From Eukaryota sp. GEM-RC1 (Eukaryota), in the NCBI GenBank assembly GCA_040285855.1, contig JAUFOQ010000010.1, positions 1,984,001 through 2,048,000 on the forward strand: DNA of 64,000 bases. The letters run 5' to 3'. The notes beneath the pieces are model-generated. The model saw only the letters and a list, made by a program, of their open reading frames with translations. It ran no database searches and was not told the origin of the DNA. Below are positions 1-64,000 of the stretch, in pieces (position 1 is the first letter of the stretch; each line of letters opens with the position of its first letter). The translations under genes were made by a program, and so were the position numbers.

Positions 1-1700
1 TACTAAGATTAATCCTTTTTAAATTAGAATTGGACGGAATGGCATTGAGAATTTCAAGAGCATATTTATCAGTCAGTTTACAGTGACTGAAATCAACAGA
101 AGTCAATGAAATATTGTTTCTGATTAAATTACTCAGAACAGTGGTTGATTCTTCAGAAAAATACAGTTCTTAAGAGTAAGTTCTTTGATATTAAATCTAT
201 TAACAAATGACTGTAGAGAAGAAACTTCCACGGTAGTAATCCGAGATGAATACTCTGGAGAAAAACAGAACACTTTCGTATTAACATCAATAAAGTAGGG
301 GTCAAAATCAACTGAAAAAGGAAGTTGCTTTGTACACACTGTTTCACAATCACTTACAAAAGAGCTCAAACTCTTGGAACTATCTGGCAGAATAACTTTC
401 TGGATTATTGAATTGTTGTTGAGAGCACCGGCAAATAATTCAAATTGTGTAGAATCCAGCAGGGAACCGTCAATATTTAAAAAAAAGCAAAGACTTGTTG
501 ATTTGTAACATTTTACATAGAGCTTCGACTTCTTCACTTTTGAAGGAATCTTCTTCAAAACTAGCATTAACAATCAGTTCCTTCAAAGAAGAGTTCGACT
601 CAAGAGAATTAAAAATTGGTGAAAAAGACATGTCGGTGGATGTCATTGTCATTGTCAGTCGTTTTAAAACTGTGTTATGTTTTAAAACATTAGAAAGTTC
701 AGTAGCATCAAAAAATTCCGCTTAGCTTCAACTTTTGCAAGGCTGAATTCTGCTGAAGGGGTTTCATAACAGAAAATTCATCTTCTTTAAACGGAAGAAT
801 TAGTTTTCTAATACTGGAACTGCTGAAAAGAGGAGCGAAAATATCAAAAGTAATAAAGGTGCATGATAAATTAACTTCTTGCATAGACTTACAATTAGCA
901 AGAGAAACAATCATTGAGATAAAACACTGATTGTCTAGCTTTGGAACTTCTGAAGAGTCAACAAGCAACTTTCTCAAACGACACTTACAGGAAGACAAAA
1001 TCTTAGTTAAAAGTTCAACTTCTGTGGTAGTGAATATAGCAACATCAAATGATTCAATGGTGTCACTTTCAAGGATAAACTTGACAGTGACGTCATTAAA
1101 GGTAAGATTGGGACCACTCAGGGACATCCAACCAAGGGAAAGTTGTCTGAGATTGGGTAAGAACAGTGGACTTTGTGGATCGAAGAAGTCATTGGAATGA
1201 GGAAACTCACTGGTTAGGCTAATGTTGTGAATGATTGAAGTAAAAGGAACAAGATCTGGAGAATGGAATTGTTCCCACACTTCTAAGCCAATAGAACGTA
1301 ACTCCGAATTGAAGAAAGAAGCAACATTGTCAAGTTTGGAAAAGTTGTCGGAACGCCTTACTTTGAACAAATGAGTTCCAAGAAACACTTGAATGGCAGT
1401 ACAAGCTGTTTGAAAGAATAGGTTACTCACGTATCCAATGTTATGGATGAATTCTGACATTCGATCGACACGGTCAAAAGACTGCTGAAAGGAGTACGAG
1501 ACACTTTTCTCGAATTCAGAAGCACACAGACGTCTTAGAACGTGGAGATTGATGGAAACTATTACGGACTCTTGTAAGACTATGACATTGGGGGAAGGAT
1601 CTACCGGACTATCAGCTTCTGGTCTTTGATCATTCAAAAGAGTTGTAGTGGGGTCTTCGGAGGAGTGATAATTCTTGCATGGGGATCCATTGGGAGACAT
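1..1700 (-). CDS. Leucine-rich repeat (RNI-like) protein, split over several frames and running off the window start
   Basis: ORFs 708-1700, 470-652 and 133-573 are consecutive on the same strand and carry LxxLxL repeats (LRQLSL, LRKLLV, IRKLIL, LQKLKL, LKELIV, IKELTLKNC). Confidence 0.65.
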
Positions 1701-1940
1701 GGAGGGAAAAATTTTAAATTTTGAGAAATTTGATTATAAGTTTTGGTTGAGCTGTCTTGACATTATTTAAAACAATTCCTGTTGTGTTTTCGAAAGCTCT
1801 ACTAGTTCTCAGTGTTTTCTAGAAAGAAAAAGCTGCTGTTAACTTCAATGACAATGAGTGTTGCTGATGTGACAGTCAGTTCCATTATCGCAAATTTTTG
1901 CAGTCATAAAATTGATCACCTTTCAATTCTTTTACTGCTA

Positions 1941-2414
1941 CACTCTTCACAACAATTAGTCTGAATTCATAATTAATCTGAATCAGACTAATTATTGTTT
2001 GACCACTTTAAGAGTGGCCAAACAATTTCAATAAAATGGTATTAAACAGTCTCTTTAAAGATTTCATTTTTTTTCTAGACACTGTCTGAATATTCGTAGA
2101 CAAACCTTGTCCCACACTGTTCACACTTGCTTGAAGGACAATGCGGTCACTAATCGATTTTTAAGAGACAATCTGATAGCAGACCAGTCCTGTTTCCGAA
2201 TTTCTTCGGTCTAAAACAACATGTGACGGTACAAACAACGATCGCGGTGTTCAATGCAACATTGATGAAGAAATAACAACAATTTATGGTCTAGGAATTC
2301 CTTTTGTTTGAGATACTTGTTCAGACTAAATGTGAATATTCATAATTACTCTGATTCAGACTAACTTTCCCAGTGATTAATTAGTCTGATTCCGACTAAT
2401 TGTTGTGAAGAATG
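1941..2414. mobile_element. Tc1/mariner-type MITE
   Basis: 26-bp TIRs CACTCTTCACAACAATTAGTCTGAAT / CATTCTTCACAACAATTAGTCGGAAT (2 mismatches), TA on both sides (1939-40, 2415-16), and internal repeats of GAATCAGACTAA. Confidence 0.75.
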
Positions 2415-3132
2415 TAGTAATTCTCTTATGTAAAGTGTCTCATTTCCTCCCTGATAAAACGACTGAAACTCGAAATAAAAAGGGTTGGAATCACATCAAT
2501 CTTCTTAAAATTGTACTATTCCAGGTTTATGTATAGAAATTGGTGCTATGTCACTGCAACGCTCAACGAAGAATGACAGACTCTTCAAAAACTTCATGAA
2601 GATCATGGAAGAACTCTACTGATTGTACATTTTTGGATTGATGGTGGACGTAATTCCATGTTCAACAAAAAGTTGTTGACTCACTGATAGTAATTGCTGC
2701 AAGTAAATGTGCTGGGTCTTTTTCTTGGGTGTTAACGTACAATTCGCACAAACAAAAGGCCAGTTTTAATATTTTTTTGTTTAGATTTTGAGACTAATCA
2801 CTGACGGTGTGGCGTCTTAACCTTACAAAGAATCAGAGTTACTTGATCGAATTCTCATAAAGACACATGTCACTCAGGGCTTTACGAGGTAATATCGTTC
2901 GCCAACAACTCTGGTTGTACTACCAGGAGAATTTGCTGTGTAGACCTTAAAATAATGTAAGTTGATGAAGAAGTAAACAGTCTGAATGGAATTCTTCAAA
3001 AAACAGACTATTAAAATTGACAGACTCAGAATTTTAAGTTTGGTTGAGCCTAGGTCAAAAACAAATATAACACACTTTTACAATAAATTAAAAACTAAGT
3101 TTCTATCAATAAACTAAAAAGAAACGCCAATA

Positions 3133-4985
3133 CTACTCATAATCATGATTAACCAACAATTCCGACTCACATACAAATCCAATTGGTTTACTTGCTTCTT
3201 CTTTTTCCACTCTAAAACAGGCCCACATACATCTTCTAAATATCTCAACTGATTCCTGAATTAATATTAACTCATCAGGATAAATGTAAATGTACGTGGA
3301 AAAAGAAAACAAAATCCAAATAAACCGAAGTGCCAGATTCATAACCACTGCTAAATAGTAAAACCACCTAGGATAGCAAAGTCTTTTACGGAGCCATTGG
3401 TTAGCAAAATCCTCAAGATTATCTAAAAATCCCCAATCTACACACAAGTCAAACATTGAAGTATAGATAGAAGCAGTGACTTGAGTAGCCAAGAACCAGT
3501 ACCATAAGGTAGAGTTTAAGTGACCATGTCTAGAGGACAATATTGATAGAACATTGGCAGCCATTGAAATTGAATATTTGACAGCATTTGTAAGATTTGG
3601 ATGGTAAGCACGGACTGATGTCGGTCTGATTTGGATTAGTTTCCTAATACAGTGAAAGAACCGGACCCAATAAGGAAAGAGTAATAAAACAGGTGATAAC
3701 ACTTTTGAAACGTCATCACAGGTGTGATTTGCAATCAGCACGTCAAATGAGTCCATAGTAACACGTGTTGAGTAGTTAAAAACTGCTGAAATGACGATAC
3801 AGAAAGAAAACTGAAGATCTACGAAAACTTTAACTAATGATGTCATGACATCAGCAAAGAAGAACTCTTTAAAACCAATTCTACCAAAAGGGGCAATCAA
3901 ACAATTGAAAAACGTGGAAAAGAGCTCATTTCTAGCTGCAGTGTAGAATCCAAATGGAGAGAAGAAAATTAAAAAATATGTTACAAATACAATTATTGCA
4001 AATACACTTGGGTCGACTGGAATCGCTTTTCGTAGACTTAATATAAATCCATAAAAACATAACAACCATACAGTTGATAGAATTGCAGCTAGTTTGAAGG
4101 ACTTTAAGAAATTCATTGAAGTTTTCTTAGAAGATTCAATAATTTGGCGGAATTTAACTCTATATTGTTTAAAAACCCAGTGCATACCTCCCCAAAACCA
4201 AAATAGAATACAAAATATAAAACAACTTCTAAAAAGAGGGAAAATAGTAGTAAAGTAAGGGTATAATCTAATTAAAAGAAATAATTCATTTAAAAAGAAT
4301 AAAGAAAACGGTGATCCTAAGAGGGTCAGAAATAAGCCAAGGTAAAAGATATTACGAAGACTCGAAAAGAAGTTTCTTGGGGCTCTAAATAACTGTTGAG
4401 CTATTTTCGTCTTGATTGCTTCTATTTTGAGCTCCAAATCATCAAAGTGACCGAAAGAAAACCCAGATGACAACTTGAAGTCAAAAGCTTCGAGAAGAGT
4501 CACGGAAAGTCCTGACACCACGTCAGCAGAGAGAGAATATATGAGAGAATTGAGTTGAGAGTCGAAGTTCTGGGCGATCGCGGATTGCTTCAGAAGTTGC
4601 TTTTTGACATGTATTACGTCACCTTTGAGGGCTGAGCAAGCATTGTGGAGCAGTTTGATCTGATTCGTCGTGTACTTGGCGCTTGAGATGATGTTGTTGA
4701 GAGAAGCGTAGTAGGATAGGAGAGCATAATACTGCTGCTGAATGTGTTTGTCAAATCCGTCCATTTGGGCTTGGAAATTGGTCAAAGCACGGGTAACATT
4801 GCTGACATTTGGGGTATGAGAAGCGCGACGGAAGGTGCGTTTAAGAGAACGAACATTGAAGTGATAACGTGTGTTAACAACGTCAGGTCTGATGACCATT
4901 GGTCAGACACGAGAGTCCTGTAGAGAGAGAAAAGCACGAAAAGTCTCTTGGATTCTTGAAGAAAATCGATTAGTAGATCTTCCAT
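3133..4985 (-). CDS. EXS-domain membrane protein (XPR1/SYG1/PHO1-like phosphate exporter family)
   Basis: EXS motifs FFFADVMTSL, PYWVRFFHC, NAVKY, DLCVDWGF, NLALRFIW and EIFRRCMWACFRVE; multiple TM segments. Probable start MEDLL at 4985 with a frameshift near 4900. Confidence 0.85.
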
Positions 4986-5038
4986 TGAATCAACTTCACT
5001 TTTGTTTGTTGAAGAATACCTCAAATATCCAATCTTAA

Positions 5039-5640
5039 ATGTTCTATTTGTGAAGAACCAATGGAGAACGCTTTTATGTGGTCACATCTTTTACCGTAAT
5101 AAGTGTCTTATTGTTTGGTTAAAACAGAAAGACGCGGCTTCTTTCCCCGTTTGACGGAAACCAATATATTCATCTCCTCTTCGTGTCAACATCGCTTTAC
5201 GCGAAGCCATTGAAATCGTAAAAACCCACAACCAGATTCGATCTTGTGTTTTGAATGTGAAGAAGCTCCGGCCACTCTTTTCTGTACCGATTGCGATGCT
5301 CATCACTGTGATCCTTGCTCCTCCTCCATTCATCGCTCTAAAACTCTAAGACGCCATACTGTTGTTAGCCTAGGTGAAGAACCTGATCTCATTACTTTTA
5401 AGTGTCCCCGTCATCCCACTAAACCTCTAGAACACTTCTGTACTAAGTGTATGGTCTCTATTTGTGATTCATGTGGACTTTTAATGGGACATGCTGAGCA
5501 TTGGCAATCTTTGATTCCTCTTTCACAAGCCAAAGAGGACTTTGAACTCCAAGTCAAAGAGCTCCACCTCTCTTTGTCCAACGCAGTGCATTTTTAAGAC
5601 ATTTCCAGTCAACTTGATCACGTCACCAATTTGATCAAAT
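5039..5640 (+). pseudogene. Degenerate RING + two B-box (TRIM-like) gene
   Basis: Upstream of ORF 5244-5597 (B-boxes CFECEE..CTDCDAHHC..C..H and CPRH..HFC..C..C..H) the + strand encodes CSIC...CGHIFY..KC..W...SFPV*RK. This is a RING with lost cysteines, a stop and frameshifts. Confidence 0.6.
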
Positions 5641-6799
5641 GAAGTTGATATTGAAAGGCTTATCAACATTGTTTTGAGGCGAATTTTATGGGTTAGAGCA
5701 GAGGTGATGTGTTTGGGCTCAATCAGGGTTTTCCTTTCAACAAGTAATTAACAAGTTCACTACAGTTACTCCTCCCATCTTCTGTTAACAAAATTTTAGA
5801 GACAAAAATTTTCGACTCTGGAATCTGTTGAAATGATCAAATATTTAAATGCAGTGACATAATTATCGAGATGAATTTTCACAACACAATTTGTTTGTGT
5901 AATTTTCTTTGCGGACAGATTCTAGTTGGCGTCTTTGAACATAAATTTCTCACATCTTTCAGAAAACAGACTCAACAGTGATGTTATGGGAAGATTTTTA
6001 CTGAAAGTTGTAGGAGAAGTAGATTGTTGTTGTTCCTTTTTAAAGCATTGTTCAGCCATTTTGATTCGATTTTAAACCGTGTCTTTGAATTTAGACATGA
6101 CTATAAAATGATGTCGAAGTATACATTTCACTTTGGTTAATATTGAAACGACATCAGAACGAAACGGTTGTAATTTAGTTTCTTTGAATACATGCTGGCA
6201 GGAAAAAATGCAATCGACATTTTGAGGCATAACACATATGAGGACCTACTTAGTCTCACTAAGACTAATTTCTGCTGGTGGGGTAGTTACAAGATTAACT
6301 AAACTCCGTTGAATTTGGTTTAAAAGGTAACCATGACATTACTAGACTGTTTTTTTGTTAATCTGAAGAAATTCAAATATTTGGTGATCAATATTGAACT
6401 ATCGATAGTTGATTGTCGAAGCAGTACTAGTCTGAATAAAAGATCAAAAATCTCCATGTATTTAGTGTCGAAAAAACAATTGATGATGTGAATCTAGATA
6501 GAATTGAGATGAGTTTTTGTAAAAACTAAACAATATCATATTTGATGGACTTAAATTCATCCGGTATAATTCCTGGAATTTTTGATATAGAGAACTAAAA
6601 CAAATGAAATATGAGATAAATGTAAACATGAAAGAATGTACAATTGGAGGAGAAGATAAACACCCTCAAAGTAATTCAAAAAAATGTAAAAACAATACTT
6701 AATCCTATCAAACTCCATTTAGATTAGTCAATCAACATGTGCGTAAAAACTGTTCAAAAATTTCAGGATTCTTCCAATTCTTTTCAATCTTTTGTTCAA

Positions 6800-9735
6800 T
6801 CAAAATGATATAAACTCTCTCACCATCTCTAATCGCAATCTAAAAGACTCCCTATGATTATAACACTTTCCTAATCCATATTTGATTATGGAAATAATAC
6901 AATGAAATAGAGGTGAGAGACAACACCACTCACTGTCAAATAACCAGCCGTTAAAGGTGTTCATCATGAAAGGAACGATTGAGGGAATAACCAAAGATGA
7001 AAGTGATAAAAAGAGATCATCAGACAAATTTAAATTTGGTAAATGTCGGAATTTTTCCCGATCGACATTTGTAAGTTTAAATAATCCATGACTAATAGAA
7101 GAAACTTTCTTGCGGTTTTCTACTACTTTTAGGGCTGATTTTCTGAAGTTCTTTAATATATTTAAAATTTCTTGGATATAGAATTCTTCAGAAACTACTT
7201 CAGATTCCTCCAAGGTTCCAGTTAAAAAACAATTCTGGTGATCCCTGACAAAATCTTGAAGAAAATTTAATTGTTCGTCGTTTTGAATGTCAAAAGGAAT
7301 ATAATAAGTGGAGTTTTTAAAATTTTGAGATACATGCCAGTCTTTGACAGCCGGTATCGTGATCAATTGATCTCTTTTTGGAGATAATTCATAAAACGAG
7401 CCAAATGGCAATTGTTGAAATTTCATTGAGAATTTTAAATATACATGCGGTTTGGGAACTATTATTGTTTTAACCTTGGATATCGACATACACTCACCAC
7501 AATCAAAATTGATTACTGATTGAAGTGGAACATCAAATGTTAAGTCGTGAAGATCAGAATTAACAAGACAATCACGTGCAATAAGAGCTTCGAGCAAGAG
7601 AAAGTCAAAAAGCGTACAAATTGTAAAAGTAATCATGTTTCCCTGAATTGATTCAATAATTGAGCTCTCTACAAACTTGAAATAATTCGAAATATTGGAA
7701 ATTTTAGATTTAGATGAAAAATTGAATTTTAGGCGAGTAATGATATCTTGATCTGATGAATAGAGAAACAATTTCAAATTATCTGAGTAATAAAGATGAT
7801 CCTCAGACTCAGTTTCAGAAATTGAAACATAATTTGAAAGCAATTCAAAATTTTGAAATTTTGAAAAACAAGACTCTGCATTAGATGAAAATTTGACTAA
7901 TAAATCACACACATCAAATGTAGAATGCGAATCAGTAATCACCAAGAAATAAGAAGAAATATTTAAATATTTGAGATCTTCAAACTCCTGTGTTGGATGA
8001 AAACAAGGCCAGTATCCGTAGCTCAAAATTAAAGGAAAATAATCTGAACTTTTAAAATTTAATTTGGATTGCTTGACATTTTGAGTCAATTTGCAGATTC
8101 TGCGACTGACTTCACTTTGAATAGAAAAGGAATTAGCACATTGAATATTAAACTGTGAGCATATAGCCATGAAAGCATCGGAACATTTGAAATACTTGGG
8201 AGAATCACTTGACAATATTTTAAATATTTGGGAAGGTAGTTGAGTAAACCCAGTACAATGAAGTTTTAAAATAACATTTTGATTAGCAATGTACAGGTTA
8301 TCAACGAGACCAAAACATGAATCAATATCGAAAAACAATGATCTATTTCCATCACAAAATTTGAAATATTCATCAATTGATTGATTAATATCTGTCCAAA
8401 TATTGTTTAATAACGAAAACTTCAAAATTTTACAAGGTTTTGTTGATTCGAAATGGGAATAAAACGACATCATGCTGGACATGTTTACATTATGACCAAA
8501 AACTTCTAAAAAATTAGGGAATATCGCTAGTCGAGGTTGTTTAATTAATGGCAGAGACACTTGTAAAGTCAAATTTTCAATTTTGTTTAATTCTGACTCA
8601 TCATGAGCAACAAGTTCTGCCAGCATGACAGCAGTTAAATAAAGAATGAAAACGGAAAAATCAGTGGAACATTTTAAATAGTTAAATATTTTGATTAAAA
8701 CATATTGGGAAGTGTTAAACTGTCGAGTAAAACATAAGAAATACAGTTTTGCAATTACAGAACCTATATTATGAATCAAGTCCTCACCAAAGAACTCTTT
8801 ATACAAGGATTGAAAATATAAATTATTCAAAATTTCAAGATTATGTGACGAATTAGAAAAAATTGAGTTAACAAAAGTTGCTAAATTAGTCAGACCTGAA
8901 TGCAGACCGGATTCTGTTGATTGATTGTTAGTCGGTTTCATCACGTTATCAATCCAATCAATAACGTGATCACTATCCAAAGTATGGTGATTACAGCAAA
9001 AGGACGAATTGCCTTAGAAAAAGGATTAAATCTGGCAAAATTTGAAGTCTCTAATGAATACTTGTCTGCAAATGGACATTTCACACCTAAATCCCGTTCC
9101 AAGACCAACACATTATTTGAATTTTGAATATATATCTCTGAATTTTTCGCTATCCAATAGGCATCCAATGCAGCATAGTTAATCTGGTCTTCAGACAAAG
9201 ACTCCAATGCCCAGTTTGAACACGAGATTTCCTTAGACTTTGGAAGTAAGCAAGTAAGACCATTGGCAGCGAAAACAGAACGAGGATGAGAAGGAGGTCC
9301 AAAAGTATCACGTGATAGGTCATTGGTGACGTGGTATTTTGATCCAATGTCAATGAAGTGGTTTTCAATGTCAAATGAAGGAGAAACGACAATGTTGAAA
9401 GCGGACGACAGTCTTTTCTTGTCTTGAGCAGAGCCTTTGAAGATCTTAATGATGTGAGAGAAGGAGAGAAGGGAAGAGAGAGAAGATGGAAGCGTTGGTT
9501 GTTTGTGGGTTTGGATAACGACCACCATTTGTGACGTTCCTAATTGGATAATATCAATAGGAGAGGACCGTGACCATTCACAGTCAATGGATATGAATGG
9601 AAGAGGTTGGTAACAAGTGGAGATGAGAAGGTCAAGGACGTGGTTGAGAGTCTCTACGTTTGTTAAAGAAACAAGATACACTGGGATAGGAGGTAGTTCC
9701 TTGACGAAGTTGATGGTTTTAGGAACAATGGACAT
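6800..9735 (-). CDS. WRN/EXD2-type DEDDy 3'-5' exonuclease domain protein with long uncharacterised C-terminal region (frameshift near 8960)
   Basis: ExoI SIDCEW, IIQLGT, and ExoIII SNW..LSEDQINYAALDAY. ORF 8941-9735 overlaps ORF 6800-8980 on the same strand. Confidence 0.75.
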
Positions 9736-10577
9736 ATTTATTGGATTGAAAAAACTACATGTACCAGTTTAGTTATAATTATACCAATCTAAAAGAACTG
9801 TGCGGAAGACAGAGGGGTTGAAGTAACTTAACATTTGTGTTGTTGAAGCAGCAGTGAGTATGAACACATTAAACGCTAGTAAATGAAGGTTCTATAGTTG
9901 ATAGTGAATTGGATGAACATGGAAAAAATTGAGACCTCAACAAGATCGGTATTGAAAGATGTAGAAGCATTGAAGTGATGGACAGTTAAGTAAGAATGTG
10001 TATGGGTTTTGTTCTCATTGGCGAGTTCTTTTGATCAAATCGAGGGATCATATATGTTAAAACTCGTCGAAATCGTAGACATCAACGATCAAAATCAATT
10101 AAGGATATCGTCCGAAGTCAAGGTTAGATCAGATGGACATTCGCACTTCAATTTGGCTCAAAATCAAACGTTTACAGTGAAAAGACGAGAAATGTCTTGA
10201 CTGACGTCCGATACTGTAGATAGGGCCTGTAAATAGTCGTGTTTTTACCGAGCATTAGTTAGCTGCAGATGATGTCAACAAGAGGGATTGTCTGAGAGTA
10301 ACATCAGCTGTACCAGTCTACATGAGCAGTTATTGCACAGAAGTAACTTCTATGGATGAATTATCAACACTGAATCAATACGATTCGTGTGACAAGTTTC
10401 ATATCGATAGTGAAAACAAGCTATATGAAGACCATCATCCTAACGAGTTTACTCTTGAAAGGGTGGTAAAAATAGAACAAAATTGAACAGATTCCTGTTT
10501 TCGAAGACCAAGTCATTAATGCTGTTCCATTGTTGTCTGTTTGAGCGATGTAAGGGGAGTTTGCAATTTCAATCTCA

Positions 10578-11139
10578 ATGTCTTTACCCCAACATAGTTC
10601 TATATCTCGCCATACTTATATTGAAGATAATAGAAAAAGATACGGGCTGTCTTCATGTATGAGTATATTATACTTATTTCTTACAGTCATACTCATTTTA
10701 GTTACTCTTAGCAAGCGAAGAGTGACCATTGCTTCCATGGCTAAAGAACTTGCCAATACCTATCAGTGTGAGACATTTTTCTGTACTATAAGTGAGTCTG
10801 GTAATGAAGTGGTACGTTCTTCAGATAAGTTCGCTCCTCTACTACAGTCCAGTGTCTTTCATGAATTATTACAGCGCGCACTGTATCCATCTTATACACC
10901 GTACTTTGTCAAGCGTAATTCCAACAACTTAGGAGTTCTCGACTCCTATCAGGCATTTTGTATCAATTGCTCTCACACACTGTAAATTACATGATGCTGA
11001 AGAATCAAGTATCGTCATCTCTGTATGAATGGAGTGTACGCTTACAACTACACTTCGTCTTGCTAATCAATCAACACCAGCAGCTTTTTTTACTGACTAT
11101 ACTACCCTTTTGAGGTCCACGGTTCTTTCCCTGGATTAG
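10578..11139 (+). CDS. SRF-type MADS-box transcription factor, copy 1 (intron-1 donor reads GG)
   Basis: YIEDNRKRY|VTLSKRRVTIASMAKELANTYQCETFFCTISESG aligns to the MADS domain after removing a 57-nt intron. Confidence 0.6.
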
Positions 11140-11994
11140 TTTCTTTCTAACTGATATTGCTTAGAAGACATGACATTCTTTTCACTGGTTTGAACAATCG
11201 TCATCCGTTTCAGCGATGTTATTTTCCCCTGACATTGTAAGAGAATCATACATCCCCATAGTTGTGCTAAAACTCATGTGAGTGAACATACAGATCGTTT
11301 TCTACATTACTATGGAAAGTGACTTATGGACAATAGATACCGGCTGTCAAGTTCAGATTTTTGGAGATGCCCGATAAATCGTGTTCCGGTATACAGTAGT
11401 ATTAAATTGTGTTTTGTGTTTCAATGATAATAATAACCATATCATTTATAACAAGTATTGTGTGTATGGTCGTCTTGCAACGTACCAATATCTTTCAATT
11501 TTTCGAGAACATACAGTAATAGTTGTAAATTTTGAAAGAAACTGTCAACAAGTCACTGTGATGGCGCCCCAGCCCTTTGTGAATTCAGTTATAGCAACGA
11601 ACGATCACAATTAACAAAAGTGTAGCATCGTATGTCAATCAATAATCTTTCAGACATACGACCATCGATTTGGCTCAAAAGCAAACGGTTTGCATGACGA
11701 GAAATGTCTTGAGTGACAACGTTCACTGTAGATAGGGCCTACAAATAGACATGGTTCACTTAACAGCTGATTATATCTTCCACAAGAATTGCATATCAGA
11801 TTTGTATGTCCTATTTGATTTCGGTACTGAAACCCAAATACATGAAGAGGTCCAATGTCTGACCAAGTTTGCCTTTAAAACGGATGAACAAATACAAAAT
11901 TGAACATAGTGCTGTTTTCGAAGACAGAGTCATTAATGTTGTTCCATTGTTGTCTGTCTTAGCGATGTAAAGGGAGTGTGTAATTTCAATCCCA

Positions 11995-12560
11995 ATGTCT
12001 TCACCCCAACAACATAGTTCTATTTCTCGCCATACTTATATTGAAGATAATAGAAAAAGATACGGTTTGTCTTCATTTACGAGTATCTAATATCTATTTC
12101 TTACAGTCATACTCATTTTAGTTACTCTTAGCAAGCGAAGAGTGACCATTGCTTCCATGGCTAAAGAACTTGCCAATACCTATCAGTGTGAGACTTTTTT
12201 TTGTACTATAAGTGAGTCTGGCAATGTAGTGGTACATTCTTCAGATAAGTTCGCTCCTCTACTACAGTCCAGTGTCTTTCATGAATTATTACAGCGCGCA
12301 CTTTATCCATCTTATCCACCGTAATTTGTCAAGCGTAATTCCAACAACTTAGGAGTTCTCGACTCCTATCAGGCATTTTGTATCAATTGCTCTCACACAC
12401 TGTAAATTACATAATGCTGAAGAATCAAGTATCGTCATCTCTGTATGAATGGAGTGTACGCTTACAACTACACTTCGTCTTGCTAATCAATCAACACCAG
12501 CAGCTTTTTTTTACTGACTATACTACCCTTTTGAGGTCCACGGTCCTTTCCCTGGATTAG
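11995..12560 (+). CDS. SRF-type MADS-box transcription factor, copy 2
   Basis: Same spliced model. The in-frame TAA lies inside the 57-nt intron. Confidence 0.7.
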
Positions 12561-13416
12561 TTTCTTTCTAACTGATATTGCTTAGAAGACATGACATTCT
12601 TTTCACTGGTTTGAACAATCGTCATCCGTTTCAGCGAAGTTATTTTCCCCTGACATTGTAAGAGAATCATACATCCCCATAGTTGTGCTAAAACTCATGT
12701 GAGTGAACATACAGATCGTTTTCTACATTACTATGGAAAGTGACTTACGGACAATAGATACCGGCTGTCAAGTTCAGATTTTTGGAGATGCCCGATAAAT
12801 CGTGTTCCGGTATAGAGTAGTATTAAATTGTGTTTTGTGTTTCAATGATAATAATAACCATATCATTTATAACAAGTATTGTGTTTATGGTCGTCTTGCA
12901 ACGTACCAATATCTTTCAATTTTCCGAGAACATACAGTAATAGTTGTAAATTTTGAATGAAACTGTCAACAAGTCACTGTGATGGCGCCCCAGCCCTTTG
13001 TGAATTCAGTTATAGCAACGAACGATCACAATTAACAAAAGTGTAGCATCGTATGTCAATCAATAATCTTTCAGACATACGACCATCGATTTGGCTCAAA
13101 AGCAAACGGTTTGCAAGACGAGAAATGTCTTGAGTGACAACGTTCACTGTAGATGGGGCCTACAAATAGACATGGTTTACTTAACAGCTGATTATGTCTT
13201 CCACAAGAATTGCATATCAGATTTGTATGTCCTATTTGATTTCGGTACTGAAACCCAAAATACATGAAGAGGTCCAATGTCTGACCAAGTTTGCCTTTAA
13301 AACGGATGAACAAATACAAAATTGAACATAGTGCTGTTTTCGAAGACAGAGTCATTAATGTTGTTCCATTGTTGTCTGTCTTAGCGATGTAAAGGGAGTG
13401 TGTAATTTCAATCCCA

Positions 13417-13982
13417 ATGTCTTCACCCCAACAACATAGTTCTATTTCTCGCCATACTTATATTGAAGATAATAGAAAAAGATACGGTTTGTCTTCATTT
13501 ACGAGTATCTAATATCTATTTCTTACAGTCATACTCATTTTAGTTACTCTTAGCAAGCGAAGAGTGACCATTGCTTCCATGGCTAAAGAACTTGCCAATA
13601 CCTATCAGTGTGAGACTTTTTTTTGTACTATAAGTGAGTCTGGCAATGTAGTGGTACATTCTTCAGATAAGTTCGCTCCTCTACTACAGTCCAGTGTCTT
13701 TCATGAATTATTACAGCGCGCACTTTATCCATCTTATCCACCGTAATTTGTCAAGCGTAATTCCAACAACTTAGGAGTTCTCGACTCCTATCAGGCATTT
13801 TGTATCAATTGCTCTCACACACTGTAAATTACATAATGCTGAAGAATCAAGTATCGTCATCTCTGTATGAATGGAGTGTACGCTTACAACTACACTTCGT
13901 CTTGCTAATCAATCAACACCAGCAGCTTTTTTTTACTGACTATACTACCCTTTTGAGGTCCACGGTCCTTTCCCTGGATTAG
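13417..13982 (+). CDS. SRF-type MADS-box transcription factor, copy 3
   Basis: Same spliced model. Confidence 0.7.
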
Positions 13983-14837
13983 TTTCTTTCTAACTGATAT
14001 TGCTTAGAAGACATGACATTCTTTTCACTGGTTTGAACAATCGTCATCCGTTTCAGCGATGCTATTTTCCCCTGACATTGTAAGAGAATCATACATCCCC
14101 ATAGTTGTGCTAAAACTCATGTGAGTGAACATACAGATCGTTTTCTACATTACTATGGAAAGTGACTTACGGACAATAGATACCGGCTGTCAAGTTCAGA
14201 TTTTTGGAGATGCCCGATAAATCGTGTTCCGGTATAGAGTAGTATTAAATTGTGTTTTGTGTTTCAATGATAATAATAACCACATCATTTATAACAAGTA
14301 TTGTGTTTATGGTCGTCTTGCAACGTACCAATATCTTTCAATTTTCCGAGAACATACAGTAATAGTTGTAAATTTTGAATGAAACTGTCAACAAGTCACT
14401 GTGATGGCGCCCCAGCCCTTTGTGAATTCAGTTATAGCAACAAACGATCACAATTAACAAAGTGTAGCATCGTATGTCAATCAATAATCTTTCAGACATA
14501 CGACCATCGATTTGGCTCAAAAGCAAACGGTTTGCAAGACGAGAAATGTCTTGAGTGACAATGTTCACTGTAGATGGGGCCTACAAATAGACATGGTTTA
14601 CTTAACAGCTGATTATGTCTTCCACAAGAATTGCATATCAGATTTGTATGTCCTATTTGATTTCGGTACTGAAACCCAAAATACCTGAAGAGGTCCAATG
14701 TCTGACCAAGTTTGCCTTTAAAACGGATGAACAAATCCAAAATTGAACATAGTGCTGTTTTCGAAGACAGAGTCATTAATGTTGTTCCATTGTTGTCTGT
14801 CTTAGCGATGTAAAGGGAGTGTGTAATTTCAATCCCA

Positions 14838-15402
14838 ATGTCTTCACCCCAACAACATAGTTCTATTTCTCGCCATACTTATATTGAAGATAATAGAAAA
14901 AGATACGGTTTGTCTTCATTTACGAGTATCTAATATCTATTTCTTACAGTCATACTCATTTTAGTTACTCTTAGCAAGCGAAGAGTGACCATTGCTTCCA
15001 TGGCGAAAGAACTTGCCAATACCTATCAGTGTGAGACTTTTTTTTGTACTATAAGTGAGTCTGGCAATGTTGTGGTACATTCTTCAGATAAGTTCGCTCC
15101 TCTACTACAGTCCAGTGTCTTTCATGAATTATTACAGCGCGCACTGTATCCATCTTATACACCGTAATTTGTCAAGCGTAATTCCAACAACTTAGGAGTT
15201 CTCGACTCCTATCAGGCATTTTGTATCAATTGCTCTCACACACTGTAAATTACATGATGCTGAAGAATCAAGTATCGTCTTCTCTGTATGAATGGAGTGT
15301 ACGCTTACAACTACACTTCGTCTTGCTAATCAATCAACACCAGCAGCTTTTTTTACTGACTATACTACCCTTTTGAGGTCCACGGTCCTTTCCCTGGATT
15401 AG
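14838..15402 (+). CDS. SRF-type MADS-box transcription factor, copy 4
   Basis: Same spliced model. Confidence 0.7.
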
Positions 15403-16258
15403 TTTCTTTCTAACTGATATTGCTTAGAAGACATGACATTCTTTTCACTGGTTTGAACAATCGTCATCCGTTTCAGCGAAGTTATTTTCCCCTGACATTG
15501 TAAGAGAATCATACATCCCCATAGTTGTGCTAAAACTCATGTGAGTGAACATACAGATCGTTTTCTACATTACTATGGAAAGTGACTTCCGGACAATAGA
15601 TACCGGCTGTCAAGTTCAGATTTTTGGAGATGCCCGATAAATCGTGTTCCGGTATAGAGTAGTATTAAATTGTGTTTTGTGTTTCAATGATAATAATAAC
15701 CATATCATTTATAACAAGTATTGTGTTTATGGTCGTCTTGCAACGTACCAATATCTTTCAATTTTCCGAGAACATACAGTAATAGTTGTAAATTTTGAAT
15801 GAAACTGTCAACAAGTCACTGTGATGGCGCCCCAGCCCTTTGTGAATTCAGTTATAGCAACGAACGATCACAATTAACAAAAGTGTAGCATCGTATGTCA
15901 ATCAATAATCTTTCAGACATACGACCATCGATTTGGCTCAAAAGCAAACGGTTTGCAAGACGAGAAATGTCTTGAGTGACAACGTTCACTGTAGATGGGG
16001 CCTACAAATAGACATGGTTCACTTAACAGCTGATTATATCTTCCACAAGAATTGCATATCAGATTTGTATGTCCTATTTGATTTCGGTACTGAAACCCAA
16101 AATACATGAAGAGGTCCAATGTCTGACCAAGTTTGCCTTTAAAACGGATGAACAAATACAAAATTGAACATAGTGCTGTTTTCGAAGACAGAGTCATTAA
16201 TGTTGTTCCATTGTTGTCTGTCTTAGCGATGTAAAGGGAGTGTGTAATTTCAATTTCA

Positions 16259-16835
16259 ATGTCTTCACCCCAACAACATAGTTCTATTTCTCGCCATACT
16301 TATATTGAAGATAATAGAAAAGATACGGTTTGTCTTCATTTACGAGTATCTTATATCTATTTCTTACAGTCATACTCATTTTAGTTACTCTTAGCAAGCG
16401 AAGAGTGACCATTGCTTCCATGGCTAAAGAACTTGCCAATACCTATCAGTGTGAGACTTTTTTTTGTACTATAAGTGAGTCTGGTAATGTAGTGGTACAT
16501 TCTTCAGATAAGTTCGCTCCTCTACTACAGTCCAGTGTCTTTCATGAATTATTACAGCGCGCACTGTATCCATCTTATACACCGTAATTTGTCAAGCGTA
16601 ATTCCAACAACTTAGGAGTTCTCGACTCCTATCAGGCATTTTGTATCAATTGCTCTCACACACTGTAAATTACATGATGCTGAAGAATCAAGTATCGTCT
16701 TCTCTGTATGAATGGAGTGTACGCTTACAACTACACTTCGTCTTGCTAATCAATCAACACCAGCAGCTTTTTTTTACTGACTATACTACCCTTTTTGAGG
16801 TCCACGGTCCTTTCCCTGGATTAGTTTCTTTCTAA
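16259..16835 (+). CDS. SRF-type MADS-box transcription factor, copy 5
   Basis: Same spliced model, with homopolymer length variants. Confidence 0.65.
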
Positions 16836-17681
16836 CTGATATTGCTTAGAAGACATGACATTCTTTTCACTGGTTTGAACAATCGTCATCCGTTTCAGCG
16901 AAGTTATTTTCCCCTGACATTGTAAGAGAATCATACATCCCCATAGTTGTGCTAAAACTCATGTGAGTGAACATACAGATCGTTTTCTACATTACTATGG
17001 AAAGTGACTTACGGACAATAGATACCGGCTGTCAAGTTCAGATTTTTGGAGATGCCCGATAACTCGTGTTCCGGTATAGAGTAGTATTAAATTGTGTTTT
17101 GTGTTTCAATGATAATAGTAACCATATCATTTATAACAAGTATTGTGTTTATGGTCGTCTTGCAACGTACCAATATCTTTCAATTTTCCGAGAACATACA
17201 GTAATAGTTGTAAATTTTGAATGAAACTGTCAACAAGTCACTGTGATGGCGCCCCAGCCCTTTGTGAATTCAGTTATAGCAACGAACGATCACAATTAAC
17301 AAAAGTGTAGCATCGTATGTCAATCAATAATCTTTCAGACATACCACCATCGATTTGGCTCAAAAGCAAACGGTTTGCAAGACGAGAAATGTCTTGAGTA
17401 ACAACGTTCACTGTAGATGGGGCCTACAAATAGACATGGTTCACTTAACAGCTGATTATATCTTCCACAAGAATTGCATATCAGATTTGTATGTCCTATT
17501 TGATTTCGGTACTGAAACCCAAAATACATGAAGAGGTCCAATGTCTGACCAAGTTTGCCTTTTAAAACGGATGAACAAATACAAAATTGAACATAGTGCT
17601 GTTTTCGAAGACAGAGTCATTAATGTTGTTCCATTGTTGTCTGTCTTAGCGATGTAAAGGGAGTGTGTAATTTCAATTTCA

Positions 17682-18259
17682 ATGTCTTCACCCCAACAAC
17701 ATAGTTCTATTTCTCGCCATACTTATATTGAAGGTAATAGAAAAAGATACGGTTGGTCTTCATTTACGAGTATCTTATATCTATTTCTTACAGTCATACT
17801 CATTTTAGTTACTCTTAGCAAGCGAAGAGTGACCATTGCTTCCATGGCTAAAGAACTTGCCAATACCTATCAGTGTGAGACTTTTTTTTGTACTATAAGT
17901 GAGTCTGGCAATGTAGTGGTACATTCTTCAGATAAGTTCGCTCCTCTACTACAGTCCAGTGTCTTTCATGAATTATTACAGCGCGCACTGTATCCATCTT
18001 ATACACCGTAATTTGTCAAGCGTAATTCCAACAACTTAGGAGTTCTCGACTCCTATCAGGCATTTTGTATCAATTGCTCTCACACACTGTAAATTACATG
18101 ATGCTGAAGAATCAAGTATCGTCATCTCTGTATGAATGGAGTGTACCCTTACAACTACACTTCGTCTTGCTAATCAATCAACACCAGCAGCTTTTTTTTA
18201 CTGACTATACTACCCTTTTTGAGGTCCACGGTCCTTTCCCTGGATTAGTTTCTTTCTAA
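17682..18259 (+). CDS. SRF-type MADS-box transcription factor, copy 6
   Basis: Same spliced model. Confidence 0.7.
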
Positions 18260-19104
18260 CTGATATTGCTTAGAAGACATGACATTCTTTTCACTGGTTT
18301 GAACAATCGTCATCCGTTTCAGCGAAGTTATTTTCCCCTGACATTGTAAGAGAATCATACATCCCCATAGTTGTGCTAAAACTCATGTGAGTGAACATAC
18401 AGATCGTTTTCTACATTACTATGGAAAGTGACTTACGGACAATAGATACCGGCTGTCAAGTTCAGATTTTTGGAGATGCCCGATAACTCGTGTTCCGGTA
18501 TAGAGTAGTATTAAATTGCGTTTTGTGTTTCAATGATAATAATAACCATATCATTTATAACAAGTATTGTGTTTATGGTCGTCTTGCAACGTACCAATAT
18601 CTTTCAATTTTCCGAGAACATACAGTAATAGTTGTAAATTTTGAATGAAACTGTCAACAAGTCACTGTGATGGCGCCCCAGCCCTTTGTGAATTCAGTTA
18701 TAGCAACGAACGATCACAATTAACAAAAGTGTAGCATCGTATGTCAATCAATAATCTTTCAGACATACGACCATCGATTTGGCTCAAAAGCAAACGGTTT
18801 GCAAGACGAGAAATGTCTTGAGTAACAACGTTCACTGTAGATGGGGCCTACAAATAGACATGGTTCACTTAACAGCTGATTATATCTTCCACAAGAATTG
18901 CATATCAGATTTGTATGTCCTATTTGATTTCGGTACTGAAACCCAAAATACATGAAGAGGTCCAATATCTGACCACGTTTGCCTTTAAAACGGATGAACA
19001 AATACAAAATTGAACATAGTGCTGTTTTCGAAGACAGAGTCATTAATGTTGTTCCATTGTTGACTGTCTTAGCGATGTAAAGGGAGTGTGTAATTTCAAT
19101 CCCA

Positions 19105-19670
19105 ACGTCTTCACCCCAACAACATAGTTCTATTTCTCGCCATACTTATATTGAAGATAATAGAAAAAGATACGGTTTGTCTTCATTTACGAGTATCTTA
19201 TATCTATTTCTTACAGTCATACTCATTTTAGTTACTCTTAGCAAGCGAAGAGTGACCATTGCTTCCATGGCTAAAGAACTTGCCAATACCTATCAGTGTG
19301 AGACATTTTTTTGTACTATAAGTGAGTCTGGTAATGAAGTGGTACGTTCTTCAGATAAGTTCGCTCCTCTACTACAGTCCAGTGTCTTTCATGAATTATT
19401 ACAGCGCGCACTGTATCCATCTTATACACCGTAATTTGTCAAGCGTAATTCCAACAACTTAGGAGTTCTCGACTCCTATCAGGCATTTTGTATCAATTGC
19501 TCTCACACACTGTAAATTACATGATGCTGAAGAATCAAGTATCGTCATCTCTGTATGAATGGAGTGTACGCTTACAACTACACTTCGTCTTGCTAATCAA
19601 TCAACACCAGCAGCTTTTTTTACTGACTATACTACCCTTTTTGAGGTACACGGTCCTTTCCCTGGATTAG
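19105..19670 (+). pseudogene. MADS-box copy 7, start codon ATG>ACG
   Basis: cccaACGtct at 19105 where other copies have ATG. Confidence 0.55.
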
Positions 19671-20526
19671 TTTCTTTCTAACTGATATTGCTTAGAAGAC
19701 ATGACATTCTTTTCACTGGTTTGAACAATCGTCATCCGTTTCAGCGAAGTTATTTTCCCCTGACATTGTAAGAGAATCATACATCCCCATAGTTGTGCTA
19801 AAACTCATGTGAGTGAACATACAGATCGTTTTCTACATTACTATGGAAAATGACTTACGGACAATAGATACCGGCTGTCAAGTTCAGATTTTTGGAGATG
19901 CCCGATAAATCGTGTTCCGGTATAGAGTAGTATTAAATTGTGTTTTGTGTTTCAATGATAATAATAACCATATCATTTATAACAAGTATTGTGTTTATGG
20001 TCGTCTTGCAACGTACCAATATCTTTCAATTTTCCGAGAACATACAGTAATAGTTGTAAATTTTGAATGAAACTGTCAACAAGTCACTGTGATGGCGCCC
20101 CAGCCCTTTGTGAATTCAGTTATAGCAACGAACGATCACAATTAACAAAAGTGTAGCATCGTATGTCAATCAATAATCTTTCAGACATACGACCATCGAT
20201 TTGGCTCAAAAGCAAACGGTTTGCAAGACGAGAAATGTCTTGAGTGACAACGTTCACTGTAGATGGGGCCTACAAATAGACATGGTTCACTTAACAGCTG
20301 ATTATATCTTCCACAAGAATTGCATATCAGATTTGTATGTCCTATTTGATTTCGGTACTGAAACCCAAAATACATGAAGAGGTCCAATGTCTGACCAAGT
20401 TTGCCTTTAAAACGGATGAACAAATACAAAATTGAACATAGTGCTGTTTTCGAAGACAGAGTCATTAATGTTGTTCCATTGTTGTCTGTCTTAGCGATGT
20501 AAAGGGAGTGTGTAATTTCAATCCCA

Positions 20527-21104
20527 ATGTCTTCACCCCAACAACATAGTTCTATTTCTCGCCATACTTATATTGAAGATAATAGAAAAAGATACGGTTT
20601 GTCTTCATTTACGAGTATCTTATATCTATTTCTTACAGTCATACTCATTTTAGTTACTCTTAGCAAGCGAAGAGTGACCATTGCTTCCATGGCTAAAGAA
20701 CTTGCCAATACCTATCAGTGTGAGACTTTTTTTTGTACTATAAGTGAGTCTGGTAATGTAGTGGTACATTCTTCAGATAAGTTCGCTCCTCTACTACAGT
20801 CCAGTGTCTTTCATGAATTATTACAGCGCGCACTGTATCCATCTTATACACCGTAATTTGTCAAGCGTAATTCCAACAACTTAGGAGTTCTCGACTCCTA
20901 TCAGGCATTTTGTATCAATTGCTCTCACACACTGTAAATTACATGATGCTGAAGAATCAAGTATCGTCATCTCTGTATGAATGGAGTGTACCCTTACAAC
21001 TACACTTCGTCTTGCTAATCAATCAACACCAGCAGCTTTTTTTTACTGACTATACTACCCTTTTTGAGGTCCACGGTCCTTTCCCTGGATTAGTTTCTTT
21101 CTAA
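20527..21104 (+). CDS. SRF-type MADS-box transcription factor, copy 8 (introns 20597-20653 and 20853-20884)
   Basis: GTTTGT...CTCATTTTAG (57 nt) and GTAATT...CAACTTAG (32 nt). Splicing gives RKRYVTLSKRR...DKFAPLLQSSVFHELLQRAL, matching SRF MADS plus the following SAM helix. Confidence 0.75.
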
Positions 21105-21949
21105 CTGATATTGCTTAGAAGACATGACATTCTTTTCACTGGTTTGAACAATCGTCATCCGTTTCAGCGAAGTTATTTTCCCCTGACATTGTAAGAGAAT
21201 CATACATCCCCATAGTTGTGCTAAAACTCATGTGGGTGAACATACAGATCGTTTTCTACATTACTATGGAAAGTGACTTACGGACAATAGATACCGGCTG
21301 TCAAGTTCAGATTTTTGGAGATGCCCGATAACTCGTGTTCCGGTATAGAGTAGTATTAAATTGCGTTTTGTGTTTCAATGATAATAATAACCATATCATT
21401 TATAACAAGTATTGTGTTTATGGTCGTCTTGCAACGTACCAATATCTTTCAATTTTCCGAGAACATACAGTAATAGTTGTAAATTTTGAATGAAACTGTC
21501 AACAAGTCACTGTGATGGCGCCCCAGCCCTTTGTGAATTCAGTTATAGCAACGAACGATCACAATTAACAAAAGTGTAGCATCGTATGTCAATCAATAAT
21601 CTTTCAGACATACGACCATCGATTTGGCTCAAAAGCAAACGGTTTGCAAGACGAGAAATGTCTTGAGTAACAACGTTCACTGTAGATGGGGCCTACAAAT
21701 AGACATGGTTCACTTAACAGCTGATTATATCTTCCACAAGAATTGCATATCAGATTTGTATGTCCTATTTGATTTCGGTACTGAAACCCAAAATACATGA
21801 AGAGGTCCAATATCTGACCACGTTTGCCTTTAAAACGGATGAACAAATACAAAATTGAACATAGTGCTGTTTTCGAAGACAGAGTCATTAATGTTGTTCC
21901 ATTGTTGACTGTCTTAGCGATGTAAAGGGAGTGTGTAATTTCAATCCCA

Positions 21950-22289
21950 ACGTCTTCACCCCAACAACATAGTTCTATTTCTCGCCATACTTATATTGAA
22001 GATAATAGAAAAAGATACGGTTTGTCTTCATTTACGAGTATCTTATATCTATTTCTTACAGTCATACTCATTTTAGATACTCTTAGCAAACGGAGAGGGA
22101 CCAATGCTTTCATGGCTAAACAACTTCTCGATACCTATCAGTGTGAGATTATTGTTGTACCAGAACTTCATGTTTAGAAATCGAAATCAGTCTGGTAATG
22201 TAGTGATACATTCCTTAAACACGTTTGCTCCTCTATTACAGTCGAGTGCCTTTCAAGAATGGTTACAGGGCTCACTGAACCCAACTTAA
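21950..22289 (+). pseudogene. MADS-box copy 9, ACG start, diverged and truncated 3' part
   Basis: Identity to the unit drops after about 22077 and is lost by about 22300. Confidence 0.6.
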
Positions 22290-23115
22290 TAGCCTTAAAT
22301 TACACTGGCTTATACCTATACTGCCTTGTATTACAATGACTTCTTACTTCAACAATCAGAACTGTTAATCTGGCTTGTTCCAAAAATCAATTGAAACGCT
22401 CTCAAATTGCTCAACACTGCGTATTTAATCATTTCAATGTTTGCGGTGACGTTACTACCCTTATGGAATTGGACAATGTTTTCCAATATCGACGTTGTTG
22501 TTGTTTTCACCAAGTTCACAAATGCGTACTTCCATACAGAACGCAGAAATCGTTTGGTTGAGCTCCTCGTAAGTGGAGAATTGTATCTGTCGTTTGAGAT
22601 ACTCAAAAGAGCCTCACCAGATGCTTCAAGGTCAGGCTCGGAGAGATGGGGCGACCTGAGCAAAACAGGATCCATTATAAGCTGGATGGTTACCTGATGT
22701 TTCTTGTCTGTGATAGACATATACACATCTAATTCCTCGAGGAAGGTTTGAATATCGTTCCTTGTGAAGGTTCTTCGGCGGGATTAAGAAAGAAAGATCT
22801 TATAGAATAATTATTGTTGCCGATAAGTCAACATTGATAAGAATAAAGAAGAAAAAAAGAGGTTATTGTTAAAAGAGAAATGCTTCGGACTAAGTGACAC
22901 TTCATCAGACGTGAAGATATCTACTAGGTATCGCTATCTTCACTAACACTCGTTGACAATGTCAACTGGACATCGCTCGCTCGCAAGAATCAACTCTCTT
23001 TTCAGTGACAGATCACTTTCTGAAATAGAGCAAGACCGATTTTGTGCTACAGTTGTTGTAAGATCTCGTGAGTCAACATACATTGCGTTTTATGCACAAT
23101 TATTACAATAATTTA

Positions 23116-23234
23116 TAGATGGGAGCCGGCTCAAAATTTGCTCACGGCTCGGCCGCAGGCATTAGCCAGCCGGCTGCTGCTTACAACACATTTTAGCCCG
23201 CACAAGCCGGCTGAAGCCGGCTTAGCCTCATCTA
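23116..23234. mobile_element. Short TIR element remnant with AGCCGGCT motifs
   Basis: Starts TAGATG and ends CATCTA, GC-rich with several AGCCGGCT palindromes. No TSD seen. The same motifs flank the MULE at 25127 and 27446. Confidence 0.4.
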
Positions 23235-23545
23235 GTTTTGCTTCGAGCATTTAGGCTAACTGCTTTAAAGAAACGCCTTTTATTTACTCTTACAAATACA
23301 AATACAAACTATCATCAGCATTAACAAAATCACTGCTTAATAGTGTTATTGACTGGTTACTTGATATACCAGTCAAATGAGTCAGAACCATTGATATTGA
23401 CAACTACACCATGTATCAAAACGGATACCTTTAATCAGTACATTCCAATTTTCACAGATTTTACATTTCACTTATTTTTGTGATTAGCACTTATAAACTT
23501 GACGGTTAGTTATTACTTGAATCTGTGAAACAATCGTAACACCAC

Positions 23546-24677
23546 CAGGCTTCACTAAAGTAGTCCAAAATTCCAAATTAAAGTAAAGTGAAGTACTTTA
23601 CTTTACTTTAACAAATAAAGTTACTTTAAGGACATTAAAGTTGGTCCGATCTCAACTTCTCTCCCATACATTCTCTCCTGAAAATTGAAAATAGATTTCC
23701 ATGAGATTCCTTCCTTCCGAAGAATGGAAGTCAGTTTGTGAAGTTGTATAGGTGTTGGGAAAAACATGTGCCCGCATACATTGCAAACTGTGCGACCAAA
23801 ACTACTCAGTCAATAGATGGGCTATGGAGGTACACTACGTCCCGAATCTTTATCCTAAACGACCAGATGTGGTTCAAGTTGAAGAAGTGAACCTAGATGA
23901 AGATCTGGTCCAATTTGATCCATGGTGAAAATGATATATTCTTAAGCGCTCACCCGCTTTCCATTAAGAATTGTAGTTTTTGGTGAGTTTCTACAATAAA
24001 ACATGTATAATAATGTACTTTTGGTGTCACACAGTTCATTTACTAGTGTTGCACGAAACGTTTCGGCGTTTCCAACGTTTCCGTTTCCGATACGTTTCAG
24101 AAACGTTAATGACTCACAGGAAACGCATCCAAAACGTGAATAAACGTTTCAAAACTTGATGATTCCCGTAAATTTGTGTAAAAGTATTCCGTTTATTGAA
24201 CTTTAATACTCTTTATATGAATGTTACCAATACAATTGATGCACAGTAGCAAACCACTAAAACGAAAACACTTACAGGCATAACTGTAGTTTGTAATCCA
24301 ATTTTCTCTCACAATTTCTTCACATTGAGAATTACAATCCATACAACATGTATAACACCTGCACGTACAACAAAGAACTGATAAAAATCAATTATACCCG
24401 TTAAACGGAATTTTTTCAAAGAGAGAATGTTGGTGGAGAAAAATTGAGATGTAGAACCATAAAATGACGTTTCGGAAACGGAAACGCGATTCCGAAACGT
24501 AAACGCGTTTCCACAAGAATTTTCACACGTTTCGCGCAACACTATTATTTACTGTGCTCAAAAAGCCAAGTAATCAAGATTGAGGTTTGTCACTTTACAG
24601 TTTAAAAAAATCTTAAAGTAAAGTGAAGTAAAGTAAAGTAAAGTCACATTATCACTTTACTACTTTAGTGAAGCCTG
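23546..24677 (+). mobile_element. Non-autonomous hAT element (deletion derivative)
   Basis: Perfect 19-bp TIR CAGGCTTCACTAAAGTAGT, perfect 8-bp TSD AACACCAC (23538-45, 24678-85), subterminal AAAGT repeats, and a BED-finger-like remnant (EEWKS...CKLCDQNY...EVHY) at 23701-23925. Confidence 0.9.
24044..24544. mobile_element. hAT-type MITE nested in the preceding element
   Basis: TIR TAGTGTTGCACGAAACG / CGTTTCGCGCAACACTA, 8-bp TSD TCATTTAC/TTATTTAC, and subterminal AAACG/CGTTT repeats. Confidence 0.88.
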
Positions 24678-25142
24678 AACACCACTATGTAATTGGTTGT
24701 CTGCTTAATATAAGAAAACAGTACAGCCGTACTTTTGAGAAGGAGCTTAATTGGTTCAAAAGAAACAAAATCGTTGACAGAAGCTCTCTGACGGACTCCA
24801 GGTTTATTACTGTCTCAGACCACAGGTATTTCCATTTTATATGGAATTAAAAGATGTAATAGACATAAAAGTGTCAGAAATGGACACGGCGACAACAATG
24901 TAGATACGGCATTGAATGTTTCGTTAGTGCCCCCAAGAAAAACAGTAGAGCAATTATTCGACCCATATCAACTATATTCACCAATTCTAATGTTGCTCGA
25001 ACGTTGATAAACATTATGAGCCCAAAACTGTTCTCATAAGCAATGTAAACGATTATTTTCGATTTCTCAACTCAATATTGGATCTTTATTAGCTATGTTT
25101 TCAGAGAACCTAAAATATTCGGCTTGAGCCGGCTAAAAATAT

Positions 25143-27429
25143 GGTCCAGACTAAATACACACCCCCACGGACGACAATTTTTCCTTGACACAACAATTCT
25201 TCCCCTGATTGATTCCTTCTTATCTCCATCGATTTGCCTTATATATGTCATCCACTGTCAATCGTACATCTTGTTCCTTTTCCGTTGCAGAATTATTCCC
25301 TGAAGCGAGCTTGTATTCCAAACGCCAAGATCTTATCGAGTATATTCAAGACAGGGCTTTCTCCAGTAATTTTGCCCTTTCTATAAGCAGAAGTAATGAG
25401 AAATCTACGTTCTTTCTTTGTGATCAAGCCGGAGAACCTCGTCAACGCAAATCTAGTAATAATACGGGCAGTGAAAATCCTTCCATTACAGTTCAAAGCC
25501 GCTTAACCTCATCGAAAAGTGTGGCTGCCAGTTTAAAGTTATTATACGTAGAAAACTGCCTAATGGGATTTGTTTCAAAAATTTGAACAATGTAGCCAAG
25601 AAGAAGTTATCACAAGAAGTAGAATATGTCTGGTTCATTGATGAAGATAAATGTGTGTTTGAACATAATCATAACGTTGTTGATTGTAAAGCTGCAATTG
25701 CCACATTCAGGCGTTCATGGTTGAGCGATGAAGCAATGGAGCTTGCTGCTCAGATGTTGAAGGCATTAATTCCGGCACCTGATGTTCTCGAGTTTCTCAA
25801 ACTTAAGTACTCAGATTGCCCATTAAATGTCAAAAACATTCATAATCTCAGGACTAATCTCTACCAAACAGATCCAGATATTATACGTGAAATTGATCAG
25901 TTAATTAAGGAAATGCACAGTTCCAGCTACGTTGTGGAGCTCAAATGGACAGAAAAAAAAAGAAATTTCTCATTTTTTATTTATTCACAAAAGAAATTTA
26001 CACTTATGGAAAACATATCCATATGTTTTACAACTGGATTGTACCTATAAAACGAATGTTAAAGAAATGCCACTATTAGCAATTGTCGGTACAACACCTC
26101 TCGAAACCGTTTTTCATTTAGGATTCGTGTTAATTTCAGGCGAGAAAATTGTTGATTATGATTGGTGTCTTCAAGTCATTAAAAAAATTCTGAATCCATT
26201 TTTGCCTGCAGTTGTAGTAACTGACAGTGATAGAGCCATTATGGCATCTATCAAAAACCAACTACCACATAGCTGCCACATTTTGTGTTCTTGGCACTTG
26301 TGGAAGAATATTTGTGAAAAAGCTGCTGGATTTCTATCTGGAACTGAAGGAGGTTTCCAAATTTTGCTTCCACGATTGAAGGAGGTCATTTTGGCTAGAA
26401 CAGAACCAGAATATGATGAACTGGAAAGACGTATTAAAGAAGATTATTCATCATTCCCAAATCTTGTTTCTTATCTCAACAAGCAACTGTTCAATTTGAA
26501 ATCTCATTTCGTTCATGCCTTTTTAAGAGACGTTATTCACCTGAATCAATTGACATCGTCTAGGGTTGAATCAGGTCATAGATCGATGAAAAGATCTTTA
26601 AAAATATCTACTTTAACCATTACTAGGGCAGTCCAGAAGATTACTAATTTTCTGGAAAGAAAAAGTATTCAATTTAATGAGAATTACGACGATGAAAGGA
26701 GAAAACGGTCTATTCCTTTAGGAAAGATCAACGTATTTCACAAAGTCCACCGTGAAATACCACGATCAATTTTGGTCAAAGTGTGGAACAATATCATGGA
26801 AATTCAAGCACAAGGTACCAATCAATCAAGTGAATGTATCTCCCAATGCTTGAAACAATTAGGTCTTCCTTGCTGCCACGTCATCAAACAGCTGGTAGAA
26901 GAAAACCTTTTATTGAAGAGAGAAATCAGAGGAATGGTTCCAATCTCCAACAACTTCAAAGGGAACTTTCAGAAGTAAATGAATATCGAGTTCTACGTAT
27001 TGATGACTTTCATCCCCAGTGGCATTTAGCAATTTTCACCAAGTACGACCCTGTAGTCGACCAGAGAAAAGAAGAAGTTGCTGAAAGAAAGAGACTACTG
27101 CTAAAGAGATTAACTGAGGAAGTAGAAGGCTTGAATGAAGTTGAATTCACGAGTTTAGAAACTCAAGTGGTGAACGTCCTCAACAACAACAAGGAAAGAA
27201 TCAAAGAACCTGAAGCAATTACTGCTACCAAGGGAAGAAAGAAATCAGACAGAGATGCATTCAACAAGAAGGCAAGAAGAGATTAGATAAAATAGTGTAT
27301 AACAGTATCAATAAAGGAAAGTCTGTGTTTGCAAGGAAAGTAGATGAAGAGAACAACGGCAACCAAGAAAAAGAATTGTTGTGCGAGAAAGAAAATGTCG
27401 TCCGTGGGGGTGTGTATTTAGCCTATCCC
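25143..27429 (+). mobile_element. Mutator-like element (MULE 1)
   Basis: Perfect 26-bp inverted core CTAAATACACACCCCCACGGACGACA (25151-76 / 27396-421), GG termini, flanking direct repeat AAAAATAT, and an internal transposase. Confidence 0.92.
25245..27286 (+). CDS. FAR1/MULE DDE transposase with SWIM finger (frameshifted)
   Basis: LDCTYKTN, VVVTDSDRA, CSWHL, SRVESGH and C..CLKQLGLPCCH across ORFs 25209-25586, 25583-26050, 25932-26978 and 26834-27286. Confidence 0.9.
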
Positions 27430-27645
27430 AAAAATATTTTTAGCCAGCCGGCTTGCAGCTGGAAATACTTCTGTTCTGGACCAGTATGGGAAGAGAGTGA
27501 AAATAAGCGAAATCAGGGAGTGAGAATAGGGCGTCTCCATAAACAATGTTCAAAGAACTTTACTAGTCTACACTGTGTTCGCGTAATATAACGCCTTGTT
27601 GCACGTAAAATGACTAACTTTTGAAGACAAAAGATATGAATGTGT

Positions 27646-28620
27646 CTAATTAGAAAATGTTTTAACCCCTTGTGGTGTACATGTGCAGAGATTGCAATTA
27701 ATCTGTTTCTCCGTCATTAAAATATGAACTGAAAAAAAATGTGCAATTGTAGAGTCCGCAAGTATATACAATGTACTGACCCTTAGGTGAAACCAAAAGT
27801 AAATTAAATAAATACTGCCCTTGTGTGGTGGTCCAGTCATCACCCACCACTGTACACCCTGTTCCATTAATGGAGTTAAGAAACGGTTAAGTCTTCTAAC
27901 AATTCCTGCTAAATTAGCTGAATATAAGTGTCCTTTAAAGTTTTTGCGGTAATAGGTTCGTATTGCCCATTAGTTGCAATCTTCACAGTGAAGTTGAAGG
28001 ACCTTGATTCAACCAATTTAAAACTAAGGAACTTCTCTGCTATCAAATATTCCATAGACTTGTACAATTCTTTCAGCCACATATTGAGTTGGGTTTTCTT
28101 CTGTTTCAATCTATGTACTGCTTCCTCTAAAGTTGGATGAATGATGTTTTCCTCAGTAAACTCTACATCAGGAACAATTAAAAGGGGTCGAGATACTTCG
28201 TGACGCAGATGGTCTTCACAACTGGAAAGGTAGTGTTGATCTCCAAACAACACAAAAATTATTTCTCAATGATAAAAACAATAAAAAATAGACAAAAATA
28301 CAAAAAAGATGAAAATTTAATAATATAATATTCTGTAACTTTAATGTGTTCATATATTAAAATTATCGCTTAATACCACCAATCAATGTCATATTCCAAT
28401 AGCTCTCAATTCTGAGACGTGATCAGATTCTACATTCTGATTTACCACTAGCATTGAGTGTTTACCATATGCAAAGTGTATCTGGAACTTTCATCATGTC
28501 AAATTTGTTGTCGTTGATTGCGTATTTTGATCACGTCTCAATTTTTACACAATCATAGTTAATTGGTCCATCTATTTGACGACCAATTCAAAGGTACTGG
28601 ACGTAAAAAAATGTGTTTCA
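27646..28620 (-). pseudogene. Decayed hAT-like transposase C-terminal fragment
   Basis: QWW...YILADSTIAHFFS...MTEKQ resembles the hAT dimerisation motif (WW...LSIPASSA.AER.FS). An SNRWTN remnant lies upstream. Many stops. Confidence 0.35.
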
Positions 28621-29519
28621 CAGAAGATGACTATGAATGTTGTGTAAACTAAGTACTGTAGATTTATAGCATAATGTTACTAATTTGATATTCTGTTAAC
28701 TGAAACATGCATTATTCGAGGCATATGATCACTTTAATAGACAAAATGCACTTTCGGGAAAAAATACAAAAACAGACTTTAAAGTTTAAACCCAAATAAA
28801 AAGTACAGAAGAATACAACAAACTGTATTATCCAACTATGTCTCAAAACCTGAACATGAAAAGCTGAAGGAGATGACAGACACCGAAGGAACTTCTAATG
28901 AGGCTGTTATTGTCTATCAGGATTCGGAGTGATTAGTTGAAGAGATTGATGTTGAATGATCGACTGATCACAGATCTCCCGTGTGTGCAGAACATATGAG
29001 AAAAACAAAATATAGGCTACAGTACCCACCACTGGTGAATTGTTAATAGTAGTTTTGTTTTTGTGTGTAGTTTGGGGTGAGTTATAAAAGTGCTTAATAA
29101 CCGTATTTGCATTTCATAAACGGTTATCACAAATGCCCTGTGCTATAACACGTGATGGTATTTTATCACATTTTCTTATTGTGAATGTGTGATAACGTAT
29201 CATCACAAATGGTACAGTAGTTGTTTGTTATCAATAGCTCGGTACAAACGATACGATTCAACCACAACATTTGATCTAACTGATCTGCAGCTTCCTTTTG
29301 TCTACGTGTTTTTCACAAATCTAAACATTGATATCCCAATTGAAATTTTCAATACAAATTATCATAAACAAACGATCGAAAATTGATACATCAAAGCACA
29401 TGATTCGTATTCAACATGTATTACTTTTTGTTTGGCTTCTTTTTCTTATCCTGATTGGATAAAACACAAAAAAAACTGATTGGATTATCCCACAAATTAT
29501 TGGTTCAAGAAAACATGCA

Positions 29520-30147
29520 TTAGGAAAACCTCAGCTAACTTTGATACTCATCCTTCGGTGTCTGTATTATCGCCTAGTGGAAGGTAATATGTTAGCTTTG
29601 CGGTCATGGACCCTTTGTAGGAAGTACCCAACGGATGAGGCAACATCTGTTTGCTCTTCCTGGGATCAAAACTTGTAAAAAAACCTCCAGCCGATCTGGT
29701 GCCTCTTTCTCGAAAACGCTTAACGGTGACTGACTGCATTCCTAATACTGCTCCTGCTGAGACGGCTCCTGCCAAAAGGGAACACTCGAACACGCTTTTG
29801 ACGTCAGGAATAAAGCCATACTTGACGCAAAAATCTCTACCTTCTTTTATCCACATGGTATACCTTTCAATGTTGCTAGATCAGTTGAATACCGTGAAAT
29901 GGTCGTTTTAGATGGACTTGAGGACGATCTATATTAGAGTAGAATGAGTGCTCATGCACTCTGTTTGATATGCTTGAAGTTTATAGTTTCTGGTGAGTTT
30001 CTATGACAATAAACACTACGTAACACTGTAAAAGTATGAGGTTCTAATGGACGTTTCGGAAACGTTTTCCACGTTTGCAATCCGTTTCCAAATGCAAATT
30101 CCACGTTTCGTGTAACACTAATTTAGGAAAACCCCAGCTAACTTTGA
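29520..30147 (+). repeat. 25-bp direct repeat pair (29520-29544 and 30123-30147)
   Basis: TTAGGAAAACCTCAGCTAACTTTGA vs TTAGGAAAACCCCAGCTAACTTTGA, one mismatch. Confidence 0.9.
29545..30120 (+). mobile_element. Truncated hAT derivative with one TIR
   Basis: BED finger remnant C*LCGHGPFVGSTQRMRQHLFALPGIKTC and the motif FFYPHGIPFNVARSVEYREMV. It ends CACGTTTCGTGTAACACTA, the same TIR family as the 24044-24544 MITE. Confidence 0.75.
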
Positions 30148-30290
30148 AGGGACCATTCTTTCTCACTACTGTGGATTTCATTTCAAATGCATAATTCTAC
30201 AGTCACACCTATATGCACTATCACCACAGTTTGACACATTGTGCCACTCATTTGCAAGCCTTTTAGGACGAGCTAACTTATAAGATTCAG
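30123..30290 (-). ncRNA. Putative Fanzor omegaRNA scaffold
   Basis: Non-coding stretch directly 3' of the Fanzor stop, with nested stems ACTGTGG (30168-74)/CCACAGT (30224-30) and TGCATA (30188-93)/TATGCA (30212-17). Boundaries are inferred. Confidence 0.5.
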
Positions 30291-32311
30291 GATTCCGGTT
30301 CTTCATTCTCTACTTGTGAGTCTTTGGGTACATCTTTCTGGGCCTTACTTGGGCAATTATTTCTATCATGTCCTGGTTGTCTACATATCGTACATGTACG
30401 AGGACTTTTAGGAGGCACAGGTCTTTGAGGACACTTTGCCGTTGTATGGCCTTCCATATGACAAAACTGACACTTACTCACACTCTTCTTCTTGGGAACC
30501 TGATCTGTAATCCCACCATCCTCGATAGTTATTGTTTGAGATTTTGGTCTCTCCAGGACAGCAGGTCTACCTTGACCTTGGATAATTCCATTTACAATGT
30601 TATAAATGTTAATAGCAGAGTTGAAGTCTCTATTCCAGAGGACATGACATTTAGCACACTGAACTAAGCCCCATGGTGAGACTTTGTTGCTCTGCAACCT
30701 TGCTTTCATGAATGGCAACTGTTTGGTCCATTCATCTTCAAAATTACGTTTCACAACATTGTCTAATTGATTGTGTTCCATAATTTCTTTTTTCAATTTC
30801 TTCTCCTCCTTCTGTAACTTCTTCTTCCACAGAGGATCAATGACTTTGACAAAGTCAGGATTGGAACAGATACCTTCCTGGTTTTCAGCAGCACAAGCAG
30901 AGCAACATTTGCTTGTCATAAATTCATCAACTAAGAAAACTTTAAATCCAAATTTTCTTAGCAAGTTTCGAAGAGTAGCGCCTTTTACTGTACTTGCCTT
31001 ACCCCTTCTTCTTCGGAATTGAGTGTCAGTCCAATCCCCAAAACCAACAACGACTTCATCTGGATCACCATATTGGAGAGCTAATCTGTGGACCAAGTTT
31101 TGTTCACTTCGTTCCTTTCTTGAATATTGGGTAAGGCGTCTACGTCTAAAAAATTTGTCTTCATAAAGGCCTTCTGTTGTAGCAGGTATTTGTTGAGTTG
31201 GTCCTTTCTTAGGTAGTTTCTTTGATGATCCTTTCTTAGATAGATTCTTTGATGGTCCTTTCTTTTGATGTAATCCTTCAGCAGTTGCTTTTCCAGTTGT
31301 GGTTGATCTCATTAATGCACAGAAAACTTCATTGTTAACAATGTATCTTGAAAATTCTTCCAATTTACATGATTTTCTTCTTGGAGTATCAGAACTGTAG
31401 GAATCCAGTATTTTCTGACCATTCGACACACTCTTCTCAAACTCAGTTGAGTACCTCTGTAAACGTTCACTTTCGGTCAATTCGACAATTCCTCTGTACG
31501 CTTTCTTTCAAGTTTTTTGAAATTTCGTTTTTTCTTTCGTTCTTTTTTAGCTTTTTTCTTTTATTCTTTCTTTGTCAATTTTTTTGGTACTGTAATGATT
31601 GATTTTTTTCTTGGTTTCCATTTAGATTTGTTAATATCTGCCTTCCTCTCCTCAGCAGTGTATCGGAACACCTTCCATTTGTCACGCCTTTTCCACTTTA
31701 CAGGTTGTGGGTTAGTGTTTTGCTTCCAATCATTTAATTGATTTTTCATTTTTTCAAACTTCCCCTTTTCTTAGAAGACAATGGAGCAATCTTTCTCTTT
31801 CTAACTTGGGTAACTGGCTTGGGCTCAATTTCCTTCTCACCTGAGGAATCATCCTTCTCAACTGACGAATCAATAGATTGTTCATTGGAAGTAAGATCAA
31901 TTTCTGTGACATAAGCATTGGCCATTCCATTTTCTATCAATTGTTTTGTTTCATCAACTTCAAATTTCTCACACGCCTCTTCCTCATCAGTTTTTAAACT
32001 TGCACAATACATGAGATCATGTTGGTTGGGATCAACAGCAACAATTCTCTTAGATTTTAAATTCAGTTTTTCAATTTCATCTTCACCTAAGGAATCAATA
32101 TATCGTTCATTTGAAGCAAGATTAACTGCTGTAACATTTTCACGGGCATTTCCATTTTCATCAAGTAAATCTTTCCTCATCATTAACAAACTACAACTTA
32201 AACCGTCTGACGAAATTGAAGTGTATTTAAAGTCATAGGATAATGACTCTGGAATAGCCTGAGGTTTTAATACTGAATTCCAAATAAGTTTCCGTACTTC
32301 ATTATAAGTTA
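30287..32311 (-). CDS. Fanzor1 (TnpB-like) C-terminal half: RuvC I-III, zinc finger, two CCHC knuckles (interrupted frames)
   Basis: SISSDGLSCSL, RuvC-I IVAVDPN, FRYT..ER, VVVGFGDW, RuvC-II LVDEFMTSKCCSAC, CAKC and RuvC-III WNRDFNSAINI. Frameshifts near 31760 and 31482, and an in-frame TAA at 31561. Confidence 0.92.
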
Positions 32312-34393
32312 GGGAAATCGTCAATTTACATCACATAAGTAAATAACAATTCATTTAACATCAATACTCTTTTACTAATGACTACAACTAATACAACTCT
32401 TCAACAAGGTCATTCTTATACAAACATCCAACACTTGCAGCATGATGTTTACTCTTGGTTCCTTTCGAGTGATAAAAGCTTCGACATAACTCAGAAAAAC
32501 CAGAACCGTTGGGATATACGATGTGGCTCCTCTACACCTTGTCCCTGTTACATCCACTGTTTTCAGTACACAGACACCCACGAATGGGAAATAAGAAAGT
32601 TTGTCGATCACATTGCTTCCTGCCAATCCTTATGTTTTACGACCTTGCCTAAACAAATCTGTGCCATTTTAATGGCAGAAGAAGTAAGAGGTGGAAAGAT
32701 TACCAGTCCATCTGTATTTGCTAGGAAGCTGAAAACCAAGTACTTTATTGATATAAGTCCGAGTAAAGCCTGTCGAGCTCTAGAGGCCACTAACGAACTA
32801 CTTTATGGTTCTTTAGATACCTCATACACCTTTCTGGAACCCTTTTTCCAAAGTCTCAACTCCACTAATCCCGACTCTCCTTTTAAGCTGAATGTTGCAC
32901 CTGATGGCACATTTGAGCGCTTTTTCTTTACTTTTCAACCTCTTGTGAAAGGATTTGAGTTTTTAAGGCCTGTTATCGTGATAGATGGAACTCATCTGAG
33001 GTCGAAATACAAGGGAACATTGTTGGCTGCTGCTGGCATTGATGCCAACGGACATTTCTTTCCTATAGCTTTTGAAATTACTCGAACGGAAAATGTAATA
33101 AATTGGAGAAGCTTTTTGGAGAATTTGAATGACAATTTTGCAATCAACGACAAAACAGTATTTATTAGTGACAGAAATCCAGCCATATCCCGTACGCTGG
33201 TCGAAGTTTTTGGTGAAGAAACCTACCACTCTGTGTGCTGTAAACATCTCAGTGACAATCTCTCGTCCAGAGGTGGAAAGAAAGCAATGAAATTGTTTTG
33301 GAAATGTGCAAGAGCGAGTACGTTAAACGAATTTGACCGCTATTGGCAGCTCCTTCAAATCCAGTGCCCAGTGGGTTATACTTATTTGGAAGAGTCAGCT
33401 CCGAAAGAATCTTGGTCGACAGTACACTTTGAAGGGAATAGATATGGACAACTCACCTCCAATATCATTGAATCCTTAAATGCATGGCTTCTTCCAGTTC
33501 GCTCTTTGCCAGTGACTTCAATGGTTAACGGTATCTTTGAAGCAATGACTCATTTGTTCAGAAGAAGAAAAGATGAATCAATGAAGATGCATGGAGAATT
33601 CGTTGATGATGTTGAAGAGTATTTGTTGCCGTCGATATTGAGAGCTCGCAGTTTAGAAGTAACCACGTTCTCAGACAATTTGTATTCCGTGAGAGAAAAC
33701 GAATTGGTGTTTTCTGTGGATCTGAAGTACAAAACGTGCAGTTGCGGATTCTGGAAACAACATGATGTGCCATGTATTCACGTAATGTCAGTTTCGAGAC
33801 GTGTTAGAATTCACCCCAGATCTTTAGTGTCTCCCTATTATTTAGTTACTAATTTTAAGAAGACGTATGATGGCGAATTTTATCCAATCGACTATAGAAG
33901 GAATATCGAAGAACTAGAAAGTGATGTGTTTCCTCCTTTAGATACAGTAATGCCAGGTCGTCCGCCAATTTCACGTAAGGACAAGTACTCACGTACTAAA
34001 CGCTTTAATCAAAAGAGATTCGATGAGAAGGATGCGAGTAGCGACAGTGAAGAAGTAGAACCTGACGCAGCAGCAACGGAAGAGAATCAGGAAGCAATGC
34101 CTCTCTCCCCACGTAGATGTGGTCATTGTAGAATTATTGGGCACGACAGAAGAAACTGCCCAGAGTGGATTGTGTTGCAGCAAGGTGCCAGCAGTATGAT
34201 ACCAACAGTAGTAGATGGTTCAGCACCAAGACCACGACAACGTAAGTGTAGAAATTGTGACCAAGTTGGTCATGACAGGAGAAACTGTCCAACGAAATAG
34301 GTTTTATGAGTTGAAACAATGATTGCAAAATAAAGTAATATTAGATGAAAAATGCAATTAATGTATATTAGTGATGAAATCTGCATAAATCCC
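32312..34393 (+). mobile_element. Compact autonomous MULE (MULE 2) inserted antisense inside Fanzor
   Basis: Degenerate 23-bp TIRs GGGAAATCGTCAATTTACATCAC / GGGATTTATGCAGATTTCATCAC (15/23). Flanks TTATAAGTTA (32302-11) and TTATAGTTA (34394-402). Confidence 0.88.
32378..34300 (+). CDS. MuDR/MULE transposase with SWIM and two CCHC knuckles, intact 640 aa
   Basis: VIDGTHL, FISDR, CCKHL, SNIIESLN, SWIM CSCGFWKQHDVPCIH, CGHCRIIGHDRRNC and CRNCDQVGHDRRNC. Confidence 0.95.
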   Translation: MTTTNTTLQQGHSYTNIQHLQHDVYSWFLSSDKSFDITQKNQNRWDIRCGSSTPCPCYIHCFQYTDTHEWEIRKFVDHIASCQSLCFTTLPKQICAILMAEEVRGGKITSPSVFARKLKTKYFIDISPSKACRALEATNELLYGSLDTSYTFLEPFFQSLNSTNPDSPFKLNVAPDGTFERFFFTFQPLVKGFEFLRPVIVIDGTHLRSKYKGTLLAAAGIDANGHFFPIAFEITRTENVINWRSFLENLNDNFAINDKTVFISDRNPAISRTLVEVFGEETYHSVCCKHLSDNLSSRGGKKAMKLFWKCARASTLNEFDRYWQLLQIQCPVGYTYLEESAPKESWSTVHFEGNRYGQLTSNIIESLNAWLLPVRSLPVTSMVNGIFEAMTHLFRRRKDESMKMHGEFVDDVEEYLLPSILRARSLEVTTFSDNLYSVRENELVFSVDLKYKTCSCGFWKQHDVPCIHVMSVSRRVRIHPRSLVSPYYLVTNFKKTYDGEFYPIDYRRNIEELESDVFPPLDTVMPGRPPISRKDKYSRTKRFNQKRFDEKDASSDSEEVEPDAAATEENQEAMPLSPRRCGHCRIIGHDRRNCPEWIVLQQGASSMIPTVVDGSAPRPRQRKCRNCDQVGHDRRNCPTK

Positions 34394-36120
34394 TTATAGT
34401 TATAGGGAAGATCCCTACAAACTATTTCGTGAAACCATTGCGTATCGAACCTGATATCATTTGGAATTAAAGATTTAGACAATGGGAAAGGATTGTTTGC
34501 TCTTACACCAGGACAATAGTCTTCAATGAGACGGTTCAAATACAGTGCATGACTTAAAAAGTATAACGGATCACTCTTTTCGGCATAGTAGATCGTTTTC
34601 TCCATCTTTCCTTCAAAATAATTAAACAAATAATTGAAGAATAATAAACTCAAGTGAGATTCCGGATTGGTAAAAACTTGCTTGTCATCAAAATTAATTT
34701 TGGATATTTCACCATTAATGATCAATTCTCTAACTTCATTAATCCTTTGACAGAGTTCTTGTCGTTCAGTTTTGTCAGTAAGAGCTTCCATTCTCTCTTT
34801 CTTTTGAGTAACCAAATTAAAGACTTGAAAAACATACTCATGAAAGTGTTGGCTCATGTTGTTCTTATAATTGGTAATAATTTCGGTTGCAACGTAACCG
34901 AGAGGATTAGACAAATATAGTCCACTTGGAAACACGATCCTATCTTTACCAACCATTTCACCAGCAGTTTCTAACAGAGGGATGTAGTTTGATAGGAAGT
35001 GTTGGGCGAACTCCTTCTTTGTAGTTGTTGTTTTTACATTAGAAATGATGTTTTTTAAAGAGTTTTCCACAGTTTTAATATGATCAGTACTGTTGAAAAA
35101 TTGGTGATTTGGAATCCACATCATGGCCAACAGTTGTCCCATTGGACCCAACTTAAAGTAAGCTCCCCAGTCTGGTAATGCAAGTTTGGTAGTTTGAATT
35201 TTAGTAAAAAGGTCAAGTTCAGGTTCACCAGTTTCATTTTCATCACCGTCTTCTTCTAAAATTTGGCTGTCTTCTTCTGAAATTTCGGATTCAATTGTAC
35301 GATCCAAACCAAAATCAGGGTCTGAAGTCACAGGCAATTCAGTTTCTTCTTCTAATTGTTGAGGCACAAACTCTTCACTTAAAATTTCTGTTTGTTCAGT
35401 GTCTGAAACTTCAGTGTCTGTTTCAATTTCTTCTTTAACAGTGAAAATGTAGTCAGATGGAGGTAGTATCTCTTTGACCTTGTCGAAAATTAGAGAGTTG
35501 TGAAACTTAGTAACGAAAAAATGTTTCAACATATGTGTACCACGAACTCTGACTTGATGAGCTCTCTTAGCACAAGATTCCATCCAATTCGCTTTAGTCT
35601 TTGATACAACATTATCTAATCGTTTCTTCACCGCCTTCATTGGTGGTGGTTCTCTTAATTGTTGCTTCTTTTCATCGAGAAGATCAAATAAAAGGTATTG
35701 TATCAGAAACAACTTATTGATTGAGTTCAATAACAAAGTGGCTCTCGAAGTGGCTCTCGAAGTTTTAGATTCCCAAACTTCATTAAATTTTGTTAATTCT
35801 GCTAACAATCGAATCTCCATAACAGCCTTGGGTTTTAGTTTCACAGATGGCGCTTTGTTTTGACGTTCATCAGTTTTAACCTTAATTTCTTCATCTGACA
35901 CTAGAGGATTGTTTAAAGAATGAAATATTCTCTTAAGGAAGATATTTTCCTTGTCAAAACTTTCAAATGTTCTTGAATGATTATTCATGTCCATCATAAT
36001 TGTTGTCACGTTTTCCAAAAACCGACCTCTTCTAAAGACATACAACTTCTTCAATACTGAATTCAAGTCAAGGGAATAAAAGGACCAATTTCCGTTGGTT
36101 TGCACCATCTTTGGAACCAA
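34394..36120 (-). CDS. Fanzor1 N-terminal half (WED/REC, from about 35640) plus upstream linker
   Basis: Fanzor1-like motifs LSNPLGYVATEIITNYKNNMSQHFHEYV, DPLYFL..LYLN..IE and NPFPL...IP..IRFDT. Joins in frame to the C-terminal half once MULE 2 is removed. Confidence 0.8.
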
Positions 36121-38620
36121 GATGGAAGAGAAGAAATGTAATCATCAATTGTATAATCAATGTCAATTTCTAATTTTTTACGTGATACAAAAAACGGAAA
36201 AGTATCTAAATGCCAATCATAACTTATTAACAAACTGGGCTTGTTAAGATTTAAAAATGTAATGAAATTTGTTAACATTGATTTTTCAGTTTTAAACATG
36301 TGAACTACACAATTAGGAAGTGAAATTTCTGAAACATTATGGGTGAATAGGTGAGTTTCATTTGCAAATTTATCATGGGTAAACTGAAGAGAGATTGACA
36401 CAATCGGATCTAAATCAGGATCACCCTGAATTTCAAAAGTAGTATCCTGAATTTGTGGAATACCTTCTGAAGTTGATTCAATCTCTTCGTCTACTTCTGG
36501 CTCCTGTTTAACTCGAACGACTTTAAGATTCAAGCGTTCAGGATCTGAGATCACACTTTTTATCTCAATTAAGCAGAACTTTTGTGGTTGTTTGGGTTCT
36601 TGTTCTGTAATTGATGGTTTAGGAGTTGGAGACGTAGGAACGGGTTCAGATACGGTGGTCACAGAAATGTTAGTTTGAGGAGTGATACCAGTTGATACAA
36701 GGGAGTTGGTTGTTCTGGATTCCTTTTGTTTAATTTGAGGTGAACCTCTTGGTGATGCAAGTTTGGGTTTACTTTTTTTGGTGCTTAAACCAGTGGATGC
36801 TTTAGTGCTAGCTAGACGCAAACCTGTGAGAAACGCAGGAACAGGTTTTGATACAGTCGGTGGCAATAAGCTAATGGCAGAAACTTTAGTTTGAGGAGTG
36901 GCACCGGTTGAAACACTTGAACTGGACAAACGTTTTGGAGGGACGGCTGGCATTTTTGGCACATGCGACAAATCAACAGGACTAAAAGTTTCAAAATGTT
37001 CCAAAATTTTACTTCGAGACTCATGAACATCAATAGTGGTGCTACACAGCAGTTCTTTAACATCAGTCCACCTTATGACCACATATTGATCTAAATTCAT
37101 TAAAAGTTCAATGTATTCGAGAACACAAAAACCAGAGTCAGTTAGAGTATGTTTGATATTTGATGGAATAAATTCTATATTTCTGGTTCCACAGATTGAC
37201 AACACTGAATAAATTTGTGACACAATTGAAAATAAATTGAAAGAAGTTGGTGCAACTGGCGTTTGGTTAGCAGGAAATTCTCTGGCATAATCATCCTCAA
37301 CGTAGGTCGGATCAATGAATAAAATATGACTTGTATGAGATGAAATGATCAGAATAATTAAACCCCAGTGACGACCATCAGCAGTAACATCACACATTGC
37401 ACTATTGACAGGAACAAGTAGCATTTGTTGGTTTTTGTTTTGACCACATTGGAAGAATTTCTGCGTCAAAAAATCTGAAAATGGATATTTATCATAGTAT
37501 TGGTCACCATATAATAACGGATATAAATCAGTTGGCCTAATTACATAGTCATAAAAGATTAAACCTTTTGATTCCACAAGTATTTTGGAATATTTGATGA
37601 ACAATTGATCGTCAACACAAGTAAACAATTTCTGAATCTGTTTACGGAGATCTGCAGCATTAAGTTCATTGTTAACTTCACACAACCTTTTTCAAAAAAA
37701 ATCAGTCGATAGATTAGACAAACTTTCATGTGTTGTAAGAATTTGTAAGTACTTTTGAACATATGCAATGACATAAGTTCCACAATCACTTGGAGTCTGA
37801 GATTTCGGGACGTTTGCATAACGTATCGTGAAACTTGGCATTTTTTCTCTGAATTTATCAACAATGGGGTTCAAAAAGTTGGAGTTCAGTATTGGATCAA
37901 TAACTGTTGCAACATTTATAGAATAACACCCCAATGAGATCCTGAAAATGTGCGTGACGCAGACAGGGCAGTCATACCGTCATTGATAGGAGCAATGAGG
38001 AATCGAGTACCGGTGGTTTTAGCAGTAAGAATTTGACGATCTACAGTTTGTTTATGTTCAGGTGAAAGATCAGTAATTAATCCATTCATCACACTAGAGG
38101 GGATACTGTATAGATCAAATGCTAGTCTAGCAGAGTTAAAAAGGTACTGACAATATTGAAAGATAGCATCGTCATCTATCCATTGGCCAGGATTCAGATA
38201 CTCTAGGGAGTCTTTGGACAACGGTCCGGGATTGGATTCCACGTCACCATCCATGGTTAAGTCTTCTTTGAATGGGGGACGGGAGGAGAAAACTATACGT
38301 AATATGAGACACAAAGCAGAAATAGATGATGAAACAACACAAAGGATCATCTGAGGAATATTACGAGACGAAGTCGAGGGTATGATGGAAAGCACATGAA
38401 CACAATTCACATGGGCTGTTTCACTAGCGGAAACGAAAATAATTCTCCAACATCTCATTATACTACCTTGTTCTTGAGGAGCGTGTGAGAGTGAAGTAGT
38501 AAGGCGGCAGCATGCGGAAGAGTAACTCCAACATCTCATTATACTACCTTGTTCTTGAGGAGCGTGTGAGAGTGAAGTAGTAAGGCGGCAGCATGCGGAA
38601 GAGTAACTCCAACATCTCAT
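36040..38620 (-). CDS. Polyprotein N-terminal region: 2A peptide, two Ulp1/C48-like protease domains, S/T/P/K linker, PolB-type 3'-5' exonuclease-like domain
   Basis: DLTMDGDVESNPGP; LNPGQWIDDDAI...PIND...GSHWGV...VIDP...QTPSDCGTYV; a second domain PVNS...HWGLII...IDP...TDSGFCV; and DPIVSISL...EKSMLTNFITFL...PSLLISYD...FPFFVSR...(P)LDL. Two frameshifts and one in-frame TGA (37692). Confidence 0.7.
38222..38245 (-). other. 2A (StopGo) ribosomal skipping motif DVESNPG|P
   Basis: Exact match to D(V/I)ExNPGP, in frame directly before the first protease domain. Confidence 0.85.
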
Positions 38621-38816
38621 TATACTACCTTGGTCTTGAGGAGCGTGTGAGGAGTGAAGTAGTAAGGCGGCAGCATGCGGAAGAGTAACTCCAACATCTC
38701 ATTATACTACCTTGGTCTTGAGGAGCGTGTGAGAGTGAAGTAGTAAGGCGGCAGCATGCGGAAGAGTAACTCCAACATCTCATTATACTACCTTGGTCTT
38801 GAGGAGCGTGTGAGAG
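38445..38816. repeat. 81-bp tandem repeat, about 4.6 copies
   Basis: Units start at 38445, 38526, 38607, 38689 and 38770; near-identical, no spacers. Confidence 0.95.
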
Positions 38817-38968
38817 AATTGATGTCGACATTGAAAGTAAATGATTGTTTGACAAAGATTTCTTCCATCTATAGTAGGATATCTTACAAGTCAGTTACAT
38901 TTCATATAATTCCAAACGTAAGAGCTACTAGCTATCTCCTACTTACTAGCTACTAATTTTGATAGTTT

Positions 38969-39122
38969 CATCTTGTGTTACAAATCTTGTGTTACACATC
39001 TTGTATTACACATCTTGTATTACAGATCTTGTATTACAAATCTTGTATTACAAATCTTGTGTTACACATCTTGTGTTACACATCTTGTGTTACAAATATT
39101 GTAAAACACATTTTGTGTTACA
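38969..39122. repeat. 14-bp minisatellite (C/A)ATCTTGTRTTACA, 11 copies
   Basis: Directly readable in register from 38969. Confidence 0.93.
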
Positions 39123-39663
39123 AAAAGCACTTGTAGTTTTGTAAATTCAAATATAAAATAGTCAACAATTCAAAAGATCGAAGGTGTTCTTTTCAGTCAA
39201 CTCTAGACATTAATAGTGAATATCTTTCTTGGCTGGGTTAACACATTGATTAGTGAAGACAGATAAGAGTCATTTATCACAAGACTGAATGTTTAAATTT
39301 TGGTTAAAAAATCTCGGTAATCTTTCTTGATGTTAGAAGGAATGAAATGGTTGTCATTACAAATGTTGTATTTCAGAAGATCCTGGCAGTATCTTCTTGA
39401 CTAAGTCCTAAGAACAAATACCTCCATACAGCACGTACTTTTGAGTCTTCTGAGGGTTTTCGGGGAAGAGATCGAAAATCTTCGTGTGAATGAAGAAGAT
39501 CCCAAGTCAAACACATTGTGATGTAAAAGAAGTCTTCAAGAACGGAAGAGAAGGCGAGGGAGATGAGGGAAGATGTTAGGTCTAAAATGTGAAGGTCTAA
39601 AATGTGGATCAGACCTTTATGCAGTGAAAACAAACCTCACTACAACTTCCATCACTGATATGG

Positions 39664-40356
39664 ATGGAAACCGGAACTACAACTCCTAGTGCCTTTCGTA
39701 CTCCTTCTCCAAGAGGGGGTCGATTGAGTTCTTTGAGATATGCATATCCTGCTCCTTCTTCAAGTCCCGAACATCTTTATCGTCGGAGTCCTGTAGCCAA
39801 TCTTCGCACTTCTGGTCGAAATGACCTATCCAGTGGCTCTGTTTCTCCTCCATGTACTAAATATCGTCCAAAGCATCCTGAGAAGCATAGAGGTTCACCA
39901 CTCTTCTCCAAATACTCTGACAGATCTCTCCGTCCAATTACTGTCCCTGCACCGCCTTCCTCCCCTGGTTTCCTCTACAACCCCAACCCCAAGATCGCCT
40001 CCAAAACCACCCCAGCATTCTCCTTCACCAAAGCTGGTGATCTCCCTTCTCTTATACCCGCCAGCACTCACACAGAACCAGCAACTCCTCTCAACCCCAA
40101 CTACTCCCGTGTTTCCTCTCGTTTAGACACCCACACCCCCGTCATCCCCAAGACTATCCCCCATGACTTGGACGAGTACCTTCTTCCCAAACGTCGCACT
40201 CATACTGAACTTTCTGATTACACTCCTACTCCTTCTAAAGACTCTTGTCCAGCCATGTCCTTAGTTGGAGGAGGAGAAGCTAGAGGGGAAGGACTAATGA
40301 TCCGAAGTTCTTCACCACTCAATCGTTTTCTCCTTCTGATAGGTCAGTTTCGGTAG
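39664..40356 (+). CDS. Pro/Ser-rich protein, possibly ODF3/SHIPPO-repeat-like
   Basis: 230-aa ORF with PSSPGFLYNPN...TPAFSF type repeats. Confidence 0.45.
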   Translation: METGTTTPSAFRTPSPRGGRLSSLRYAYPAPSSSPEHLYRRSPVANLRTSGRNDLSSGSVSPPCTKYRPKHPEKHRGSPLFSKYSDRSLRPITVPAPPSSPGFLYNPNPKIASKTTPAFSFTKAGDLPSLIPASTHTEPATPLNPNYSRVSSRLDTHTPVIPKTIPHDLDEYLLPKRRTHTELSDYTPTPSKDSCPAMSLVGGGEARGEGLMIRSSSPLNRFLLLIGQFR

Positions 40357-40870
40357 TGCTAAGTCAGAGTGATTCAGTGATTAGGGAAGCTAGACGAGCT
40401 CATAAGATGTTGATGGGAAGCGACTTGCATGCTAGGATTTTGGAGTTGATGAGGAAACGTCATTAGTCAATTTATTGAAATGTTATTGATTGTTATAAAT
40501 GTAGTTTATTCTTATTTTTAATAATGATAGTAATATCATTTCTGGTCAGACTATTTAAAAATTGCTAGTTTTTGTATTATTTACTTGTATTATTCTAGAT
40601 TGTTCTACTCAGATTCAACCTACGAACAAAGCTATAAGATCAAAATTATAGCAAAACAGTTACAATCAAAAGATCCTGTTTTGCACAGAAATGACTTTGA
40701 TAGTACAACATATCGATAGTCATGGTTGCAATTTTAGGAAACATTAAATTACTTTAGATAAATTGAAAAATCGTACCAAGGAAAAAATACATCAAAAACA
40801 ACTAATAAATCAGGCTAAAAACACTATAAAAACTAGAGTGACAAAAATATAAAACTAGAATTTTAAATAA

Positions 40871-41518
40871 TCATGTTCGTGAAGGAATAACATAGAAATC
40901 AAACTCAGAGGTCTTCTCTTGAGTCTTCCTCCTCAATTGCTTCTGACTTTGCTTCCATTCCAATTCCTCTTCATCGTCACTAAACTCAGGAATCATGGCA
41001 GCTTCATCGTGCAGACCAGATGCATCAGTAGCATCTCTAAGAGAGGTAAGCTTATGGACATCAATGGGGGTGAAGGAGGATTCAACGACGTTGATAACGG
41101 TGTCGTGATCTTTCCATTGACTTCTTTCAACTGAATTAGGTACATAGACTGCATAGTAAGGAGCTTCCACAGGACCAAACACGTCATAGATCTTCCCCAA
41201 GGGTATAGTGGAGGACTGTCCTCTCCATACTGCAATGGCGTCTGCACTTATGGTTGAGCCGTGAGGAAAGCCTTTAATTACAAGAACATTCTCTACAAAG
41301 GAGTAGGTGGTACCTAGAGGAAGAAAGGAAGGATTTGGGGGAAGTTCGAGAGGAGAATCATTCAAGGAGCTGGGCAGAGTTTCGTTTTTGGTTCGCGGGG
41401 GTTCAAAAGAAATAGGTTCTGTTTCATTATCTTTAACAGCGTTCTTCTCAGCTTCAGCTAGAGCTTGGAGAAACTCATCATCAGATGAAGATGTGTCGGT
41501 TTCAGATGATGAAGACAT
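40871..41518 (-). CDS. NAF1: H/ACA RNP assembly factor NAF1
   Basis: Gar1/Naf1 domain LGKIYDVFGPVEAPYYAV, followed by DASGLHDE...EFSDDEEE; acidic Ser-rich N-terminus. Confidence 0.88.
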   Translation of the reverse strand: MSSSSETDTSSSDDEFLQALAEAEKNAVKDNETEPISFEPPRTKNETLPSSLNDSPLELPPNPSFLPLGTTYSFVENVLVIKGFPHGSTISADAIAVWRGQSSTIPLGKIYDVFGPVEAPYYAVYVPNSVERSQWKDHDTVINVVESSFTPIDVHKLTSLRDATDASGLHDEAAMIPEFSDDEEELEWKQSQKQLRRKTQEKTSEFDFYVIPSRT

Positions 41519-41574
41519 TGTGAATTTCTTTCTGTTCCAATTTGCTTTAACAAAACCGCATCTTTTTCCAGTTG

Positions 41575-42657
41575 ATGCCTGAACGTTTTACTTTTGATCA
41601 ACTTGAACATCCTTTTCTTCACCGTAATATTGTCAATGTTAAACTTCACAAACCAAGATCTCTCCTTAAACTTCCTTTCAAAGACCCTGATGTCCTTCCA
41701 CTCTCAATAGTAGAATATGAAGAAGTTGTCTATGGTGATGACTCAGATTTTCACCCGGATTCAGACATTGAAGATGTTTTTGAAGGTTACATTGCGGATC
41801 TTATACGAGTGTATACAAGTGACTTTCAAAAGTGGAAGTCAATATCAACTTCTTGTTCGTGTTCGCTCTTTATTGCTTCATCTTCTCCAATCACTCCTTT
41901 AATGGAAGCTTTTCATATGTATCTAATTTATTGTGGTGATGTTAGTTATTTCCTAAATGGATCTTCTAGTGAAAAATTTAATTTTCATTGGTTTTTGGAC
42001 AAAATATTTAAAAGATCGAAAGATAATTTGACTGTGTTTTCAAAGAATTTTCCGTTGACCAGTGATTCAGTTTTGAAATTAAAACATCGTCTAAAATTTA
42101 AAAAAGACATTTATGTCGTAATTTCAGAATTAGATTCACAAATATTCAAAAATGCCCTTGATTTTCTATGTCTTTTAGCCCAAATTCCATCAATTCATAT
42201 TATTTTTTCACTAACTTCAAAATCCGCAATCAATTTATTTTCTTCTAGGCAAATCTTCTACTTAAACCCACGTAAAATCAACATTTCATTATCACTTTCT
42301 CTTCCTTCCTTACCAACAAGAAGTCAGAAGAAGTCAAAACGTGTAACACGCCTCTACTCTTGTGCTGAAGCATTATCTGTATCAGCTCATTTATCAACTA
42401 CAAACACTCACGTTTTTAGGATTCTTTTGACCCTTGCAATCAAAAATGATTGTTCTGATGACGGTTGTTTTATCCCAACCAATGCAGTGTTTAAATCAAA
42501 GGCAATGCTTAGGTATAAAGGCATGATTGACAAGTACTTGCACTACTATTATGTTCAAGGAATAGTAGAGAAAGTTAGTGTTAATGGAGTTAATGGTTAT
42601 AGAATTAAGATGACTAGGGAAGATATTGAGCTGTACTTGCTGGAAACAGAAAAGTGA
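41575..42657 (+). CDS. ORC2: Origin recognition complex subunit 2-like
   Basis: YVVISELDSQ...LAQIPSIHIIFS and LSTTNTHVFRILL...GVNGYRIKM..I..YL resemble the ORC2 AAA-like and winged-helix motifs. Recognised by eye only. Confidence 0.6.
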   Translation: MPERFTFDQLEHPFLHRNIVNVKLHKPRSLLKLPFKDPDVLPLSIVEYEEVVYGDDSDFHPDSDIEDVFEGYIADLIRVYTSDFQKWKSISTSCSCSLFIASSSPITPLMEAFHMYLIYCGDVSYFLNGSSSEKFNFHWFLDKIFKRSKDNLTVFSKNFPLTSDSVLKLKHRLKFKKDIYVVISELDSQIFKNALDFLCLLAQIPSIHIIFSLTSKSAINLFSSRQIFYLNPRKINISLSLSLPSLPTRSQKKSKRVTRLYSCAEALSVSAHLSTTNTHVFRILLTLAIKNDCSDDGCFIPTNAVFKSKAMLRYKGMIDKYLHYYYVQGIVEKVSVNGVNGYRIKMTREDIELYLLETEK

Positions 42658-43249
42658 TTGTGATATCTGCATTTGGTTTTAAAGTTTCAATTATTTTGAA
42701 ATTTTTAGATTCTTTATGTTTCAATTCTTTCCGATATTTTTCCTTTTTGACGAGTGTCGATTTGGTTCAGATGTAGGATTTCCGTTAATGTCTTTCAAAC
42801 TCTGATCTATATTCTTTCGTTTTGAGTGATTTAGCGTGTCGTTATATATTCTTCACGATCAATCTGTTTGATTCCAGCCGAGTTTGATTTGATTGTCTTT
42901 TATTGTTATTGGTTGCCTTTAGTACCTAAATTAATCTTTCTTGACCATTAAAAGATGTCTTTACCTGTTCCTTAGTATAATAGTTTTACTGACTGTATAA
43001 GCAAATCTAAGAATATCACTTATAAACACGTGAACTGTTAGCTGTAATGTATAATGTTATTGATACAATAATTGGGTGGGTATGTACATAAAGCTACAGT
43101 TCTGAGCTACATTGTACTACAGCTACCTACACTAAGAAAGAAGCTACTACATGTATTATTTAGCTGAAGACGTTTGAAAGAATGAAACTCCCAAATAATT
43201 CCTCTTCAAAAGAGATCCTACTTCCTATCTTCCAGAAGCTCATTCCTTC

Positions 43250-44128
43250 ATGAGTATCACTCAGAAACGAATTGTCATTCGTGGAATACATCCGTCTTTA
43301 GACGAACAATCTTTCTTAAACCTTGTTCAACCTGCTTTGTCGAAGTTTCATGTAGACCATGTCTCATTTATTCAAAAGCACTGTTTATATCCTAATGTTG
43401 GTGCTCGTTGCTTCATTACATTTTCAAAAGCTGACTCAATCATCCCATTTGGTCATGAACTATCTAAAATCAAGACTTTTGGCAATCCACAGTGTAAATC
43501 CCTGGGCATTGAGTTCGCTCCATCTCAAATGATTCCTCGTAAGATGTTTCCAGATTCTTTCATTGGAACTCTCTGTCCTGAACTCAACCCCGTCTACTCC
43601 TCCTTCCTACGCAGCGTTGAGCAGGAGAAGGAACCATCGGAAGTCCTTTCCTTCGCTCAGTTATCCGAGCTGGCAAAGAAGCGTGAGACTGACGGTACAG
43701 GGCAAAAGAATGAAGCACTGTTGGACGCCATACTGTCTAAATCCAATAACTTCTCTAATAAGAAACAAGGCAAGACTCTCCCAAAGAAGGTTGTTCCCGT
43801 ACCTATTCCCTCTCCAAAGTCTGCTCCACGTAGGAATAGAAGGAACAAGAAGCAACCAAAGGCTGAGGGAGGTGGTGATACGGGGAAAACTGTAGCTCCA
43901 AATGCTGCTCCGAATAACAATAGTAACAACAATAATAATAGCAAAAGAAGAGACAATTTAAGAGGAAATCGACATAGGTTTAGTGTATGTGATTTGATTG
44001 TGCATTGTCGCGATCTTTGTTTATTTAGTTCTATGAGCTCTTTGATTTCTTCTTTTGCAGAAGGTATCATACCTTTAATAGGTTTTGATTTGATCTTATT
44101 GAAAGAAGTTGTTTGGGTTTCTGTATAA
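43250..44128 (+). CDS. UPF3: Nonsense-mediated decay factor UPF3-like (true 3' end may be nearer 43960)
   Basis: KRIVIRGIHPSL, ARCFITF and IEFAPSQMIP...D..GT....P.Y..FL match the Smg4/UPF3 RRM. Confidence 0.8.
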   Translation: MSITQKRIVIRGIHPSLDEQSFLNLVQPALSKFHVDHVSFIQKHCLYPNVGARCFITFSKADSIIPFGHELSKIKTFGNPQCKSLGIEFAPSQMIPRKMFPDSFIGTLCPELNPVYSSFLRSVEQEKEPSEVLSFAQLSELAKKRETDGTGQKNEALLDAILSKSNNFSNKKQGKTLPKKVVPVPIPSPKSAPRRNRRNKKQPKAEGGGDTGKTVAPNAAPNNNSNNNNNSKRRDNLRGNRHRFSVCDLIVHCRDLCLFSSMSSLISSFAEGIIPLIGFDLILLKEVVWVSV

Positions 44129-45490
44129 ATGTTGAGTACAATTGAAGTGAATACGTGTATAAATGTTAATAATTGATTTACAAAAAATATTACAGTGTAC
44201 AATGTAAACAAAACGACTTTTATTAACGAATACAAATAAAGAATCCCATCAACATTAATAAAGGAGATACTAATACCTCTACATCAACTCACATTCATGA
44301 CTCAATTCAAAGAGACGGTTTATAATTGAATCAAAATACCTCGACAATGATTTAAAGAGGGATAGTGACAACCTTCCTCTCCAATAACTACCATTGAAAT
44401 TTTTCCCGTACTGCTTAAACAATTTGCCGAAAGACATGAGAAATATTTGTCAGAAAAAAGCAAACGATATTGTTGTATAGTTCTATATAACAATAGCAAC
44501 AGAATTCAGGTTACATAATTTTGTCCGAAAGCATAAGATAAGCGCTGAATTGTTTTAGGAATTCCTTGAGTTCCTGTATTGTTTGGTAATGAAAAGATCT
44601 GTTTGACAACCTTGTGTTTTGTACAAAAAGATAGAACAAACCAAATTTCGTTACAATCTTGATTTGGGGTGTTAAATTTCAAATTTTTATATTAATGGAA
44701 ATTCACATAGATATGTTGTAAACAGATACTGGTAACAATTTATTGCAATAGTATTGCTACAAAATTTTGGGCCCCAATCAATAATTTCATCAAAAAACAA
44801 CAATGAAAATGACATAAGTGAGATCAAATTTTACTAAGTACTTTCCGTTATTGACTCAGATTGATCACATGGCAAAGCTCGAATAGAAACTGCAACAAAT
44901 CCACCTTCAAACACAGAAAAAAGGTTCAACAATAACGTCTATCATATTTCGGTCTACCCCTTGGTCAAATATTTGAAGTACAAACTGCTTCAAAGGATGA
45001 TGGTACTTATGATACTTTACTTTAATTCTGAAACAATTAATCTTCAAAAAGTAGGCACATATTACAACAAAGAGTTATTGCCAATACTAGTATATTTTTA
45101 TTGGAACAATATTGCAAAATACTAGTAGGTTGCAATCAATAACAACTATGGTCGTTACCAATTAATTGCAGTCTTTGTGTTGTAAAACTGTTCCAATTCA
45201 AGATTTTCCTGTTGACGTGTAGGTTCAAGGAGACCGTAGAAAGTCACATAAAAGTAGCACATTCTCCACTCTAAGAAGAGGATAATGATGATTTTCATAC
45301 ATATATTTGTATCAATAATTAACATATCCCACATTTTTTGAAAAGAACAGAAGTAAGCTGGAGATCGTTTCCAAATTAATCATCCGCAATTACTACATTG
45401 ACTCTTCTAACAAAACTTGTATTGATCAGTCAAGGATTTCAACTTAAAAAATTTGAATTAGAATTTCTTCCTTCAAACTCTTGAACTGCC

Positions 45491-47261
45491 ATGATTCCTC
45501 CAAAACCTCCTACTATCAATCCCTCTTCTTCCTGTGAAAGTATGCTGGCATCAATATCTAACTTAAAGGTTGTTGTCAAAATGAATCATTTCACTTCTGC
45601 CGTAACTGTGGTATCTCCTTCTGCAAGGAATGTGTTGAACAAGTCCACAGCCATCGAGTCTTTGCCAAACACGATGTAGTTCCAATCGAAGACGCCATTC
45701 TAGAAGTTTATCATCCCTGCAAGCAACATCTCCATGGAGGATGTCCTGAAATGAGATACTTCTGCAATGTCTGTGCTGAACCTGCTTGTATAGATTGTTT
45801 TAACCTGGGAACTCATCGAGATCACAGTGACAAGATCGTTTACCTCAAACAAAGAGCTGACGAGTACTCAGAGGCTGTGGAGGAGCTTATGACAGCACTG
45901 CATGAGTCACACCAGTCAATCCCCATCACGTCATCATTTGAGTCTATTAAGGATCAGCAGGTCAATCTTCTTGATCTGATCAATAAGAAGTGTGTTTATA
46001 TGATGGAGGAAGCGAAAGAGAACAAAAGACAGTGTGTTCAACGAATTCAAGAGCAAAAGTTTTCTATATTGGAGGAAATTGACGTTTCAGGTTTAATCTC
46101 TCTATTAAAACAATTGGACAATTATTTCACAACAGTCAAGAATCAATTTCATCAATCAATCAATTCGATTGCCCAGCTTTCAGATTCTAAAACCTCTACT
46201 GTTTTTGGTAAAATTCAATTATTTCCAGATTCCACTGTTCTTCAAGGTTGTTCTACTGATTTAACTGACAAGTTTAGAATGAAGAGTGACTCTGCCAAGT
46301 TGATCTTTCGAGCTTCTAGAGATGGTTTCACTTCTTCTGCTTTTCATTCTAATTGTGATAATATTTCAAATGTAATTGTTCTTCTTAAAACTTCTAATGG
46401 AAACATTGCTGGGGGATTTAGATCAGCTGCTTTTGATTCGTCAGGAAGTCAAAAGAATTCCCCTGGAGCCTTCCTTTTCAGAGTTAAGGTTGGAGATAAT
46501 GAAAATTTTGAAAAATTCACTGTTATTTCAGGTCAAAGTCAGTCATCTATTAACTGTCATTCCTCCTATGGTCCTTATTTTGGTGGTAATCCTGACCTTT
46601 ACCTTGTCAATAACTGCAACACTTCAAACTCCAGTTGTAATCCAGGTTCTACCTTTAATGGAACTTATTCTGAACTTTTAGGAGAGAATTCTTTTACTGT
46701 TGAAGACTATGAAGTTTATTCAATTGAACCTGTTAGTTTGTCTTCTAGTGATTTGATTGATTCATCAGTTTTGCAGTCCGACTGTCCCGATATCAGCTCT
46801 TTAATGATCTCTACTACAGAAACTCCAAGACTTTTGTTCAGAGGAAGTCGTGATGGATTTAGTGGCAGTCAATTTCACAATCATTGTGATGGGCAAGGAA
46901 ACGTGTTTTGATTAGGGCTCAGAATGGTGCTGTTTTTGGTGGATTCTCTTCTGCTCCTTTTGATAGTAGTGGTAGCTATCCTCAATCTCCAGGAGCTTTT
47001 CTTTTCAGAGTTAAGAATAATAGTTATCCAACTCCAGAAAGGTTTGAACTTAATGGTAATTATGATGGTACTTATGACATCTACTGTCATTCTAGTTATG
47101 GCCCTACTTTTGGAGCTGGTCATGATCTCTATGTTTATAATAACTGTAATTCTAATAATTCATCTAATTGTAATACTGGTGGTAGTTATTTCGGATCCTA
47201 TCAACAATTATCTGAGGAGAGAAACTTTACAGTTTTAGACTATGAAGTTTGGTCAATTTAA
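45491..47261 (+). CDS. Two B-box, coiled-coil, tandem TLDc domain protein (intron 45540-45568; frameshift about 46908)
   Basis: The spliced N-terminus CESCCQNE..FCRNC..FCKEC..VH runs in frame into ORF 45751. Two TLDc domains (LIFRASRDGF..FH..CD, GGF, AFLF, YGP.FG..DL, DYEV). Confidence 0.88.
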
Positions 47262-47431
47262 ATGTTTATTAATTGAAACTTTCCTTCTTTGTATAATAAA
47301 CGTTGTTTCCATTGACAATCATTATATATTTAGAATTTCTACTTATTTCTTGTTAAATAATTCCCCGTCCACATAAAGTTCCAACATAAAACACACCAAC
47401 AAAACAAATAAAATACAATTTACAACAATCA

Positions 47432-49154
47432 TCAATGTAAACTAGAAACTGAAAAGGAAGTTGCAAGTCGACTCCTACTAGTACTATTTGACCTATTATT
47501 AGACCTATACCCCACAGTACTAGATCTCTTTCTCCCCTCCAAATCTCTCTTCCTTTCCATTAACAAACTCTCTATAGATCTACACCAATCCTCGGCTTGT
47601 AAAGGATCCTGAGCTTCTAAATCCAAAGTTCTATCCTCAGAAATCAAACTAAAACAACAATTAGCTCTAAGTTTCGTACGATCTTGACTTTGGAAGACTT
47701 CTGTAGTCGCGCCACGTTTCAACTCCGTGACTTCTTCAAACTTCAAGTAAGAGCTAGCATCATTAGTTTTTGACTTGGTGGATCTCCAACACACACTAGA
47801 CAAGTCCTGTTCAAACCAAACAAACCTAACCCCAGGTGTACCCCGGGTAGAATACTTAGTGAAGAGAGCACCTTCTATTAAAACAGTGTTACGTAGCTCA
47901 ATAGTCATATCATTCTTCCTCTTTTCTTCTTCCTCTATAACGCTTTTCTTCCTAGCTATGGTGTTGGCTCTGGATTTAAACTGCTCAAGGATTTGCTGTT
48001 GTTTTTCTTCAGGAATACTAGGGACAATCATTTTTGATTGGGGTCGTTCGTATTCTTTATCAGAATCGTCATCATTGTCTTGTGAGCTCTTTCCTTTCGG
48101 CATTTGTCTGATTGTAACTAACTCCTTAATTCTACCCATTTGAATTCGTCTTAACTTTGACTTTCTCTTTCTTAATTCTCTTCTTCTCAAGTTCTCAGCT
48201 TCCAGCATCAGCTTCTTCTCCATTGACTCGCATTTAGTCTGGAAGGCAATCCAATCACGTTGATTTTGATCCTCAATCATCATGAGCTCTTTTTCAGCAA
48301 GTGATGACGTGTGCTGATGGTGGCGGTACTCTTGAAGTTCCAAATCAATTTTAGACATTAGTAAAACTTCATTAAATCGAGACGACTCTTCTTTTCTAAT
48401 AAAATTTCATAAGTAAGGGATAAGTTATCGAATTTTGACATGAGTTCAAGTTCTTTTCTGATTGAGTCAAGTCGCGTGTCAACCAATTCCTTGATTTGGA
48501 AAGAGTTTTTATCAATCACATTCAGTAACTGATCACAAAACCAATCATAAATCAATTCTGATCTCTCCTTGGGGGTCAACTCGATGACGTCAGCATTATC
48601 CTCATCAACGTGATGTAAACCACAACAAACACCGCTAGGAATAGGATCAAAATATTTAAAAACCAAATCTTTTAAACTTAATATTGAAACCATTGACCGT
48701 AGACAATACTCCACGTGTGATGACGTGATATGCATTAAATGACTGCCTAAAAGATATGAAAAAGACTCAAAATAGTCATCCCATAGGGTTTTAGCATGAT
48801 TAAAAGCCTTGGTAGAGTAGTGGTGATCAAGCCAATCACGGCCCTTTGCCGGCAGATCTTGCCTAACTCTGAAGAAGGATCCGTGAGAGAAGTAAGAGAA
48901 TCAAGGTCGTGCAGGGCTGGTGTCCAAGCATTGATGGAAGCCTTTTGATGGGCTATTTTAGTGTATTTTTCTTTGTTTGCGTGAGATTGTTTGAGACGGA
49001 AAGACTGAATGATGTTGTCGACTTCTGATTGAAGAAGATGTTGAGATTGATGAGACTTTTCTATTCGAGCAGCTCGAACTTTGGACATGACTATGGCATT
49101 GATATCCCGTACAACTCCAGCCCTAACAGCCATAGAGTTCGTGAAGGAGTCCAT
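47432..49154 (-). CDS. Coiled-coil protein with C-terminal PLC-like PH domain (frameshifted)
   Basis: Three abutting ORFs; PH motifs LFTKY...W...CFSLI...RTLDLEA...EDW. Confidence 0.75.
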
Positions 49155-49225
49155 AGGATGATGAAGATGAATCTTTTGTTCAACATCTAGATTGAGATCT
49201 CATATCCCGAAAAACCCTTCTTATT

Positions 49226-50510
49226 ATGGGATTTCTCTGCTTTGGATGTCGTAAAAAACGACGTTCATCGGTCTATCATACGGAATGTACTCGCTCATCT
49301 AAAGACATCGAATCACTAAATCAATCTCTTGACAATACTGATACCAACAGTCCAACTAAAAACGAAGAAGACACTGGACACGAAGGTCCAGCTCCTCAAC
49401 CACACCCATCCCCTGAGATTAAACCTACTCCTGCTCTTTCAGCTGACGATTCATTGATCTCACCCATCTCCACCCACTCTAACTCCTCAGACACCGGTTC
49501 TATCTCTGATGACACTCTCGTTAATACCCGTGAACGCTTTGGCTGGACTCCTAAAGCCACCTCATCAGACCTACGCTCCCTCCTATCAACTAAGCCTCGT
49601 AAGGTAGCTACTGATATTGCTAGGATCAAGGAACAGGTCTTTACTCATCGATCAAATCTTCCCTCTTCCGCAGCTTACCCTCACTCCAAAAGGAACTCAC
49701 CAAAGTCTCCTTCTAAGTCTCCCTCTTCTTACTCCCCCTCCAGTTACTAGACTGGATCTTAGTCCTCCCAAACGGTCTATCTCTCGGTCTTCTTCAAGGC
49801 AGTCTGATAGGTCACGTCATCATGGTAAACCCCCGGGTAAACCCCCCGTGAGAGTGGTTGTGGCAGAACCAAGTAGAGACACACGGCAGAAAACACGTGT
49901 TCGTCCTCAGTCATCTAGGCCAAGGAAAACTCCAATATCAACACCTCGACCTGAGAGTAGCGACACGTCATCAGTGAAAACGTCATCAACACGTGTTAAA
50001 ACACGGCCAACTCCAGCACAGCGTTCTAAATCTTCCTTACGGAACTCTAGTGTTTCACGATCTCGAGAAAAAAAAGTCAAGAAAGTTGACATGTCGCCTG
50101 TTAAAAGGAGATCAACAAGGACTCAAAAGAGGAAGGTGGAAAATGGAAGGACTGAGCCTAATATGATTGTCGTTGATTTGAGTGAAGTCAAACAAAAACC
50201 TCGCCAACCGAAACCTAAGACGTTGAAATCAAAGTCAAAACCTTCAAGAACCGTTCCAGTCGATATCACATCACGTTCTCCTTCCTATGTTGAGCTCCAC
50301 TCGCCGCCAAAATCAATCTCAATTGATTTCTCCAATCAAAATGATCGATATCAAACTCCTGTCACAGTCGCAGCCAAACTGGCAGCTTTTGCTGATGCCT
50401 GGGACGAGATCAATCAAAAAAACCAAAATAGGAAAGTCCGAGTGATCAAAGACAACAATGACGTTGATGATGATGGTGAAATTTTTGTTCGAATCACGGA
50501 CACTCCTTGA
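49226..50510 (+). CDS. Low-complexity Ser/Arg/Pro-rich protein, possible N-terminal acylation (MGFLCFGC)
   Basis: Overlapping ORFs 49226-49750 and 49617-50510. Confidence 0.55.
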
Positions 50511-50696
50511 GTTTCTTCAAAATTGTGTGTATTTTTGTAAATTTTTAAATAATTAGTCAGATGATTTTGTTTGTCGTTGTATTGTATTTATTGTTTCGGG
50601 TTTGTATTTCAGAAAATATTGTGAAGTTTTCCCTTTGCTTCAGGTAACTTTTTATAAAATTGTAAAAGTAATGTTCATTTATATTACAATATACGC

Positions 50697-53600
50697 TTAA
50701 TTGTCGAGAATTTGACCAAAAATTTTAAAATTACAACTTAACGACGTCTTTGAAGCTCTGAGAGCACTTGTTATTGATCCAGATGATTTCTGTAAACTTG
50801 TTTGAAAATTATTTAAAAATTCAACGGAATTCAAAGAACTCATGGGGAAAACAATCGAAATTCGAGGTGCCAACACATCAAAATATTTTAAATATTTCGG
50901 AATCAAAGGAGAAGTCAGCAATATAACTGCTCGAGAACCAATAGAATTTGAAAAACTTTCCAGAACGTGTTCTAATAGAGAAATGTCTTCCAAAACACAG
51001 TAAATTAAATTTTCAATATTTTTACTAATAAAAGATGGAATTGTAAAAGGAGAGGGTCTTTGTTTAGCTAAATCAATCACCAAGGAAGACTTTGTTTTTA
51101 AAGTTTTGGAAATATTTAATAATTGAGTGGTTAACTCTGAGTCTTTCAGAATACCTAAAGTGGAAACCGGAGAATTTGAATTATTTAAATTTTGATCAAA
51201 TTTCCCTGATGAGTTGAACATTAGTAAATTCTCCAAAAACATGTGTTCTAATGGTAATAATGATGAAACCAATAAATTTCCAAGAACAGAAATTGACCCT
51301 GGTATTTTAGAACCAATCAAATCAGTAAGTGTGATTAATTGACTGGAAAACGAATCTAAAATTTCTTGAGAATAATTAAAATTTCTGAATTTAACCAAAA
51401 GAATTGGAGAAATAAAAAAGCTGCAATGAATTAATTCACCAGACAAGTCTTGACCTGGTTCAGCTTTTTTAACATTCTTGGTGGGTTTTTGACTTTTTGA
51501 CGGAGTCTTTGACCTTGATTGAGAAGGTATGTACAACAAAAAATTAAAAAAAGAGAAATAATTGTCATAATTGATGTATGCAACTGGTCCTAAAACAGAG
51601 CTCAACATGTCAACTGTAACTCCAAAAGATTTCATTATTGCATCACCACTGTCGATCGGGATTGAAGAAGGTGGAGATACAATCTGAACATCTGAATTAT
51701 TGAAATTTTGCAAAAACAATAAATAATCTGTGTCAGACGTCGAATCTTTTGAACTGTAAGAAATAAATGGCAAATCTGATTCAATCATTGGGTGCTGGGA
51801 AAGATTTGAAAATAATTTACAAAAATTCTGAATTTTTGGATTTTTGGAAAGAAACAATGACTCATAGAGACTTTCCGATTTAGGGAGAGGTAACTTGTCA
51901 GAAACTAGGAAATTGACGACATCAAAAGGTAGATCTTCAGAAATATTTTTGATAGAAGTTTTAAAAAGTGCAAGTCTCTCAAATTCTGCTTTGAAAAAAT
52001 ATAAAATTTTGAAATAAGATTTGGTTTCAGTGGAATTTGAAATGAGTTTGGAAACGTGTTCGTCTATTACAACAGATAAATCTTCTGAAACTAACTGATA
52101 GAAACGGCAAGTACAATCGGAAAGATTGACCATGATCTCAGATATTTTAAATATTTCATTTCGTAGAATTACAGTGTCTGGAACAGAATACTTTTTCAAA
52201 AAGAGTGGAAAATGATCAAGAACCGTGGAAAATAATTCCAAGATAATTCTCACAGTTAGATAATCTAATTTGGCATTAGAGAGACCAATTAATTGTTTAA
52301 AATCTTCTAGAAATTTCAATATTGTCGGTATAGAAGTGGTACAAAAGGATCTTTCAAAACTGAGAGGTTTTCTGCGAGTACTAGGTAAGAACTGGTTAAT
52401 GATGCATTACAAAGCGGAAGCCAAATATAATTGAAATTGAATTTGTCGAAATTTTGCAATATTTTGAGAAGTGGCTCGGAAGTTTTGATAATAGTAGTTA
52501 AATGGAAAAGATTGGCTTTGCTAGCGCAACCCAATCAGTAACAAATTTGACGAAATATTTAAAACATGAGAATGTTTCAACCAAGATATTGACCTAACCA
52601 AAACCAACTCATGAGTGTTCAAATGATCATATAAATTGAATTTCTTTGAATCATTTAAATCCACAGATTGGTGAACAAATTCGAATAAGTCGAAGTCTCT
52701 TTGAATTTTACTTAAATAATTAAAAAGAGTTTGTTCCAGTTCACTGCTCTCTAACTTATAATAGTTTTTGAGTAAAATTTCCAAAGAGAACAAGGAAATT
52801 TGATAATTCTTGAAATCAAAGTGGCGGTTTAGTAATTGTAATATTTTGAAAAAGGAATAACCAAAGGCACCAGAGAAAAGGACAAACATATTTCAATAAT
52901 AAGTTCCAATGAATAAATAAGACGAAAAACGTCATCAATAGAGTGAATTTCATCTTCAGAGAATTTTAAAAATTCAAAGGATATCAAATCTGCACCAGAA
53001 ATATTTGAAACACTTGTCTCTGAATCAATCTTTGATTGAAGAACTGAAAAACTCAAAGCATAAGCCATTTTAAGAACGTGGAAGACTTGTTCAAAGGACT
53101 GGTTAAAACTTTGAAAAGTTGTGGCTAGAAAAGTGGTGAGTATGCGGATGATTACGTCATAGTCGTTCAAAGTCAAAGAACTAGAAAAACTAACAGAGTG
53201 AATTAATAAATTGAGGGCATTCTGTGCATTTTCAAGATCAGAAATTTTGAAATATTGATCTGTGAGTGCCAACCCTAATTCTAAATGTTCTATAGTTCCA
53301 CTAGTTGAAGATTTAAATTTGTCCGCAAGCAGATTCAATTTACCATGATCGTCCAGGGAAATATTTAAAAATTTAGCTTTGTAATCATCAACAAACACTT
53401 TTAATTCAACCGGCAATTTAGTAGTTGTTTCCGATATGGAATTTGAAAGTTCTGACATTGAATCGGTGGAAGCCATGTGATCAAATAAGTAAAAAAATGG
53501 TGTTAAAAGAATATCAAGCTTGAATGGTTTTGAAATTTTGGGGAATTTAAGGAAAAATTTGGGAGGAAGTCGTTTGAAAAAACCAATAAAATATTTGAAA

Positions 53601-56600
53601 GTTCAATACACAGTGGCATGAATGAAGTCTTTGGTAGAACAGCAGAATTTCCAACAAAAAATTGAGAAACTTTTGAAAAGATCTGGAAAACTTGAAAACT
53701 GTGGGTTACCAAGAGTTCAACATCTTCCATTTCAGTGATTAAACTCAGAATAGAAATGATAAAATTTAGAATTTTGCAACAATTTTGAAGTCGAATCAGT
53801 AATACGTCATCAAGACCACCAACGAAATCCACCAGAGAATTACTACTTGAATCAGTATGAGTTTTCGTGGAAAAACCTTCAGCACACAGAAACAAATACT
53901 TTAAAAAAGTGGACAATACTTCAGAAAATCGTATCAAATATGGATTAAAACTATCAGCAAATTTAATCCTTGAATCAATTGGTAGATTAAAAGACACTAT
54001 ACTAGTTTCTGGAGAAACTGACTTAAAAAGAGTTATTAAATCAGCATTTTGAGAGGCAAAGCATAAAACTTGTGAAAAGAGGAAGAACAAGTATTGACCA
54101 AAACCTACTCTAGTGGAATTATTTAAAACATTAGAAAATTTTGGAAGGAGCACGTGTGTGCAGAAGGGATTAATTGAATTTGATTGATACGACGTCTCCA
54201 AACACATCAATACGGATGATTTAAGAAAGTTTCTTGAAGATTCGGCACGACTTTGGGTCAAAAACCTCCATATTCCAACATCAAGTTCAATTGATTGACA
54301 TAATGACGATATAAAGAGCTCATCGCTAATCAGGTTAGAATTAGCTTCAGACTGACAGGACAGGACTTCAGCAAACAGCGACATGTAGATGAAATTTTGA
54401 AATATTTGATCAAATATTGACAAGAAAGCCAATGGTGAATTCTTTTGAGTGAAAATAGACACAATAGACGAAAAGTTTGGAGCTGGAACAGATAATACAA
54501 AAGATGCAATTAAAATCCGGCAGCAATTATTTAAAAAGTGGTTAAGAGTAACAGGCTGGGTAGAAAAAAACGACAGTGAAAATTTAAAAATTTCAAGAAA
54601 CTGTTTAAGATCGGGTTTCTTCTTAACTGACAAACATTCTTTACGTAATTCTGTATTGGAAACATCTGTATCTTGCAGATCATACGTAACTTTTTCAAAT
54701 AGAATGAAATATTTCGAACAGAGAATATGTACAGTCGAAAAATCAAGAAATTTTGAATTTTGAACTGATAAAACCGTCATTAACAGCTTTTCCACATCGG
54801 CTAAAGACAATTTCTCTAAAACCGAAGATATCATTTTTAAAAACACTGCAAAATGTGAAATAAAATCATCTAAAGAACAACTACTGTAGACTGAAATTAC
54901 TTGGTGAATTAAAGGTTCCCAAGAAGTGTAAGATTCTACGGAAAGTGAATACTTAAAAAGAAAATTTAAAAATTCAAGGAATAATTGATCAGTGATTCGT
55001 GATTCACTCAAACTGAATCCGTTAGAATCACTAGTATCATTTGAATTATTTAAATAATTTGAAATATTAGCACTCAGAGCTGAGTAACAGTCGTTTACAC
55101 ATGGCCAAAGTAATGCCAAAGATTTTAAAAGTTCGGGAAAAAATTTGAAGTTTAGTTCTTCCTGATTCTGTAACAGAAATTCACCAATAAACAGCAGTTT
55201 CTTTTACTAAATAAACTAAAACATTTTCAGAATAATGTGTTTCCTTTGAAATTTCAATATTATCCAAAACATAATTAAAATTTAAAATACTCAGATAATT
55301 AACAGGATGAGACTTCAGATTAACAACATTACCACTAGAAAACTCTTTCAATTTCAAAGAAAATGAACGGATTTCTTGGAATAAATCAGAGTTTAACAAA
55401 TCTTCTGATATAGATAATGGTGGTAAACCAATTCCATCTTCTTGTTTTGAAACAAAGTGATCAATGACGACTAATTTTGACCCAAGGTCAGAAATCCCTT
55501 GACTTTGGAAGAATAAACGTGACCATTGAAGCAGGGTAGCAGAGCTGTGTTGAGAGCTCCATTCCTGTAAAAACACGCCAAAAACACGACAAAACACCGC
55601 TTTAAAGTGGGAAAAACCCATGACAAAAGGTAAAAGATCGTACATTGTGGTGAAAAGATCAATCAAAAGTGAGTGATTTTTGAAGTGACTCGTGATATGA
55701 GGTGATGAACAAAAGATGTTAACAAAAGCTAATAGTAAACAAGTAGATAATTCAGAATTCTTGCTTTGATTGACTGTAATAGTTGAGTCGAGAAAATATT
55801 TGGAAAATTTTAAAATATTGTCGGGCTTAGAAAATAAAGTCAAAAAATCAATAGATATTTGGGACAAACAACGAGAATTAAACGATTTGGAAATTTTCAA
55901 AATGAGATGGCCAAAAAATATAATGAACAACAAACGCTTATTGGAATGAAATTTCTGTAAAAAAGACAAGTGGAACAAGAACTTTGACAAATAGAAGCAT
56001 TGCTCGGGATCTAAAATATTTAATTTTTCTGAATTTAAATGTTCCGATAACAGTAAGAAAGATTCTTCAAATAGGTGAAGTTTTAAACTGTGAGAGGAAT
56101 TCAACAAACTGTTAACTGTCTGATTCTTTAAAAATTCATTCCAAACTTCAAATACGGTGATGTTCAAATTTTTCAAAAAAGAATCAAGTCCGTCATCAGT
56201 TTCAAATATTTTAAATTGTTGTGCTGAGTCGCTACTTGATTTAACTGGAGGTGATTTTGGCTTTTTACTTTGACCCTTTGATCCACCCTTCTTATTTAAA
56301 TAAAAATCGAAAATTTTAAAAAATTCCGTATTTAATCCGTCATATGCTTTCAATTTCTGCATTAAAGAGATTATTTCAGAATCCAATGAGTCAGAGCTAA
56401 CACAACAATAAAACACAATCTGAGAGAACACGTTTACATTTTCACCTACATCAGCCACGATTAACCCACAATCCTTGAGCTCTTCTGACTGTGATGACGT
56501 CATCCACGAAGAAATGACACGACACAAATTGTTCAAGCAAGTGGATAAGACTGGGAATAGCGGCTCCTCCAAAAAGTTTTGAACAATTTCTATAAGACAC

Positions 56601-56893
56601 TGACATGTAGAGACGAGAAGTGTAGCACGGAAGAGAGGAAATTCTTGAAGAATGGTAACTGAAGAAGTGATGTGATCAATGCAGAGAGTTAGAGTTGCTT
56701 GAAGGTCGACATGAGGATTGTAAACAGTTGTAAGATGTTTGTAGAGGCAAGAAGCATAACAACAATGAGCACGGATGGTGAATTGGGATGGAGGAGGTGC
56801 TTCAAGGAAGAAGCAATCAAGGAGGAGCAGAGATTGGTCATAGTCACTGTCAAGAAGAGCTTGTTCAGCTTGATGGACCAGCGATGAGGACAT
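50697..56893 (-). CDS. Large hypothetical protein (about 2,000 aa) split into 6 ORFs by frameshifts
   Basis: Contiguous same-strand ORFs with uniform composition; the junction checked near 55200 is bridged by a single base. Confidence 0.65.
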
Positions 56894-57186
56894 GAATCTT
56901 TGATGTGTAACTTAAATGGACGATGTTTAACCATTCAATTGTATTCCCATCGTCAAACTCACTTTAGATATTAGACCTAATATGTCTTAGGTGTCAGCCA
57001 TTGTTTGTGTGTCTAAGGTAGCTGGTTTGTTTGATGATACGGATGTTGACAAATCGTTTGGAAATCACTGTGGGGATGAGATATTTCCTGGTCTCGATGG
57101 ATCTTTGATTATTGCTGATGTTATATCTATCGATGTTTGTAATGATTCCAACAAAAATCTTGCTAAATCTAACACTAAAAATGCTA

Positions 57187-58028
57187 CAGTCTACCCTGGA
57201 TATAGTGTGCTCATTTTGGTACGCACTATAACCAAAAGCGCACTATATAGAGTAAAATGCTTGTGCACGATGATCATGGCATCTATGGTCTTTATTGTCT
57301 AAAAACTAGGTTCTCAGTACGTTTGTCTAGAAGATGAGCAAGGTCACGGTTCCGGAACAGCTGAAGACCGGGAGTAGTGTTCGTGTAATTTTATGAGGGT
57401 GGTTTGCCGTGAAAGTGTGTACATCCGGATTCCTAATCAATTGACTTAGCAACACTGAGTTCTCTGCCGATTCAACATGATGAAGATAAGAGTGAAGTTG
57501 TGAAAAGGTCAGACGGTTCCCAAAAACCTCACAAGCGCAGTTTTCAAGTAACTTACGACAGGAAGTGGTGCGTACAAAGTACTGAAGCACCTCAAACCAA
57601 AAGCCCACCATTCTCTGAGGAAGTGGTGATTCTCAGAATTCTTCTCAATATCAGCAAAATGGACACCCAATGCATTGTTAATGACATCTGTTCCTTCTAT
57701 ATCAATAGAGAGAGGAGATGTCAAAGAGAAAACTGAGATGCTCTCATTGAAGAATAGAAGTTGTCTCATATAAAGAGTAACGTCCACAAAGATCACAGAA
57801 GCAACTATTGATGTAGTCTCATATTGAGAAAGGATAACGCGATGAAGTTTATTGATGGAAGAAGACTATAACAAAAGTGATGGAATGCACCAAAAGAGAA
57901 CATGGCACGACAGAAGGAGATATGATATACCAACAGAGTTGGAGGAGACAAAATGTCTGGCAGTGAAAAGTGCGCACTATATCCAGGGCGCACTATATAG
58001 AGTAGCGCATTACATCCAGGGTAGACTG
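57187..58028 (+). mobile_element. pogo/Tc1-mariner non-autonomous element
   Basis: TA|CAGTCTACCCTGGAT ... ATCCAGGGTAGACTG|TA (15 bp perfect, 25 bp with 3 mismatches), subterminal GCGCACTATA repeats, and a decayed internal coding remnant. Confidence 0.88.
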
Positions 58029-58588
58029 TATGTTGATTTGTGAAAAATATAAAATGCAAAGACATTCTACTAGTAGTTGTGCTAAATTGAAATTATTGAA
58101 CTCGGTTCCACACTCGAATTACTTGTTGTAACCTTTTGTATTTTCATTGTACGGTTCTTTTGGTGAATCTGCACATTATTACTTGGAATCTTTGTGAAGA
58201 TTGTAAAAGAAAAACATCTACTATTAGGACTTTGGATCTTAGATTTTGGAAAAATCGAATTGTGTTTGCTATCTTTAAAGGTATGGTAACTTCCGTATCT
58301 AGCGCTCTATTATCTCTTGGCAGACATTATGAGGATAAAGTAGATGGGAATTTCCAGATAGGCAATTTGGACTTTGAGGTCATTGATTATTAGATGTATG
58401 TACACTGCAGTGTTGTTGTCAATAAATATTATTATCTTTAAAAAATGGTAGGGGATGGTCTGTTTATCATAATAGAGTGGTCCAATTCACAGAGGAATCA
58501 TCTTTCACTACCGTACATTTATTAGTATAAGTTGGATACAAATTGCGATATATATTCATTAAGCACTTGTCATATTCACAACAAAGGG

Positions 58589-58912
58589 TTATAGCTGCAG
58601 AACTTGAATCGCCATAACTAATAGAGCTATCATCAGTTCTTGCTTCTCAATTTCTCCTTCTAGTCCAATAGACTCAGAACTCAATTCTTGGGCTTTCACT
58701 TTAACACTCTGAGAACTGTCTGTAAGCTGAGAAAATCGAGAATTGGTCGGTGTTTGAGTCTGAGTTGGTAGGTAAATCTGTTGAATTCCTTGTTCAAGAA
58801 CATTGATGGCGTTCCAACAGCCCTGTAACGTAAGATCTAAGTTTTTTAAGAGAGTAGTATCCATGTCAGGAAGATTTCGTTCACGTGGTAAGGAGGAGTT
58901 GTATTGACTCAT
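58589..58912 (-). CDS. Small hypothetical protein
   Basis: 107-aa ATG-initiated ORF, head-to-head with the next gene. Confidence 0.4.
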   Translation of the reverse strand: MSQYNSSLPRERNLPDMDTTLLKNLDLTLQGCWNAINVLEQGIQQIYLPTQTQTPTNSRFSQLTDSSQSVKVKAQELSSESIGLEGEIEKQELMIALLVMAIQVLQL

Positions 58913-59108
58913 GAGGAGATGAAACAGACTGTATTGTTAGCAGGCAAAAATTTCCCACTTCACAATCTACTACTGTCCATGTAGCACTTAACATCAATTC
59001 TACCTCAACTGCAGTTGTTACATGTATAGAACCTGATTTCCTCTGAGTCAAAGATATCCGCCAAATGATAACCTAGTACTTTGGTTGTTTCTGACCATTC
59101 CTCTCGTT

Positions 59109-60961
59109 ATGGACTTCACTGATGAAGAAATCGATGCGTGTCTTGTTCTTCTCTCAGCCATCCTCAAGCAAGAAATGACTCGTCCTTCTTTTGATCCTTC
59201 TTACCTCATCTCCGTACTCCATGCCCTCGTCCCAAATCATTTCTCAACTTCCCTCAATGTCTCACAACTACCCAATGCTATAGAACTCTACTACGAGGTT
59301 CTCGGCAAACAACTCACCCTCCCTTCTACTTCTCACTTCGACCTCTGTCCCTTCGTCATTGCTGTTGCGGTTCAATCACCAGTCAAGGAAGACGTCATTG
59401 AGGTAATCATGGAACAATCAGCTCAAGTTCAAACCAATCTAATGACTGTCATTCAAAAACTGAATCTTTCACAATGTCTCTCCTCTCTCCCTCTTCATTT
59501 GCTTCTGATAATCCCCCTACCACTCCCCGTCCTTTCTTTGATCACATCAGGTCCTCACCATCCTTGTCAATATGCTCTGAGAGTGAGAAGTGTATTGAGA
59601 TGTATTCTCCGATGAATTCAGCTGACACACGTGTTGCTTCGTCACCGCCACGTGGTAGTGGGGATTTAAGGGATTGGAAAGGGGCTTTGGCGAAGGTTGA
59701 GCGGGATTTAAAGAGAGAAAGGGATCGGAATTCTGATTTGATTGGAAAGGTTTATACGCTGGAAAATGAATTACAAGATAAAATTTCAATAATGGCACGG
59801 AAATCTAAAATAATTGATCAATTGGAGTCGTCGTTGACCTCGAAAAACAATCAAATCCAATCCATTCAAAGTGAGCTTAATTCTCTTCGTAATGAGTTTG
59901 ATTGTCAATCAAAGGAATTTGCATCTTGCCAAAATGATATTTCCATCCTCAGCACACGATTGGAGGATAAGGACAAAAAGATTTCTTCACTAGAACATGA
60001 TCTCAAACAGGCAGGTGTTGTTATAGAAGAGCTCAAGGCCCCGATTGATTGCCGCGGTTTAGGAAAGAGTCCAGAATCCTTTGGTCCGGAGACTCAATCA
60101 CATCACGTTACCACCACCACTTCTCCCATTGTTTCTAACAGAGCAGTTACGTCAATTGAGCTTGCAACTGACAGTCCAATCGATCAAAATGATGACCAAT
60201 CATTGATATTGGCACTTCGTAAACTTGAGCTTTACATTGTTCGAAGATTTATTTTATTTAAATATTTGGAGAAAAACAAGGCAAACGAAGCTCTATTCGA
60301 GTTTATTCCCGTACTAATTCGACTGTTAAAACCAACTTCTGGTAGTAAATCTGTAGTAAAATCAGCAGCTTCAGCAGTGGTTAACCTTTGTTTGGATAAC
60401 GTCCTATTAAGAGAGGCGGCAGTTAATGCTGGCGTGATACCTGCCCTAATCGAAAGTCTTGAGGGTCTAAAACCAAACGTCAACTTGTCCGTGATTGAAA
60501 GTCTTTTGTGGTCGTTGTGGTCGGTGATTCCATCTGCTTCCAATCAAATAATTGAATACTCTATAGTTAATCGAATTTTAACTGTTTTAAAATCAACCTT
60601 TCCCTGCACACCTTCCTTAATCAGAGCTGCTTGTAGAGCTCTTTCTGGAAGCTTGGCGGTCAATTCAGAACAGTATTGGGATGAAATATCTCCTGAAGTG
60701 GTGGTATCGTTATTCACAAGACTACTACGACATTATATTTCAAATCCAATGGTTATTTCAATTATTTGTGGATTGTTGTTTGATTTAATTAAGGCTAAAC
60801 CTCTGTCTTTACGACATTACTTTAGCGAAGAAGGTGTAGAAAGTTTGCTAATTCAAGTGAAGAACTCATATCTATGTGAGATTAATGAAGGAGGCTGTAG
60901 ATCTGTTTTGGAATTAAATAGAGCCATTGCAAGAATAGAAAAGTTGGTGAAAGTCATGTGA
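59109..60961 (+). CDS. Hook-like N-terminal domain, coiled coil and ARM-repeat protein (frameshift about 59470)
   Basis: AVAVQSPVKEDVIEVIM...VQTNLMTVIQKL resembles the HOOK domain. A heptad-rich middle is followed by ARM-like IPVLIRLL..AASAVVNLC...AGVIPALIE. Confidence 0.6.
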
Positions 60962-62288
60962 AGAGTTTGGTCTAATAGAAAGTTTAATTATTTAAGTTTG
61001 ATAAATAGTGGTTTGTGTTTACTGGTTTTCACTGTCTAAATTGAAAGTATAATATGTTTAGAAACGTTCCTAAGCTCAATACAATTTTGTACTGTTTGAC
61101 TCTGCCATTATCACCATGTGTTGGATTAGTCATGCTGGGAGGGTCGACTGTACTTGATCAATTTGCTAATTCTTTTTTTGTTTCTGTGAAACGGCTTCTC
61201 AGTTTTTGATTATGTTTTGGGCCTATCTGTTACACTCAGAATAAGAGTTGCAAAGTTATTTGGCAAAACCGTTTTATTGTTTCTCTGTTTCAGTCCATGT
61301 CCAGATTTATGAAGTCAACTTTTACTAAGTTCAATAGGTACAGTTCTATCACAACTCACGATTAACTAGAACCAATATTCAATTTATAAAGGATTGATTA
61401 TATTACATCATTGATGATGAATACCATAACCAATCACATGAACTTTTATTCATTAACTGAGATCCGTCACGTTTGAAAGTGAGCAACTTTTTTCGGTACC
61501 CAAAAGGGTGTACTTCTTTCAAAAATTTGAATTTGTAACACAAACAAATAGTAAGAAGACTCAAACATAACAATGTTAGCCCTATCTGGTAAGAAATTCG
61601 TTTTTCGACAAAAAACTTTACATGAAAGATTTGTTCAACTGTGATGGCTTATTATGGGGGGCTCGTATAAATGGTGGAGTCACCACTTTCGAATGTATAG
61701 CTGTTGTGGTTATCATATTGTAGTAAAACTCTCATCAGTACACTCTAATGTTTAATAGAGATTGACTTTAGTAGCACAAAACTCAGTGCAGTGATCGGTA
61801 ATTTGATGTATTCTACCAAAGAACCAACAAACCTCTAAATCAAGAGATTTTACAGTAAACGTTGCAATTAGTAAGGATTATTTATTATTCTGATCCAGGC
61901 TCATTGACCCAACTACTTCAGATTTCCTTACAATGATTTCGACTCCCACACTTTTGAGTTGAATGATCAATCAAAGAATATGCTACATAGAAGACCCAGC
62001 TCGTATTTACTGAATCAAAATAGAAGACATAATTTTAATAGAAAAGAACGCTATCGTATTTAATCCTTCCCACTTAAGGAAGTTTCGGCAACGTTAAGAC
62101 CTCAATGTTTCTATGTTAGGCTTCATGAAAAGATGTTTTCAGGGGTTTTGCTTGAATTTAGCAAAAGACTCTATTTATTAAAAAGGATTGAGTACTAGTC
62201 AAAATACTGTAAATAGTTGGAACAATCTTGCGTAATAACATGCGAATTTTCAGAAGGAAAAGTGTACAAATATTTTACATTTTAAATA

Positions 62289-62897
62289 ATTTACTTTCTA
62301 CTCTTTTTCTTTCGACCTCCAGATTTAGTTTTTTCACTGCCAATGAAGTTGTTCCAAAATCAGTAACTTCTGATGACGCGATCTTTCCAAGTATAAACTC
62401 TTTATACTTGGTCTGAATCTCTTACCTTCACCTGGAACACATTGAAAGATGAGACTCCACTTCCCTTTATACTTTTCATAAAACTCTAGAACTTGTTCCT
62501 GTTCAAATTGAGTTAATCCAGAAGAAGATTCCTCTCTTACATCAGTTTCGGCTTGCAAAAACGAATCAATGTCTTTTTCATCAAATCTGCTTGCGTTGAA
62601 GATTTGCATGACAGCTTCGAATTTCTGATCTTGAGATAGATTATCCCAATCTCCTAGGTCAACATCTTGCTTGGTTTGATCATAAAAGGCACGTGAATCT
62701 GGGTCTTTAAGACAAGTGAAGACTTTGCCGAGGTCTTGAAATTCTGTAGTGGCATCAGGATTGTCAGGGTTTTTATCTGGATGACATTCAACTGCCAGTT
62801 TAAGATAAGCTCTACGGATTTCCTTGGCAGATGCAGACTGATCAACACCCAAGACTTCATAGTAGGATTTGCCTTTAAATCGTGTAGATTCGATCAT
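62289..62897 (-). CDS. DnaJ/Hsp40 protein (DNAJC9-like)
   Basis: J-domain YYEVLGV...EIRRAYLKLA..HPDKNP. Likely start MIEST at 62897; C-terminus frameshifted. Confidence 0.85.
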
Positions 62898-62970
62898 AAG
62901 GAAAAGGAAAGATTTTTGACTGCAGAACCACCTGACAAGAAGTGAAAGAGAAGAATCCTCAAAATCCTCA

Positions 62971-63956
62971 ATGGACTCACCAAAAGGCAATTGGTCAACA
63001 AAAGGCGTTTTTTCTCCAGTACCTGATGGAATCTCAGCTAGAGCTGCACTCTCACTTGAAATTCCACAGCCTTTAGATCCTCCAGAAACCACTTCCAGAT
63101 CTTCGTCACGTCCTGAAAGACCTTGCGTAATCACTGATTACAGTAGTCCAGTACCCCTTAGACGTCGTCTATCTACTCCCAAATCAAAACGCAGTTCTCT
63201 ACTTGATAAACATACTCATCAACGAACACCTTCATCCTCATTTCAACGGCAATCCATTGCTACCAACACTTCTATCTTTTCTCTAGAACAACTTCTTGAG
63301 TCTTGCTCTCTTAACCTCAAACCCCCTCCCTCCATTCATTAGACTTCTCCAGAGCCACGAGCTCCTCAATGCAGTCCTGTTTGTCTAGTCTTGAATCACA
63401 CTTGTCAGAAATACATGAAGAACTTTTGGAAAGGGCATCTGATTTTGATCGTCTTTCAAACGCAGGGAAATTGTTTTATGACTATATCACGTTGAAAAGT
63501 GCCGCTGATTCATCAGAGGGATGTGATAGTTGTAGACCTGTTCAGAATGTGGTAGATTATTTGAAAATATTCGAAAATTTAAAACCATGGCTTCCAAAGT
63601 TTGCAATTCCATCTACTTCCAAACCTGTTGTTACTAGAACTCTAATAGAAGGAGAACAAATAAGTCAAGAGAAGTCATCTGATGTAGAGCTCAGAGTCAT
63701 TCCAAATCTTTGTCCGTGTGATTCAATTATTCTAAATTTGTTTAAAGAAATGCAATCGTGGTTTGCACTATTTTTAATTTTTTCATTGACCAATGCTGAT
63801 GTATATGTTCGAGATTTGTCACGAATTTTTAAAAATTCTCACCTACAATCAAATCATTTCGTTGCTTTACAGAAGTGGATTAAGTTTTCTGAGAATTTTG
63901 GTTTTGAGAATCTTTCGTTGAACAAAATTCGTGATTTAATTTCAAATTTTTATTGA
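62971..63956 (+). CDS. Hypothetical protein (two ORFs, probably one gene)
   Basis: ORFs 62971-63342 and 63369-63956 are adjacent on the same strand. Confidence 0.5.
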
Positions 63957-64000
63957 TTGATTCATGTTTGATATTCTTTTTGGGACTTCTGTTGAAATCC

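What the first reader, a model, noticed from the sequence alone, without database searches (positions are those of the whole stretch)
29520..30290. omegaRNA-like region ends in a 25-nt sequence duplicated 600 bp away, with a hAT TIR in the guide position
Seen, on the minus strand: Fanzor stop, about 140 nt with nested stems, TCAAAGTTAGCTGGGGTTTTCCTAA, then AT plus TAGTGTTACACGAAACG (hAT TIR), about 575 bp of hAT fragment, and a second copy TCAAAGTTAGCTGAGGTTTTCCTAA. Established: TnpB/Fanzor guides are the bases immediately beyond the element's 3' end. Inference, three models. (a) The repeat is the scaffold end, so the guide is the hAT TIR, which nearly matches both ends of the MITE at 24044-24544; this would be a Fanzor aimed at another transposon family in a repeat-captured DNA-repeat layout. 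(b) The scaffold ends at TTCAA, the following 21 nt are the guide, and 29520-29540 is a cis target. (c) The repeat is a long duplication made when the hAT piece was captured at a break. 25 bp is far longer than a hAT 8-bp TSD.
Basis: partly seen in the sequence, partly recalled or inferred. Interest (0 to 1): 0.8.

Follow-up and report, generated by a model that had tools for sequence, protein, structure and literature searches.

The report
Transposon scar inside Fanzor guide RNA
A real 25-base duplication behind a broken gene for an RNA-guided DNA cutter (Fanzor) is likely the scar left when a piece of another jumping gene landed inside the predicted guide-RNA scaffold, and is likely not a guide aimed at that jumping gene.

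Summary
The repeat is real (24/25; 0 of 200 shuffles exceed 22/25). With one homopolymer gap it runs up to the hAT-type TIR, so the 'AT spacer' belongs to the duplication. Removing the 576-nt hAT piece and one copy in silico joins two stretches that fold together: a 10-bp helix across the junction and a 13-bp helix from just after the Fanzor stop to 29499-29487. Only 13 of 2481 matched random segments pair as well; five real Fanzor1 ends score 2-21 of 300. So the hAT piece likely landed inside a ~200-nt omegaRNA scaffold, the repeat is scaffold-internal, and the element likely ends near 29487, with the guide beyond it. Models (a) and (b) are not supported; (c) is, in refined form. This copy is also split by a MULE and frameshifted. 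No genome, reads or DNA of sister copies were available, so the ends are predicted, and a haplotype or assembly chimera is not excluded. By-product: the gene belongs to a multi-copy Fanzor1 family with a 2A-like peptide and a 3'-5' exonuclease domain that I did not find in print.

The parts
30287..38320 (-). Broken long Fanzor1 gene: 2A-like peptide (38251-38222), two Ulp1-like protease stretches, PolB-type 3'-5' exonuclease domain, then Fanzor1 with RuvC D (32033), E (30925), D (30628) and C-terminal zinc knuckles; frameshifted. The 5' limit is approximate.
   Evidence: Pfam PF02902 (one stretch; the second by eye), PF03104, PF07282; PDB best hits SpuFz1 E 1.6e-8 and PpFz1 1.1e-5; motif places; tblastn of relatives across the pieces
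32312..34393 (+). MULE element inserted in the Fanzor gene, with TIRs and a 9/10-nt TSD pair that differ by one base in a run
   Evidence: PF10551 E 2e-15; ends and flanks
30121..30286 (-). 5' part (166 nt) of the predicted omegaRNA scaffold; 30286-30274 is the 5' arm of the closing helix, 30198-30168 the 5' arm of the long hairpin
   Evidence: folds of the rebuilt allele; predicted
30121..30147 (-). Repeat copy 1 (27 nt with the gap, core 30123-30147); loop and 3' arm of the predicted long hairpin; 30128-30121 is the would-be 8-bp TSD
29545..30120 (+). 576-nt hAT-like piece, sense on +, cut off at its 5' side, with an intact right TIR at 30104-30120 and subterminal repeats like the MITE's right end
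   Evidence: TIR scan; alignment to the MITE right end; frames; Pfam blank
29519..29544 (-). Repeat copy 2 (26 nt): 7 of the 8 TSD bases plus 19 extra duplicated bases; one substitution and one missing base against copy 1
29487..29518 (-). 3' part (32 nt) of the predicted scaffold; 29499-29487 is the 3' arm of the closing helix and the predicted element end
   Evidence: single copy in the window; predicted
29470..29486 (-). Predicted guide position: 11 unpaired nt, then a T8 run; no second match in the window
   Evidence: unpaired probability 0.91-1.0 for 14 nt; target scan; inferred
24044..24544 (.). hAT-type MITE of the same TIR family with its own 8-bp TSD (7/8), nested in a second hAT-type element 23546-24677 (8/8 TSD); a relative of the insert, no evidence that it is a target

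Best explanation
The 25-27-nt repeat is likely a duplication scar of a hAT-type insertion that landed inside the predicted omegaRNA scaffold of a broken Fanzor1 copy. Steps: (1, shown) a Fanzor1 gene ends at 30287 and is split by a MULE and by frameshifts. (2, shown) Copy 1 touches the hAT TIR, and the insert is cut off at its other side. (3, predicted) Before the insertion 30286-30121 ran on into 29518-29487 as one 198-nt folded RNA whose last bases close the terminal helix, as at related Fanzor1 ends; the guide then began near 29486. (4, inferred) A hAT element inserted with an 8-bp TSD into the 3' arm of the long hairpin. Its far end was later lost in a break repair that also re-copied 19 nt from just upstream of the TSD; a one-step capture of a hAT end at a staggered break gives the same layout and cannot be told apart. 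(5, predicted) The present RNA cannot rebuild the long hairpin, so this copy's guide RNA is likely dead, like its gene.
For: Repeat abuts the TIR with one homopolymer gap; the MULE TSD pair in the same gene shows the same kind of one-base difference. Rebuilt allele: helix 30193-30184 with 30125-30121 plus 29518-29514, 10 bp across the junction, mean probability 0.87-0.96 in 21 of 21 window settings; closing helix 30286-30274 with 29499-29487, 13 bp, 4 G-U, probability 0.92-0.98 in the 12 of 21 settings that start at or below 30316. Cross-junction gain -15.9 kcal/mol: reached by 0 of 150 shuffles, 13 of 2481 GC-matched window segments, 16 of 1837 random contiguous stretches; real Fanzor1 ends score 2, 9, 9, 18 and 21 of 300. 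The signal is on the Fanzor strand only (z -1.67 against +0.04). An end-of-stem score ranks 29487 first in 2 of 2 settings; in 5 of 5 related loci (two families) one of its top four peaks lies within 6 nt of the end seen by copy comparison. The TSD-dictated join is within 0.7 kcal/mol of the best of 144 joins. Abortive gap repair with template switching is known for hAT and other cut-and-paste elements (PMC3814204, passages).
Against: No sister copy could be read as DNA, so there is no conservation boundary and no covariation. The whole 198-nt RNA is only modestly stable (14 of 200 shuffles fold as well). The fold was noticed after the fact. With copy-2 letters the gain is weaker (-9.7 and -10.7; 6 and 9 of 150 window segments). 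With 44 nt or more of coding sequence added the closing helix mostly gives way (probability 0.01-0.27 in 7 of 9 settings); in the two folds printed its 3' arm pairs with 30320-30312 instead, which keeps the end within 2 nt. 198 nt is longer than the three solved Fz1 RNAs (75-150 nt, PMC11423790 section 5) and than the 65-106 nt from stop to end in the related loci. No TIR or TSD partner of 29487 was found at 36000-41000. The end-of-stem score ranked the true end first in only 2 of 5 controls per setting.
Confidence: 0.62

Rival explanations
1. The layout is an assembly or haplotype chimera: an allele with a hAT insertion and an empty allele were merged, which cut the insert short and doubled the flank. 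The scaffold reading would still hold for the empty allele.
For: A half insert with a doubled flank is what such a merge would give (inference). One-base differences in runs and frameshifts are common in this region. The two copies differ, as two alleles might.
Against: No direct evidence; ordinary repair explains the same layout. Neighbouring insertions have normal paired TSDs.
Confidence: 0.12
2. The repeat is the same kind of scar, but the scaffold is short (hairpin 30246-30232 plus stem 30230-30168), the guide is 30167-30150, and the repeat lies in plain flank.
For: In the sequence as it stands this is the best-scoring end, z -1.58, 11 of 200; a short hairpin plus one long stem is the SpuFz1/PpFz1 layout (PMC11423790 section 5); 119 nt from the stop is near the 65-106 nt of related loci.
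Against: In the rebuilt allele this stem has probability 0.00-0.08 in 21 of 21 settings, and it leaves both cross-junction helices to chance (about 0.5-1%).
Confidence: 0.1
3. The 25-mer is the 3' terminus of a rolling-circle (Helitron-like) Fanzor element; copy 2 is a separate 25-nt one-ended insertion into the hAT, and copy 1 is the end of the long element, inserted at the TIR edge.
For: Copy 2 starts with TC, ends with CTAA and lies between A and T; Helitron1 ends are 5'-TC and CTRR-3' (PMC3627910) and Helitrons insert in AT or TT (PMC10288648, passages). Cutting it out joins an upstream open frame to the hAT frame. 5'-truncated Fanzor-Helitrons with long variable TSDs are known (CRe-1 to 3).
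Against: Copy 1 is followed by A, not T; no strong subterminal hairpin (-0.2 and -1.1 kcal/mol); no Rep-helicase seen among the 12 ORFs scanned; it needs two insertions 600 bp apart, one exactly at a TIR; it does not explain the cross-junction helices.
Confidence: 0.06
4. One reading: the scaffold ends at TTCAA (30144), the next 21 nt are the guide and copy 2 is a cis target.
For: The repeat runs 21-23 nt beyond 30144, about where SpuFz1 cuts (after base 16-17 and 20-21, PMC10432273); an end near 30145 ranked third in 1 of 2 settings.
Against: Score -0.29 in the other setting; Fanzor1 RNAs are predicted to lack the TnpB pseudoknot; copy 2 repeats the last four 'scaffold' bases as well and is preceded by hAT DNA that matches no left flank (score 23, no better than chance); a cut in an empty site would not double 25 nt (inference).
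Confidence: 0.05
5. One reading: the repeat is the scaffold end and the hAT TIR is the guide, so the nuclease is aimed at another transposon family.
For: The TIR starts 0-2 nt after copy 1 and matches the MITE ends at 16/17 and 15/17; guides are the bases beyond the element end.
Against: The repeat end closes no stem (0.02, -0.12); the TIR adds little pairing; a hAT insertion with a TSD puts a TIR there anyway; the gene is broken; a TAM would have to lie outside each hAT copy (inference).
Confidence: 0.04

Closest known systems
Fanzor1 with its omegaRNA (SpuFz1, PpFz1, GtFz1; PMC10432273, PMC11423790, PMC10711439)
   Same: Best PDB hits; D-E-D with the shifted glutamate, zinc finger and RD motif; a structured non-coding region behind the stop, predicted to end in a stem
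   Different: Long N-terminal extension (2A-like peptide, Ulp1-like stretches, PolB-type exonuclease); predicted scaffold 198 nt against 75-150 nt; no TIR found; this copy is broken
Fanzor loci with secondary insertions (Ty3/Gypsy in Spu-1, PMC10432273; hAT near Fanzor1, PMC10530073)
   Same: Another transposon lies in or beside the Fanzor element; Saito et al. read such cases as past transposition, not as partnership
   Different: Here the insert is a cut-off hAT end with a 26-27-nt duplication, predicted to lie inside the RNA scaffold
Abortive gap repair and template-switch products of cut-and-paste transposons (Ac/Ds, P, Mutator; PMC3814204)
   Same: One intact end, internal loss, extra templated bases
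   Different: Usually both TIRs survive (own knowledge); here one is gone and the filler comes from the flank
CRe-1 to CRe-3 Fanzor-Helitron2 elements (PMC3627910)
   Same: Truncated inserts with long, variable duplications near Fanzor elements
   Different: There the Fanzor element itself is flanked by the duplication; here the hAT piece is, and no Helitron2 ends were found

Membership tests
Fanzor1 protein | RuvC D-E-D with DPG-type first motif and shifted glutamate before TS-C4 finger, RD motif | tested here: met
   DPN at 32033, G at the canonical E place (GDW 31039), E at 30925, RD at 30631; aligns to SpuFz1 and PpFz1; PF07282
Fanzor1 protein | TDG motif in the WED domain (PMC10711439) | tested here: met
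   SDG at 32210 in the window; the relative P0153 aligns to SpuFz1 here
Fanzor1 protein | Intact reading frame | tested here: not met
   MULE at 32312-34393 and frameshifts; some shifts could be sequencing errors, the MULE not
Fanzor1 omegaRNA | Scaffold conserved among copies up to the element end, variable beyond | not testable with these tools
   No genome held, none listed among runs, no close DNA in three collections
Fanzor1 omegaRNA | Last scaffold bases form a stem, guide follows unpaired | tested here: met
   For an end at 29487 in the rebuilt allele; not for an end at 30123. Prediction only
Fanzor1 omegaRNA | 7-bp first stem-loop (PMC11423790) | tested here: inconclusive
   A 6-bp hairpin at 30246-30232 forms in short windows but refolds in the rebuilt allele
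Fanzor1 omegaRNA | Expressed small RNA bound by the protein | not testable with these tools
   No RNA holder listed
hAT element (insert 29545-30120) | Short TIR of a family that makes 8-bp TSDs | tested here: met
   TIR shared with the MITE, whose TSD is 8 bp (7/8)
hAT element (insert 29545-30120) | Two TIRs and a paired 8-bp TSD | tested here: not met
   No left TIR (best 6 mismatches of 17 in 28401-29520); duplication is 26-27 nt, of which 7 of 8 TSD bases match
hAT element (insert 29545-30120) | Transposase domains | tested here: inconclusive
   Pfam 0 of 3 frames; no homologue in two searches; BED-like cysteines and histidine by eye only
Helitron1 terminus (25-mer) | 5'-TC, CTRR-3', inserted between A and T | tested here: inconclusive
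   Met for copy 2, not for copy 1
Helitron1 terminus (25-mer) | Subterminal hairpin | tested here: not met
   DNA folds of -0.2 to -2.1 kcal/mol
Repeat-spacer-repeat guide array | Several repeats with short spacers (own knowledge) | tested here: not met
   Two copies, 603 nt apart, no third in the window

The most novel reading that the evidence does not exclude
The hAT insertion turned this dead Fanzor copy into a guide source against hAT: RNA that ends shortly after copy 1 presents the hAT TIR as guide to intact sister Fanzors in trans, so one transposon family is armed against another.
Probability: 0.04. Interest if true: 0.75.

Novelty: new member of a known kind. Interest (0 to 1): 0.3.

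Why it matters
As flagged, little: the repeat is most likely a nested-insertion scar in a dead copy, and the idea of a Fanzor aimed at hAT loses its support. What remains useful is that the scar can be undone on paper and yields a testable ~200-nt omegaRNA with a predicted end and guide for a multi-copy Fanzor1 family whose protein carries a 2A-like peptide and a 3'-5' exonuclease domain. I found no paper on that architecture. If the exonuclease is active, this would be an RNA-guided cutter with its own end-trimming domain.

Tried and rejected
No whole genome is held. Sequencing runs: none was listed for 29301-39300, and no RNA holder was listed; this is no evidence either way. The 25-mer had 0 exact matches in viral and in metagenome contigs. 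No close relative as DNA: 0 of 595 candidate stretches in metagenomes, 3 of 112 in viral contigs and 4 of 384 in prokaryote genomes, all at 29-41% identity, 0 of 2 with P0005. Word-index protein searches found nothing for the Fanzor tail among longer proteins (0 of 3239) or for the hAT piece (0 of 141 and 0 of 4), so the native hAT sequence upstream of 29545 is unknown; an Atlas look-up for that piece was not obtained. Rfam 0 hits in 27400-40000. Sliding-window folding of the sequence as it stands: 3 of 80 windows below z -2, none in 30120-30290. A pseudoknot between 30189-30184 and TTCAAA was considered and dropped, since Fanzor1 RNAs are predicted to lack it. Rescue of the fold by copy 2 was tested and failed (pairing 0.00-0.02; the closing helix still forms at about 0.77). 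A look-alike of the repeat's start at 38962 (9/10) is not significant (4 hits of the motif in the window; score 23). Three ATTGG boxes at 29454-29499 are not rare (4 such clusters in the window). No left end was found. One search had a one-base slip in the join and was redone; the 'pre-insertion' rows carry the same slip and are replaced. Earlier-findings look-ups by place and by sequence were empty. Supplements of the papers were not opened; the Fanzor tables of PMC10432273 and PMC10530073 could list this family.

Full report
Observation. The letters are as described: stop at 30289-30287 on the minus strand, copy 1 at 30147-30123, the TIR at 30120-30104, 576 nt of insert, copy 2 at 29544-29520 with one mismatch. 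The pair is far beyond chance: the best 25-nt pair in 200 shuffles of 27501-32300 was 22/25. No third copy exists in the window at up to 8 mismatches. With one gap in an A run the repeat reaches 30121 and 29519, so copy 1 touches the TIR and ends in the 8 nt where a hAT TSD would lie; copy 2 has 7 of these 8. One-base differences of this kind also occur in the TSD pair of the MULE in the same gene.

The gene. The stop ends a Fanzor1: PF07282, best PDB hits SpuFz1 and PpFz1, all three RuvC acids in place. It is the tail of a long broken frame from about 38320 with a 2A-like motif, Ulp1-like stretches (PF02902) and a PolB-type exonuclease domain (PF03104). A MULE (32312-34393) splits it and frameshifts break it. 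The three closest protein clusters are 70-76% identical and hold 34 records; the 23 listed all come from one named public genome, Eukaryota sp. GEM-RC1. Records are often fragments, so 34 is not a copy number. P0005, from another named genome, carries 2A-like motif, exonuclease and Fanzor in one 1473-aa frame. The tools gave no DNA for these relatives.

The insert. Its TIR is that of the MITE at 24044-24544, which has an 8-bp TSD (7/8) and lies in a second hAT-type element with an 8/8 TSD. The insert reads as sense on the plus strand and is cut off at 29545; no left TIR was found. Its coding call is by eye, since Pfam and two protein searches were blank. A TIR resembles the TIRs of its own family under any model, so the match to the MITE is no evidence for targeting.

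What defines a Fanzor1 guide. In SpuFz1 the RNA runs 14-15 nt beyond the conserved end (PMC10432273, parts 1-2 of 8 read). Fanzor1 RNAs are predicted to include TIR and TSD in the scaffold, to lack the TnpB pseudoknot and to end in a stem (PMC10711439, passages). Solved Fz1 RNAs are 75-150 nt (PMC11423790, passages and section 5). I checked this on five distant loci of two families (L001, L002, L007; L004, L005; L003 is identical to L002 and L006 lacks the 3' end, so 5 of 7 were used): shared sequence stops 65-106 nt after the stop, at or within a few bases of the 3' arm of the last long stem. A simple end-of-stem score placed one of its top four peaks within 6 nt of that end in 5 of 5 loci, but first in only 2 of 5 per setting. 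On the window as it stands it favoured 30168-30162, gave -0.29 and 0.36 at TTCAA and 0.02 and -0.12 at the repeat end.

The test that decided. If the insert arrived with a duplication, the older allele was 30286-30121 followed by 29518 and down. That join, fixed by the TSD reading and not tuned, folds into a closed structure of 198 nt: a 10-bp helix (30193-30184 with 30125-30121 plus 29518-29514) that crosses the junction, and a 13-bp helix with four G-U pairs (30286-30274 with 29499-29487) that begins at the first base after the stop. The next 14 nt are unpaired (0.91-1.0). The pairing gained across the junction, -15.9 kcal/mol, was reached by 0 of 150 shuffles, 18 of 3405 matched window segments with self-overlaps allowed, 13 of 2481 without and 16 of 1837 random contiguous stretches. 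The five real ends scored 2-21 of 300 by the same measure. The TIR continuation gains -2.3. The junction helix holds in 21 of 21 window settings; the closing helix holds in the 12 settings that start at or below 30316 and mostly yields to another partner when more coding sequence is added. The end score ranks 29487 first in both settings. Against: the whole RNA is only at z -1.67 (14 of 200; reverse strand +0.04); with copy-2 letters the gain falls to -9.7 and -10.7 (5 and 1 of 150 shuffles, 6 and 9 of 150 segments); the fold was found after the fact; no left end matches 29487; no covariation could be tested.

Mechanism. Shown: repeat, TIR contact, truncation, broken gene. Predicted: one folded RNA before the insertion, ending near 29487. 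Inferred: a hAT inserted into the 3' arm of the long hairpin with an 8-bp TSD, then lost its far end in a repair that re-copied 19 nt of flank; interrupted strand annealing with template switching is known to delete and to capture sequence at such elements (PMC3814204, passages). One-step capture at a staggered break fits as well. In the present 820-nt sequence the closing helix can still form (about 0.77) but the long hairpin cannot (0.02), and copy 2 does not replace copy 1, so the RNA of this copy is likely dead.

Rivals. An assembly or haplotype chimera (0.12) cannot be excluded without reads. A short scaffold ending at 30168 (0.10) fits the SpuFz1 layout but vanishes in the rebuilt allele. 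A Helitron-like terminus (0.06) fits copy 2's borders (PMC3627910, parts 1-4 of 7; PMC10288648, passages) but not copy 1's, and lacks a hairpin.

Known and new. Fanzor1 and secondary insertions in Fanzor elements are known (PMC10530073, passages). This is a further such case, so the finding as flagged is ordinary. The protein architecture may be undescribed: 0 papers hold 'Fanzor' with 'metamonad'; 4 hold 'Fanzor' with 'exonuclease domain' and 16 hold four of five related terms (10 listed); none of the listings concerns this fusion by title or abstract start, and the one opened does not (PMC6338049, passages). 2A-like peptides are known from non-LTR retrotransposons (PMC3708506, search listing). 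The named relatives' genomes were assembled from long reads with short-read correction (PMC11316075, passages); how this window was assembled is not known. Supplementary Fanzor tables were not opened and could list the family.

Verdict. Observation confirmed; interpretation partly supported, (c) in refined form. Confidence 0.62, interest 0.3, new member of a known kind.

Noticed in passing
window 30287-38320 (-); P0005, P0171: Fanzor1 preceded in one frame by a 2A-like peptide and a PolB-type 3'-5' exonuclease domain (here also two Ulp1-like stretches); one 1473-aa frame in a named relative; no transposase seen. Not found in print. Worth its own follow-up.
   Followed up: partly
window 38445-38816 and 38970-39124: 81-bp tandem array (4.6 copies) in front of the 2A-like motif and a 14-bp array (11 copies) further upstream; the left end of the element may lie near them but was not found.
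   Followed up: partly
window 10454-22300: About nine tandem copies of a 1.42-kb unit, mostly 95-100% identical, with a short frame of unknown kind.
   Followed up: no
window 25148-27424: Second MULE with 54-nt TIRs and a frameshifted transposase.
   Followed up: no
window 27750-28250 (-): Remnant of another hAT transposase (DUF659, E 3e-5, below the curated cut-off).
   Followed up: no
window 23971, 29063, 29979 (+): A shared motif of about 20-30 nt followed by an ATAAA signal lies at the 3' side of three hAT-like pieces; possibly a common 3' UTR signal.
   Followed up: partly
window 29152-29206: 24-bp imperfect hairpin among repeated TTATCAC-like motifs, perhaps the end region of another element.
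   Followed up: no
window 28876-28890 and 29551-29565: Exact 15-nt inverted match between the start of the hAT piece and upstream DNA; may be chance (E 3.5).
   Followed up: no
L004, L005, L006, L007: Eukaryote-type Fanzor1 genes in contigs binned into bacterial MAGs, probably mis-binned.
   Followed up: no
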